NCBI GenBank assembly: GCA_965649825.1
Contig: OZ287695.1
Location: 62,001-126,000, forward strand
Direction of reading: 5' to 3'
DNA from: Penicillus capitatus
Taxonomy: Eukaryota > Plantae > Chlorophyta
DNA: 64,000 nt
The position numbers were made by a program, and so were the translations under genes. A model generated the notes under the pieces. That model did not search any database. It was not told the DNA's origin and saw only the letters and a program-made list of their open reading frames with translations. How positions within the stretch are numbered: the stretch's first letter is position 1; each line of letters opens with the position of its first letter. This document shows positions 1-64,000 of this stretch, piece after piece.

Positions 1-2443
1 GGCTCTCGTGGTCCGAGCTGATGATTTGGTTTGGAAGTCTCCTATACCTTTTTCCGATTTCGGCTCTCCGCCCTGTTTTACGGACTGCCCTTTCGATGCG
101 GCACAAGCGGAAATAAGGTCTTTACTTTCTCGTGGAATTATTCAAGAAGTGCCTCGTTTTGACAGAGGTTATTTTTCTCCTGTGGTTTTTCTACGCAAAC
201 CGGATGGTCGAGTACGAGTCGTGGTGAATTTTCAAAAGCTCAACAAATATTCTGAAGTGTGGAACTCTTATACGCCGGACACCCGAAATGCGGTCAGAGC
301 GGTGGACCCTTCCTGGCGTATGTTTACTGTCTTGGATCTCCGTGACGGGTATTTTCATATACCCGTTGACGCTTCTCTGAGTCGTCTGTTTTGTTTCTCT
401 TGTTTTGGTCGCCGTTACCGCTTTGTGACACTCCCTCAAGGTTGGGCATCGAGCGTCGGTTTTTTCAATGATAGGGTACGCCGCATTTTAGGCCACCTTC
501 CGGCCACGGCTTATTTTGATGATATCATTGTTGGTGGTCACGATCGTAAGTCGCACGATCGTAACTTGGAGGCAGTTTTGGCGGCACTTCAGTCGGCAGG
601 AATGCATGTGAACCCCAAAAAGGTACAATTCTGCAGACCCACGGTCAGTTTTTTGGGGTTTTCGCTTTCCGGGGATGCATTTCATCAACGTAACTACATC
701 TCTAAACAACTAAGTCAGTTGCCCCTGGTTCGTTCAAAGAAGGATTTGCAACGCATTCTTGGAATTTTTACTGCTTGTCGAGGTACTTGTCCTGGTTTGG
801 GTCTGGCAATAGCGCCCCTTTACTCGTTTTTACAAAATTCGGTCCGGAAGATTGATTGGCCTTCAGTGCAAAACCAAGTTCGGGCTGTTGCCGCTCACTT
901 ACTGAGGAACTCGTTATCTTTTCTGCGTTGTGTGGCGTCACCTGTTTTTCACATTGAAGTCGATTGGTCGGGAGCTGGGGCTGGATATCTCCTTTATGCC
1001 GGCCATAGATCGGAACGTCGTATTATTGCAACCAATTCTCGTGCTATACGTGGTTTCCCAGTTAGCTCTTTTTTAGGGGAATTAGATGCGATCGTCTGGT
1101 GTTTGCAAGATACGCTCCCACTTACTGTTGGCTGTCCGGTTCATGTTTATACGGACTCTTTGAGTGCCCTACAAAGGCTACGAGCTCACGATGTTTGGTA
1201 CAAATCGCGCACTGACCTCAGAATTGGCAGACGCCTTGGTTGGTTGTGGGAGAATTTTCCGCTTGATACTCGTTTGTTTTTACATTTCTTACCCTCTTCG
1301 GACAACTTTCTAGCCGATTGTCTATCACGATGGCCGACGTTAGCGCAACGGAAGGAAGTTGACCTGAATGCAATAAGGGGAGGAGATCAATACAATGAAC
1401 GTTTAAGGAGAATTTCAAAAGCACACGAAGGTCATTGGGGAACGAGGAAAACGATCTTGAACCTGAAGAGGGATGGTGGACCTTGTTGGAAAGGCATGGA
1501 GAGTGAAGTTCGTAATTTTGTCGAGAATTGTCGGAAATGTCAAATGTGGGGGCCTCCTCAACATAGAACAAGTTTGGGGGCGACACCAGTATCCAAAGTC
1601 GGGGAGGCTGTCGGAATAGATTTCGCCGGACCCCTACCAAGAGGGGATTTGGAAGGACCGAGATTCATCGTGCTCATGGTAGATTACCTTTCTCGGTGGA
1701 TCGAGGCATGGTCCTGTGAGAGCCCTAGCAGTGAAGCGGCCATAAGGGCGTTGAATAAATGGAAACAAAGAAACGGTAGAATCGAAATGCTTGTTTCTGA
1801 CAACGCACAGACATGGAATTCCAAGAGCGTAAAAAAATGGTGTGAGGAGAATGGAGTGAAGCAACGGCTGACGGCAAGCTACATGCCAAAATCAAATGGT
1901 ATGTGTGAGAGACAGATCGGAGTACTGAAGGGAAGATTAAAAAGAATGTGTGAGACGCCTGAGGACTGGTCGAAGATTCTATCGAGAGCTGTCAGAGTCA
2001 TAAATAATTCAGTGAACGAGACAACATTACACAGCGCCGCAGAGCTTAAGATGGGGTTGTCAAGAGACGGAAAGAGAGTTTCTCGAAGTGTACAAGAACA
2101 ATGGATTTCCGAAGCACAAGAAAGGACAAAGAAACAACAGTGGCAGTCGAACGAGACACGAAGGAGAAAATATGGAAACCGTAAAATCATCAGGATGGGT
2201 GATCATGTGTTAAGGCCAAGATCTAGATCAGATACAGCTACATTAACCCCACCATGGGATGAAGAGCCATGTGTAGTGGTAGATGCCATTGGCAATCACA
2301 TGTGGCTGGTAGAGGGACTCCTATTTGGAACCGTTTCAAGAGTGCATGACGATCAACTAAGACACATCCCGCGTCAGACCACAGCGCAGCTGGAAGCGTG
2401 TCGAGATGGGATGATGAAGGCAAGTAATGAAGATCATTACTGA
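1..2443 (+). mobile_element. Ty3/Gypsy LTR-retrotransposon pol (RT - RNase H - integrase); 5' part (gag/PR) lies upstream of the window; no 3' LTR found
   Basis: Uninterrupted 811-aa ORF, open from the window start. RT motifs LDLRDGYFHI, LPQG and YFDD. RNase H D/E/D/D (VDWSG, GELDAI, YTDS, LADCLSR). Integrase HHCC (HEGHW...CRKC) and DDE (GIDF, SDNA, NGMCER), plus a C-terminal GPY/F-like module. RT-RH-IN order indicates the Ty3/Gypsy clade. Confidence 0.95.
1375..1386 (+). other. 12-nt polypurine tract AAGGGGAGGAGA at the RNase H/integrase boundary (candidate central PPT)
   Basis: The sequence is seen directly and sits where strand composition flips. Function is only inferred; it also encodes IRGGD. 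Confidence 0.3.
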
Positions 2444-3731
2444 ACATCGTCCCGTGCTCAGCACGGTGGTAACATCACATCATGCGTATAAGTAAAAAGA
2501 GATTCGATTAGATTTGTAACTTCTGCGCACGAACTTTCTTTTAAGAACTTTACTGCGTCTTCTGAAGCAACGTTTAACAACGGCATCGATCAGTTAGAGG
2601 ACTACTGCGAGACGAAGCAGGCATCACTGATAAGACATATCATCTTTCAGTCGGTCGTGGTCATGGCAATTGTCGTGCAGAAAACGAACAACTGAATAAG
2701 ATATTCATCGAAACGCGATCGGAGCGCGCTGTGCGTTTCTTCTGCTCGCCATCTAGATTCGACCGCTAGGACGCACGCCATTCCGAAAACACTAAGGGCT
2801 TCAGCGTTTGATGCTTTGTGCTTTCGAAGCCGGAATGTAAAACGAGGCGTCGACCTTGACGATAAAAGAGAGAGTTCTTTGCGTTCTCGACGGTTATAGT
2901 AGATTTTAAGAATCTTGTCGTCCGGTGTAGCATTCATTGCAACACATAGTTGATTTGCCCCACCCGGACTTCTTGACTTCTTAACACAGGAGAAGCTTCT
3001 GACGACGACAACCTTCTCCTATCCGCTGTCCATTGCTTGCCTGTTCCGATTAGATAGAGGCCTTTCTAGCAACACTCCATCTGACACAATTTTCGCGACG
3101 CTCAATCAATTGCTCTTGCTTGTTTTACTGAACTCTGGAAAACTTCATCGTCTTTGACGCACATAGCTACCAGCTAGTACCTGGAGATTGGTCATTGCGG
3201 CTCTTGTCCGCGGGGCCATCCTGTTTGAAAAGGATACAGATCCACTTCTCTCACTTCCACTGTCGGTTGAAATCCGCTTCGACTCTACATTCTGAGTTCT
3301 TCAAGGCCATACACGATTTTGTCCTTGACGTTTCGCGAAACACGGTTCGCAAGCACAGGTAGGTATCATTTATGTACACCGCTCGATTCAATTGAATCTT
3401 CGAGGAGAAACTATGCACAACGAAGGAACAGGCGATGATGGAACGGGCAGCAGAACGAGCGATTGAAGCGCGAATCGGGATTCTAAGCGGAACAATGAAA
3501 GTCCTACCATGCTCCTGATACTTTCGTTTCTCTGTTTTTCATAGATTTCTCGTGCAGCACAATCTAAGTGGACACGTGTCTACCTGTCTTGCAGGCAAGA
3601 GCTGCCACCAGCCAGAAAGGAAACCATTCGCGGATGAGGCACGCGAAGAAGAAGAAGATTACGCACGATCTCCAGCCATGCTATTCATAGTCGACTACCC
3701 TGTCACATGTGTAAGCAAACCGAACCATTTG

Positions 3732-6283
3732 TTACATGTTTATATCGCTCACGGCAGTATTGAAGATCCCAGACGCACTTTGACTGCAAATGTTATTCGC
3801 AACTAAAAATGCAACGCTCAAGTACCCAGTCAACACCGAATTTTTATCGACGTTGTCGTATTTCGAATCATTACCTTCAAATCTGCTCACGCACACACAA
3901 GCGTGTAGCATTAAGGGCTCCGTCGGCTGAACGGTTCTTTTACCTTTTGACTGTTGCTTCTTCTTCTTCGTTGTATCCGATATGCAGACTTGACAGCTTG
4001 CTACTGGTGTTCTTCTTGTAGGCTCCGTACGTGACCACTGGTATTCCTGGAAGAACGGGGATGTCGCAAAAGGTGCAATGAGTGAACTCGACCTGTCTTT
4101 TTGAGTTGATCAATACGGTCGAGGAAACTGCTGTCGCCGAATGACTCTACTGTGGAGATCCCAATTCCATCTGCGGACCTCAGCTGTCCCAGCAAAACGG
4201 ATCCTTGTCGGACAGCATCCGAAACGTCCGGATGGTGGTAGAAACGAAGATGGACCTGCAAACACTCTTCAGCATCGCTTCCGCGTCTCGCGCATGGCGC
4301 ACGTTCATGTCTCTGGCTGCATTCCTCAAGCCCTTCTTGAGGCCACTGATCGCCTCCCTCGGATGCTTCCCGAACAGAAAGAACTTGAACGTCTGTCCGT
4401 GGACGCGTCTACCGTCGCGCCGAGAGCAGGGATCCGACAGAAGCCTCGTGGCTTCCTCCGGAGATTTCACGACTCTGGATGCTGTTTAAGCATACTGCTG
4501 GTTGGGTAACGGCATTCGCTGTCAAGTCCTACCTGTCAAAGAAGCACTTTGAAGTGCTTTCGGTGGCATTGTGTACCCCAGAGATTCCAACGTCATCAGG
4601 GTCGTCCCTAGGTAGCCTTTCAGATGCTCTTGTGGATCGATCGTGAACTGAACTTCCTTCTTCTTCATTGCCTGTCAACGGAGATGAGAACAGTCGTCGA
4701 AGGACAACACTCCACGGACCTGAAGGATCCTTCGATCTATCCCATGCGTGCCGTAGTAGATGCAATGCGCCAGCGGATCTGGCTTTCCGCGGGGACAGAG
4801 CCGGTTGAGCGACTTCAAAATCTGGTGCACGAGGCTGAACGCACGAGCGTCGGCCATGAAAAGACCATTTATTTCTTTGTCGTCTAGGATGATGGGTATG
4901 AGTTTGGACTTCAGTTCACTTTGCATCTGGAACACAGCAACGGTCAGGAGAACCAGACGCGGGTGCGGTTTGACCGTCGTCTTCAAGTTCAAGTCGTAGG
5001 TGTCGTTGCCGAACGCGTCCTGAAACCCTCTGCAGCGATGCATGCTGTCCAGGTTGTCGTGGTAACTCAAGCACAAGGCGGTCTGCAGGCGAAAGAACAG
5101 TCAGTGCGTTGGGTGATCATCTCTGCAGAGAACCGACTGCGGCAATCACCTTCATTCCTGCTTCTTGCATCACGTTCCCAGCCAGTCTACCAACATTCGT
5201 CTCTTCGTCGCCAACATGGGCCAGCGTTTTCAGATCGATCGTCCTATAGGCCTCGAGTGAGCCCAACATCATCACCGGGTTTTCTTCGTGCGCCTTCTTC
5301 ACGGCATCCACATAACTGGGATCGTCAAAGCCTGATATCATCAGACCGTCATACAGCGCGTCTTGAGCTTCGAAAATGTTGTCGATAGCCTGTGAGATGT
5401 CATCTGTCCTGTCGATACTCACGTTCACTCTGTCACACCAGGACACTTCATGTTGCACGACGCGGCCAATACTGGATGGCGACCTTAGAAAAGATGCAGC
5501 GTCCCGCACACCTCTGTCGAACTCCCAATCAAATGTTCTAGAGACATCTTCGAAGACCAAAACTTTAAAGAACTTTTCACGGAAGGGATAAAAAACTGGG
5601 GGTGTTGAATACAGATGGGCAGAGGTCAGGTGAAAGGAGGGCGGCAAAAACTGCGATAACACGGAAAGCATGAGCCCCACATCCAAGACCAACAAGACCA
5701 GACAACTGGCGAGCAAACACATCCAACTACACCCTATCCTCCCCACAGACTTCTACACAAGGCAATCGACATCGGCCGACAGAGAAAACGGCGCAACTGT
5801 TTGGGAGATGGTCGAGTCCACGGAGTCTCGGCCTCGAGCAGCAACTGGGTGTTCTGGTCGTGGATCTGTGTCCACAAATGGGGTCTCCGCGGCGATGGGT
5901 TGACTCTTCTCCAGCCAGGATCGAACGAAACCCGTCCCGCTCGAAACCGAAGGCATCAGGTCTTGATTCTCAGCCGGTACGTCCACGCCAAACCATTTCT
6001 GAGTCATGCTCCTTGTTATGGATTCTGCCATGTCCTGGTCCAGCGACAGGTCCGAAGGGCTTACGTCGGCGCTCCGAAAGGTGAGGGATGCGAGACGGCC
6101 GCGCCGTCGTCGAGCGTGCACAGCGAACGGATGGTGTACTCCCTCCACCGACGACATCGCACGGTCAGTCGTTCTGAGGCTCGTGCCCGAACGCTCGACA
6201 CTTTCTGAAGAGACGAGTTCTTTCTGCTCTTCCGCGGTCGGCTTCTGCTGACGGCGTCGCAAAAAGTTCTTTGCCCGAATCAT
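3732..6283 (-). CDS. Multi-exon single-pass membrane protein with type-1 periplasmic (sugar) binding protein domains: one complete, one internally shortened
   Basis: Spliced ORFs 5753-6283, 5117-5746, 4675-5076, ~4520-4680, 4180-4470, 4001-4261 and further exons down to the TAA at 3732. TM segment CLLASCLVLLVLDVGLMLSVL. PBP1 motifs DGLMISGFDDPSYVDAVKKA, HVGDEETNVGRLAG, KTALCLSYHDNLDSMHRCRGFQDAF (joined across GT-AG intron 5083-5149) and FTIDPQEHLKGYL. Second unit: ADGIGIS, GIPVVTYG, LHIGYNE, LTGYLSVAFL. Confidence 0.7.
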
Positions 6284-6386
6284 TTTCAGCGACTCACTCG
6301 ATGATCGTATGAGATGTTACAGCATGTCCTGTCACTATGGAAAAACAAGTCAGTCCGGAAGCTCGCTTGAAGCCAGCACGTAACTG

Positions 6387-6911
6387 ATGGCACGTTCAAC
6401 AGGTTGGACCTTGCAGACAGAGCACCCTGTTTGGAGCTCCCTTCTCTCAACAGCGCGAAGAAAGAGGACCGGTGCAGGTCGGCGCGTCCATCAGGCTACC
6501 CAGCACCTCTATCATAACCAGAGAGTCTACGCAGCATGGATGGATCGCCTCCGGGAAGAACGAAGGTGGTGCTTCTTAAGCACTGTGCGCAGTGAGAATC
6601 TTGACGAGGGGACACGGGTTCAGAGCCACGCTTGAGAAGTCCGGGGGGGGGGCTGTCCATTCGTGCGACGCGCAAGAACTGGTACCAGACTGAGCGAAGC
6701 ATCTTGTGTCCCTCGAACTTCGACCTTCTTGGAGTGATCTCTCCGGTTCTGGAGAGAGTCGGTCATTGCGCAAGATCGTCTGCACAAGATTCGGCGAGTG
6801 GTCCTCGGCTTGAGCCTTTTCTCGCAGTTCTCGTCCTATCTGCCTTGGCGCTTCAGCCACACCGTCCCCGTGTCCGGTCAGATCATCATCGAGCAGCTGC
6901 GCGCAGAATGA
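6387..6911 (+). CDS. Possible small spliced hypothetical gene
   Basis: Coding-like segments flanked by GT/AG, ending ...LHKIRRVVLGLSLFSQFSSYLPWRFSHTVPVSGQIIIEQLRAE-TGA. No recognised motif; exon structure unresolved. Confidence 0.25.
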
Positions 6912-6964
6912 CCAATCGTGTTGCCGTAGAATGATCGTACTCGTCGCGTCTTCCTTCCGCCGCG

Positions 6965-7717
6965 ATGTATGCGTTTCTCGCCGTCTTGCTTCTCTGTCCG
7001 TGCGCCTCAGCCAATTTTCATGCAGGCGACTTCGTACAGATGTCTCGAAGGGGACAGTTTCGGCAGCAGAGAACAACGTGGCACGATTTGCAAGGACGTC
7101 ACTGTCCGCGTTTCAACGTCGACACCAGAGTCGCCATTCCGATTCACAAACCCAAAGATTACGACGAACTGGACGAATACAAGATGCAGCTCTCCTTGGA
7201 TCACGGGCGTCTCTTCTCTGCCTGGGTGACCATTCTCGCCAAACCCGATGCGCCCGGAGCTGGAATTGACCTCTTTCACGCACATCGGCTGACCGACGAC
7301 GTGCTGATCCCTTACGTTCACGTCCAACTGTGGAAGAGAGAAGACACGCTGCTGAAGATGAGAGTCGACAGCCGTCGGCTGCCGGAAGCATACATGAAAG
7401 AGCATCCAGAGATCGTGGCAGAGTACAGGAACAGAGATCACTGGCCGAAACACGTCTTAGTCACGTACCATCTGCAAATCCACAGGCTCCCTCCGGATGC
7501 ATTTGCTCACAGATACGAGTGGAGATCGCTGGACGAAGTGGATGCGGAGCGGGGACTGTTGGTCCTCATCTACGGCGGCGTTGCCATCATCATGGTGATG
7601 ATGGTGGGCGTGGCGCTGACAGCTCGCGATAAAATCGCCGAGTTCTTCTCGGAATTGACAACAGAGGGTCTGCAAACAACGACCTCGGCGACAAAAGAAG
7701 AGGGCAAAGCCCAGTGA
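6965..7717 (+). CDS. NPU: NPU-like (No Primexine and plasma membrane Undulation) membrane protein
   Basis: Signal peptide, then GDFVQMSRRGQF..RTTWHDLQGRHCPRF..VAIPIHKP, HWPKHVLVTY, W...EVD..GLLVL and a C-terminal TM. Matches my recollection of the Arabidopsis NPU family. A 48-nt in-frame intron is likely after VLVT. Confidence 0.85.
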   Translation: MYAFLAVLLLCPCASANFHAGDFVQMSRRGQFRQQRTTWHDLQGRHCPRFNVDTRVAIPIHKPKDYDELDEYKMQLSLDHGRLFSAWVTILAKPDAPGAGIDLFHAHRLTDDVLIPYVHVQLWKREDTLLKMRVDSRRLPEAYMKEHPEIVAEYRNRDHWPKHVLVTYHLQIHRLPPDAFAHRYEWRSLDEVDAERGLLVLIYGGVAIIMVMMVGVALTARDKIAEFFSELTTEGLQTTTSATKEEGKAQ

Positions 7718-7724
7718 CGACGGA

Positions 7725-9258
7725 TCATGTTCTGCTTAAGAGCGAGGAGATCATTTCGTCCTTCGTCTTCCTGTATCTCTGACAGTAGACCTCTTCGAGA
7801 GGGACCCTGGGATCCCCATACTTTGCAGAGTTTGTAATCTGAGGCAATTTCTGCAGCAGCGTCCTAAAGCAGGATGCGTACAGGAGCAGACGTTCCAGTA
7901 CCGCCAGACCTGCGTGCAGAGAGAGACATTGCTCGTGCGCGGATCCAGTCGCTTTGTTCACCGGGTACACTCTTCTCGCGTTTGTCTGCGCTGAGGTGGA
8001 TGTACCTCTCGAGCTCCTTCCGCCAGTACCATTCCATCGCCTCATTCAGCAGGGTTTCCATATCTTGAAACACCTGCAGACGCATGAAATGAGATTCGCA
8101 GCATCGCTCTGAGGAATACACCTTCGCAGCCGGTCTGCTGTAGATCGAGGGATGGACACCGGCAGTCCTCTACACACAGCACGCCAGTCTGCAAGAACGT
8201 CCAGAGCATCCATCGGGCTAAGCACTCGCGACTTTGGGTGTGAGAAGGAAGGTTGAACGTGAACGCGCTTGGGAGTCGCAGTCCCTCTGTCGTTCAGCTC
8301 GACGTACACGACGAACGAATCATGCCTCATGCAAACCTAACACGAAGGCAAGGGATCCATCTCACAGCACAGTCGTGGTGAACACGGCACGAATTGGGCG
8401 AGAGACACCGAGATGGTATCTGTGCAGAACGCTGTCTGAAAAGAACACTTCACGGCAGCGATCTCGGCTATCCGGTTTGTAATGCTGCGGATGTCATTGT
8501 TGTGCATCTCATCTAAACCACAGGCAGGGTGCTCTGAAGGGCAACCGAACGTTCATGCTCACCGGCCGCAAGATTTTGAAACAGTTTGGCCTTTGCCTCT
8601 CTGACGCGTTCGTTTCTGAGCGACCTCAGGTCCGCGTCCAATTTTCGAGTGCATCGGCCGAACTGGGAGCTCTCGGGGGATGCAGGCAACTTGTCTTCCT
8701 CGTTCTCGGAGTCTCCCAGTCTCGGAGCAAAATCCAGTGCGTCAGCTGGGTCCATCTGGAGGGCACACGATGTGGTCCCAGAAGGAGTGCCGGTTGTCTT
8801 GCCCTGTCGTCTTCAGATCCGCCAGACACTTGCATCAATGCCGCCTCGATCTGAAAGATTCGTTCGAGCGGCTTCTCGAGTTCTGCCAGGATTTCTTCCG
8901 CTCTCTAGTGGGAATGCAATGGAATGCACGAGCATCGATCGAGCTGCGGAAGAACACCTTGGTGATGCTCTTGGCGGCATCGGATGTTGGAGGACTGGAA
9001 GCCACCGTCTCCGACAGATGCTTTGCAGAATTCCGAAAGTCGATGAGCTGCAGTCGAACATCCCGTCAGCCGTCTCATCTCGACGACAGGCACCTTCTCG
9101 GATGTCTTTCGAATCAGCGACAGCCCTTCGTCGACGGGAACGGATGGCACGGGGCCTGAGGACAGCCATGTCGATCACAGGCTGCGCAGGGCATACGGAA
9201 AACTCTTGGTTCTCTGCGCGGGCCGTCTGTCCGCCGTGCGATCGCGTGTACGCTTCAT
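7725..9258 (-). CDS. Orphan multi-exon protein, copy A (partly coiled-coil)
   Basis: Exons MKRTRDR..., RAEEILAELEKPLERIFQIEAALMQ, MDPADALDF..., ETLLNEAMEWYWRKELERYIHL and ...EMISSLLSRT* are flanked by GT-AG. A 2-nt indel between copies falls in a predicted intron. Confidence 0.55.
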
Positions 9259-9351
9259 GCTGAGTCAAGATGTGACCTCTTGGGAATGGGGAAGAGGTGA
9301 CGAAACACGTAACTGCGTGCGTGTCGTCGAATCGCATCGTCTGCCATTAGA

Positions 9352-10801
9352 ATGGACAGCGCCGATCCCGAGCTGCAAAAGGTAAGGAGAATCGAAAAGC
9401 CGTGTGCTTCAGAGATGTCGCAGGCAATCTACGAAAGCCTCCGACAAACATCAGAACCGTACGCATTATCACGCGGAAGCAGCTCGCACGTCGACCTCCG
9501 ACGCGTAAGGCTTGCAGCAAGGCGAGAAGGTTTTGAACTGAGGGCGGGTGTCACCTGCAGAGCACCTCGGACGTGACTTTCGGACGGGTGGATTCCCTCC
9601 GACGCTCGGGAATCTCACCGGCGGCATCAAGGTGTGCCCACACTCCGCTGACGAACATCAGGTCGCCTTGCACCCCGCACGCACATTGCTGCAAACGCCA
9701 AGTGCGTCAGGCTTCGTCGAAGTCGAAGCTTGAGCAGACGAAATTCGAAGAGGAGCGATCCGAGCGAAGATGATCGGACAGCGCCAGAAGACGCCGAGAT
9801 GAAAGACGTCGTCGAGCGGAGCATTCTTCTGCCCTCTGCTGCAGAGCGCATCACGTTTGACAGCGTTGCTGGGTTGGACGGCGCCAAGAGGCTGCTGACC
9901 GAAGCGATCGCCCTCCCCTTGTTGATGCCAGACTTCTTCACTGGGATACGCGAACCCTGGAAAGGCGTCCTGCTCTTCGGACCGGCGGGAACAGGAAAGA
10001 CGCTTCTGGCGAAGGCGCTGGCCAGCACAGACTCGATTCGTTTCTTCAACTGTCCCAGTTCCGCACTGACGTCCAAGTACAGAGGCGACAGCGAGAAACT
10101 GGTTCGGGCCGTTTTCTCGGCGGCGCGGAAGGCGGCTCCATCCATCGTCTTCTTCGACGAGGCAGACGCCTTGATCTCCAAACGGGGAACGGTCGACGAG
10201 CACGAAGCAAGTCGAAGATTCAAATCGGAAGTGTTACAGCAAGTGCGTTGGTTGCCTCGTCTCGCGAGGAACGCGTTGCCAGAGAGATAGAGCACGGTGT
10301 AGATGGACGGGGTGACGAGCGGGGCTGCGCATGTCGTGGTTCTGGCGACCAGCAACTGCCCCTGGGACATCGACGAAGCAGTTCTCCGTCGTTTCGAGAA
10401 GCGCATCCACATTCCGCTGCCGGATGCCGCTGCCAGGGCGTCCGCTCTTCGCCTCTACCTTCAAGTCGATGCACTGGCAGTCGAAGAGCACCCGCCAAGC
10501 GTTCTTTGTCTCGCAGGACGTGCGGTGCTCGGAGGACGTGAACATCGAAGCCATCGCTGAGCGTTTGGACGGTTACAGCGGTGCCGATCTTTGTCTGGTT
10601 TGCAAGGATGCTTCGATGATGTTCGTGCGCAAGTGGATGGAAGGCAAGTCCCCAGAAGAGATGATAAAGTTCAGAGAGAGCGGAGCATCGAACGCAATCG
10701 TGACCATGGAGGATTTTTGCAAAGCGATAGAGAAATCGAATCCCTCTGTCAGAAACGCGGAGAGATACGAGAAATGGGCGACTGAATTCGGCTCTATCTA
10801 G
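9352..10801 (+). CDS. Katanin p60-like microtubule-severing AAA ATPase, copy A (short N-terminus, no MIT domain seen)
   Basis: EPWKGVLLFGPAGTGKT (Walker A), SKYRGDSEKL (pore loop), FFDEAD (Walker B), ATSNCPWDIDEAVLRRFEKRI, GYSGAD, C-terminal YEKWATEFGS. About 5 short introns. Confidence 0.9.
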
Positions 10802-10913
10802 AGAAGGAGGGGAAGGATGTCTGTTTTCTTTACCGAGAACACTGTGTACGTCACTCCCAACAAATGTTTGTTCCATGCACCGTGGACATGAATAAATGAT
10901 AGAAGCGGTTGCA

Positions 10914-11294
10914 TCAAGTCAATGCAGCCCCTTCCACTTGCTCCAGACCAAATTTTTGAGCTGCTTTGTCCACTGTCTTCTGAATCTCTCTCTTTGACAG
11001 AATCGATCCCACTTTGTTCTCGAGAGGAGAGATCTCTTTGGGTATCAGATCTTCGACCAGATTCGCAATGACTGTCATCAGCCACTCCGAAATTCGATCA
11101 ATGATCTTCATCGACACCCCATCAGCCGCTTTCTCTCGAACATCATTCGCCAAGGCGTCAACGAAGAGGTCAAAGAGAGATCGAATGCCCTGCCGTAGAG
11201 TATTGCGTATGTGTGTTGTCCATAGCGGTCGCAAGACAGAGCAGAGGTATCGCACACGATCCACAATCAGCTGTGCACTGTCCAGCAAAGCTTG
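10914..11294 (-). pseudogene. Duplicated 3' fragment (~125 codons) of EXO84, truncated at the duplication breakpoint
   Basis: Near-identical to 60324-60704 of the intact EXO84 gene. Homology stops at 11294 and there are no upstream exons. Confidence 0.85.
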
Positions 11295-11560
11295 ACTCGA
11301 CGGACACTCGCTCGAGCTCTATGACAGATCCGATCCGACGTGCAATGCCTGTCGGGAAGACATGTTAAGGCCACAGCCCGAGTCATGGCCTCGATATCTG
11401 TCCAAGAGACATTACACTCCATTCGACTGCGTGAGAGACAGAAAAAAAAACCAATGGCGTTGCAAAATGGACGCAATCATTCATCATTGAAGTTTGTCTT
11501 GACGGAACGGCGTCAAGAATTTGAGAGAGCGACCAAGGCGGCGCGAAATCGAGAGATCAA

Positions 11561-14066
11561 ATGTATCGTTTTCTTACGAGCCGTTCGATGTCCAATGGCA
11601 CCGTCTGCTATCGAAGAGCTTTCGAACACAGTCGATTGGGCCAATGTTTTTATTGCCGTCGCGTTCTGAGGCCACAATTGCATAGACAGCGTTCCAGACG
11701 CAGCCGTCTGAAACCGTTTTGCTTTCCTGCAAACCAAGTATCTTCGATCGATTATGATCCAAGTCTCTGTCACTTCAGAAATTTCCAGGAGACCAAGGTG
11801 TGTGTTCTAGACCATGAGGGTGTCCGCGTTGCTGTGGACGACATTCCGTCAGAGAGAGTGGTAGGTTTTCTGGGAGGTGGTCAGTTGGGACGTATGGCCG
11901 CTCTAGCAGCGGTAATCTATCGACACTGCGATGCATATCTGCAGCACCTGTGAATTCTCAGGCGAATTTGGGAGTGAGAGTCAAGTGTCTGGATCCCACA
12001 CCAAATGCTCCAGCATCTGTCGCTGCTGATCATGTTCTTGGAGATTTTAGAAATCGACAACACATTCTGCAGTTTGCCAAGTAGGTCATTTTAATCCATG
12101 CAGAAGTGGTCACTCTAAATGGTGTGGTAGAAAGTGTGATGTTCTGACGGTGGAGATCGAGCATGTGGATGTGGATGCTTTGCGTGATGTCTCTCGTGAA
12201 GTTGGTATTCCGGTGCAGCCATCACCAGACACCGTTGAAATTATCCAGGCATGTCCATTCGTCATCACTTCGTTCGAGATCCTCTTTGCCTTTCTCAGGA
12301 CAAGTATCGACAGAAAATGCATTTCCAGTCCAACGGCATACCAGTGGTTGACTTTTGTGATGTCCCGGATGTGGAGACGCTCGAACGCATCTGTGATGAG
12401 CGATTGCCTGTGATGCTCAAGGCAAAGAGGTGCGTATGGCAGTGCTCCTTGTAAAATGCGAGAAAGACAGCACAGTTGGTTTCAGAATGGCCTACGATGG
12501 ACGTGGTAATGCTGTCATCCGCGGAAAGGGAGACATCGAGATGGCTGTCGAGGCACTCGGTGGATTGGATTCCGATCTCTACGCTGAACAATGGGTACCC
12601 TTCAAGAAGGAATTGGCTGTTATCGTTGCTCGGTAGGCAGTGCTTCTCTATCGATCATCACGTGACACGTTGAGTACAACATGTAGATCGATTCATGGAG
12701 AGATCGTCTCTTATCCTGTGACGGAGACAGTGCACAAGAACAGCATTTGCTTTGTGACAGAGACCCCTGCCTCTGTGGAACCAGAACTGCTTAACCACGC
12801 TCGGAATCTGGCAGAACAAGCAGTCGGCTGTCTGGACGGCGGTGGCGTCTACGGGTTTCCCCTGTTCCTTTTGATACAGGACATCGAATTGAATGGATAT
12901 CCCTGTAGGGTGGAACTGTTTCTGTTGGAAGATGACAGAGTGCTGTTGAATGAAGTGGCACCTCGGCCACACAACTCAGGGCATTATACAATCGATGGAT
13001 GCTTCACCTCGCAATTTGAACAGCACATACGAGCGATTCTTGGTTGGCCTCTGGGTGACACGTCTCTGACAGTTCTGCCTTCTTCTCTTGTCCCTTATGG
13101 ATGTCACCGTTCCTCGACAGGCAGGACATGCCATCATGCTTAATTTGCTTGGCAAAGCAGAAGGTATGAATGGATGGAGAAGAGCGCAGTCTGTCATTCA
13201 AAAAGCACTGAATGTACCTGGAGCCACAGTGCACTGGTACGAAAAGTCAAACGTGCAGAAGAATCGCAAGGTGAGCAAGATCGAAGGACACCACTGTCCG
13301 TTTTCTGAAAGATGTTGCTGATGTAGATCGGGCACATCAATCTCGTGGGTGTAACGCGAGAACAAACACGGCAACATCTGAAAGCACTCGATGAAGAAGC
13401 CTTTAATGTGTTAGCGACAGAGAAAACCGCCGAGAGCACTTCAGACGATACTGATGTCGCACAAGTGTGCTACCATTGAGATCATTCTGTGATGCGGGAG
13501 TGCATTCGTGTTAGGCAGGCATCATTATGGGTTCAGATTCGGATCTGTCCACGATGAAGGCAGCAGCAGAAGTTTTGGAATCGTTCGATGTACCGATCGA
13601 AGTCACGATCGTCTCCGCACATCGAACACCCGAGAGATTGCTTGATTACGCAAAGAATGCTCACAAGAGGGGCATCAAAGTCATCATCGCCGGTGCAGGT
13701 TCAAATCACCTACCGTTCATTGTGGAGAGTGGTAATGCTCTGATTGTATCAGGGGGTGCTGCACATCTGCCAGGAATGGTTGCATCGTTGACACCTCTGC
13801 CGGTGATCGGTGTTCCTTGTGTACCAACTGGGAGCCATCTCGATGGATTGGATGCGCTGATGTCTATTGTTCAGATGCCAAAGGGCGTCCCTGTCGCTAC
13901 AGTGGGCATTGGCAACGCGTCGAATGCTGGATTATTAGCGGTACGGATATTGGGAATTGCAGACGATACTCTACTCGATGCCACTCTTGGCAGCCAATCA
14001 CAAATGAAACACACGGTATTGAGAAAGGTCAGAAAACTAAAGTCCAAGGGATGGAAACAGTATTGA
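11561..14066 (+). CDS. ADE2: Phosphoribosylaminoimidazole carboxylase (fused PurK-PurE), plastid-type transit peptide
   Basis: [70 protein letters not shown]; about 10 short introns. Confidence 0.95.
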
Positions 14067-14603
14067 ACCAACGGCCAGACCCCGTAAAAGACAGACGTAT
14101 TTCTAAAGACCCCTTAAGAGAATCAATGCTGACGATAATAGACAAACGGACGAACATACAACTGACGAAAATCAACATCATAGTGGATGAAAAGACGGCC
14201 TCGAGAGCCATTAACATCCCAACAGTAAAACACCTGGTATCCTGCACATTTGCAGTAGTTGGTGGTTCTATTGTCATCGTGTATGTATGAAGTTAAACGC
14301 GTAATATCAGCATTCGATTTACCCCTCGCTGCAGACATGCATCGAGCCCTTGTCCTCTAGTTAACTTTGATCAATGGCTCTCAGAAATGATTGAATTTTT
14401 ACTTCTCATACTACAGACGACATCCTTCCCTTTATGCTTGCTAAGACGAGGGAGGGATATCTGCCATGCTCGCGTCCATCTATGACTATCAGGAACACCC
14501 CCAACGCCATCAACCATTTCCTCTGAGAGAACACACAGCTAACTGCCTTCGGGTAGACACAATAATGCGTCTACCCTTCCTGCTGTCATGTAGGCAGTCT
14601 TCA

Positions 14604-17088
14604 CTACACACCCACTGAGAATCGGTCCTTCCACTGTCCTCTTCCAGCGGTGTTCTTGTCAGCTGGTGTCTGAGATTGGCATGGCGATGCATCGAACAGG
14701 GCAGAATGTCCAATCGGTTCATTATTTTTAGTAAAAGACTCGCGAGACGCCATGCCAAAGCTACCAGCAGCATCCCGCATTGCCATATCAGCTTGAGTTG
14801 TTGGGCAGCGGAGCATGGTTGCATACATGGAATCTTGACCTGAGATACGAGACTCGTGCCTAGGTGGACGCGGTGACGATCTTTGAGCGACCGAACACAT
14901 ATAGGTTCCAGCAGCGCCAGGTATCATCACTTTCTCCCCAGTCGTCTGTTGTTTTGAAAGGATGGACGGAGACAAGAGCTCTCGTCCTCGATATAAAGTG
15001 CCATCTGGTTGAGCAGTTGGTGGCATATGTGCCAGTCTCTGTTGATGGTGCAGCGGAGCCTTGTGGCTCTGATAAAGGGCAGATGACGTCGGAGCTGCCG
15101 TACTTCTGCGACGCATCTCAGATGTCCGACTTTCGGGCGGAATCTCCATCTTCAGCATGGGAGCTTCCAGTTTCGCCAGCGGAATGTCATAGGGATTCAT
15201 CTTGGGCACAACGAGATCCGTTTCTTTTGAAAAGCAGGATGCGTTCAGACAACGAGAAGTCACTTCATCGGTATCATCATCTGCCAGCATCCTGAGTTCG
15301 TCACTCAATTCTGCTAGGGTCATCAACTCTCCCACATCAGTTAGTTTGTTCAGATCAAGTCTTTTGTCTTCGGGAGGTTTCAGTTTCATCGCCAGCTGCA
15401 GCACATTGATCCTCTCAACGGCAGGAGTCCGCACTGGTACCTAGAATAGCCACCCACACCACATATCATCCGTCTTGGACAGATCTTCCTGGCTGCTGCT
15501 GCTTACATTATGCTCACCCGCTACCGTTTGTGCTGTAGAAACTGGACATCCTGCCGGATGCGATGGACTGGACACTGATAAAGGCACAGCGCCTCTCTTT
15601 GTATCCATCGACGGTCCATGCACTTGTGGTCGAGGCGACACGCCTGTCAGTGTCGTCGGCGTGCCTGGTATTAAATCTTTTGTCAATCTTCCGCCTGCAT
15701 TGGTCGTTGCAGAAGCGCTCTGGCTTTGTCTTTTCTGCGGTGAGTGATTGCTCCGAACAGCAACGCGCGTCTTCTTATTTGAGTTGCCTTCGTTAGAAAC
15801 TTCATTCTTCCGCTTCAGATTGACCGGAACGTTCACATCTTGGACGTCGAGCATGGGTGTATCCTCATCCTTTTTCCCTTCCTTTGACGTCGAGGGCTCC
15901 GTCATGCCTCGCTCTCTCATCAGCTGATTGCGTTGTTGTTGTTGTTGTTGTGTATTGGGGTCTTTGTTTACAGCTGTGTTGCGGACACTCTTATTAGTCT
16001 TGCTCTCACGCGAACGTTTCGCTGGCTTTCTCGGCGTCGAATCCGAGAGTTCAGCGCCGGTCGTCGAATCTGCCGAACAGGCTCCTTGACCTGTAGAATA
16101 ACTCCATTCACTTCCGTTATCCTTGCTCGTTAGTGAAGCCGAAGACCCTGAGATGACAGAGGTCGATCATTGGTAGGTATTTTGAAGGTCAAGAACCTTT
16201 TTGTTGACTGCTGGTTTCATCAATGTCATCTAAATTGTGTTCGTTGACCCTTACCGCTTCGATTTTGTTACCGTCGGCCGCGTATTCCACTTTGTACTTT
16301 CGAAACTCCAGCGCATCGTCCCTGTCGCCATCATCGTAAACCACCGTATAGGTATGCGACGATGGGTCGTAGTTTTCGATGACGCCTTCAAAAAAACGAC
16401 GTTCTCCTTTCCACCTACATTCAGCACGCACACGTGTCCATATTCATGTATGTCGACAAGACAACAACAAGGCGACGCGACAGGGAGGAAACTGATGGCT
16501 AAATGCATACGCTGAAAAACACACACCAACAAGAAGATATCCGCGCATCGCCATTCCCGCGGCCATGCTAAACAGCACGTATCGCATTCGCGTCGGCACT
16601 TACCAGACAGCCACGCGATGTCCCTCTAAGTCTTTTCCCTTTGGAAGTCGTGCCTCTTCGGCATCTCTCTTCTGTACACACTCCGAAGGGGCCAAGGGAC
16701 AAATCCACCAAGTCTTGCGTGTCGGCGATTGACAGAACGCGTCCTTCTCACGCGCCAGCGCGCCTGAAATCTGACAAAGCACACCATCTCAGCTCATGCA
16801 CTTAACCGGCCCCCTTGTTAGCGAAAAGACAAAGAGCGATCGCCTCTCGTCGACGGAGTCAACGCGCGTATTTACCTTGCTACTTGCATTCTTCATCTTT
16901 GACAAATCTCTGAGGCCGCGTTCTTGGACTTCCTTCGCGATACGCGAAATGTCGAGTCCTTGAGGATAGTCTTTGAGCACTTCCCAGGCGCAGTATTTTA
17001 AGGGGTCTTCGTGTCCTCTCTTCTGCTGAGATTTGAACGGGTTGCAGTACTTTGCAGAAACTGCGACGTTGTCTGTTTCTTTCGACAT
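14604..17088 (-). CDS. Chromatin-type protein: N-terminal HARE-HTH, Tudor/Agenet domain, long low-complexity C-terminal half
   Basis: LKYCAWEVLKDYPQGLDISRIAKEVQERGLRDL (HARE-HTH-like) and spliced GHRVAVW|WKGERRFFEGVIENYDPSSHTYTVVYDDGD (Tudor). Downstream ORFs 15441-15920 and 14604-15434 are on the same strand; their linkage is inferred. Confidence 0.7.
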
Positions 17089-18086
17089 GGAAGAAGAATC
17101 TGCCAACGCAAACGACAATCTGCACCAAGAGGAATCGATGGTAGCTAGCGCGTACGGACACACGAACGCACAAACGCTGGACCAAGTAGCACGCACGGAC
17201 AAACGAACGTACACACGCTGGCGGACAATTACGTAATACTGATGTCATGATAGCCGCCTTCATCGCGAAGAGCGACGTTTGTTCGTTCGGGAGACGCGTG
17301 CATCAAACAGCGTTAAATCATCGGAGTGTACATCATCAGCTGACGTGGACTCCACCTCTTCGCCTGTCATCCAACTTTCTTATCGATCTACATTTGATCG
17401 TAAACATGTCGCGTCCGCATTGTCATCGTAAATGTCCGTTATAGGCGCTACAGTCATGCTGCTTCATCACTCTCGCATCTGTCTCGAAGGTGACGCGTTT
17501 CTCTGAAACAATGTCAAGAATCATTAGTCCGTCAGAAAAGGCTTCCATAGTTAAGGAAAGGTCGTTTCCAGTCTTGTTTTGTTCCTTCTCACAAAGTGCA
17601 CAAACACAAATTATTGTTAACGTTATAGATGAGAATAAAGTCCCCTTTCCTTCCCTAAGACTGCCTTCAATGATATCCCTTTGACAAACTACAAAACTTC
17701 CACCAGGAATATATATAAGAAAGCTAATTCGTGCTTCAGAAGGCAATGTTTTGGGACTAGTCTACGATCTGAGCCTGAGACAACAACATCATCATCCACA
17801 AGACTCTCCGATCATCAACAACAAAGACAAGAATTCATGCAGGCTTTGCTAGAGTCGTTATTGCAGCTCTACGAATAAAGACAAAACTAATCAGCAGCAT
17901 ACTCTAAAACAAAACAATCCATATCTCTCAGATTAGATCCGACCGACAGACCGATTATTGGATGCATGCACTTGCCACACAATTTAGAAAAATTGAGACG
18001 TTAAGGCGGAAACAATGATTCTAGCCTCGTTGTGAAACGGTTAATCGATCGATCGATCGGCTGTTCAAACGACAAAGTCCGATATA

Positions 18087-18106
18087 AACGAACGAACGAA
18101 CGAACG
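18087..18106. repeat. (AACG)5 microsatellite, next to an (ATCG)n run
   Basis: Seen directly. Confidence 0.9.
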
Positions 18107-18666
18107 ACCGTCTGATCCGTTGTTGAACAATCACACACATCTATCGAAATTGCCTGGGTAAGTTTGCTGGATTCCAACAAGAGAAGAATATGATCATCAT
18201 TCTGGCTCGAAAAATCTGTTTCTTCATGCGCGTTATTTTGTAAGCCAAGCAAATAGCAAATAGCAAACGAAAGTTCTCAGTCGTGGTGGGTTATCAGGAA
18301 AGACCAGGACATGAAGACTTGAGTCGCAGCATCGTGGTAATGGTTTCTGGCGGTGTGGTGGTAACGAATGTTCAAAAGCCTTGTAGAGCCCCAGAACCAA
18401 GGATTCTCACTCACCCAGTGACGAGAAGAACCCAAAGTGTACAAATGTGATTCATTTATAACAAAACGAAAATGAAGGGAGGGTTGGTGTTCAGGAGGAA
18501 GTGCACACTGAGATATATATATAAAATCAAATTACGGATCGACAGAGTTTTATTGTATATGTGTTAAGCACGTAACAAACACCCGTCGTTGTCATACTCG
18601 TCATTCACAGATGCATGGACAAACACGCATGTCTAATGCCTTCGTCACACCTTTTTCGCTCTTTTC

Positions 18667-21600
18667 TTAAGGAGCCAAGACTGTTGTGGGTGTCTTGTAC
18701 ATGCTCGTCTCCAGCTGGCGTGCAGCAAAGAGAGCGGCTTGGAATTCCGGGTCAGACACATCAATGCCAGTCAAATGTTGCAAGCTGGACGGCCACAACT
18801 TGACTTTTCCTTTACTCTCACGATCTTGGTAGAGAAGGGCTGCGGCAACCACCGAGGGTCGAATGTTGACAAACTCAGGCAATAGCAACGCTTCACGCAG
18901 AGAGGCAGCAATCGACGTGCCATCACCCATTTCCATACTCTACACAGAAACAGCACACAAGATGTCAGTCAGATCTATGACATGACAGAATCGATCATCA
19001 TCGTCATCATCATCATAGCAACTGCGATCATCTATGCAGCTAAGACTGGATTGCGTCTTATTGCCATCCATCAGCACAGTGAATGACATCATATGTGAAT
19101 GTCAGCTTGGGATTGTTCTTATGTCATGCATCATGTGGACGCATCGAGATCAAAGGGGATAAAGAGAACGCGTCGCATAATACTGTAACGGCAAAAATGT
19201 CTTCGCGCTTGTCGTGTGTGCATCGTTGTTGTTTTTGTTACCTTATAGCCGAGGCGTTCGAAATAGAGCTTGAGAACTCGGACAGCTGAAATGGCAGACG
19301 TGTCACTGTAGAGTGCAGAGATGATTTGTTCTTCCATTTTGCCAACACTTCCAACAGGGAATCCAACATAGCTGTCGATGTTCTCCATGCCCATAATCTT
19401 CGCCGGGGTGTCGCTTCGGAATGCAGAAATGAAAACCAGAGCTGCAACAAAGACAGTCCAGACACCCTCTTTAATCTGAACGCCTGTGGACATGAGTCTA
19501 TCCATAATCAGGATCGCATCGTGGACAGTCTCCTCTTTGAGCTCATATTGAATGCCAATATCATAAGCCATGGACACCAACTCGCGGCGCTGGCTCAGAT
19601 ACTCTTGCCCCATGAGCTCATAGTTGAGTTTGTGTGTCTCTTCAAACTGTCTCACTGCCATGAAGGCTTGTTTGCACCTTTCCTCTGTATTGAGGTCTTC
19701 GTTGAGAATCTCTCTGGACATTTCAACGTGAAGACCGTCTTCCACATACTTCTTCAAGGCATCTTTCGTTGCATCACTGCATAACCATTCCGCAAAATCG
19801 TCAGAATTCATCACACATTTCATGCCGGTCGGAGTTTCTTCTGCTACAGGATTCGGCGCTTTCAGACCCTTCAGCATGGTCAGAACGCTGTCCTTGACCT
19901 CTGCCAAGTTCTGTTCTCGGCTGTTCTTTGTTCTCCCAACCACAACCACTACCTGGTTACCCAACAGTTGCACTCCCTCCTGCTCCAGAGAGTGCCGGGT
20001 ATCACTCAACCACTTTAACAGACTGAGAACGGCGACACCCACACTTAAGGATGGAACACTGGCTTCCAGAATGCCGTCCTCCAGATTCTGCAGTACTCCT
20101 AATCTGACATGGTAATTCCTCAAAGCAGAATTGAACAGTTGAAGAGCCTTTCCTTGTGCCCAGACAACTCCTGACTGCCACAGCAGGTCAATGATGGTGT
20201 GGTGCACCAGTGTATCCAATCGGCATCCTTGTTGAACCATTTGTTCAAAGATTCTGACTGCCCTGTGCCATTGTCCTCCTTTCTCGAAAGCGTGCAATAG
20301 CGCTGTGTATGTCATTGAGTCCGGCTTGCAGTTTTGGATCTTCATTCTCTCAAAAATCTGAGCTGCTTTTTCCCATTCTCCGGCTTGAGCACAAACGTTG
20401 ATCAGCGAATTGAAAGATACGGTGTTTGGATGACATCCTTCTTTATGCATTTGGTTGAACAACTGGAGAGCCAACTTCCAGTCGCCACCTCTTTCACATG
20501 TTGCCAATAGAGCATTGTATGTGATAATGTTACGTTCACAGCCCGTGCGGATCATGGTCTCAAATGTCTGCAGTGCTTTTTGCAGCTGACCAGATTTGCC
20601 ATAAGCTGAAATCAAAGCTGTGTACGTTGTGGCGATCGGAGCATGACCGGCAGCGATCAATCGATCATAGACCTTCAAAGCTTCTTCGGGTTGGCCACAC
20701 ATGTTGCATGCGATAATGGCCGTATTGTACGTTCGAATCTCGGGTTCTAATCCCTAAACGACGCACACCCATCCATCGTCAGTCACACACTCTGGTCACA
20801 CTCAGTCAGCAATGTCTTACTTCGCGTTGCATCAAAGACAGCACGTTTACAGCTTCTTCCCATTGTCCGGTTTTGCCATAGACATCGATGAGCGTGTTGA
20901 ATGTCACAACATTTGGTTGACATCCTTCTGGCTTCATTTGCTTGTAGACATCAATGGCCAACTCGAGTTCGCCGCATTTGATGCAGACGTTCATCAAAGC
21001 GCTGTACGTGTGGACATTGCATTGTATGCCACGTGCGCGCATTTCAGCCACCAGTTGAATACCTCGTCGCAGCTGGCGTTGCTGTCCACAAAGAGACACC
21101 ATTGTGGTGTACGTGTAGACATCGCAAAGAGACGCAAGGTCGTCGCCGGGCTCAAAGTTGCGCAGCCAGTCGAACAGTTCGACAGCGCGATTCGCACAGC
21201 CAACCTTCGCAAGCTCTTTCAAAAGAGCGGCTAGCGCACGCGAGTCCAGATAACTGAGCGCCTGGGAGACAGCGAGAACGACAGATGTATCAGCGGGAAG
21301 GCTCTGAATGACGCGAACGAGGTCTTCGACCGACATTTCAGAGAAGGATAGCTTATTAGGTGTCTTGATTGGTTGACCGCACCCCACTTTCGTTACTTGC
21401 TCCCACAACCGGCGATACCCCTTTCCCTTTCGGCCGTCTTGTTTCTTGTAGCGTCGCTGCATCGGATTACCACCACCATTACCACCACCTCCACTCGCAC
21501 TGTCACGAACAGCGGCTTGCTGAGGAGAGACGAAGACACTGCGCGAGGTCATCGATTTCTCTCCCTGTACGAACTGCTGTCCTGCCCATCCGAATTCGCT

Positions 21601-21759
21601 GCCACCAGTTGGATACGCGGATGTGTCCGCGGTAGCGACATAAGGGCGTTGACTGTGCTCTTCCCGCAACGACGCATGTGCAAGCGACTGCGTCACCTCA
21701 TCGACGCACGAAGCAGCGGACAAGTTTCCACTAGGACCTGTGACTGAATAGAGCTCCAT
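18667..21759 (-). CDS. PPR - Smr-like - cyclin-fold fusion protein
   Basis: 35-aa PPR repeats (VYTYTTMVSLCG, VHTYSALMNVCIKCG, VVTFNTLIDVYGKTG, IITYNALLATC...). Smr-like LSVGVAVLSLLKWL...VVVVGR. Cyclin box RRELV...ETVHDAILIMDRL and C-terminal RPSVVAAALLY...WPSSL. Confidence 0.9.
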
Positions 21760-22626
21760 CTCTTTCGACGATAAAGTTCTTAAAACGCCTTCGTCGATAA
21801 ACCACTGCTAACACGCGAAAGTGCAACACAAGAGTCTATCAGTCTGTCTCACACCAAAAGGTTCAGTTCGGCTCACGACCAGTCGACCGGACCACGGATT
21901 TTTGAGTCCCCGAAGATGATGTTGATGTCTTTGATCAAAGTAACCGTCAGAGACGAGCGGCCGAGGATCTTCGCGCTCGCGGCATCCGTCGCCATTTATA
22001 CCACCCGTCACCAGTTACCATCGAAATTCAAAGGATGTTCAGCTGGCTCAGACCAAAATCATTTCTGGCCGAGGTTTTCGAGGATGTTTTGAAGAAATCC
22101 TAGTGGTTTTGTTGGGTTTGTCATGTGAACTGCGAACAGCCTGTCACTTCAACGGTCACCAAACAACCACAAACGTCATCATGACAAATCGTGCGTCAAC
22201 ATCACGCTGAGTCAAAGACTGCAGCGGGCGTCTGAAATCAAACCTGCTGAAGTGCTTCTTTCATCAAGGCAGCAAGCTATACATCCCATTGAAGTGCTGC
22301 GACCTACATTGCTGTCCTAAACAACTCTCTCTGTCTCCATGTGGCCTTCTTCAGCAACATAGTTGCGACTCAAAAGCTTCGCTCGTACATCCATGTCCCC
22401 TCTGTCCCCGCCCTCATCAACAACCTCCACTTCGACACCGTCGAATCCACACTGAGAGCATTCCATGTACAGACCTCACAGATTCGTCTGTGAGAAAATA
22501 GAAAATCCTTAGTCCAAATGTCTCTTCGCGCCTTTACATTTGGAACGAATGTCTGACTGAGCCTTTTTACATCTAAGATCGCTTCGTGCTAGATATCCAT
22601 CTTATAGAGTTTTACACCAAAATCGC

Positions 22627-23598
22627 GTGCGCTGCTTCCTTTCAGGCATCTGGCGGTGTAACGCCATCCGTTGCATCACGATTGCATTGCTTTACAGATA
22701 TTCTTTTGGCAACATTTCAGCTTCGTTCTTGTTTCCGTCTCTATTTCATCTGGAAACGTCGAGAGACATTTGGCCTCTACCAAACGCGTTTTTCATACGC
22801 TTTGTTATCGTAGCTACGTCTCGACGTTGCTCTGTTCACGTCTTCTTTTGTTCCCTTCCCACTCATACTTCCTGTCCTCTCACAAGCAGAGGTTACGCCT
22901 ATGAAAGCGACGAGACGCAAAGAGCAGCGAACGACAATGCGCTCTGTCTATCACCAACTCGTTGGAAAAGAATTCTTCATACCGGCAAACTTCTTCGGCA
23001 TCAACGTACCAGGAATGTACTATAGGTCCCACAACTAACTCCCTGCATACTCCTTCATGCCTTTCGATGCAGCTTCGCTTTGGCTTCAGGTTTCGTGTTG
23101 TCAAGAAAGATAACGCACATCGCAATGCGATGACAGTGGTTTCTTTGGAGGAGAAGGGTCCCAAGAACTGGATTCCCGTTTCGCTCATTAAGCAATGGGT
23201 AGATGAGGATAGCCATGTAGGATGCAAGAGGAGATGCACAAGTGAGTCACTTGCACTCCATCTCGTTGCTCTTCTCCAAAGAATTGCCTCCAGATGAGGC
23301 AAGTGATGACTATGCTGTCGAGAGTCTACTGAAACTGAAGCACTGCTTCGATCAGAAAGAGATCTCGGATGTCGAATCTGCGACAACAGCACTACTCAAC
23401 CTGCACGAGAAAAAGAGAGCAAGAAGGGAGAAGTCCTCCCACGCGTTGTCTAGGACAGTGACTTATGACCTATCACAGTCTGAGGGATTTCTGAGATTGA
23501 AGTCGGCGGGAAGGTATCAGGTGCGTCTGGAGGGGGATGATTCTGATGAAGACAGTTCCAAGAGACAGGCCATCGTTATGGTCCACCACAAGACATGA
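22627..23598 (+). CDS. Hypothetical spliced protein
   Basis: Coding-like exons (LSPTRWKRILHTG|LRFGFRFRVVKK...KNWIPVSLIKQW|ELPPDEASDDYAVESLLKLK) with GT-AG boundaries; start uncertain. Confidence 0.3.
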
Positions 23599-23658
23599 GA
23601 ACACTGAGATTTCATTAAGATTCGCTCCAATGATGATTTCGCATGAGGGGCTGGGAAA

Positions 23659-24907
23659 CTATGCCTCCATCCTTCGAGACATTTCTTTGTCTATTGCAGC
23701 TTCTCTCTTTTTGATCTTTGCCAGAGCCTTAGGTCCTGGCGTGCCATCACCCCACGGAATACGTGAGGCTTCATTGTAGTTTGTCTTGCACATATCTGCC
23801 AAACGCGCTAACTCTCGTTGATCTTCGCCTTTAACGGATGTGACTGCCAACACAGCCGCTGTCTTCTGATGCACAACCTTGCCCATTCTACAGACACACG
23901 CCATCACTCCTTCTCCGGTTCGCATACAGGGTGGCGACAGTACCGTGATTTGTCTTTGACAATGCAGTAAGGCACGCCCATCTTCTTGCACAAGGCAGGA
24001 AGCCAGACCACCATTTCGATGGGATGGACATCGTTCGCAATGATCACCAATTCAGCTTTCTTCGATTCCACCAAACTCGTCACATGATTGAGACCATACT
24101 TCACAACAATCGGCTTCTTTTTCTCCACCTGCACACGCAGACTGTCATATCCACTCCCATCACTGCTGTCAAATCGCTTTTGGCTCGTTTTATCCAACAC
24201 TGTTCAGCAGAAAGGAAACATGCTTCTCTTCATTGTGATCATGCACTCAAAGTGAGCTGGGATTAGGTTTCAGTCATCATACAAGCGTCTTACGGTTATC
24301 GGCCAGCATTTGCCTATATACACGCCCTACCTCCATTCCCTTCACTCTCTCCTCTGCCTCTTTCTGCAATCGGAGCCTTTTGTCTTTTTTCGTTTCTGGA
24401 CGATACTTCAGCAGCAAGCGAAACAGTCCATACGCTTGATTCTTCTCCAAGGTGTATGTGAACTGATGGATGGCTGGAGGCACATGAAGACGCATCCACA
24501 GAGATGCTCTCTGTCGTTGAATACGAATATAACGAGGCCATTTTATCCAACGACGCAGATTATGACGAGGAGCAGGCATGCCACCAAACCCTAGAGCATA
24601 GAATCGCCCATGGACGCATTTGAGTGGGGCAGACGTCGCTCACCTCGTGTGTGTTTCACAGGGTCATACATCGCTGCCCATTTGTCTGCACTGCGTCTTT
24701 GTTCCTATGAACAGTTGTGGATGAGCGCCTCACGCCCACAACACTGATCGCGGCGATCCGTCGCTCGCGTCAGTTTCAGGCGAGTAAATGGCGAGGTGGA
24801 TCTCTCCTACCTTCTTCGCGACGCCAGATGGCAACGGTGCCGCGCGACGTCTGGGCGGCTAGAAGGCACACCATACGCGGGGGAGAGGCAGTGACGATGC
24901 TTACCAT
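23659..24907 (-). CDS. RPL7A: 60S ribosomal protein eL8 (L7a), divergent
   Basis: [70 protein letters not shown]; ATG followed directly by an intron at 24905-24907. Confidence 0.9.
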
Positions 24908-25260
24908 TCTGACGAATCTGCAGAGGGGTACGACGGAGGGTAGGCGAAAGGATCGAACACGAGAGGCGGCGCGACGTCACTTCATTTCTCCGAGGATGAA
25001 TGGATCCATGACGTTTGCTACAGTATCGGGCGGATCTTGGACGGAGAGAGAATGTGAGAATGATACGCCCGACGCCGTATTTCGTCATCATCTAGGGGCT
25101 CCCATAGATATGGGTGATTGTCTTTCCTCTAGAGCACCTCAATCGTCTCAGAAGGATCAGACCGAAAGAGATACGTGTGATCAAAGCATAGGCAGTCCGG
25201 CTGAACTGAGTAAGATGGCCAACTGAAATCTCTCGGTTCTCTGTAACCCTGACATCGAGG

Positions 25261-26968
25261 ATGGGCGGCGCCGTTTTTGTGCAGACGGTGAAAGAAGCTG
25301 TTCAACGGTTGAGGATGAACATTCTGGGCGGCGAGCAGAAGAACGTGGCCGAGCACTACGCACTTGGCGTCACCCTCGGAAAAGGACACTTCGGCGTCAC
25401 GAAACTGGCGGCCGAGGTGTCTACAGGTCGCACGTTTGCTTGCAAATCCATCGCAAAACGCAAACTCACACGGAAAGACGACATCGATGATATACAGAGA
25501 GAAGTGCAGATCATGCACCACCTTGCTGGTCATCCAAATATCGTCGAGATGAAGGACGCTTACGAAGACCGAACGCATGTGCACCTGGTATCGCCATCCT
25601 CGTTCGACGCAACCACCATCGTCGTGCTCGGCAGATCATGGAGGTGTGCACAGGAGGAGAACTCTTTGACTCCATCGTGTCGCGTGGACACTACAGCGAG
25701 TCGGATGCTGCAAAGCTTGTTAGGACAATGGTGCGCGTGGTTGCTCACTGTCATTCGATGGGCGTCATCCACAGAGACCTCAAGCCGGAGAACTTCCTGT
25801 TCTCTTCTCCTGGATCCACAGAACTGAAGTGCACTGATTTTGGATTATCCGTCTTCTTCGCGGATGGCGAGCGATTCTCCGATATCGTCGGAAGTGCTTT
25901 CTATGTGGCGCCCGAGATTCTCAGTCGATGTTATGGACCACAGGTGGGGGAAGATAGCTCCTAAGTGTTCGCATCTGGCGTCATGCTATGGCTTAGGTAG
26001 ACATTTGGAGCTGTGGTGTGATTCTCTATATTCTGCTGTCCGGTGTCCCTCCCTTCTGGGGAGAGACCAACGATCGGATCTTCGATGCCATTCGCCGAGG
26101 ACATCTGGATTTTTCTGAGGATCCGTGGCCATCGATTTCGTTTGCAGCTAAGGACTGCATAAAGCGCATGTTGGATATGAATCCAAGAAGAAGAGCAACG
26201 GCCAATGAGATTCTGAAGCATGACTGGCTGAAAGAGAATGGTGTGGCGTCAACAGAAGCCATCAACAATGCCGTTGTGGATCGCATCAAAGGCTTCGCGA
26301 CAATGAATAGAATGAAGAAGATATCGCTACAAGCAAGATGGCGTTCTTCTGTTGCCAACATCGACACTCATCTGTTTGGAGATGCAGGTCATTGCCACGA
26401 GCCTGCCTTCGGATGAAATCGAGGGACTGCGGCAGTTGTTTGAATCGATCGATATTGACAAGAGCGGGACAATCACTGTGGATGAATTGAGAGAGGGTCT
26501 GAAGAAGAAAGGCAATCAGCCTAGCATAGCATACCTCACTCTTTTCCCATGATCACTCATATCAGGTGTCCGCATCAAGGAGAGTGAACTGAAGGCGATC
26601 GTGAATGCAGCGGATGTGGACGGCAATGGCACCATTGATTGCCAGGAGTTTCTCGGAGCGACGATGCATTTGAACAAGCTGAATCGAGACGAGTATTTGC
26701 TCAAAGCCTTCCGTCATTTTGACACAGACGATAGTGGTTATATCACGCACGATAAACTGATACGCGGTCTTAAGGGAACAGACCCGATGGATCTGAAGAC
26801 CCTTATGAACGAAGTGGACAAGGATAAAGTGATGCGACCTCTGTCACATCGCCTCCTTCGTGACAGGCATGGTTGCAGGACGGTCGTATTAACTACGAGG
26901 AATTCTGTGCTATGATGCGGGATGACGGATGCAACGATGGTGGCATTTTGCCAGTCTCCTTTAAATGA
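25261..26968 (+). CDS. CPK: Calcium-dependent protein kinase (kinase + 4 EF hands)
   Basis: [34 protein letters not shown], junction [13 protein letters not shown]; EF loops [48 protein letters not shown]. Confidence 0.97.
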
Positions 26969-27216
26969 TGGTCTTAATGCTCGGACTGATGCCCGTTCTT
27001 AAATGTTTGACCTGACCATTATCGACGTGACATGTTCTGCGTTTCTGTACACGGCTTTTACGACCAACAGCGTCTATCTTTTAGACCATCGTTGCTAAGC
27101 TATCGAAACTTCAAGCGTTCACACTTTCCATCGAGGACGCAGTCTTTTGGAGGGTGACGTCATCGCACTGCACGCGCTTTGCAAGATCGCGGTTAGAACA
27201 GCGTGCCACCGACAGA

Positions 27217-30200
27217 ATGTCGGATTTCGATGAGGAGATGGATATCGACGGTGGTGCGAACATCGAGGTTTCGGAGGGCGAGATCTTCTCGGATCCTCTT
27301 TTCTATCACGCGCCTGTCGACGCCTTTCAATTGATGCAATACGAGAAATCTTTGACGCAGAGCCCTCGTCCTTCGAAAGGATGGATGTCGCGCCTCTTCT
27401 CATCGGCACAGGAATCTGCCGCAGCGCCAGTTCTGCCCATCGATCAAATGCTCCGCTATCAGTCGGATCCTTTGCCGGTTCCCCTGCTCAAATCATCGAC
27501 CTCCTTTCATGCTCAATCCCTGGAAATGTTTCAGCACATCCTGCAGTTGACAAGTGAAGAGCAGCTCGTTTCCAACCAGCTGCTGCAAACGCTGCAGAAG
27601 TTGCTTCAATGGGGTCTGGAGAGCACAGAGATACGAGATGAGTTATACATGCAGATCTTCAAGCAGACAAGAGGAGATATGAATGATGGAACTCGACGGA
27701 AGACATGGAAAGCCTTTCATGTCATTGCTTTGACGATGCCACCTTCCAATGTCTACAGCAATCTCTTGACGCACTATGTTCAACGCGTCTGTCGAGAGGA
27801 TCAAGAGATAGAATCGATCAAAGAGATTTCGAATCTGATCTGGAATGCTTTGAAGAAATCAGTGCGCTCAGGTCCCAGAAAGACAGTGCCTTCGCTGGAA
27901 GAGATCAGTGTCCACTTTTGTGAACGGCAGCAGAGGATGAAGACGACTGTCAGTTTTTTGGATGGAACATCTGAGGATCTGCCTTATGATGTCGGTACGA
28001 CTGTTATGGAAGCGGTTCATACGCTGGCCTCCATCATTGGTCTCGTCCACTGTCAAGGATTCTCACTCTTCGAAGGAGTGGAGGATGGAGATTCTGGCAA
28101 AGGAGTGGAACACCTGCAGCTCTATGATCATGCCTATATCCCAGATATTCTCCATCGGTTTGGAAAAGGGGCAGGTGAAGGGAAGACGTATCGTCTGGTC
28201 TTCAAGAAAGTTCTGTTTCGCGAATCGGATGCCTATGTGCTGGAATCGCAGTTTCTCAATCTTTCCTTTCTTCAAGCGCAATACGATTTCTTGGTTGGGC
28301 ATTACCCAGTTGGACACGAAGATGCTGCAAAGCTCTGTGCACTTCAGCTGTTTTCTGATTTCGGTACTCAGTTGCCTCAAAGTCCAAGCGGATTGAAGAA
28401 GGCCATTGATGGGTACACCAGTCCAGATGTGACAGGTCCAAAAGAGGATTGGAAGAAAAAGGTGTTGGAATACTATCATGGCTTGATGTGTGCCTCCAAG
28501 GAAGATGCTCGAAACTGTTTTCTCTCCTTGCTGCGGAACTTGCCTTACGGAATGGCGATCTTCTTCAGTGTTCATACTCTGAAGGATCCGATCGGGCTGC
28601 TTCCTGCACGAGTGATTCTGGGAATCAACAAGAGTGGACTGCATTTTCTGAGATGGCTTCCTAAGGAGTATCTATCATCTGTAGACTTCAGAGATATCGC
28701 GCATTTTGGATTCTGCAGCCAATCTATTACCTTCAACATGAAGATCAGTGGGGCGATGCATGTGTTTTCCTTTAAAACGACGAATGGACAAGACATCTGT
28801 ATGGCCTTGAAGACACACATCACGGATGCTGCAAGCAGATCGAATGGTGCTGCTGAGTGTCAGGACGGATCGGGAACTTTGATGGACACGTCATTCGGGA
28901 AAGAGTACGATGCGCACTTGGCCAAAATGCACGAAGCAATTGGAGAACTGGAGACAAAACAGCAAACGATTGTGCAAACACAGAATGAGTGTACGTCCAA
29001 GATTGGTCATTCAAAAGCTCAGCTTGAACAGACACTTCTCTGCATTGAGGAGGCGGTGACAACCAGAGATGCCATCCGTAAAGATGTCTCTGCTCTGCAG
29101 TCAGAGATCCTGAATCTACAATCTGATTTGGAAGTGATGCAGAAAGGGCAATCTTCTGCCAAAGTTGCGCATCAGATAGAGCTGCTGCAAGAGGAAAGAG
29201 ATCTATTGCAGCGGATAGAATGGGTCTCAAAGAACAGAGCTGAGATTGAAAGCAAGTATGCAGAGATGGAAGAAACACGGCGTCAAGAGAAAGAAGCTTT
29301 GCAGACAGCGATACACGATGCAACATCAAGTGGATGGGAAGATCGTACAGTCAAGGACAGGCAGATGGCGACTCTCATTGAACAAATTGCCAATAAGCAT
29401 GCCATGATGCATGCCAATGCGCAGGAAGTTGAAAAGATCCAGAAGGACAAAGAAGAGTTGGCAGAGCTCAAGAAACTGCAGTCGGAGATTGAGGAGAAAG
29501 AACGCATCTATGCAATGCAGATCGAAACGCAGAGACAGAAGATCCATGCACTGGAAGAACTGCGAAAGAGCGATCAGATTTCAAGAAAGAAGCTCTTCAA
29601 TACCATCCAGGATCTGAAGGGAAAGATCCGTGTCTATGCACGCGTGCGTCCAGTTCTCAATATGGAACAACGAAAGGGTCAGCAGTTTGCATTGCAATTT
29701 CCGGACGCCTTCTCCATCTCTCATCTCTGGAAGCGGGATGCATCTCCTAGGGAATACACATTCGATGGCGTGTTTTCTCCAGATGCCTCACAGAACGATG
29801 TCTTTCAGCAGACAGAGGACCTCATTCAGTCGACGCTGGATGGATACAATGTCTGTATCTTTGCCTACGGTCAAACGGGTTCTGGAAAGACCTACACCAT
29901 CTATGGCAGTGACAGCCAGCCAGGTCTGGCACCCAGGGGCATCCGGAAGCTCTTCGAGTTGCTCAATAAGAATGCGCATCACACCAGCTACCGTGTGTCC
30001 TGCTACATGCTGGAGCTCTATAGGGACACGCTGATGGATCTCTTGGTAGAGAAGAAGTCAGATGGCTTGGAGGAACGGCGATACTCTGAATTACCAATAT
30101 CGTTGTCATCGCCCTCGTTTCCAAGACGCACCTCTCTGCCACGTCTCTCTGACTGTCCTCCGATTCTCGAAAACAAACGACTGTCGGAGCTGCCTCGTCA

Positions 30201-30852
30201 CAAGGAGCGACTGGAGATCAAGACAGAGAAGGGCATTCACTCAATGGTGCATGTTCAAGGTGTGACGACTGTGGAGGTGGATTCGGCTGAGGATCTGATT
30301 GCGACGTTCGAGAGAGGACAGAGGCGTCGTCATGTGGCTGCTACCCAGATGAACATTCAGTCGTCCAGATCGCATCTCATCATGAGCATCGTGGTCGAGG
30401 CAACAGATCTTCAGAGCCTCACTCAAACCAAAGGGAAATTGACGTTCGTGGACCTGGCTGGATCTGAGAGGCTGAAGAAATCGGGTTCGGCTGGACAGCA
30501 GCTTAAAGAAGCCCAAGCCATCAATAAATCGCTTTCAGCATTAGGAGATGTCATCTCTGCCTTGGCACGAGGCGATGGGCACATACCCTATCGCAACCAC
30601 AAGCTCACCATGCTGATGTCGGATTCGATTGGAGGCAATGCCAAGACATTGATGTTTGTTAATGTCTCGCCGACAGATGACAATCTGGCCGAAACACAGA
30701 ACTCCTTACAGTATGCCACACGCGTCCGAACGATCAAGAACGAAATGTCCAGAGAAACGAACAAAGAGATGGCATTGCTGAAAAGACAGCTGTCTGCATG
30801 GAGATCCATGACTGCCGACCAGAAGAACGCTTTGACACAGGAGTATATGTGA
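27217..30852 (+). CDS. KCBP: Kinesin-like calmodulin-binding protein (MyTH4-FERM-coiled coil-kinesin-14 motor), intronless
   Basis: Single ORF. MyTH4 (DELYMQIFKQT), FERM, motor motifs FAYGQTGSGKT, NIQSSRSH and VDLAGSER, and a C-terminal CaM-binding helix NKEMALLKRQLSAW. Confidence 0.97.
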   Translation: MSDFDEEMDIDGGANIEVSEGEIFSDPLFYHAPVDAFQLMQYEKSLTQSPRPSKGWMSRLFSSAQESAAAPVLPIDQMLRYQSDPLPVPLLKSSTSFHAQSLEMFQHILQLTSEEQLVSNQLLQTLQKLLQWGLESTEIRDELYMQIFKQTRGDMNDGTRRKTWKAFHVIALTMPPSNVYSNLLTHYVQRVCREDQEIESIKEISNLIWNALKKSVRSGPRKTVPSLEEISVHFCERQQRMKTTVSFLDGTSEDLPYDVGTTVMEAVHTLASIIGLVHCQGFSLFEGVEDGDSGKGVEHLQLYDHAYIPDILHRFGKGAGEGKTYRLVFKKVLFRESDAYVLESQFLNLSFLQAQYDFLVGHYPVGHEDAAKLCALQLFSDFGTQLPQSPSGLKKAIDGYTSPDVTGPKEDWKKKVLEYYHGLMCASKEDARNCFLSLLRNLPYGMAIFFSVHTLKDPIGLLPARVILGINKSGLHFLRWLPKEYLSSVDFRDIAHFGFCSQSITFNMKISGAMHVFSFKTTNGQDICMALKTHITDAASRSNGAAECQDGSGTLMDTSFGKEYDAHLAKMHEAIGELETKQQTIVQTQNECTSKIGHSKAQLEQTLLCIEEAVTTRDAIRKDVSALQSEILNLQSDLEVMQKGQSSAKVAHQIELLQEERDLLQRIEWVSKNRAEIESKYAEMEETRRQEKEALQTAIHDATSSGWEDRTVKDRQMATLIEQIANKHAMMHANAQEVEKIQKDKEELAELKKLQSEIEEKERIYAMQIETQRQKIHALEELRKSDQISRKKLFNTIQDLKGKIRVYARVRPVLNMEQRKGQQFALQFPDAFSISHLWKRDASPREYTFDGVFSPDASQNDVFQQTEDLIQSTLDGYNVCIFAYGQTGSGKTYTIYGSDSQPGLAPRGIRKLFELLNKNAHHTSYRVSCYMLELYRDTLMDLLVEKKSDGLEERRYSELPISLSSPSFPRRTSLPRLSDCPPILENKRLSELPRHKERLEIKTEKGIHSMVHVQGVTTVEVDSAEDLIATFERGQRRRHVAATQMNIQSSRSHLIMSIVVEATDLQSLTQTKGKLTFVDLAGSERLKKSGSAGQQLKEAQAINKSLSALGDVISALARGDGHIPYRNHKLTMLMSDSIGGNAKTLMFVNVSPTDDNLAETQNSLQYATRVRTIKNEMSRETNKEMALLKRQLSAWRSMTADQKNALTQEYM

Positions 30853-30970
30853 GAGATGCGATTGGATTCAGCAGATACCAATCCGCTGTACGACACTTTG
30901 TAACATACGTCGACGCGACAGCATTCACCAGCGGCACGCGACATTGGCCATTTTTGCGCGGAAGACAGAA

Positions 30971-31903
30971 ATGGACGTCGATGCTTTCATTGACTCAGCC
31001 AACAAAGCCATCGTCCGAGCAGCCGAGGCTGCCAGTACTTCAGAACCTTACTGGGACGGTATGTGTGACGCCGAGTCTTTCGAGCATCACAGGCGCCAGC
31101 CATCCTCGTTAAACAGGTTTTGGAGGTCTCGTGCTCATTGGTGAGAGCACTGCATTTCGAGAAGAGGGCCTGTTCACGGCATATGTACCTCTCCTTGCCA
31201 GTTCGAGCAGTGATTCGCATAAACTCAAGACAGCACCGGCGACAGCAACACCGCCGTCCCGAGCCACTTCATCTCGTGAATCGTCCCGAAGCTTAGAGAG
31301 AACGAAATCAAGTGAACTGACCACCGCCAAGCATCCTCCGAATGACGACGCTGAGAAATCCGCCGCCACCCACGATCGTCCATCCCCGCTCGATGGCACT
31401 GTCCTTGCCAGTCATTCCAGTCCAGACCTAGCTGAACCAGAAACGTCCAAAGCAGAGTTAGATGTGGCCACCAGTGCCAACAGACGGTCTCCTGCATCCG
31501 GACAAGCCTCGTCTGCAGAACGGAGCCATTGCTCTGTTCCACGTGCCAAGATTCTCGAACATGTCACTTCAGATGTCGATCGATTCAAATCTCGATTGAT
31601 AGCTGTGCGGTCCGAAGGCCTCTCTGCCAAAGAAACCATGCTCAAGTGTGCTGGAATTGCAGACGATGCATTTCGACGTGCTGTCGTGAAACTCCAAAGT
31701 GCGCAGTCCCTATCTCGTGTCCTTGTCCATCAGAGCAGATCCAAGATGCGCTCTGGTGTGTAGTGGAGGAATTTGCTGAGGCCTATCTGCTGGCAGAGGT
31801 GGCCGAGAGTGCCTGTCCAGCATCGACGTCATCTGCGAGAACCAAAATTCAAAAACTGAAGCAGTTTGCGTTGAAGAGATTTCGGCAATCGATACTTCAA
31901 TGA
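30971..31903 (+). CDS. Hypothetical spliced protein
   Basis: ORFs 30971-31144, 31131-31763 and 31529-31903 can be joined by GT-AG introns; no recognised motif. Confidence 0.4.
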
Positions 31904-32009
31904 TGATGATGACCCCATTGTAAATGACAACGTGGCTGTCCTATCCAGATCCGCCGATCCACGGGTTCCAATCCACTCCATCCACTCCTCCACCGTCGAC
32001 ACACTGACC

Positions 32010-33529
32010 ATGAGGTTTGACTCGCCGCCCATCGTCAATGCCTCACGCGAAACGTGTTCCGCAGAACGGCACGGGTATCCACCTACAGCCTCGAAGTGCG
32101 TTTCTCGCATCGACCTCACTTCTCGTGGGGGGTCATAGAGATCTCTGTGATGTAGGCGCGCTGTGGATACGGAAAGACGTTGACTTCCAAGGTAACCACA
32201 GCCTTCTGGCAGAGCGCTGGTCGGAGGGAGTGATGATTGGGGGTCGTTGTGATCTGTAGTCCTACAGAGGTGCCTCAGCGACGTGCCGAAGTCGCCGATC
32301 TCTCACTGTCTTCGCCGATGGCGACACGGTTGTCGTCGGATTGGCGGCGGATTCAGGTACACCGACTGTCATCCGAGCCTCTTCGTCTCGACCTCGTGCT
32401 GTCTTTTCTACTAGGGTGTGGAAAATCAACGTTCATGCGACGAATGACATCCGTCTTTGGCGGAACGGCGACTCCACCAGAGGGTGCGGCAAGCAATCGA
32501 TGCATCTGCAGCTGTCACATCACGCACTGTCTGTGGTCTCAGGGGGCAATCCGGATTCCAACACATTGCTGTCGGATATGACGACAGTGATCTGTCTGGA
32601 TGACTATCACTCGTTGGATCGCGAGGGAAGAAAGAGAGAAAAGGTAACTGCCTTGGCGCCCGAGGCACAGAACTTCGATTTGATGCATCAACAAGTCAAA
32701 GACATCAAAGAGGGAAAGCCAATTGACAAACCCATCTACAATCACGTAACGGGACTCCTGGATCCCCCTGAGAAAATCAAAGTGCCAAAGGTAAGCAAAC
32801 GTATGAAGCTCATGAGAAGCTATGCACCGAGATCACATTACTGTACAGATCTTCATCATCGAGGGTCTGCATCCGTTCTACGATGAACGCGTCCGCGATC
32901 TCTGCGATTTCAAAATCTACTTGGACATCTCCGACGATGTCAAGTTTGCCTGGAAGATTCAGAGAGACATGGCCGAGAGAGGACACACTGTTGAAAGCAT
33001 CAAAGCATCGATCGAAGCGAGGAAACCAGATTTCAAGGCATACATCGATCCACAGAAGAAGTATGCAGATGTGGTGATCGAAGTGCTGCCGACGCAGCTG
33101 ATTCCGGATGACAAGGATCGGAAGATCCTCCGAGTGCGGCTCATTCAGAAGGAGGGCGTGAACTTCTTCGATCCTGCCTACCTCTTCGACGAGGGCTCCA
33201 CGATCTCTTGGATTCCATGCGGTCGCAAACTGACCTGCTCCTTCCCCGGGATCAAAATGTTCTATGGACCCGATACCTACTTCGGCGAAGAGGTCTCTGT
33301 GTTGGAGATGGACGGTCAGTTTGACAAACTGGAGGAGCTGATCTATGTGGAGAGCCATCTGAGCAACACATCTTCCAAATTCTATGGAGAGGTCACACAG
33401 CAGATGTTGAAGAATTCTTCGTTCCCTGGATCCAATAATGGAACTGGACTCTTCCAGACAATTGCTGGACTGAAAATTCGTGAAATGTATGAGAAGATTA
33501 CGCAGCAGGAAGTCCTGACAGTGGCTTAA
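32010..33529 (+). CDS. PRK: Phosphoribulokinase (Calvin cycle), plastid-targeted
   Basis: GLAADSG|CGKSTFMRR, GGNPDSNTLLSD, CLDDYHSLDR, IEGLHPFYDERV, WKIQRDMAERGH, SSFPGSNNGTGLFQ; start codon uncertain. Confidence 0.97.
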
Positions 33530-33648
33530 AAATGACAAGGCCGGTGCAGGTCCCGTGTTATTCGCTGTGGATGGATTGTTTCGTTGTGGCAATTTTTGTT
33601 TAACATTTTTTGAATGGACGAAGTTGAAATCAGTCAGTCGCTGTCACA

Positions 33649-34612
33649 TCATCCATCGATCGCCATTTCTTCTTTCTTCACTGGATAGTATTGTGTGATG
33701 CCCTTCAATCCCGTCATACGATAACGAGCCATAACACGCTTCTTCCCTGGCCTCCTTCCACGAGCAATCCTGTGAAAATTCAACCACTGCGAACCCGGAG
33801 GCTGTTTGCGCTTCATCTGTCGCTGTCGTGGCTGCGGGTTCTGAAATTGAATCTCCATGCGGCTGGAGTCACTGGCCGTTTGCAAGTGATCATGGCCAAC
33901 ACCCAGTGTCTTCTCAATCTTGTGCGTCGTGTCTTCTGCGGCCCTCTGTTTGGATATCTGTCGCCGTTCGCACTCCGTGACGATGAAGGGGTGCGATGAC
34001 GGATCCCGACGGAGTCTTCTCAGTCGTTTCCGATGTCGCCTGGAAAGAGACACTTCCTCTTTCTGTGTCCTTCCTGCGATCTCACTCACTTCATGGCATT
34101 GATCTGTGTGACATTGACAGCAGGTCGTTGCACCTCTTCTTTGTCCGATCCCTGATGAATCTTGCTCGATTCGGCGGAGTGAGAAGCAATGCTCTTCCTC
34201 ACCTCATTATCACAGGCATCTCCAGAATCCAGTCTGCCTCGCCGCCCTTGGCCATTTGCTCTAAATGCAAGTACTGTGACCTCTTCTCTGCGCAGAATAG
34301 GGGGAAGTACGCACCGTTGTTGGGAGGTGATATCGCATTCTGATCTCTGCGCAGGCATGATTGGTTGGTGCCCTTTGAATAGATGCCGGTTGTGGTCTTA
34401 CGGTTTCTATCTTGGGACATGCGAGTATCTGCTGAAGTATCTGCTGTTTCTCTTCTTCGGTCTTTTTCAACCAGGGACTCTTTTCCGCAAAGATCTCCCT
34501 GATATGCCACACAATCGCCCTCAGTCTTCCCCTCAGCCACTCCCCGCACGAACAAACACCTTCGCCAACGGCGAACCGCCTTCTTACTGTTCGAACGCAG
34601 TCCCTTGCCCAT
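33649..34612 (-). CDS. Basic, probably nucleolar protein with an LLP/DUF2423-like N-terminus
   Basis: MGKGLRSNSKKAVRR|...EIFAEKSPWLKKTEEEKQQILQQILACPKI resembles M(A/G)KSLRSK-type proteins; Arg/Lys-rich C-terminus. Exon linkage is inferred. Confidence 0.45.
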
Positions 34613-34701
34613 GACTCAATCGATCGACGCACTGTTCGCCGCAAAGGAATGGGCAGAAAATGCGAATGTCCGTACGCATCTATCTATTCATGTTATTCTA
34701 A

Positions 34702-35298
34702 ATGCAAGCCGCGAACACGACGCGGATGCCGAAGCGTCGACTCTCATCGAAGACGCAGGAATTGGAGAAGAGGCTCAAGTATTTACCATTTATACGACGC
34801 GCCTCTGAACTCGACAGCGACGAAGCGACATCTATCAAAGCGGAGCCGAAACTTGAGGCCAGTGACAACGCCATCCACGTACGCACTGTTTGATGCACTC
34901 CACACTCTACGTTATTCTGGCGCCTATTCAAGGGAGACAGAGATGCTTCTTTAGCCTCTTCCTCTATTCCTTTCGGTCTTGACATCGTTTACGAATCTGC
35001 ACCGCTTCCCGACTTGGCCATGCAGCATTTGCATTTTTGGGATACTGGCTGTTCGCATCGAACACAGCGCAGGGGGCAGAGAATTCCCGTTCAGCAGCAT
35101 GAAGCTAGCCGGTATTCAGATGTTGAGGCATGCGCTGTCGATTCAGGTAAGATTCAAAGCAGCCAGCGGCACGACGAAGCTGCCCCGGGAGATGATCCCG
35201 CTCTAAGGGATAATACTGTTGGTGACATCACGGACGCGACTGTCACGCGTCTTTATCACAACCAATCAGTCCATTCCGTTGTGAACTTCACAAAGTGA
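34702..35298 (+). CDS. Hypothetical spliced protein
   Basis: MPKRRLSSKTQELEKRLKYLPFIRR... exon, then a GT-AG intron, then an exon continuing into ORF 35014-35298. Confidence 0.35.
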
Positions 35299-35528
35299 AG
35301 TACTGTTTGTTCTTCGTTTATTTCAAACCCGAACGCGCACACACGATTCCCAAAGCGCAGATAGCGAAGCGTTGACTGTGACCTGTCTACCGAACGCGAA
35401 CAGACACGTTTTCAGACCGACAAGTGTCGGGAGGCCCTTGCGCCTGAGTCCTCGTTTTGTTCGTCGTTGACGACAATACACACCGCGACGACGCCACGAC
35501 TGCGGAGTAGCGACGAAAAAGGAAGAAT

Positions 35529-38065
35529 ATGGGAACAGTGTCTTCCAAGGAAGGAAAGTCTGGCCACGAGGGAGTGGACGACGTTGTGACGCGAGGACCG
35601 CGGGTATTTCGAGGATTTGCGTTTACAGAAGGGGCGCGTACCAGCAATGCACCACCACCCGGCTGCGAAAAAGCCAATGAAGCCGACTATGAATTTATAG
35701 CACAGTCCCTCAGGGATTTGTTGTTGTTCAATCATATCGACCCGACTGCACAAAAGAAGATCGTGACAGAGACGTACGAACGCAAAGTCAAAGCTGGAGA
35801 GATTCTCATCCGCCAGGGCGACAAGGGACATTCCGCCAGAGAACTGTACATAGTCAAAGAAGGAAAGTTTGAGGTGCTTGAGCAGAGACAGGGTGTTATG
35901 ATGCGTGTGAACATGAAAGAGCGCGGAGATTGCTTCGGAGAGATCTCTCTGATGTATGATTTCCCACGATCGGCAACTGTAGCTGCTACGACAGATGCGA
36001 CCGTGTGGGTCCTCACACGCGAAACCACCCGCAAACACATTAAAGAAGCACACAGAACTGAAGATCAGCAGAGCGAACTGTTTCTCAACAGCGTGCCGAT
36101 TCTGAACCCCCTGTCCAAAGACGAGAAAAAAAGACTGGTGGATGCACTGGAGCCAAAGTCTTTCCAAGCAGGTAGGTGATCGATCATAGGAGGCGGCTGT
36201 TTCTGTCTGCTTGATCGAGGTGTCTGTGTGATGTGACAGGTGAAGTTGTTATCCGGCAGAATGACAGTGGTGATCTCTTTTACATCGTTCGTGATGGCGA
36301 AGCTGTTGTGTATGAAACAAATGAGAAGGGAAAGAAGAAAGTAAATCATTTGTTTAAGTCAGATTTCTTTGGCGAAGCTGCTTTGTTCTCGAACGAACCT
36401 CGAAAAGCATCCGTCGAAGCAATAACGAACCTAAAATGTCTTACACTCAAAAGAGAGACATTCATTGACATTTTGGGACCACTTCAAGATCTCATGCAAA
36501 GAGAAAAATCCAGTCATGTTACAGAATCCAGACTGGCCCTCCTTCAGGCGAAGGGAGCACCAAGCCAATCCAGAGTCCGCTGCCCTCTCTTGTCTCACAG
36601 AGCAGAGATCAATCAACCATCTGTGTGTGACATAGGCAGAAGTTGTCATTCGAAGAAAGAAGAGACAACCCAATGGGGAGCAAGGATACGATGTCACCAC
36701 GACCAGGGGACACTTGGACGAAGTCATGCAACTGAGGAAAGGGGGATCAAAGCTGGGAGGTGAGCACACATGCAGATGACAGTGGCGGCGACGTATCTCA
36801 CTTCCCTGGCCGGATGGCCATCTTGTCCAGGAGAACACGAGGAGTCATCCATAGGCGATGGTTCCACGAGGCGTATCACGTTGACAGAAGGCTCCATTTT
36901 GGGAGGCGGAGCCTTCAGTCGGGTGTTCGAAGTGCAAGGTATGTCTGTCCACCATCTGTCTGTAGATCGTGTCGTGATGTGACTGTGCGTGTTCCTGTTC
37001 TGTATATCCAGAGGAGACAACAGGCCGCAAGTATGCGCTGAAATGCATGCAGAAAACTGCTGTTGCCCAATGTCCGGAGCACGTTTTCTGCGAGCAAGTC
37101 ATCACGCGGAATGTTGCTCATCCATTCTGCATTCGGCAATACGCCTCGTTTCAAGATTCAGACAATCTGTACTTTCTGTTTGATCTGATGACGGGTGGTG
37201 ACTTGATGGACGTCCTCGTGGCCGAGGCCAAAGTCATCAAAAGAAGAATTGGCTACGGCACTTTCAGAAGGGCATGCCTTGCTCCCAAGAAAAAGATGTT
37301 GCAAGGAATGAATGAATCTCTCGCGAGATTCTACATCGCTAGCCTTGTGTTGGCTTTGGAGTATCTACATGACAACGACATTGTGTACAGAGATTTAAAA
37401 CCAGAAAATGTCTTTGTTGACGAAGATGGATACATAAAGCTTGGCGATTTTGGTTTTGCCAAGATGATTGAAGAGACTGGCCGAACGTACACCTTCTGTG
37501 GGACTCCTGGATACGTGGCTCCAGAAAATGTGTTGGCACAAGGATACAACTACAGCGTAGACTGGTGGGGTCTTGGCGTCCTCATGTATGTTTTACTGAC
37601 GGGAAGGCAACCGTTCACAAGTCCGAGAACAGATGATCCAATGGTGGTCATGCGAAGAATCATCGACGAAAACTGGCCGATTGCCTATCCTCCTTACCTA
37701 TCATCCGCCGCTAAGGTATGCATCTACCTCTCTTGGCACCGTCCATCCGCGATCGTGACATTGTGTGGCATGGACAGGATTTGATTGGTCGTCTGTTGGA
37801 ACGACGTCCTGCTCGACGTCTGGGAATGCTGATTGGTCGAGCGACAGATGTGAAACGTCACAAATGGTTTGAGGATTTTGACTGGGAGGCACTGGAGTCG
37901 AGAAAGATGGAGCCTCCTAGAAAGCCCAAAGAGGATTCTGCCAAGCGCTGCCAGGAACTGGAAACAGCAGAGAAAGGAAACCCCATCCCCGCCGCGACAG
38001 ACGCACCTGCTGCAACACACGGCACAGAATCACGCGAATCCAATGTGATTTTCGCCGACTTCTAG
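35529..38065 (+). CDS. PKG: cGMP-dependent-type protein kinase (two cyclic-nucleotide-binding domains + AGC kinase), N-myristoylation motif
   Basis: MGTVSSK. CNB-A FGEISLMYDFPRSATV; CNB-B FFGEAALFSNEPRKASV. Kinase LGGGAFSRV, YRDLKPEN, DFGFAK, TFCGTPGYVAPE; AGC tail FEDFDW...FADF. Confidence 0.92.
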
Positions 38066-38237
38066 AATCACAGTCATCCATGTACATCGGTGAAATAAGA
38101 GCAGAAAGGGGAATCGGATCCCACAACACACACGCACAGTACATGCTAGACATCCAACTGTCTTGTCGTGGCACTTGAAAGTGGGATGATTTCTTTGGTC
38201 GAAAGTGCAACCCACTCTCTTACAGCAAATGCAGACG

Positions 38238-39647
38238 CTATGTCACTCGACTGATGAGTGAATGATGTAACCAAGATGGTTCGGGTAATGCATCATTGGT
38301 GCCTGCGAGCGCTGTGAGCATACGCTCCGACTTCGTATTCGCCATGAGCCACAGAAACTGCACATGGATCCATCCCTGTCTCTCCAAGATCTGCTGCAGA
38401 TCAAGGAGCTGATCATTTCGATCACTACGTGTTCCGATGAACTTCAGCGTTGCGATGAGTCGACCTCCTGGTGCGAGAACGGACCGATAGGCCTTCAGTG
38501 TATCGATGAGTGTAAAGGGCGTCACGTTCATGTCGGAAACCAGTAGATCCACAGAGTGGTTGCGTTGAGACAACTGCTGCTTGAGCTCTTGGATGGCCTT
38601 GTCGGCAACCAAGGGAATATGGGTTACATGGTGTAAGGCTGTCACATCTTTGGCCAGTTTGGCACCGTCCACCGCGTAGATCCATCTGCAAGAGAAATGT
38701 CCCATTTCGAGAAGCGTAGGGAGATGGACCCACTGTGCCGACTGTGCTAGGTATTTTGTCCATCCTCCTGGTGCTGCTCCCAAATCTACGACGATCTGTC
38801 CTGATGGCTGTGGTAAGTGGAGACAACGAAATGCCTCGTTGAGTTTGTTCACGGCCTGTCACATCAAAGAGACTCTCCTTCGTCGACGATGCTTGCTCTT
38901 TGTTGGACAGACGGGATCACCGCAGAGGAGAAACCATCGAAGGCTTTGGGTTCTGTACAGAGCTGAAAGAAATTGTGCTGTCTCGGTGTGATACCAAACA
39001 TGTATGTGCATCCATGCTGCACAACGGACAGCACATGTGATGACGTTTTGGGATCCAATGGGACATCCAACGAGAGACCCGTCTACGCAGACATACAAAC
39101 ACTCCCCATTCTGTTCTGTCGTGAAACAGACAGAAGGTCAAGCCTTTGCCCATTCGACGCACGTACCGCGATTTCCTTTTCCAATTGACGCGGAAAGCAA
39201 AGAATCTTTAAGGAATGGAATTCTGTAAGTGATCCTTCCACCCATTCATACAGAGACGTCAGTGATGATACCTGACATGCAGGATCCAGCCAATAGATTC
39301 TGCTCCAGAAAAGGCACGTGATGCTAAAGACAAAGAGAGTTCCCGCTCTCTTACCTGCGAATATGACGATAGAGCACGGAATTCTTGTGCCATTCCATGA
39401 AAACATGGAGGTCCACCTGTACATCTTTCAAGAACACCAAACATGGATCCAACTCACGCGCCTTCAACTCCACACGTCCTCTCTCGTCTCGGACTTGCGA
39501 CACGCGCATCGCACCTGATGCCCATAGAGACGAGATGGCAGTATCGTATTCGTGCGGTGATTCAGGAGGGCGCATAGGCGATCCGTGTGTTTGGCTGTCG
39601 CCGTCTGCAATGCCACATTCATTGTCATCGGAAACGACGTCGGGCAA
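38238..39647 (-). CDS. FtsJ/RlmM-like 2'-O-ribose methyltransferase
   Basis: AVNKLNEAF, VVDLGAAPGGWT, YAVDG, VDLLVSDMN, LIATLK, ANTKSER; 5' exons and start uncertain. Confidence 0.75.
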
Positions 39648-39691
39648 TGTACAGACAGTGTGTTGTTACACATGAGATCCCTGTCTGTTGT

Positions 39692-40536
39692 TCACAATGC
39701 CGTCGACCAGTTGGAAGTCGGCCGATTCGACGACGATGCATCGTTGTCTGTGTTGTCCTTCCCTTCTGTGAAGGCTCGGTGATGCATCAATGCTTCGAAG
39801 AGCTGTGTCCCTCTCAGGCAGTTGGTCAATGGCAGATGTCCGGGTTTGGCATCCAACGAATACACAAACTCCATTGGCCATTTTCGATAGTTGTTGTTCT
39901 CTCCCACAGTCCAATCAATCGCTCTGAAGAACTTGGTCCATCTCCGTGCATTCTGGGCAAATATCTGGGATCCACCATCCCCGTTAAAAATCCTAAGGAG
40001 AGTGGCGACTGTCTCACCTTCCTCTGAACAGAGTATCCGAATTTGTCATTACTGGATGCTTTCCAGAGACTGTCGATGGTTTTCAGGTCAGTGGCTGGAA
40101 TGGAGGCCACCTCAGTGAAGTAGATCCATCCCCGTGACTGTGCCTCTGTTCCTGCCAGTGTCAGCAACAATGCGCGGCTCTCGTCATCTGCTGTCTGAAA
40201 CTCTCCTGCTCTCAGCAGGTCTCTGAGCTTAATGAAATCCAAAGAGCGTTCTGAATTGAGTGGGACGGCGTCCAATGCCTCTGAGATTGTATCTGCGGTG
40301 ATCTCTGCGTTGCCAGTGATTTGGTCCAACTGAGGACTCAGCAGATCGCTGCCGGATACGAAGTCCTGTTCGGGATTTGTCACCCAGACACGACGAAATC
40401 TATGTTTCCCGTCTGCGCGTTGACGATGCCTTTCGAGTCCTAAATCCGAAACGGAGACGTGCCCATCCGTTCCTGTTCTTCTGGAAAGCGGTCGAGAAAT
40501 CGAAAAGATCGTGTTTCTGCTCAGCGTCCCTGTCAT
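39692..40536 (-). CDS. GUN4: GUN4 tetrapyrrole-binding protein
   Basis: LRDLLRAGEFQTADDESR, GWIYFTEV, DLKTIDSLW..SNDKFGYSVQRK|IF, KPGHLPLTNCLRGTQLF; transit peptide. Confidence 0.93.
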
Positions 40537-40726
40537 CTCGATGACACAACGGCGCGATCAATCTAGAAAGCGATTAAACGCATATGCATTTTTGTATGTA
40601 AGCAAGCTCCTTAAAAGCGTCACAGCAGTTCATTAGTTTCTGCTTTGTCGCACAAAAAGAGACATCATGAGGAACATAGTACGTGATGATGTAGTAGGCC
40701 GAGAATGATAGAGACAACCTATCGAT

Positions 40727-43222
40727 CTAGAAAACTTCTTTGCGGAAGATAAACCTCGGTCCGTTCTTTGAAGCGCTGCGCTTGCGACATTCTTGCTTGA
40801 GAACATTCTTCAATCCCGATGGACCACAATAAAACACACCAACTCTACTCTGTTCCACATGTTCTGCTTGGACGACACGGAAAATCCTGGTCCAATCAGG
40901 ACGCCCAAAATGAACCACAGACTTTCTGACGACGCTGCCCTGTTCCATATCAACATTCTCAAACTCTGCCAATCTCAACAGCATGACTCTGAGATCGTTG
41001 CCTTCCTTGAGAGATGTGATATGAATATTGATATCCAGCAATTCGTCTTCGTCTTTGTCGGCGATCTCATCGACTAGTGTCTTGAACCAGGAAGCCTCTT
41101 TTCTTGAACGGACGGTCCAATGAAAGTACACTTTCTCCAGTCTCTTCTTTCTGTCGGATGGTGGGGTATGAAGTACGGATTTCAGGATCGATGCAAACGG
41201 AGTGACGCCGATTCCAGCGCCAATGCACATGACGACGCCGTAGTCGCCATAGTTCTGTGCAGGAGCACCGTATGGACCGGCCACGCGGATGTTGAATGGG
41301 TAGGCTACATCGCTGCGTGTTGCGAGATTGGATCGGCTTCGACTGAAGGCCTTGTAACCAGCCACAGCTGTGTACAATGTGTTTGTCCAGTCTCCAGCTG
41401 CTCGAATGTGTACGCTAAGGAATGGCTCATGTGGAGCTGATGTCAGGGTGAATGGATGCCATTCAAACGGAGCAATCTGAAAACAGTTGATAAATATGTA
41501 CTGACCCGAACGGTATTTTAAGCCTTCTGGCTTATTGACCTTCACTTCCACGACCTTACCCGGCAGCGTTCTCAGTCCGACAACAGGTGTCATCGAAGAC
41601 GGCTGTCTGCCTCGGACAAAGCGTTCTGCAGCATAGAAGAAAACTGGAACCATGACCCAGAGCCATGAATCACTCCATGCCCATTCATTTCTTTCATCGG
41701 GAATGTGAGGGAAGGGATGAAAAAGCATGGCAAGGTAAAACAGCGCAAAGAGCTGATGTGTGTACCAGAAGTAGTTGAAATTGTTCAGGAGACGGCCAAT
41801 GCGAATGGCGATTCTCCGATGTGTGGACATGCTGTTTTCCTTTTCTCCAGGCGCTTTGTTGAAAAAGGCGAGCGATTTGGGATAGTCCAAAGCAAAGAGA
41901 GCAGCAATGGAGTACACGACGATGAGAATGATCCCGGTCACACCATACCAGGAACCGACGAGCGCCCAGAGGCCAGGCTGATCGGATCGATCTCTCAGCA
42001 GTTCCAGCGGAAGGCCTCTGTAATCAGGTGTCGAGCTGTTGACGGCGGACAAATCGAAGTCGAGATCCTTCTTGTTTTCAGGAAAGGCAAAGGACCACTG
42101 TTTGAAGAGACTGGTGTCCTTCCATCGAATCACATCGACCACATGCAACAGGGTGTGTGCCCAGGCCAGTGCAAATCCGATTTTGCCAAGCATGCGGTGA
42201 TAGGCAATGGAGTTGTCGAAGTCAAAAACATGCTTCAGTGCTGTTTTCCTCAGCCTTGTGACAAGCGTTCTGGAAACAGGGATTAGAATCAATGTGAATG
42301 TCGCCTTCATTCCTTGTCCACATCCCTTAGCCACGGGCAGCGTCCAGCTCAACAGATTACGCTTGCGGGCATCTCGACAGCGGACAGGGTCATGCTTCGT
42401 CATTTGCAGACTGAAGGTCATGTACTTTGCTGCCGTCTCACTCATATGAGCATCGTAGACATCGTTAACGCGATCCATCACTTCTCGTCGAGTGACGTTT
42501 GCGAAGGGATCGCGGTAATCCAAGTCCACACCAGAACAGTCTCCTGCATATCGCCAAAATCTCCAGAAGAAGCATGAGGCGATGACAAGGACAGTGAGAA
42601 TATTGGTAAATGCACGCCTTGGGTTGTCTTCGACCCAACTCCACTGCTTCTCGAACCATATCTTTCTGTTCTGGATGATCCGTGTTGTCGCATTGGAGAG
42701 TAAGGCTGCTCGAGCACCATCTCCAATCGTGAAGTTGCCAAGGATATCTGGGTACGATCTCAAGACACTGACAAATCTATCACGTGTAATGCGTTCACGG
42801 CCTTCATTCGTGAAGAGGTTTATCAGAACCCCGATGAGATCTTCAACATCCGTCGTCGACATAACATTGTCGCTCTCTTCAACACTGGCCTCCAGTGCTT
42901 CTTTGAGCTCCTCTCGAGAAATGAAACCGTCTTTGTCCGTATCGAAGAGAGTGAAGGCGAACGTGCCGAGCTGCTCGTAGTTCCCGGAAGCGAGCAAATG
43001 CATAAAGCGGCTATACTCTTCGAAAGAGATGTTGCCCTTCTGACTAACATCCAGAGTGTCAAATAGCTTGACGGCGTAAAAACGGCTGCGACATTGAGTA
43101 CTCTCCATGAACTGCAGCAGATTCATAATACCGCGCCCCTTGGTCGCTTTCCTGAACTCCATTTTCCATTTGTCTAAGCTTTCTTGCGGGATAGGCACTT
43201 TAACCGCAAGAATATCCTCCAT
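40727..43222 (-). CDS. RBOH: Respiratory burst oxidase homologue (EF-hand NADPH oxidase), intronless
   Basis: Single 831-aa ORF. EF hands (DVSQKGNISFEE, DTDKDGFISREE), heme His pairs (YHRMLG...AHTLLH; WYTHQLF...LFHP), FAD motif EWHPFTLTS, NADPH motifs GAGIGVTPF and GVFYCG, terminal FRKEVF. Confidence 0.97.
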   Translation of the reverse strand: MEDILAVKVPIPQESLDKWKMEFRKATKGRGIMNLLQFMESTQCRSRFYAVKLFDTLDVSQKGNISFEEYSRFMHLLASGNYEQLGTFAFTLFDTDKDGFISREELKEALEASVEESDNVMSTTDVEDLIGVLINLFTNEGRERITRDRFVSVLRSYPDILGNFTIGDGARAALLSNATTRIIQNRKIWFEKQWSWVEDNPRRAFTNILTVLVIASCFFWRFWRYAGDCSGVDLDYRDPFANVTRREVMDRVNDVYDAHMSETAAKYMTFSLQMTKHDPVRCRDARKRNLLSWTLPVAKGCGQGMKATFTLILIPVSRTLVTRLRKTALKHVFDFDNSIAYHRMLGKIGFALAWAHTLLHVVDVIRWKDTSLFKQWSFAFPENKKDLDFDLSAVNSSTPDYRGLPLELLRDRSDQPGLWALVGSWYGVTGIILIVVYSIAALFALDYPKSLAFFNKAPGEKENSMSTHRRIAIRIGRLLNNFNYFWYTHQLFALFYLAMLFHPFPHIPDERNEWAWSDSWLWVMVPVFFYAAERFVRGRQPSSMTPVVGLRTLPGKVVEVKVNKPEGLKYRSGQYIFINCFQIAPFEWHPFTLTSAPHEPFLSVHIRAAGDWTNTLYTAVAGYKAFSRSRSNLATRSDVAYPFNIRVAGPYGAPAQNYGDYGVVMCIGAGIGVTPFASILKSVLHTPPSDRKKRLEKVYFHWTVRSRKEASWFKTLVDEIADKDEDELLDINIHITSLKEGNDLRVMLLRLAEFENVDMEQGSVVRKSVVHFGRPDWTRIFRVVQAEHVEQSRVGVFYCGPSGLKNVLKQECRKRSASKNGPRFIFRKEVF

Positions 43223-44901
43223 CTTGTGGCGTCTTCAATCGACTCGCTGTCGTCTCCGTGTGTAGAGACAGAAGAAAAACGTCAAACGGCAGGCAGTCTA
43301 AAACACTCGATGGATGTTTTAGGCCTGCGGCGTCGAGGACACGAAAAAGTGATGATAATACGCACTTCGCGAAAGATGTATACACTCACAATAAACCAAT
43401 GTCCGTCATTGACTAAATCCTGTCTGGCCATGCGTGACACGACTTGAGGAAAGAGCCATGAAAGTGCCATCTGCACCTTTCCTAGCAGGAGTGTTCACGA
43501 AGCTGCACAGTAGCAGCACAACGGTCAAGACGGTCAGGCGAACGGCGCGCCGTTATGTGAAGACGCGGACAGAACGCCCGCGTCAACTGCGCCCCCGAAG
43601 AGAATTCTCACATGGCAGCGTCTCGGTACTCAACAACATGAATAAGAAGTTCTCTTCTCCTCCAGACTCCAACAAAACACAAGATGCCTGGATTTGTCTG
43701 GACGGTGTTAGTTAACCTTGTACTTAGCGAATGGCATGATCGAATGCGGAATCGCCATCCCGAACAACATGGACGAACCAGCCAGCTGCATGGGGAGGAA
43801 TCTACGACGCAGGAGTTCTCCTGAAGAAAAGACCGCGGCAGATAAGGGCACACTCTTATTCACTGAAGGTCGAGCTGAGAACCGATTTTCCGGCTTCCGG
43901 CTTCCGCCTTCTTTGCACAGCAAGATGAAATCTCTCACTGCCACCTGACTGCCAAAGTGCCACCTCAGTCCCATTGCTGCAGAATTTGGAACGGTCGTGT
44001 TTTGGCGCACATGCCAGTGAAGAAGACCAACAAAACACACTCTCAGCATTATTCTTGATGGTGTCCATCATGTCGTTCACCGGTATGACGCGTGATGCAG
44101 CTATGCGTGTCTGACACAGGATGACGTATCCCATCGTTTTATGATATTCAGTGCTATGGAAAATCGTCAATGCACAGAGATTCAGGGACCGTGCACGCAT
44201 TTCAGAAGTTCTGCCATACAAAGAATCTAATGCGAAGATATCATTCATACAGAGGCACTTTGTACACTCAGTGACGGCATAGCGCCCTATTCCATTGCCG
44301 GAATCATAACTTACGCAGAGTAGATGTTCGATCAGAAATCTGTATGGACCTGATGAACATCACCCCATCCACAATCATCAGTCGGCCTCGCCATCGCATA
44401 TCACTCAAATTGACTGTCGGTAAACGACGTGTCATTGGGGTCACACACACTCTGCAAAGATCCCACAGGACTTACTCACGCGTTGAAACGCAAACACTGA
44501 CAGATTCACAAGGGAGATGAACAACGTCGCTGTGATCCGAGCGCTACTTTAGATCCGTACATAGTGTGGAGGTCGATCGAACAGAAAGTACCAGTGCACA
44601 TGCCTGTCCACCGTTTCTTTCTCAATCTGTTCCGGGGAGACATGCATCACAAACAGTATCGTCGGCACCAATCCGATCATCTCACAACAGTGGCATGGAA
44701 CGGTTCATCGGACGAGGATAAAAGAGAGAAAGAAGGCAATACGGACGAAGAACATGTTTATGGGACGCTGGTGATGGACGCGTGGTTTATCCCTGGCGAG
44801 ACAGTGGATGACAGTGACAGGTGGCGACAGAGTATGTACTGCTGGCGCCGTGTCATCCCCTATTCCATAGCGACCTCTATTGGAATCTATTTGTTGTCGC
44901 C

Positions 44902-46017
44902 ATGTCGATGGAAACCAAAGCGAAGAAGGGCAAGGTGCGCATGGTCTGCTAAGCCCCTTTGCTCACGACCGGCCCCACTCGGCCGGTTGATACGAAGGAT
45001 ATCTTGAATAATGCATGGTTGTGATGCAGAGCGGCGGCGATGGTGTGCGTGCTGGAAACCACGGCGTGTATTTGACATGCGAGAAAGATTTCGAGAAGCG
45101 CGCCTCTCGTGAACTGCTCGAAGTGTTGAGTCGCGTAAGTGAAACTGCATGATGATGTCTGCCCGTCACGGAAGTTCTTTTTAGTACGTCGACGACACAC
45201 CGAAGACGGGAGAGACGAGCGAGATGAAAGCAGAAGCACACGTCGATATCAGCAAAGCCATCAAGGCTGAAGTGGCTCAACTAAAAAAGCGAACGTCTTC
45301 TCTATTTCACATTAAGTACATGGGTGGCGTCCACGGTTCGGGTTTCTTGGTGTTCGAGCCAAGTGAGAGTGTTGACCAAAGAGGAATGGATGATGTCATC
45401 TAGAACGGCGTGATATTATTAGGTGCACCAGATCCGTCCGAGTTGGTGGTGCAAGTGATGAAAGATGTCTGCGAGAGTGGAGAGAATATGTTCAAGACAT
45501 GTATCAAGATTCTCCCTTTCACCCACTGCCGCCCTGCAACGCATGAAGAGATGCAGAAACTTGCCGAAGAATTGCTGCCTGTGCATTTCCCGGAAGGTGA
45601 TGGACTATGGTCTGTCTTTCGTTGCTTTGACAGAATGTCAAAACAGGCAACGAGGCGCCCACATTTCAGTTTGCTGTGCACTGCGAGAAGCATTGTGCAG
45701 CAGATCCCCGTCTCCACACCATGGACATCATCAAGACCTTTGCAGATCGTGTGGATCCGCGTCATCAGGTTAATCTAAGTCATCCGGAGAAAGTCGTCCT
45801 GGTCTCCATCATCAAGAACCTATGCTTTGTGGCGATTGTGGATGGTGTCTCTTATGAGAAGTATGGAAAATTCAATGTACGTCAGTGTCTTGAGAAACAC
45901 ATCGACGAGAGAGGTGATGAAACGAACAAGAGAAAGGCAGAGGATTCTGGCCGTAAAGGTGCTGTGAAGAAGGTGAGCTCTGAGGGGGAGATGCGTGTGG
46001 GGGTGGAAGCAGTCTAG
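44902..46017 (+). CDS. THUMP-domain protein (Tan1/THUMPD1-like)
   Basis: HGVYLTCEKDFEKRASRELL, KILPFTHC, FAVHCEKH, HQVNLSHPEKVVLVSIIKNLCFV, YGKFNVRQ. Confidence 0.85.
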
Positions 46018-46365
46018 ACTGGCTTCATTTGAAACGGAGGTTGGAAGCATTCATCGAAACCATTTTTCCCTTGGTGTAAAGTAATTGGTTCTCGATTTCA
46101 TTCCTTTGGTATCTACCACCGTGGAGGACCTTTTTCTCAGAAAGGACGTTTGGCATGAACAATGATATGTTCGATTCAACGTCTTAGTTTGGAGACAATT
46201 GTCGTTTGTTTTTCGCTGGATTCATGTGTAACAGAGTTTTTGAGTGAGAAGGTGATTGAAAAGAAATGTCAAGATCGGGTCACACATCAACCGTCCCCGT
46301 GTCATCTATAAGCTACATACTATGAACTCAATCAATTTCCGCATATGCTCGACAGCCAACAGCGC

Positions 46366-48567
46366 TTAGTCGACCTCTTCAATCTTTGGTCCTGATCCAG
46401 CTGAAGCATCCGCACCAGCGGCGGCACCTCCCATATCGGGCATACCACCTGGCATACCACCTGCGCCTGGTGGCATACCACCTTCCGCTTGATACATCTT
46501 GGCGATGATGGGATTGCAGATGCCTTCGAGTTCTTTCATCTTGGCATCGTACTCCTCTTTCTCCGCCATCTCGTTGTTCTCCAACCACGAGATGGTATCC
46601 TCAATGGCCTTCTCTATCTTGGCCTTCTCATCGGCTGCGATCTTCTCGGAGACTTTCTCTTCATTCACCGTGTTTCGCATGTTGTAGGCATAGTTTTCGA
46701 GTCCATTCTTGCTCTCTATCTTCTCTTTGTGCGCCTCGTCCTCCGCTTTGTATTTTTCTGCTTCTTGAACCATGCGTTCGATGTCTTCTTTCGATAACCG
46801 TCCCTTATCATTGGTAATGGTGATCTTATTCTTGCGTCCTGTCGTCTTGTCTTCTGCCGAGACATTCAGAATTCCATTTGCGTCAATGTCAAAGGTGACA
46901 CTGATTTGTGGGACACCACGGGGTGCTGGTGGAATGCCGGTTAGTTCAAATTTACCAAGGAGATTGTTATCTCTTGTACGAGAACGTTCTCCTTCGTAAA
47001 CTTGAATTAACACGCCTGGCTGATTATCAGAATATGTCGAAAAGACTTGTTCTTTCTTGGTAGGGACTGTTGTATTTCTGGGAATCAGCGTCGTCTAAGG
47101 GGCCGGAATGCGGCAACAGTGGAAGGAGGGGCAGAGGCTTACCATGACACCACCTGCTGTTTCCAGACCGAGTGAGAGAGGGGCGACATCTAACAGCAAG
47201 AGATCTTGCACTTTTTCACTTTGACTGCCACCTAAAATCGCTGCCTGGACAGCAGCACCATAGGCTACTGCTTCGTCTGGATTGATGGAACGACAGAGTT
47301 CTTTTCCGTTGAAGAAATCTTGCAGCATCTGTTGGATTTTGGGAATTCGTGTCGATCCTCCCACCAACACGACATCGTGGATCTGTGACTTGTCCATCTT
47401 CGCATCTCTGAGGCATTTGCCAACGGGATCCATGCACTTTCTGAAGAGATCCATATTCAACTCCTCAAAACGGGCACGGGTGATGGCACTGGCAAAATCG
47501 ATGCCTTCGAAGAGAGAATCCAGCTCAATAGTCGTCTGCGTCGTCGCCGAAACCGTTCTCTTAGCTCTTTCGCATGCTGTCCTCAGGCGACGACAGGCTC
47601 TGGCATTGTTTGTCAAGTCCTTCTTGTATTTTCTCTGGAATTCTTTGGCAAAGTGCGTTACCATGCGCTCATCGAAATCCTCGCCGCCCAGATGGGTATC
47701 CCCAGCCGTGGCCTTCACTTCGAAGATACCTTCTTCAATCGTTAGCAGAGACACATCGAATGTCCCTCCTCCCAGATCAAAGATCAGCACATTCCGTTCG
47801 CCAACAGTCGTGTCTTTTTTGTCCAGTCCATACGCAATGGCGGCAGCTGTAGGTTCGTTGATGATTCGCAGAACCTCGAGACCGGCAATGGTGCCAGCAT
47901 CTTTTGTTGCCTGTCGCTGGGAGTCATTGAAATAGGCAGGAACAGTAATGACAGCGCGCTTCACTTCCTGGTCTGCACCAAGAAAAGACTGCGCCGTCTC
48001 CTTCATCTTGGTCAAGACCATGGCAGAGATCTCCTCTGCCTTGAAGACCTTCTCCTCACCCTTGTAGTTCACTGCAAGGACAGATAGAGCATCTCAATGG
48101 CAGGCGAATGAGGCAACAACGCACCATGGATCTCCGGAACGTCGCCTGGACCAGACTTGACCGCAAAAGGCCACAGTTTCACGTCGCTTTGGACGATGGG
48201 GTCTGCGAATTTTCGACCGATGAGTCGCTTTGCGTCAAAGACGGAGTTCATCGGGTTCATGGCCACCTAGCGCACAACGAAGACGTGTTGTCCGACGATA
48301 AAACAAGGCGGGGGATGCTCACTTGGTTTTTAGCGGCGTCACCAATGAGACGCTCGGCGTCGGTAAAGGCGACATACGACGGCGTGGTTCGGTTTCCTTG
48401 ATCATTAGCGATGATTTCTACACGGTCGTTCTGCCAGACACCAACGCAGCTGCATAGACACAGGCATCCTTCAATTCGGCCGCATTCTGAGGCGCAGAGA
48501 GCGCAGGGGATACGGACCTGTACGTCGTTCCAAGGTCAATACCGACCGGCGGCGCATCTCTTGCCAT
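46366..48567 (-). CDS. HSP70: Cytosolic HSP70
   Basis: [47 protein letters not shown]-terminal GPKIEEVD; 4 introns traced. Confidence 0.98.
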
Positions 48568-48684
48568 GACTGCTTGTTCTTCGACAACAAAGAGTGTTTC
48601 TGATGCAAAGCAAATTCGCAATGGGTAAGACAAAGGTGCGCAACAATGGTCACCGGGGACTCAAATCGACTATTTGAACATGCC

Positions 48685-48699
48685 AGAAGTTTCTAGAGG
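48685..48699. promoter_or_regulatory. Heat-shock element candidate (aGAAgtTTCtaGAGg) about 120 bp upstream of the HSP70 ATG
   Basis: Two perfect and one imperfect alternating nGAAn units in the expected position. Confidence 0.5.
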
Positions 48700-49614
48700 A
48701 CTCGACAGCTCCGATGACGAACAAGATGTGACAGATGCGACGGCTACGATGACCAGACCGTATCTGCGAGCATTTTCTAAATCTGTGCCGATTGCTAAAA
48801 CACAAAATGGACGGGCTACTTGTTTAACACCCGTATCTGTGCGTGTCCTTCAGAAGGTCGCACGTTGGGCTCCTACCACTTGAGATCTCGCCACTGTGTC
48901 TTTGGCACATGGAAATGGATGAAAGCATTCAAAAATGGGACATGGGAAGAGAACTGTTCTTCTCTTAAGAGGAGTGTATTTAGAACAACTGTCGTGAATA
49001 GACACATGTCTCTAGCTCTGGGCTTCGTCGTGCATAAGCTCTCTGCTGATGTGACATTTCCCGGCATTCACAACTCCGTGCTGGTTATAAGCAGCGATTA
49101 GATTTAGACGTCTTATTTTCTGCTGCTCGTGAAGAAGACACCCCTCTTTGAAGAAAGAGCATTTATGTGCTATGGACTCAATGACTGTGAATGCAGTTCT
49201 TAGCAAATTGGAGCTGTTATGATCCCCGTGCATTTGCTCGCTTCTTTGCAGATGAATTCAGAAGGCTTGATCAGCAAAAATATCTAACAAGACAACACGC
49301 ACTCCATTTACGAGAGACCCTGAGCAATCGCTCGTGGCCAGTCACATCATCCCCATCTCACACTTCTTTCGAGGCACACGCAGTAGGAGGTATCCTTCAA
49401 TTGCACAGAGATCTCAGGAAGGAGAGTATCTCTGTCTCTGTTCATCCAACATAGGTGCATGGATATCTCTCTATGTAGATCAGAACTGAGCTCACTCTTA
49501 ATGCCTTGAGGACACATCGTCCATGCAAGTGTCCGTCCGTCCCATCACCGTTTCATTCTTTTGCCTTCGCATGATCATCTTCGTCTGTTTTTTTCAACGT
49601 AACGGCGGTTTCAA

Positions 49615-51913
49615 ATGGAAATATCTATGCAACGCAACGATACTCAAGCCACAAGCATCCAAACAGAAACACACTGTTGGGGCTGGCTCGAGCCAAGTCG
49701 TTTGCCGATTCTCAGCCTCGGTTCCCTGGACAGACCGCTATCGTTGTCTCGTTAGGCTCCGTGCTTTTGCCTTTCGTACTGCTGACGGGCAACGGCACTG
49801 CCATCGGTCGAGGCAAAGAAGCATTCCAACAAAGAGTTCGTTCGGATGACCAGTCTTCCTCTTGGACGAACCAGTTGTTGGTTGAGAGGTATCGCATCGA
49901 CTATTACAGTCACATCACTCCATGCCATCTACTCACTCTCCTTATGTCCAGAAACAAGAACAGTGACCACTACGAGGGATTGGAATTCGTGGAAGTGGCA
50001 GACGGTCGTGTCAGTCGAGTGCATTGTGTTGTTCTTGGCAAGCAGACAGAACAGATAACAGAAGCTTTTCTCGAGGTGATGATGGTCCCCCTCATTCACG
50101 CACGAATCCGATCGAACACGATCAGGCCAGAAGAGATAGGAGATATGTGTGTTTGTTATGGGCAGGATTGCAGCTCTAATGGAACGTTTGTGAACAACCG
50201 AAAACTAGGAAAGGGAGAATCGGCTTTGTTGAATGACATGGATAAAATCTCATTAGTGATGTCGGTTGCTCCAATGGCGGAGCAGTATTTCATTTATCAC
50301 AAGGGGCATCCCTGTGATCAGGACATAAAGTGCTTTGAGTCCAAACGTAACGATCTCCTTTCCCTCTGAAGCACCCCTGAGACTGAAGGGTGTGTCGCAG
50401 GAAAAGCAGTTGTTGCTGCACAGAGAGATATTCAGATGTCCAAATCTCGCAGCTCTTTAGCAAAATGGCCAACCTGTAAGTATACGACAGCTGATCGATG
50501 CACACTAGAGGACTTGGAGTGTCAAATCTGTCTGAGCACATTGTCCTCATGTGTGACCATTGAACCATGTGGGCACAATTTCTGCGCCATATGCTTGTCG
50601 AATTACGTCAGCAGTCAGTTAGAGAACGGGGCACAAATGACGTGTCCGTTGAGATGTCCAGATCCGGAAAGATTTGTAAAGAACGAGATGGTACGAAATT
50701 TGATCGACAAAAAGAAGAGGGAGTCGCGAAACAGCCATCTACTCACGACAGAAGAAGAAGTCGACAATTTAATCGATGGTCTGCCTGTTCCTTCGAAACA
50801 GTACACGTCTGGATGTGTGCGTGTGTTGGTTGGCAGATGAATTGCAGACGATGTCTCCGAATTGTCCACTCTATGATGATCAGTTGCCTTTTGATGTACG
50901 ATGCTTGAAGACGCGGCAGGTGGATATCACACTGCAGAGATTGAAGTCGGATGATGCGACTCCAGAAGAGAAGAATCATTGTCTGGAGCTCATTGCCCGG
51001 TTGTGTTGGAGCGATGACGTGGCTCGAAAAAACGTGGCAGATGCTTCAGGCATTGCACTGATCAAAAAGGTCAGAACACGGACAATACATTCTTGGTGAA
51101 TGGAGTGGATCGGTGGGATGACTGTCGTTGCTGTAGACAATGGAGAGAACGTTGGATAACGAGGCTGTTCAGTGCAACAGCTGCTTGGCATTAATGGCAT
51201 TGGTGCGTGGAGAAGGCAGCGTTTGTCAGTGGAATCAGTGGGAAATTGCTCGGAGTGGCACCGTAGAGGCAATTGGTGAAGCGATGCGCACCTATCGGTC
51301 AAACTCAATGGTCCAACTCAGTGCCATGCTCTGCTTCATTCCACTGGCCCTGGATAACCCAGTCATGCAAGCGCATCTGACGCAGAGCATTCTGCCAGAT
51401 ATTTTGAGTGCGCTGGACAATCATCGCAGCGAATGCGATGTGCAATGCAAAGGTCTCATTGTGTTGGGAATTCTTGCCCAGGGGGAAGATGCACTCCACG
51501 ATGCCATCTGCGATCGCCAGATGGAGGCTGGCATGACGAAACGCATTATTGCAGCCTTGCGAAATTTTGGATCGTCGAACGAAGAAGTGTTCTGGGGTGC
51601 ACTCTTTGCAATGGCCACCTTGGCAAATGAATCGCGTAGCCGTTTTGCAGATGTCTGCAGATCTCTGAGCGGCAGTGGTGTTCTGAAACTGCTGAACGAG
51701 GTATTGAAAACGTACCAGGAACGCATGAGCTGCAGCAATCAGCTCGTCGACGAGACCATCATGGCCGCAGGAAGATATCTGATCGCTGTCATTTCGGCGG
51801 CCAATCGTCGAAGACGGCAGGAATGGAACACTGTTCTCCTGGGTGGATTCGGATTGAGCCTCTTGGTCGGGTCCATATGTGTGTTTATGAACTTCAAGAA
51901 ACGTTCGAGCTGA
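49615..51913 (+). CDS. FHA - RING(C3HC4) - ARM-like repeats - C-terminal TM protein (CHFR-like N-half)
   Basis: FHA motifs AIGRG, VSRVHC, DCSSNGTFVN. RING CQIC...CVTIEPCGHNFCAIC...CPLRC. ARM-like helices (AVQCNSCLALMALV, MVQLSAMLCFIPLA, DVQCKGLIVLGILA). Tail VLLGGFGLSLLVGSICVFMNFKKRSS*. Confidence 0.85.
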
Positions 51914-52031
51914 TCAGGATGTCCTGTAATCACCAATTGTGTTGCTTTGTTTATTATTTCTTTGTTTGAAAATCAGAAGCTTAACAAGCAAAACAGCATT
52001 GAGAGCGTCTCATGGGCAGTCAGATGTCTTA

Positions 52032-54653
52032 TCATGGCATGGGCTCATCAGGTTCAACAGCAGTACTGTCCGTCGATGGATGTTGTTCATGCGTTCCTTG
52101 GGTGTTCAGATAAACAGCTGTGCTCAGATCTATTCTGTCCAGACGAACGGTTCCCAACAGGGATTCTGGTAATTCCTGTTGCGTTTTGCCTTCCAGAACG
52201 ATGGCTAAATCCACGACAAGTGTCTTTGTGACACCAGAAACCATATTGACGACTGTCGCAGCAGTGTAGGAGGATCCCACGTCGACATCAACTTCGATAT
52301 ACTTTGCCGACTTGAAATAATACTGCTTGAGCTTCTTTCCCAAGAGAACAGGAGTGCTGCCAACACTCTGACGAATAATGAAGCTCCCCTTGACAATGTG
52401 CGGAATCAACTTGAACGATGCATTTCTCACTTCATCATCACCAGTGAAAAATCTAGACAGCGACAGTACCCCCTGTCAGATGGCGATGAGCAAGGGAGAG
52501 GAACCTCATGAGCGTCAGATCAAAGGGAGGTAGTTCATGTTCGGCTTCTGTCGAAATATCGCCCTCTTCTAAACTCATAGATGTGCTGTCGAGGGAGTGA
52601 CTGTCATCTCTGGATCCCCATGTTAACACCAAGGCCAGATGCGGAGGGCCTGGGACCATGATCTGGACGACAAAGGAGAAAGCGGATGGACTATTCTGAA
52701 CGGATGGCAGATGCTGAGCGATGTGCTGTGTGGGCTGATCAAGCTTCACTAAATCGACAGCGATAAGCGAGAATACAGGCTCTGGTGCTAGAATCTTTTT
52801 CTTGTCGATGAGATAATTTCGTCCTCTCACTCGGTACCCTGCCGCTCCGGGACACATCCAGAAGGCCGGATCACATGTGCCCGTCGTTGTCGTCATGTCC
52901 AGAGCGACGGAGGGTTCACGGACCGCTTGTGAAGACTCAATCTGTGTCGACTGCCGACTTACCAGTCCAGAAAGGTCTTCTTGATCTCTTCTTGTCCAGT
53001 TACACAAAGAAGATGCCGGTCGAAAAAATCCGGCACATGTACCTTGAGGGATCGGCGCGGTATCTGAAGAGAATGGAGTGCTGACGAAGCGAGACTGCTC
53101 GACTCGATCCTTCAGTGTGACAACAGACATGAGCAGGGACTCAATCCATGCTTCTCTGATCCCAGATAGACGCATCATAAGGTTCATTGGGTGAGAAGGC
53201 GAGAGAATGCCTCCTAGATCAATTTTCAAAACCATGGTGAGCAGTGCCTCTGGAGATTCCTTGGAATTGTTGAAATATTTATCTTGCAATGGTGCTACAG
53301 TGAACACGCATGCCAACACCTAGAACACAAACAGTAGCACTGCACCGTCATACTGTCAGGCTTGTAGACATCACCTGTGCCCGAACAGGGTTCCACATGC
53401 ATTCGCCCATTGTTTCGCACGGCTGGTCTCTGGCCTCCTCTGCGAAGAACTTGTCTGAGCTCTTCATCATGACAATATACGTTCCATCCTCCTCCTCCTT
53501 TCTCCAGTTACGATCCAAGACAATCTCTCTTGGAGCCAAAAGACATGCCAGACGTCCTTGCAGCACAAAACGGCTGTGAACGAAGTCAGCGTCTTCGTTA
53601 ATCTTGTCGAGGATATTCATATCGAGGAATCCAGTGCTGCGAATCGATGCATCTTTGCTGCTGTCCATCAATGCATCGAAGACAGTCGTGGGTGTGGCAC
53701 GTACAATACAAGACACCATAAATGCTTCGACCCCCTGGCTAGGGTCATCTTCTCTGTAAATTGCTAATCCGTTGACCAATTTCCACGGACTCCAAAATCC
53801 ATAGGGTCGAGAACGAGCACTTGAACTTGTGCCAGGTTCTTGCGGCAATTGTCCACTAGCTGCGGATGAGTTGAAAGAAAATGTCCGAGATAGATCCTCT
53901 TCTACCTGCAGAACAGAACACAGAGTGCCATTCACATGCGAATCTTCTGCCGTGATGTCAGCAGAGACTTGTACATCATGAAACGAATTATTGCTCTGTA
54001 TGTGTGATAGACCCTTGGTGTGCGGATCCTCATTCTGTGGCGCAAAGTCTGATTCAGTGTCAAGTTGTTTGTCTTTCTTGTTCTTGGATGCAGCTTTCTG
54101 AGCAGCGTGCTGAGGCGAATCCATGGGCATCGGCATGGGAGGAGAGGAGATTTCAGCATCTTCTGCTATCATGGCCAGTCGCTCGATGCTCGTCAGAAAT
54201 GCTGTCTGCCATCGAGCAGCAGTTGTCTCGGTTTCGAATCCCAGTATCAATCGAGTACTCTTGTTTGATCGCGATTGACCATGAACTGGCCAAGAAACTG
54301 AAAACTGATACTGTCAAACACACATCCGAGTGTCAGAGTGCGAAAAGGGAATGCAGGTGACGGACTCCATCGATTTTTTCATATTTCCCAGCCACAATGG
54401 CGACAAAGGTGTTCTTTCCTTTGGCCCTCACGAGAATATCGCGTTGGTCGAGTTGACTGACTTCGCATCGTGCATGTAGGGGATATACAGCTGAAGGTTC
54501 TTTGTCTTCGCGCTGTCGAAAAGAATGAAAGATGTCCTTCTCCAGTATGCCAAAACGGCGACAGGCGACGGCATTGACAACTTCGCTGCCCTTCAAAACC
54601 CATCCAGAGATTCTGTCTTCTGTTTTCGTGACATCTTCCGACACTATCGTCAT
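52032..54653 (-). CDS. EDR2: EDR2-like PH - START - DUF1336 protein
   Basis: PH (ISGWVLK...FGIL), START (WKLVNGLAIYRE...APREIVLDRNWRKEEEDGTYIV), DUF1336 (GYRVRGRNYL, FKLIPHIVKGSFIIRQSVG, YIEVDVDVGSS, ELPESLLG). Confidence 0.9.
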
Positions 54654-54778
54654 GATAATCTCAAGAAATCGTTTGCAGAGGCGAGAAATGAAATAGTGAA
54701 CGAAAATTCTGTAAGTGCGATAGGAACTGTCACATCACGAGACACGCACTAGGAGAGCCCAGCGGAACCGAGCTGACA

Positions 54779-56634
54779 TGTGGCATATGTTGCCGCCGAC
54801 CGCGGCCTCCTACCAACGCGTGATCTTTGCGCGATCCAAGTAGTAGAGATCATGACACTCCAGTGACGATGCGCGAGTGGAGAACAGGTCTCCAGCGACG
54901 CGTGGTCGTGTCGTTGCTCGGAAAGTCCAACCAGTCGTCCTCAAAGTCGCTCAAAAAGTGCGACGTTGAGAGGTGGTGATGAAATCTGGCTTCATGCAAC
55001 GCGTCTGTAGGTTGGACAGGCGGCTTCGGCCTTTATGGTGTCAGGTCTTCTTCTGTGTGGATCTGTCGACGCTGTATCTACGGAGAATCTTCTTTTCTTG
55101 GAGGCATGGAGAGGCGTCAACCGTGCTTACGTCGACAAAGGATTCAATCATCAAAACTGGCTACAAGTTCGTGTCTGCACTAGCATCCGATGATCAATGC
55201 ATGAGCATTAGCTCAGAGAGAATTATTTGAGGAAAGAGCCGATGGCAAACCGACAGCAAACATACCTGGCGATCGAGAAAATGCTCTCGACACTGAGCGA
55301 TCCCTTCACCAGATTTCTCGATCCTGCAAAGTTTGCTGCCCTTAAAGGAGGCACAAGAGGTATCTCTGTCTGCTGTCCTCAGAAACATTCCAGTGTATCA
55401 TACCCATCGCATGTGTGTGGTAGGTGTGGTGACAGGTGTCGGCTTAGAGGTGGCTTACGCTGCTGGCAAAGATGGAAGGATGGAGCTCATGGTGGATGCA
55501 TTTTTCCGTTATACCTCCGGAGAGCTTATTCTCTGTCTAGGTGGTGGCTCCGGCGCCAAGGAGTCCTGCCGATCGCGAAGGCGTGACGCCGGGCGATGTT
55601 CTTTTAGAGATCGACGGCGTTCCGACTGAGAACGAATCTTTGTATACGGTCGGAGACAAACTACAAGGAGATCGGGGAACAGAGGTACTATATTGACAAT
55701 TAGAATATATCTTCTGCATTGCTGATATTGTTTCAGTAGGTATCACTGACATTGCGAAAGAAACAAGGCACCATTGAAACAGTCACAATGAAGAGGTGAT
55801 GCGCCTTCATCATTTTTCGCAGTTTAGAGTATAGACGACGATGGACGACAATGGTGGATGTGTACAAAGGGAGGAAGTCGTCTTCAATCCCGTCGTCTAC
55901 AAGTACTGTACTGGAATGCCAGGTGTGAGAGACGCAGAGGATGGCAATCTTGGATATGTCCAGATTCTGCGATTCACCAGCCAGACGCCAAACGATGTGG
56001 AACGGGCTGTTCGATCGCTCAAGGTGCTCTTCCTCTTCGGCTCGTTTCCAGAAAACGGCATAAGTTTCCGCAGGCCAAAGGCATCGATCGTATTTTGTTG
56101 GACCTTAGAAACAATGGCGGCGGCTCTTTTCCAGCAGGTTTCTCTTCAGTCACGTTTTGCAAAGTATGATGACAGATTCTGTTTGTTGCAGGCATTGCTG
56201 TATCCAGAATGTTTCTGGATCAGGGTGATGTTGTGCTGATTGCCGACACAGAGGGCGTTCGAGACATTGTTTCGGCAGAAGGCACTTCTTTGGACAGCAC
56301 TACACCTCTCACAGTCCTCGTTAACAAAGGGACTGCCAGTGCCTCGGAGGTGTTTTCTGGTGCCATTCAAGACAATGGACGAGGCGTTATTGTCGGGGAA
56401 TCGACCACCTTTGGGAAAGGGCTTATTCAGACGCTTATTCCACTATCTGATGGCTCAGCCATCACGGTTACAACAGCAAAGTACCAAACACCATTAGGAC
56501 AAGACATTAACGGAATTGGGATTCAACCCGACGTCCTCTTGCCTTCAGATTCAAGAATGCCATTTGGTGATGAAGCCAGATTCTGTGATCTCTTAAAGCA
56601 ATCGAAATCAGAGGCCTCACTCTTCAAACAATAA
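54779..56634 (+). CDS. CTPA: C-terminal processing peptidase S41A (D1 protease CtpA)
   Basis: MLSTLSDPFTRFL, VTGVGLE, PDZ segment, DLRNNGGGSF, NKGTASASEVFSGA, TFGKGLIQ; start uncertain. Confidence 0.93.
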
Positions 56635-57028
56635 CATATGTGCTTGACAACAAACCACCCTTTACATCGCACTTATGTTTATCGTTTGGATCTTATGAGG
56701 GTTGAAGAGATATTTAACCTGGTTGGCCGCTACCTTCCCCTTGCACACACATCAAATGTCAAAGCGTCAAAAAACGAATGACCACAACACGCGCGGAATA
56801 AACTCTACTGCTGAAGCACCCCTTGCATTTGCCTTCCAGTTCTTTATTGGAAGATTCGCTTTAGCATTTTGGAGGAATTGCTCCAAGATCCATATATGGG
56901 AGGAGATCAGATGCATACACACGCAGATTTCATGAACAAAAAACCGAAAGGCGGGGGTATGGAGTAAACGGCAACGTAATGTCCTTCCACCTAGTTCTTC
57001 TAACGTTCCCGAGTTGAGAATTACAATG

Positions 57029-57044
57029 AACGAACGAACGAACG
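57029..57044. repeat. (AACG)4 microsatellite
   Basis: Seen directly. Confidence 0.85.
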
Positions 57045-57083
57045 ATAGAGAAATAAAACACAACAGATGAGATAGAAAGTAGA

Positions 57084-58404
57084 CTAGGTCTCGAGTCGCT
57101 GCAGACACGAAGGACATCGCGTGTCCACCTGTTTCCATGCTTGACAACAAGTGGTGTGCATATATTCACCGCATAACGAAGTGACAAAATCATCCGTCTC
57201 TATTCTCGAGCGACAAACAACACATTGTCGATAAGACTTCATTGGCACAGACTGTAACATCAGCCGATGCCATTTGCCTGGCGTCCGGCACTTGGTAGGA
57301 TCGCAACGCACATACTCATCCCCAGTCTACATACATCCACGATGAGCAGGATTTGAAGAAAGAGAGAGGCGGGAGAGTGACTTGTCGCGATATCGTTCGG
57401 ACGGTGAGCATGCGTTCACCACTCTTCTTCACTCCCTGTATTCTCCATGCACAGTCATGGAATCCAGCATTCTCAATATGCATGGGCTCTTTGCAACTTG
57501 GGCATGGGGCCTCATCGACACACATGTCAAAAACTTCGTGTCCGAGAGCGTAGATGGCGCGCTGACCAAAACAACGACAGGAGGGTGTAATGCACACGCC
57601 CTCGATGTTTAGTCCGCTCACGATCTCGCAATGCATCAACTCCTGAATACACAAGCACGCACATGCTCAGTCATCACTCGCCCTCTACACGACGGATAGA
57701 CCATGGATGCTCACTTTGTTTTGTTTTGATCTGTGAACCTGTTCTACGAGATGCCTTGAGAATTGAACATATTTAGAAGATTCCTCAATGTCCGTTTGCG
57801 TTTCATGCAGTAACATCATCGAAGTGGGGCTTCGTTTTGTGATGTCTGATAGTGAAGCGACTCCACTTACAGTCTTATTATTGACTAAGAGATGTTGATC
57901 TTCCGGAGAAAACCCAAATCGATGATCAATGATGTCCTTAAGTGAGAAAAACGTCAAAGAGGGAGGAACCTGTGCAGGTCAGTCAGTAACGCCATCTCAG
58001 TCATAGAGGTGATGAGAAATGGGAGAGGTGACCATGAGGACGATTTTCTTGGAATCGTTGTTAATGTCCAATGCTATCCTTGGTTGACCAGTGTCTATCG
58101 CTTCCATCAGACGGCCCTGCCATAATCCATCTGAACCCAGTCCTCTGTAGTAATCCACAGATCGCGAAGGGGAGCATCGGACTCCTCGATAATAGATACT
58201 GAGGACGGTGCGTTGTGCAAAGCGCCTCAGAGTCGCTTTGAGACTGGCAATTTTTTCTGAGGGCCGAACGACGACTGAGACGAGAGAAAGACGGACATCG
58301 CCGTTCCCGACAGTCCTTCTGAAAGACTTATCCACAAGAACGACCTTGAGTTCTATGCCGGGTTCCTCCTCTCCACCCTTGTCGGATTTGCTCCTTCTTG
58401 ACAT
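57084..58404 (-). CDS. Ubiquitin-like domain(s) - Cys-rich domain - variant RING-H2 protein
   Basis: Ubl KIVLM|VPPSLTFFSLKDIIDHRFGFSPEDQHLLVN, preceded by a second Ubl-like unit (VVVRPSEKIASLK...LSIYYRG). Cys-rich GLNIEGVCITPSC...CPSC...GFHDCAWRIQG. RING CVVC...CGEYMHTTC...CPSC. Confidence 0.75.
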
Positions 58405-58869
58405 GACAAGGACTTTAAAACGAGGCGAGGGACTCTGAAATGAATGCGTCGATGCTGTGTGCTGTGATGCGTATTCGAAATCACGGCTATTGTGGAGGAA
58501 GAGAATGAAAAGCGGCGTGACACATGAAACAATGCACACAACGCAGACGAATGCGTCAACTGTGACCTTAATGCACTGTCTGCCTGGACGTAGCTGTACG
58601 ACACACATTCGCAATGGATAGCGAGCGCATCCCCGCCCTGTATGGACTGCTCCCTCTGTCGATGCATCTCGAGAATAGCGGTGACGCTGCAGGACGGCGA
58701 AAGACAAAGTCCTGTACAGGAAACTGAGTATGAAGAGGCGGCAGTCGAAGCCGAAACCCCCAAAGGGACGCAGTCGTACGGACGCTCTGCTCTCAGGGCT
58801 GTCGAAGGATGAAGGAGAACTTGCTAAACAAGTCATTGCCGGCACCAACTTCGTCGCAGGCAGAACACG

Positions 58870-60704
58870 ATGACATGCCATGATTGTGTTGCTGAGGAAT
58901 TTATGGATGATCATTTAGAATCTGGCAGAATGTTGGGTTGTCGAGAAGACAAGATGGCATTCTTCGAGCAGGAGGACTTTGATTTGGATCAGTTTGCAGA
59001 ACTGCATATGGTCAATCTTACGGAGAAGGGGATCGGAACACTCAAAGGGGATCTAGCAGCTTTGCAGAACAAGTGCGAAGACGATGTCGGTATCAGAAAT
59101 GTGCTTGATTGCTAGTCTGGAGTATCGTGTGTCTGTGATAGGCTCAAAGCGCTATACATGGCAACTATGCTGTGTTTGTGGATGCCTGCAATGGAGTGGC
59201 GGAGGTGGATGCTCAGTTTCAGCATCTTCGTGTGTTGGTGACAGGCACAACATCTCTCACCAATGAACTCAAAAGAGCCATACAAACGCCTGTGATGCGT
59301 CCACTAGCAGACCTGTCCGATGGACTCTTTGCTGCTTCGAGAGAACTCTCCAACACAGCGCATTTGAGAATTGCAAAGGCTTTGGAAGAGCTGGACGTTG
59401 CCATTGCAGAAAGAGATTTTCCCGTTGCGAAGAAACTACTATTGGAGTCCGACAAGGAAATGCAGAATGTCCGTCTGTTTGTCTAGATGAGTGATGTCTT
59501 AATAGTCAAGGGTGTCATACTTCTTTTAGGCAACAGGAATGGAGGATTTGCTCTCTCTGGAGTGTTCCGTGGATGAAAGGCGTCAAACCATCGTGCAGTT
59601 GCTCGAAAACCAACTTCAGGATCCCACATTGGGAACCAGCGATCAGCACGTGCTGCTCCAGATCTTGGCCTCTGTCGCTGGAGATGTTCACGCTCTGTCC
59701 TTTCTTCTGTCGTGGCACTCGGCGCAAATTCACAATGATCTGCAGCAACTTCCAAAACCACACAGAACAGGTGAGCCATCTTTCAACAAGAGGTGCTGTG
59801 TTTTCATGGATACTGCAGGGGAGAGCGAAAATGAAGGTGCCGACTATTCAGGGAGTCTGTCGCAGTGCAGTTTCCACGGCATTGGCCTGGCTGTTGAGAA
59901 TTTTCGTTCTGTCTATGGATCCACTGCTGCAGCACCCCTGTGTTCCATTTTGACACAGTGGGCAGAATGCGAGGCAAAGAAATGTGCAGAAGCTATTCAG
60001 AACAATGCCCTTTCGGCATTCGCTGGACTCTCTTCGGTAGTCAGTAGTGTTGCCATGTCGCTTGTCTACGCGCATGCTCTCAAGAACACGCATTCCATCA
60101 ACCTCGTCACCGTTCTACGAAAGGTCTTTTGGCCAACCATCGAAGGTTATGATCCACTCGATGTCGCCAATCTCGTGTCTGTCTGATTTCTGCATGACTG
60201 ACAGGCTTCGTTGCGAAGTATTTCGAATCCACAGGAGAGGAGATATCCATCATGGTGCACGACGAGATGGTTGTCTTGCTGACAACTTCATCTCCTTGGG
60301 ATCGGCACGCATCTCCTTCCAGCCAAGCTTTACTGGACAGTGCACAGCTGATTGTGGATCGTGTGCGATACCTCTGCTCTGTCTTGCGACCGCTATGGAC
60401 AACACACATACGCAACTCTCTACGGCAGGGCATTCGATCTCTCTTTGACCTCTTCGTTGACGCCTTGGCGAATGATGTTCGAGAGAAAGCGGCTGATGGG
60501 GTGTCGATGAAGATCATTGATCGAATTTCGGAGTGGCTGATGACAGTCATTGCGAATCTGGTCGAAGATCTGATACCCAAAGAGATCTCTCCTCTCGAGA
60601 ACAAAGTGGGATCGATTCTGTCAAAGAGAGAGATTCAGAAGACAGTGGACAAAGCAGCTCAAAAATTTGGTCTGGAGCAAGTGGAAGGGGCTGCATTGAC
60701 TTGA
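58870..60704 (+). CDS. EXO84: Exocyst subunit EXO84
   Basis: NLTEKGIGTL...AIHGNYAVFVDAC (Vps51/Exo84 N-terminal motif), followed by helical Exo84_C-type exons with GT-AG introns. Confidence 0.85.
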
Positions 60705-60817
60705 TGCAACCGCATCTATCATTTGTTTCATGTCCACGGTGCATGGAACAAACATTTGTTGGGAGTGACGTACACAGTGTTCTCGGAAAAGAAAACAGAC
60801 ATCCTTCCCCTCCTTCT

Positions 60818-62267
60818 CTAGATAGAGCCGAATTCAGTCGCCCATTTCTCGTATCTCTCCGCGTTTCTGACAGAGGGATTCGATTTCTCTATCGCTTTGC
60901 AAAAATCCTCCATGGTCACGATTGCGTTCGATGATCCGCTCTCTCTGAACTTTATCATCTCTTCTGGGGACTTGCCTTCCATCCACTTGCGCACGAACAT
61001 CATCGAAGCATCCTTGCAAACCAGACGAAGATCGGCACCGCTGTAACCGTCCAAACGCTCAGCGATGGCTTCGATGTTCACGTCCTCCGAGCACCGCACG
61101 TCCTGCGAGACAAAGAACGCTTGGCGGGTGCTCTTCGATTGCCAGTGCATCGACTTGAAGGTAGAGGCGAAGAGCGGACACCCTGGCAGTAGCATCCGGC
61201 AGCGGAATGTGGATGCGCTTCTCGAAACGACGGAGAACTGCTTCGTCGATGTCCCAGGGGCAGTTGCTGGTCGCCAGAACCACGACATGCGCAGCCCCGC
61301 TCGTCACCCCGTCCATCTACACCGTGCTCTATCTCTCTGGCAACGCGTTCCTCGCGAGACGAGGCAACCAACGCACTTGCTGTAACACTTCCGATTTGAA
61401 TCTTCGACTTGCTTCGTGCTCGTCGACCGTTCCCCGTTTGGAGATCAAGGCGTCTGCCTCGTCGAAGAAGACGATGGATGGAGCCGCCTTCCGCGCCGCC
61501 GAGAAAACGGCCCGAACCAGTTTCTCGCTGTCGCCTCTGTACTTGGACGTCAGTGCGGAACTGGGACAGTTGAAGAAACGAATCGAGTCTGTGCTGGCCA
61601 GCGCCTTCGCCAGAAGCGTCTTTCCTGTTCCCGCCGGTCCGAAGAGCAGGACGCCTTTCCAGGGTTCGCGTAACCCAGTGAAGAAGTCTGGCATCAACAA
61701 GGGGAGGGTGATCGCTTCGGTCAGCAGCCTCTTGGCGCCGTCCAACCCAGCAACGCTGTCGAACGTGATGCGCTCTGCAGCAGAGGGCAGAAGAATGCTC
61801 CGCTCGACGGCGTCATTCATCGGGGCGTCTTCTGGCGCTGTCCGATCATCTTCGCTCGGATCGCTCCTCTTCGAGTTTCGTCTGCTCAAGCTTCGACTTC
61901 GACGAAGCCTGACGCACTTGGCGTTTGCAGCAATGTGCGTGCGGGGTGCAAGGCGACCTGATGTTCGTCAGCGGAGTGTGGGCACACCTGGATGCCGCCG
62001 GTGAGATTCCCGAGCGTCGGAGGGAATCCACCCGTCCGAAAGTCACGTCCGAGGTGCTCTGCAGGTGACACCCACCCTCAGTTCAAAACCTTCTCGCCTT
62101 GCTGCAAGCCTTACGCGTCGGAGGTCGACGTGCGAGCTGCTTCCGCGTGATAATGCGTACGGTTCTGATGTTTGTCGGAGGCTTTCGTAGATTGCCTGCG
62201 ACATCTCTGAAGCATACGGCTTCGCGATTCTCCTCACCTTTTGCAGCTCGGGATCGGCGCTGTCCAT
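60818..62267 (-). CDS. Katanin p60-like AAA ATPase, copy B
   Basis: Same motifs and introns as copy A; 9 amino-acid differences in the AAA region. Confidence 0.9.
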
Positions 62268-62360
62268 TCTAATGGCAGACGATGCGATTCGACGACACGC
62301 ACGCAGTTACGTGTTTCGTCACCTCTTCCCCATTCCCAAGAGGTCACATCTTGACTCAGC

Positions 62361-63892
62361 ATGAAGCGTACACGCGATCGCACGGCGGACAGACGGCCCG
62401 CGCAGAGAACCAAGAGTTTTCCGTATGCCCTGCGCAGCCTGTGATCGACATGGCTGTCCTCAGGCCCCGTGCCATCCGTTCCCGTCGACGAAGGGCTGTC
62501 GCTGATTCGAAAGACATCCGAGAAGGTGCCTGTCGTCGAGATGAGACGGCTGACGGGATGTTCGACTGCAGCTCATCGACTTTCGGAATTCTGCAAAGCA
62601 TCTGTCGGAGACGGTGGCTTCCAGTCCTCCCACATCCGATGCCGCCAAGAGCATCACCAAGGTGTTCTTCCGCAGCTCGATCGATGCTCGTGCATTCCAT
62701 TGCATTCCCACTAGAGAGCGGAAGAAATCCTGGCAGAACTCGAGAAGCCGCTCGAACGAATCTTTCAGATCGAGGCGGCATTGATGCAAGTGTCTGGCGG
62801 ATCTGAAGACGACAGGGCAAGACAGCCGGCACTCCTTCTGGGACCACATCGTGTGCCCTCCAGATGGACCCAGCTGACGCACTAGATTTTGCTCCGAGAC
62901 TGGGAGACTCCGAGAACGAGGAAGACAAGTTGCCTGCATCCCCCGAGAGCTCCCAGTTCGGCCGATGCACTCGAAAATTGGACGCGGACCTGAGGTCGCT
63001 CAGAAACGAACGCGTCAGAGAGGCAAAGGCCAAACTGTTTCAAAATCTTGCGGCCGGTGAGCATGAACGTTCGGTTGCCCTTCAGAGCACTCCGCCTGTG
63101 GTTCAGATGAGATGCACAACAATGACATCCGCAGCATTACAAACCGGATAGCCGAGATCGCTGCCGTGAAGTGTTCTTTTCAGACGGCGTTCTGCACAGA
63201 TACCATCTCGGTGTCTCTCGCTCAATTCGTGCCGTGTTCACCACGACTGTGCTGTGAGATGGATCCCTTTCCTTCGTGTTAGGTTTGCATGAGGCATGAT
63301 TCGTTCGTCGTGTACGTCGAGCTGAACGACAGAGGGACTGCGACTCCCAAGCGCGTTCACGTTCAACCTTCCTTCTCACACCCAAAGTCGCGAGTGCTTA
63401 GCCCGATGGATGCTCTGGACGTTCTTGCAGACTGGCGTGCTGTGTGTAGAGGACTGCCGGTGTCCATCCCTCGATCTACCACAGACCGGCTGCGAAGGTG
63501 TATTCCTCAGAGCGATGCTGCGAATCTCATTTCATGCGTCTGCAGGTGTTTCAAGATATGGAAACCCTGCTGAACGAGGCGATGGAATGGTACTGGCGGA
63601 AGGAGCTCGAGAGGTACATCCACCTCAGCGCAGACAAACGCGAGAAGAGTGTACCCGGTGAACAAAGCGACTGGATCCGCGCACGAGCAATGTCTCTCTG
63701 CACACAGGTCTGGCGGTACTTGAACGTCTGCTCCTGTACGCATCCTGCTTCAGGACGCTGCTGCAGAAATTGCCTCAGATTACAAACTCTGCAAAGTATG
63801 GGGATCCCAGGGTCCCTCTCGAAGAGGTCTACTGTCAGAGATACAGGAAGACGAAGGACGAAATGATCTCCTCGCTCTTGAGCAGAACATGA
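62361..63892 (+). CDS. Orphan multi-exon protein, copy B
   Basis: Inverted duplicate of 7725-9258 with reading frames preserved. Confidence 0.55.
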
Positions 63893-63899
63893 TCCGTCG

Positions 63900-64000
63900 T
63901 CACTGGGCTTTGCCCTCTTCTTTCGTCGCCGAGGTCGTTGTTTGCAGACCCTCTGTTTTCAATTCCGAGAAGAACTCGGCGATTTTATCGCGAGCTGTCA
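63900..64000 (-). CDS. NPU: 3' end of a second NPU-like gene copy (remainder beyond the window)
   Basis: Reverse complement of 7617-7717, including the stop codon. Confidence 0.85.
   Translation of the reverse strand, partial: TARDKIAEFFSELKTEGLQTTTSATKEEGKAQ

Follow-up and report, generated by a model that had tools for sequence, protein, structure and literature searches.

A remodelled tandem periplasmic-binding ectodomain on a single-pass protein of siphonous green algae

The gene at positions 6283-3732 of the window (the whole 64-kb stretch of DNA analysed here) encodes a protein in which a long conserved N-terminal tail, a single transmembrane (TM) segment and an ectodomain built from periplasmic binding protein (PBP) modules are joined in one chain, with no effector domain fused to it or encoded next to it. 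Tentatively, with a probability of roughly 0.4, we regard it as an effector-less receptor or co-receptor, that is, a lineage-specific type II single-pass protein carrying a remodelled flytrap. In such a protein the ectodomain would sense an extracellular or lumenal small molecule other than the canonical monosaccharide ligand; ligand binding, or ligand-dependent pairing with a partner membrane protein, would be relayed through the membrane, and proteins docking on the tail or phosphorylating it would make the read-out.

Glutamate receptors, class-C GPCRs and natriuretic-peptide receptors all bind their ligands through Venus-flytrap (PBP) domains, and it is usually from these few animal families that the path from bacterial binding protein to eukaryotic receptor is reconstructed. 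For a sugar- or cyclitol-type PBP, an independent series is seen in marine algae and in eukaryote-like marine sequences, consisting of a bacterial tandem lipoprotein, a tandem PBP with a membrane anchor, PBPs fused to a 7TM or kinase domain and the effector-less bryopsidalean derivative described here. Siphonous algae rely on associated bacteria for growth and morphogenesis (PMC12621095). Should the protein be a sensor, it would open a way to study how these algae perceive their environment or bacterial metabolites; as a non-binding partner subunit, it would instead mirror, in a microbe, the way in which heteromeric flytrap receptors divide their labour. A more far-reaching proposal, which we consider unlikely, is that the giant coenocytic green algae possess a new eukaryotic class of single-pass receptor, in which a bacterial cyclitol-type flytrap would have been duplicated, half-deleted and retuned to a new extracellular cue (e.g. 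a bacterial, wound or cell-wall metabolite) and a phosphorylatable tail, possibly released as in type II membrane-tethered regulators, would signal without a kinase, cyclase or 7TM domain.

Gene structure and purifying selection

The gene lies on the minus strand, and the range given above is exactly its coding span, from the ATG at 6283 to the TAA stop; its 10 exons encode 681 aa (Table 1). The orthologue L009 is 80-90% identical to it and aligned to 10 of the 10 exons without frame-breaking gaps, with exon identities of 83-93%. Exons 1 (86% amino acid identity) and 2 (88% identity) were free of indels, the only exon indel being an in-frame one of 3 nt in exon 10, and all other gaps fell within introns. 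The nine introns are all of the GT-AG type, with every GT and AG kept in L009, and the spliced reading frame is uninterrupted in both sequences. Between the two, dN/dS was 0.19 overall, 0.175 for the tail, 0.09 for the C-lobe of the first PBP and 0.27 for the second PBP; every part of the protein is under purifying selection. With nine spliceosomal introns and eukaryotic neighbours, the gene is genuinely eukaryotic and not a contaminant, as the earlier note on this DNA had argued.

Table 1. Coordinates of the gene's features in the window.
Feature	Position	Strand	Content
Exon 1	5790..6283	-	Tail (aa 1-161) and first TM residues; start codon 6283-6281
TM segment	5797-5645	-	VAPCLVLLVLDVGLMLSVL; interrupted by intron 1
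Intron 1	5706..5789	-	84 nt, GTTTTC...CGCCAG; holds in-frame TAG 5755-5753
Exon 2	5484..5705	-	Remainder of TM helix, linker, start of PBP domain 1
Intron 2	5430-5483	-	54 nt, removed by homologue guidance
Exon 3	5150..5429	-	PBP domain 1 N-lobe; PF13407 match; DGLMIS 5350-5333; VGDEETNVGRLAG 5215-5177
Exon 4	4975..5082	-	C-lobe start; Cys336...Arg348-Cys349 motif; ALCLSY...RCRGFQDA 5079-5014
Exon 5	4720..4926	-	C-lobe; near-invariant block MQSELKSKLIPIILDDKEINGLFMADARAFSLVHQILKSLNRLC (4926-4795); Cys412-Cys423 loop (4797-4762)
Exon 6	4533..4671	-	Chain back into N-lobe, end of PBP domain 1; TIDPQEHLKGYL 4644-4609
Exon 7	4303..4481	-	Inter-domain linker; first strand/helix of truncated second PBP (FKFFLFG...LKKGLRNAARDMN)
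Exon 8	4093..4255	-	Truncated second PBP, N-lobe; ADGIGIS 4174-4154
Exon 9	3944..4046	-	Last N-lobe strand of domain 2; hinge remnant LHIGY 3987-3973
Exon 10	3732..3882	-	Closing helix of domain 2, LTGYLSVAFLV 3833-3801; TAA stop 3734-3732

An in-frame TAG separates the two longest open reading frames of the locus, as it would in a decaying or mis-assembled gene whose tail frame and PBP frame did not belong to one product. We consider this scarcely credible: the TAG lies within intron 1, whose GT and AG persist in L009, where the exons differ in frame; the spliced frame is whole in both genomes at a dN/dS of 0.19; and the relative P0002 has tail, TM and PBP in one unbroken genomic ORF. Because the tail and TM exons of L009 lie in different frames, they can be joined only by splicing. 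The frames of L009, the ORF of P0002 and the Caulerpa lentillifera model g2287.t1, which has the same tail + TM + PBP architecture, together bear out the earlier proposal that these three parts form a single protein.

Intron 1 was placed by the sole donor/acceptor pair both present and frame-compatible in the window and in L009, and indels between the two sequences fall inside it. The window alone also allows other in-frame junctions (donors at 5780 or 5756; an acceptor with its last intron base at 5727). A 30-nt intron at the tail/TM junction, a 54-nt intron at 5780-5727 (giving a 691-aa model) and a 51-nt intron at 5756-5706, each in frame in the window, were rejected, their splice sites being absent or frame-incompatible in L009. 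The sequence L001 (P0001), intron-free and of transcript size, was not accepted as a transcript, its poly(A) tail not being clear.

N-terminal tail, anchor and proposed topology

A Ser/Arg-rich N-terminal segment of ~175 aa had been predicted, and exon 1 indeed lies within a 176-aa ORF (S 13.8%, R 10.8%) that ends at the TAG of intron 1. The tail itself (160 aa, 13% acidic) had been described as disordered; this part of the description stands, but the tail is not mere filler, as five motifs are conserved in eight orthologues and selection on it is purifying. The conserved motifs include basic clusters and R-x-x-S/T sites, the latter looking like targets of basophilic kinases. Searched against Pfam, the tail matched no domain, and its profile gave only a marginal match to TRIF in the PDB (E 0.005).

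The lone hydrophobic segment reaches a Kyte-Doolittle 19-residue mean of 2.5, and all orthologues possess one such segment with ~160 residues before it. In signal-anchor insertion, a long N-terminal segment favours the orientation with the N-terminus inside. The 160-aa pre-anchor segment and the Cys pairs of the ectodomain (two invariant pairs, one of them specific to the algal proteins) point to a type II topology, in which the N-terminus would be cytosolic and the PBP part extracytosolic. Two further lines of topology evidence were dropped. On sequence inspection, the charges flanking the TM segment left the positive-inside rule ambiguous among the orthologues, and the conserved N-x-S (N-V-S) sequon, considered as lumenal evidence, is uninformative on glycosylation because the bacterial homologues carry an equivalent N-V-T strand motif.

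The N-terminal region could also be a targeting sequence instead of a signalling tail, the protein then residing in the plastid envelope or the thylakoid. Its Ser/Arg-rich N-terminus opens with a basic, amphipathic-looking helix, and the organism is photosynthetic, with a phosphoribulokinase encoded in the window. Transit peptides are, however, poorly conserved and acid-poor, whereas this tail has the acidic content given above, keeps its five motifs from the window to Caulerpa and matches the folded N-lobe in its low dN/dS; moreover, in the paralogues the tail ahead of a similar anchor is short. An organelle protein therefore appears to us very improbable.

Fold, cleft and truncated second domain

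With two in-frame introns (5483-5430 and 4974-4927) left in the translation, the protein stayed below the Pfam cut-off (27.6 bits); once corrected, it matched Peripla_BP_4 (PF13407) at 47.7 bits (E 1.9e-12; cut-off 35.1). A profile of domain 1 matched PDB entry 4ru1 at E 7e-11. The ectodomain modelled with AlphaFold (pLDDT 76.8, pTM 0.80) was searched against the PDB with Foldseek, which returned 4ru1 at E 2.5e-13 and target-normalised TM-scores of 0.76-0.81 to the CUT2 sugar-binding proteins 4ru1, 3g1w (0.80-0.81), AraP and CbpA, with XylFII, a pure sensor PBP, also among the structural matches. In the predicted structure, domain 1 is a complete two-lobe, hinged type-I periplasmic-binding fold. 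The bacterial sugar-ABC fold that had been claimed was thus recovered by both the HMM and the structural search, and the four motifs quoted for it are all present in domain 1 (DGLMIS, VGDEETNVGRLAG, the LC...RC motif ALCLSYHDNLDSMHRCRGFQDA and TIDPQEHLKGYL).

The C-terminal 170 aa, overlooked by the earlier note, constitute a second PBP without a C-lobe. Aligned with the second domain of tandem PBPs, they match it except for a cleanly deleted C-lobe, ~140 aa (the whole lobe) being missing after exon 9 in the window protein, P0001 and P0003. The N-lobe in exon 8 gives a weak PF13407 match (profile positions 16-101), and domains 1 and 2 are similar to each other at E 4e-5. As judged from these alignments, the ectodomain derives from a tandem pair of CUT2-type PBPs; of domain 2 one lobe remains, predicted to pack on domain 1. 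Because it is reduced to one lobe, domain 2 would be unable to close on a ligand.

The ligand of domain 1 had been supposed to be a sugar or metabolite. E. coli RbsB (contacts N13/F15/F16/D89/R141/D215/Q235) served only as a ruler for cleft positions; the nearest relatives have D-F-W-N-R-D-Q at these positions. Five of the seven contact positions conserved in bacterial and algal relatives are replaced in the window clade, namely D13 (by R, Q or G), W16 (by D, H or G), N89 (by G), D215 (by G) and Q235 (by P; RbsB numbering), leaving F223 and R348 (= RbsB R141) as the only canonical contacts kept. Positions 13 and 16 vary even inside the clade, and L009 has His in place of the Asp of the IDPQ motif. 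A sugar sensor is unsupported because of these replacements. The best-named relative of the PBP subfamily is the rhizopine/inosamine-binding model NF052284 (NCBIfam, rhizopine-catabolism SBP, equivalog), on which the window protein scores 88.9 bits against a cut-off of 420 and is thus not a member.

With most of its canonical contacts replaced, domain 1 may bind nothing. The protein would then be a ligand-independent pseudo-receptor or scaffold making protein contacts through its C-lobe. It might, for instance, be an obligate partner or modulator of the TM + two-PBP paralogues, which are intact, and so resemble the flytrap subunit that binds no ligand in heteromeric class-C receptors. The distribution of conservation is compatible with this possibility. 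Invariant columns make up 23% of the N-lobe vs 47% of the C-lobe, a pattern equally compatible with a protein-protein interface and with a ligand site, and conservation peaks in the helix-strand-helix block of the C-lobe encoded by exon 5 (73% of columns invariant among four orthologues; dN/dS 0.09). A one-lobe domain 2 incapable of closing on a ligand and the presence of intact paralogues alongside the family in Caulerpa lentillifera (P0003, P0007) point in the same direction; in Ostreobium there were intact paralogues only, among the matches. Nevertheless, the lining of the cleft region retains Arg348 and Phe223, as well as Asp394 and Gln451, which are invariant in the clade, and segments near the hinge are still conserved. 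A non-binding protein therefore seems to us somewhat unlikely, and an effector-less receptor or co-receptor responding to a ligand of a different kind is the reading that we prefer.

Relatives, neighbourhood and known systems

Although described as an orphan, the protein is a member of a small, uncharacterised family found in siphonous green algae (Bryopsidales) and comprising ~10 orthologues, one of them in Caulerpa lentillifera. Its nearest relatives are proteins of Ostreobium and Caulerpa that combine a TM anchor with two full PBPs (Ostreobium quekettii CAD7703166.1 and CAD7695899.1, P0174; Caulerpa lentillifera g4392.t1), followed by bacterial inositol/rhizopine-type binding proteins. These paralogues, from the same algal order, have been named only automatically, as 'Periplasmic binding protein domain-containing protein'. 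Like the window protein, they have an N-terminal signal-anchor and then Peripla_BP_4; they have the best HMM scores of all full-length relatives not belonging to the clade, are ~24-30% identical to domain 1 (P0006 30%, P0008 26%, P0007 24%) and share with it the extra Cys412-Cys423 loop, which is common only to the bryopsidalean paralogues and absent from the bacterial homologues. In contrast to the 160-aa conserved tail and C-lobe-less domain 2 of the window clade, they have a tail of ~25-45 aa and two complete PBPs. The Ostreobium members retain the canonical cleft residues D, F, W, N, R, D and Q in domain 1, whereas Caulerpa P0007 has lost several, and P0006 reaches 361.8 bits on the rhizopine-binding model, far above the score of the window protein.

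The bacterial CUT2 inositol/rhizopine binding proteins (PDB 4ru1, the MocB-like NF052284, the Tetrasphaera tandem lipoprotein WP_462287879.1) have the fold in common with the window protein at the TM-scores given above, as well as the LC...RCxGF and DxQxxLQGY motifs, and some of them are tandem. Unlike the window clade, they are lipoproteins or secreted proteins, are encoded beside ABC, SSF or two-component genes and conserve the cleft residues. Any horizontal acquisition from bacteria, which had been raised as a possibility, would be old, because the best bacterial identity is 24-29%. In a neighbour-joining tree of 122 PBP units, eukaryote-like sequences grouped loosely and the window clade stood beside Caulerpa P0007; having no support values and long branches, the tree was not used to date or direct a transfer.

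The nearest structural and sequence relatives are binding proteins of ABC transporters, and the window protein could be a membrane-tethered substrate-binding protein that passes solute to an ABC importer or secondary carrier encoded elsewhere in the genome. Comparable membrane tethering of binding proteins occurs in Gram-positive bacteria and archaea. The bacterial tandem protein P0013 is encoded together with KduI and PfkB in an operon of the CUT2 ABC type, and the gene of P0019 adjoins that of an SSF symporter. However, there is no permease or ABC ATPase within the window, the canonical cleft residues are gone, and a tethered transport component would have no need for a conserved 160-aa tail under purifying selection. 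In addition, the module in eukaryote-like relatives is fused to GPCR or kinase domains and not to transporters: 7tm_3 is joined to tandem Peripla_BP_4 in P0038, P0054 and P0072, and P0124 combines tandem Peripla_BP_4 with a cyclase-like domain and Pkinase. Receptor use of the subfamily is seen in these fusions and also in P0014, a bacterial tandem PBP with 9 nt between its gene and the downstream genes for a HAMP-PAS-GAF-HD-GYP protein and a hybrid histidine kinase. A transport role is, in our estimate, quite improbable.

Across the 64-kb window we found no ABC signature and no BPD_transp_2-like ORF; an AAA ATPase at ~9.7-10.3 kb is not an ABC protein, and the nearest kinase motif is ~19 kb from the gene. 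The window protein itself, with its single hydrophobic segment, gave no 7tm_3 match and has no cytosolic kinase or cyclase domain. The earlier note was accordingly right that neither a permease nor an ABC ATPase, kinase or cyclase is fused to the protein or encoded next to it. An Rfam scan of the window returned nothing. The genes of the window are green-algal in content, and it is from this and from the taxonomy of the homologues that the source was placed in Bryopsidales.

The gene had been put forward as a candidate for an undescribed system, and the literature searched (on PF13407 and periplasmic binding proteins in Bryopsidales, algae and diatoms) held neither a description nor an experimental characterisation of it. 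The presence of sugar-type PBPs on algal receptors was, on the other hand, already noted for class-C GPCR-like proteins of diatoms with PBP ectodomains of the sugar-ABC type (Port et al. 2013, PMC3727952). These receptors and P0038, P0054 and P0072 use the same PBP subfamily, often in tandem, as an extracellular module, but their PBPs are N-terminal to a seven-helix domain, whereas the window protein has one TM segment N-terminal to its PBPs and no effector. The PBPb domain of chromalveolates is another type of PBP (PMC2064935).

EhVFT of Entamoeba histolytica is likewise a flytrap on a protist membrane without a fused signalling domain; it is GPI-anchored and is reported to act upstream of cellular responses (PMC12965686). 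The likeness is at the level of the PBP superfamily, and EhVFT, from an unrelated lineage, has no cytosolic part, in contrast to the TM anchor and long conserved tail of the window protein. Several PF13407 proteins signal by docking on a separate membrane receptor, as in the pairs XylFII-LytS, LuxP-LuxQ and ChvE-VirA (PMC8050422). XylFII, LuxP and ChvE, whose kinase partners are known, are periplasmic and either soluble or held by a lipid anchor, whereas the window protein is anchored by its TM segment.

Gene structure and selective constraint

The gene at 6283-3732 (-) is best read as encoding a receptor-like type II membrane protein with no effector domain. The range 3732-6283 singled out in the earlier note coincides exactly with the coding extent of a single minus-strand gene, from an ATG at 6283 to a TAA at 3734-3732. 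The exon chain was built in three steps, using tblastn with three homologues, then the closely related genomic orthologue on L009 (an ENA metagenome contig of 369 kb), and then gene-to-gene DNA alignment. With tblastn, two additional in-frame introns masked by the longest ORFs appeared as insertions of 18 and 16 codons relative to every homologue. In the DNA alignment, all ten exons matched L009 at 83-93% identity with a sole exon indel (3 nt, in exon 10), and the remaining gaps all fell within the nine predicted introns, whose identity was 58-80% (92% in one) and whose every GT and AG was conserved. In the final model the protein has 681 aa and the introns measure 46-84 nt; the identical splice sites yield an intact 680-aa ORF in L009. 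Introns this small are usual in this genome, since the Hsp70 gene of the window has a 48-nt GT-AG intron at 47095-47142 (-). Very short GT-AG introns predominate here; several have a length divisible by three and no stop codon and are therefore read through as ORF, disguising the exon boundaries.

In the window, the tail ORF and the TM/PBP ORF share a frame with a TAG at 5755-5753 between them, and from the window alone several in-frame GT...AG pairs are able to excise it. In L009 the tail and TM exons lie in different frames, and the sole donor/acceptor pair both present and frame-compatible in the two genomes is 5789...5706; the small indels between them at the junction fall within this intron. 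A 54-nt alternative intron (691-aa model) was dropped, as only 5789...5706 fits both genomes; the ectodomain sequence is identical in the two models, with post-TM residue numbers 10 higher in the 691-aa one. That tail, TM and PBP belong to a single protein, as had been proposed, gained independent support from three relatives: they form one uninterrupted genomic ORF in P0002, and follow the same order in Caulerpa lentillifera gene model g2287.t1 (P0003) and on an intron-free 2.3-kb contig in P0001.

By a rough two-sequence estimate (Nei-Gojobori dN/dS, window versus L009), every part of the gene, tail and half-domain included, is under purifying selection. The gene is thus functional, and a broken gene is a less likely explanation.

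Features of the PBP gene and its surroundings (window coordinates unless residues are given; dN/dS, window versus L009, is a rough two-sequence estimate)
Feature	Location	Strand	Description	dN/dS
Ty3/gypsy-type pol ORF	8-2443	+	811 aa, open; RVT_1, RNase H, Integrase_H2C2, rve; runs past window start	
PBP gene, exons 1-10	6283-5790, 5705-5484, 5429-5150, 5082-4975, 4926-4720, 4671-4533, 4481-4303, 4255-4093, 4046-3944, 3882-3732	-		0.19 (whole gene)
Tail	residues 1-161		AlphaFold pLDDT < 40	0.175
Tail motif 1	extreme N-terminus		M-x-R-A-x-x-L-L-R-R-R-[KQ]	
Tail motif 2			SVERSAxSLRTT[DE]R	
Tail motif 3			HPFxxxARRR	
Tail motif 4			ADSITRSMTKKWFGV[DE]E	
Tail motif 5			GTRYVRSWLE	
TM			single hydrophobic segment, VAPCLVLLVLDVGLMLSVL	
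TM + linker				0.48
PBP domain 1	residues ~207-482		complete type-I PBP	
Domain 1 N-lobe				0.15
Domain 1 C-lobe				0.09
PBP domain 2	residues ~513-681		second PBP	0.27
RbsB 13 equivalent, window clade			R, Q or G	
RbsB 16 equivalent, window clade			D, H or G	
RbsB 89 equivalent, window clade	G295			
RbsB 215 equivalent, window clade	G430		acidic residue two positions on	
RbsB 235 equivalent, window clade	P450			
250-aa ORF	6965-7717	+	N-terminal signal peptide + C-terminal TM helix	
Inverted repeat	7617-11304 and 60314-64000		3.7 kb, 98.6% identity; AAA ATPase gene + further ORFs; second copy runs past window end	

Fold, domain history and binding cleft

The proposed PBP fold was recovered both by HMM search (PF13407, 47.7 bits; cut-off 35.1) and by structure prediction, the AlphaFold ectodomain model having a pLDDT of 76.8 and a pTM of 0.80. 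A domain 1 profile matched PDB entry 4ru1 (E 7e-11), and Foldseek aligned the ectodomain model with CUT2 binding proteins at target-normalised TM-scores of 0.76-0.81; the sensor PBP XylFII was also among the matches. Beyond the fold first described lies a second PBP, which aligns with domain 2 of tandem-PBP proteins save for one clean deletion of ~140 residues, the whole C-lobe. It is similar to the N-lobe of domain 1 (E 4e-5) and matches PF13407 weakly.

E. coli RbsB and its ligand contacts served as the ruler for cleft positions. At the equivalents of RbsB 13, 15, 16, 89, 141, 215 and 235, bacterial relatives and domain 1 of the Ostreobium tandem paralogues conserve D, F, W, N, R, D and Q; the Caulerpa paralogue P0007 is partly degenerate there. 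The window clade (the protein and its orthologues) retains just F223 and R348 of these seven. D394 is invariant in the clade and its own, and L009 has His where the IDPQ motif has Asp. Invariant columns make up 47% of the C-lobe versus 23% of the N-lobe, reaching 73% in the C-lobe block MQSELKS...NRLC. With these replacements and conservation centred on the C-lobe, a canonical monosaccharide/cyclitol site is therefore not supported, and neither is the "sugar" part of the suggested sensor. The clade may either bind a different ligand or use the C-lobe as a protein interface. The receptor-like reading has as its main rival a partner or scaffold that acts independently of ligand, serving, for instance, the intact paralogues.

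Gene structure, fold, family membership, domain history and selective constraint are established by the analysis. In the receptor-like reading, the ectodomain, a remodelled flytrap plus a half-flytrap, would bind a ligand, and the cytosolic tail would carry the output. We infer type II topology because a long N-terminal segment precedes the single anchor and the ectodomain cysteines are conserved; an organelle-targeted protein is less likely. The tail has no match in Pfam and bears five motifs common to eight orthologues. Its profile positions 73-113 (window ~6070-5945), in the ADSITRSMTKKWFGV region, gave a marginal match to the N-terminal domain of the human TIR adaptor TRIF (E 0.005, 20 bits), which is probably due to chance.

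Family membership and novelty

The protein is not the orphan it was thought to be: a word-indexed search returned three full-length orthologues, and contig look-ups suggested ~10 distinct orthologous loci. Of the 451 relatives from an exhaustive HMMER scan, ten had E <= 1e-30; several of these were exon-sized pieces of additional orthologues, tail-only ORFs among them. Since the named relatives come from Caulerpa and Ostreobium (P0003 and P0007 from Caulerpa lentillifera, P0006 and P0008 from Ostreobium quekettii by cluster look-ups, P0174 from Ostreobium), the family home is Bryopsidales. The green-algal gene content of the window (phosphoribulokinase, PPR proteins, KCBP-like kinesin, CDPK and a respiratory-burst-type oxidase) fits this order.

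Outside the orthologues, the closest relatives (24-30% identity) are from Ostreobium and Caulerpa and combine a short tail and TM anchor with two complete PBPs. Bacterial CUT2 binding proteins, tandem-PBP lipoproteins included, follow at 24-29%. A Cys...Cys loop is common to the window clade and the algal paralogues, whereas the bacterial proteins lack it. The best-named model was the NCBIfam rhizopine (scyllo-inosamine) binding protein, on which the window protein scored 88.9 bits and P0006 361.8 against a cut-off of 420; the subfamily is therefore cyclitol-type, yet neither protein is an equivalog.

PBP or flytrap ectodomains on eukaryotic receptors are already known. An effector-less membrane-anchored flytrap, EhVFT of Entamoeba, is GPI-anchored (PMC12965686), whereas the window protein has a predicted type II TM anchor. 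What is new is the way four features combine: this anchor, a long tail bearing motifs, a sugar/cyclitol-type PBP whose cleft has been rebuilt, and a second PBP reduced to one lobe. The combination is conserved throughout an order of giant unicellular algae, where its members bear automatic names only; we found no paper describing the family in the literature on PF13407/periplasmic binding proteins of Bryopsidales, algae and diatoms.

Contexts of the module and genomic surroundings

The receptor-like reading is favoured chiefly because the PBP module recurs as a sensor ectodomain. Among bacterial tandem forms, P0013 is part of a CUT2 ABC operon that also contains genes for sugar-acid catabolism, and P0019 adjoins an SSF symporter. 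The lipoprotein P0014 lies 9 nt ahead of the gene for a HAMP-PAS-GAF-HD-GYP protein, beyond which a hybrid histidine kinase is encoded; by its appearance, this locus (L004 147-7280) is a candidate c-di-GMP signalling operon of the binding-protein-dependent type. In eukaryote-like fusions, tandem sugar/cyclitol-type PBPs are joined to a class-C GPCR 7tm_3 domain in three transcript-sized metagenome proteins (P0038, P0054, P0072), and the tandem module to a cyclase-like domain and a protein kinase in P0124. Diatom class-C GPCR-like proteins whose N-termini are PBPs of the sugar-ABC type have been in the literature since 2013 (PMC3727952). Together, these bacterial contexts, fusions and diatom receptors thus indicate repeated use as a sensor ectodomain. 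The module also occurs in P0176 (Pseudo-nitzschia multiseries) and P0047 (Astrolonche serrata).

In concordance with the earlier note, no ABC component is attached or adjacent, none being found within the 64-kb window, and there is no kinase or cyclase within ~19 kb of the gene. A tethered binding protein serving a transporter is a less likely alternative to the receptor-like protein.

Downstream of the 3' end of the gene sits a Ty3/gypsy-type pol ORF that looks intact. Upstream, divergent and separated by ~680 bp, is the 250-aa ORF, which matches no Pfam family; its L009 orthologue (3681-4437 (-)) is 87% identical and in the same arrangement. The AAA ATPase gene comes next, inside the inverted repeat, which may be either a genuine segmental duplication in inverted orientation or a product of misassembly. 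The orthologue in two more distant relatives (L002 1-1994; L008 2636-5340) lies directly downstream of an Argonaute/Piwi gene; the neighbourhood therefore gives no functional clue. An EF-hand NADPH oxidase gene is near the orthologue on L008, and its window counterpart is at 40727-43222.
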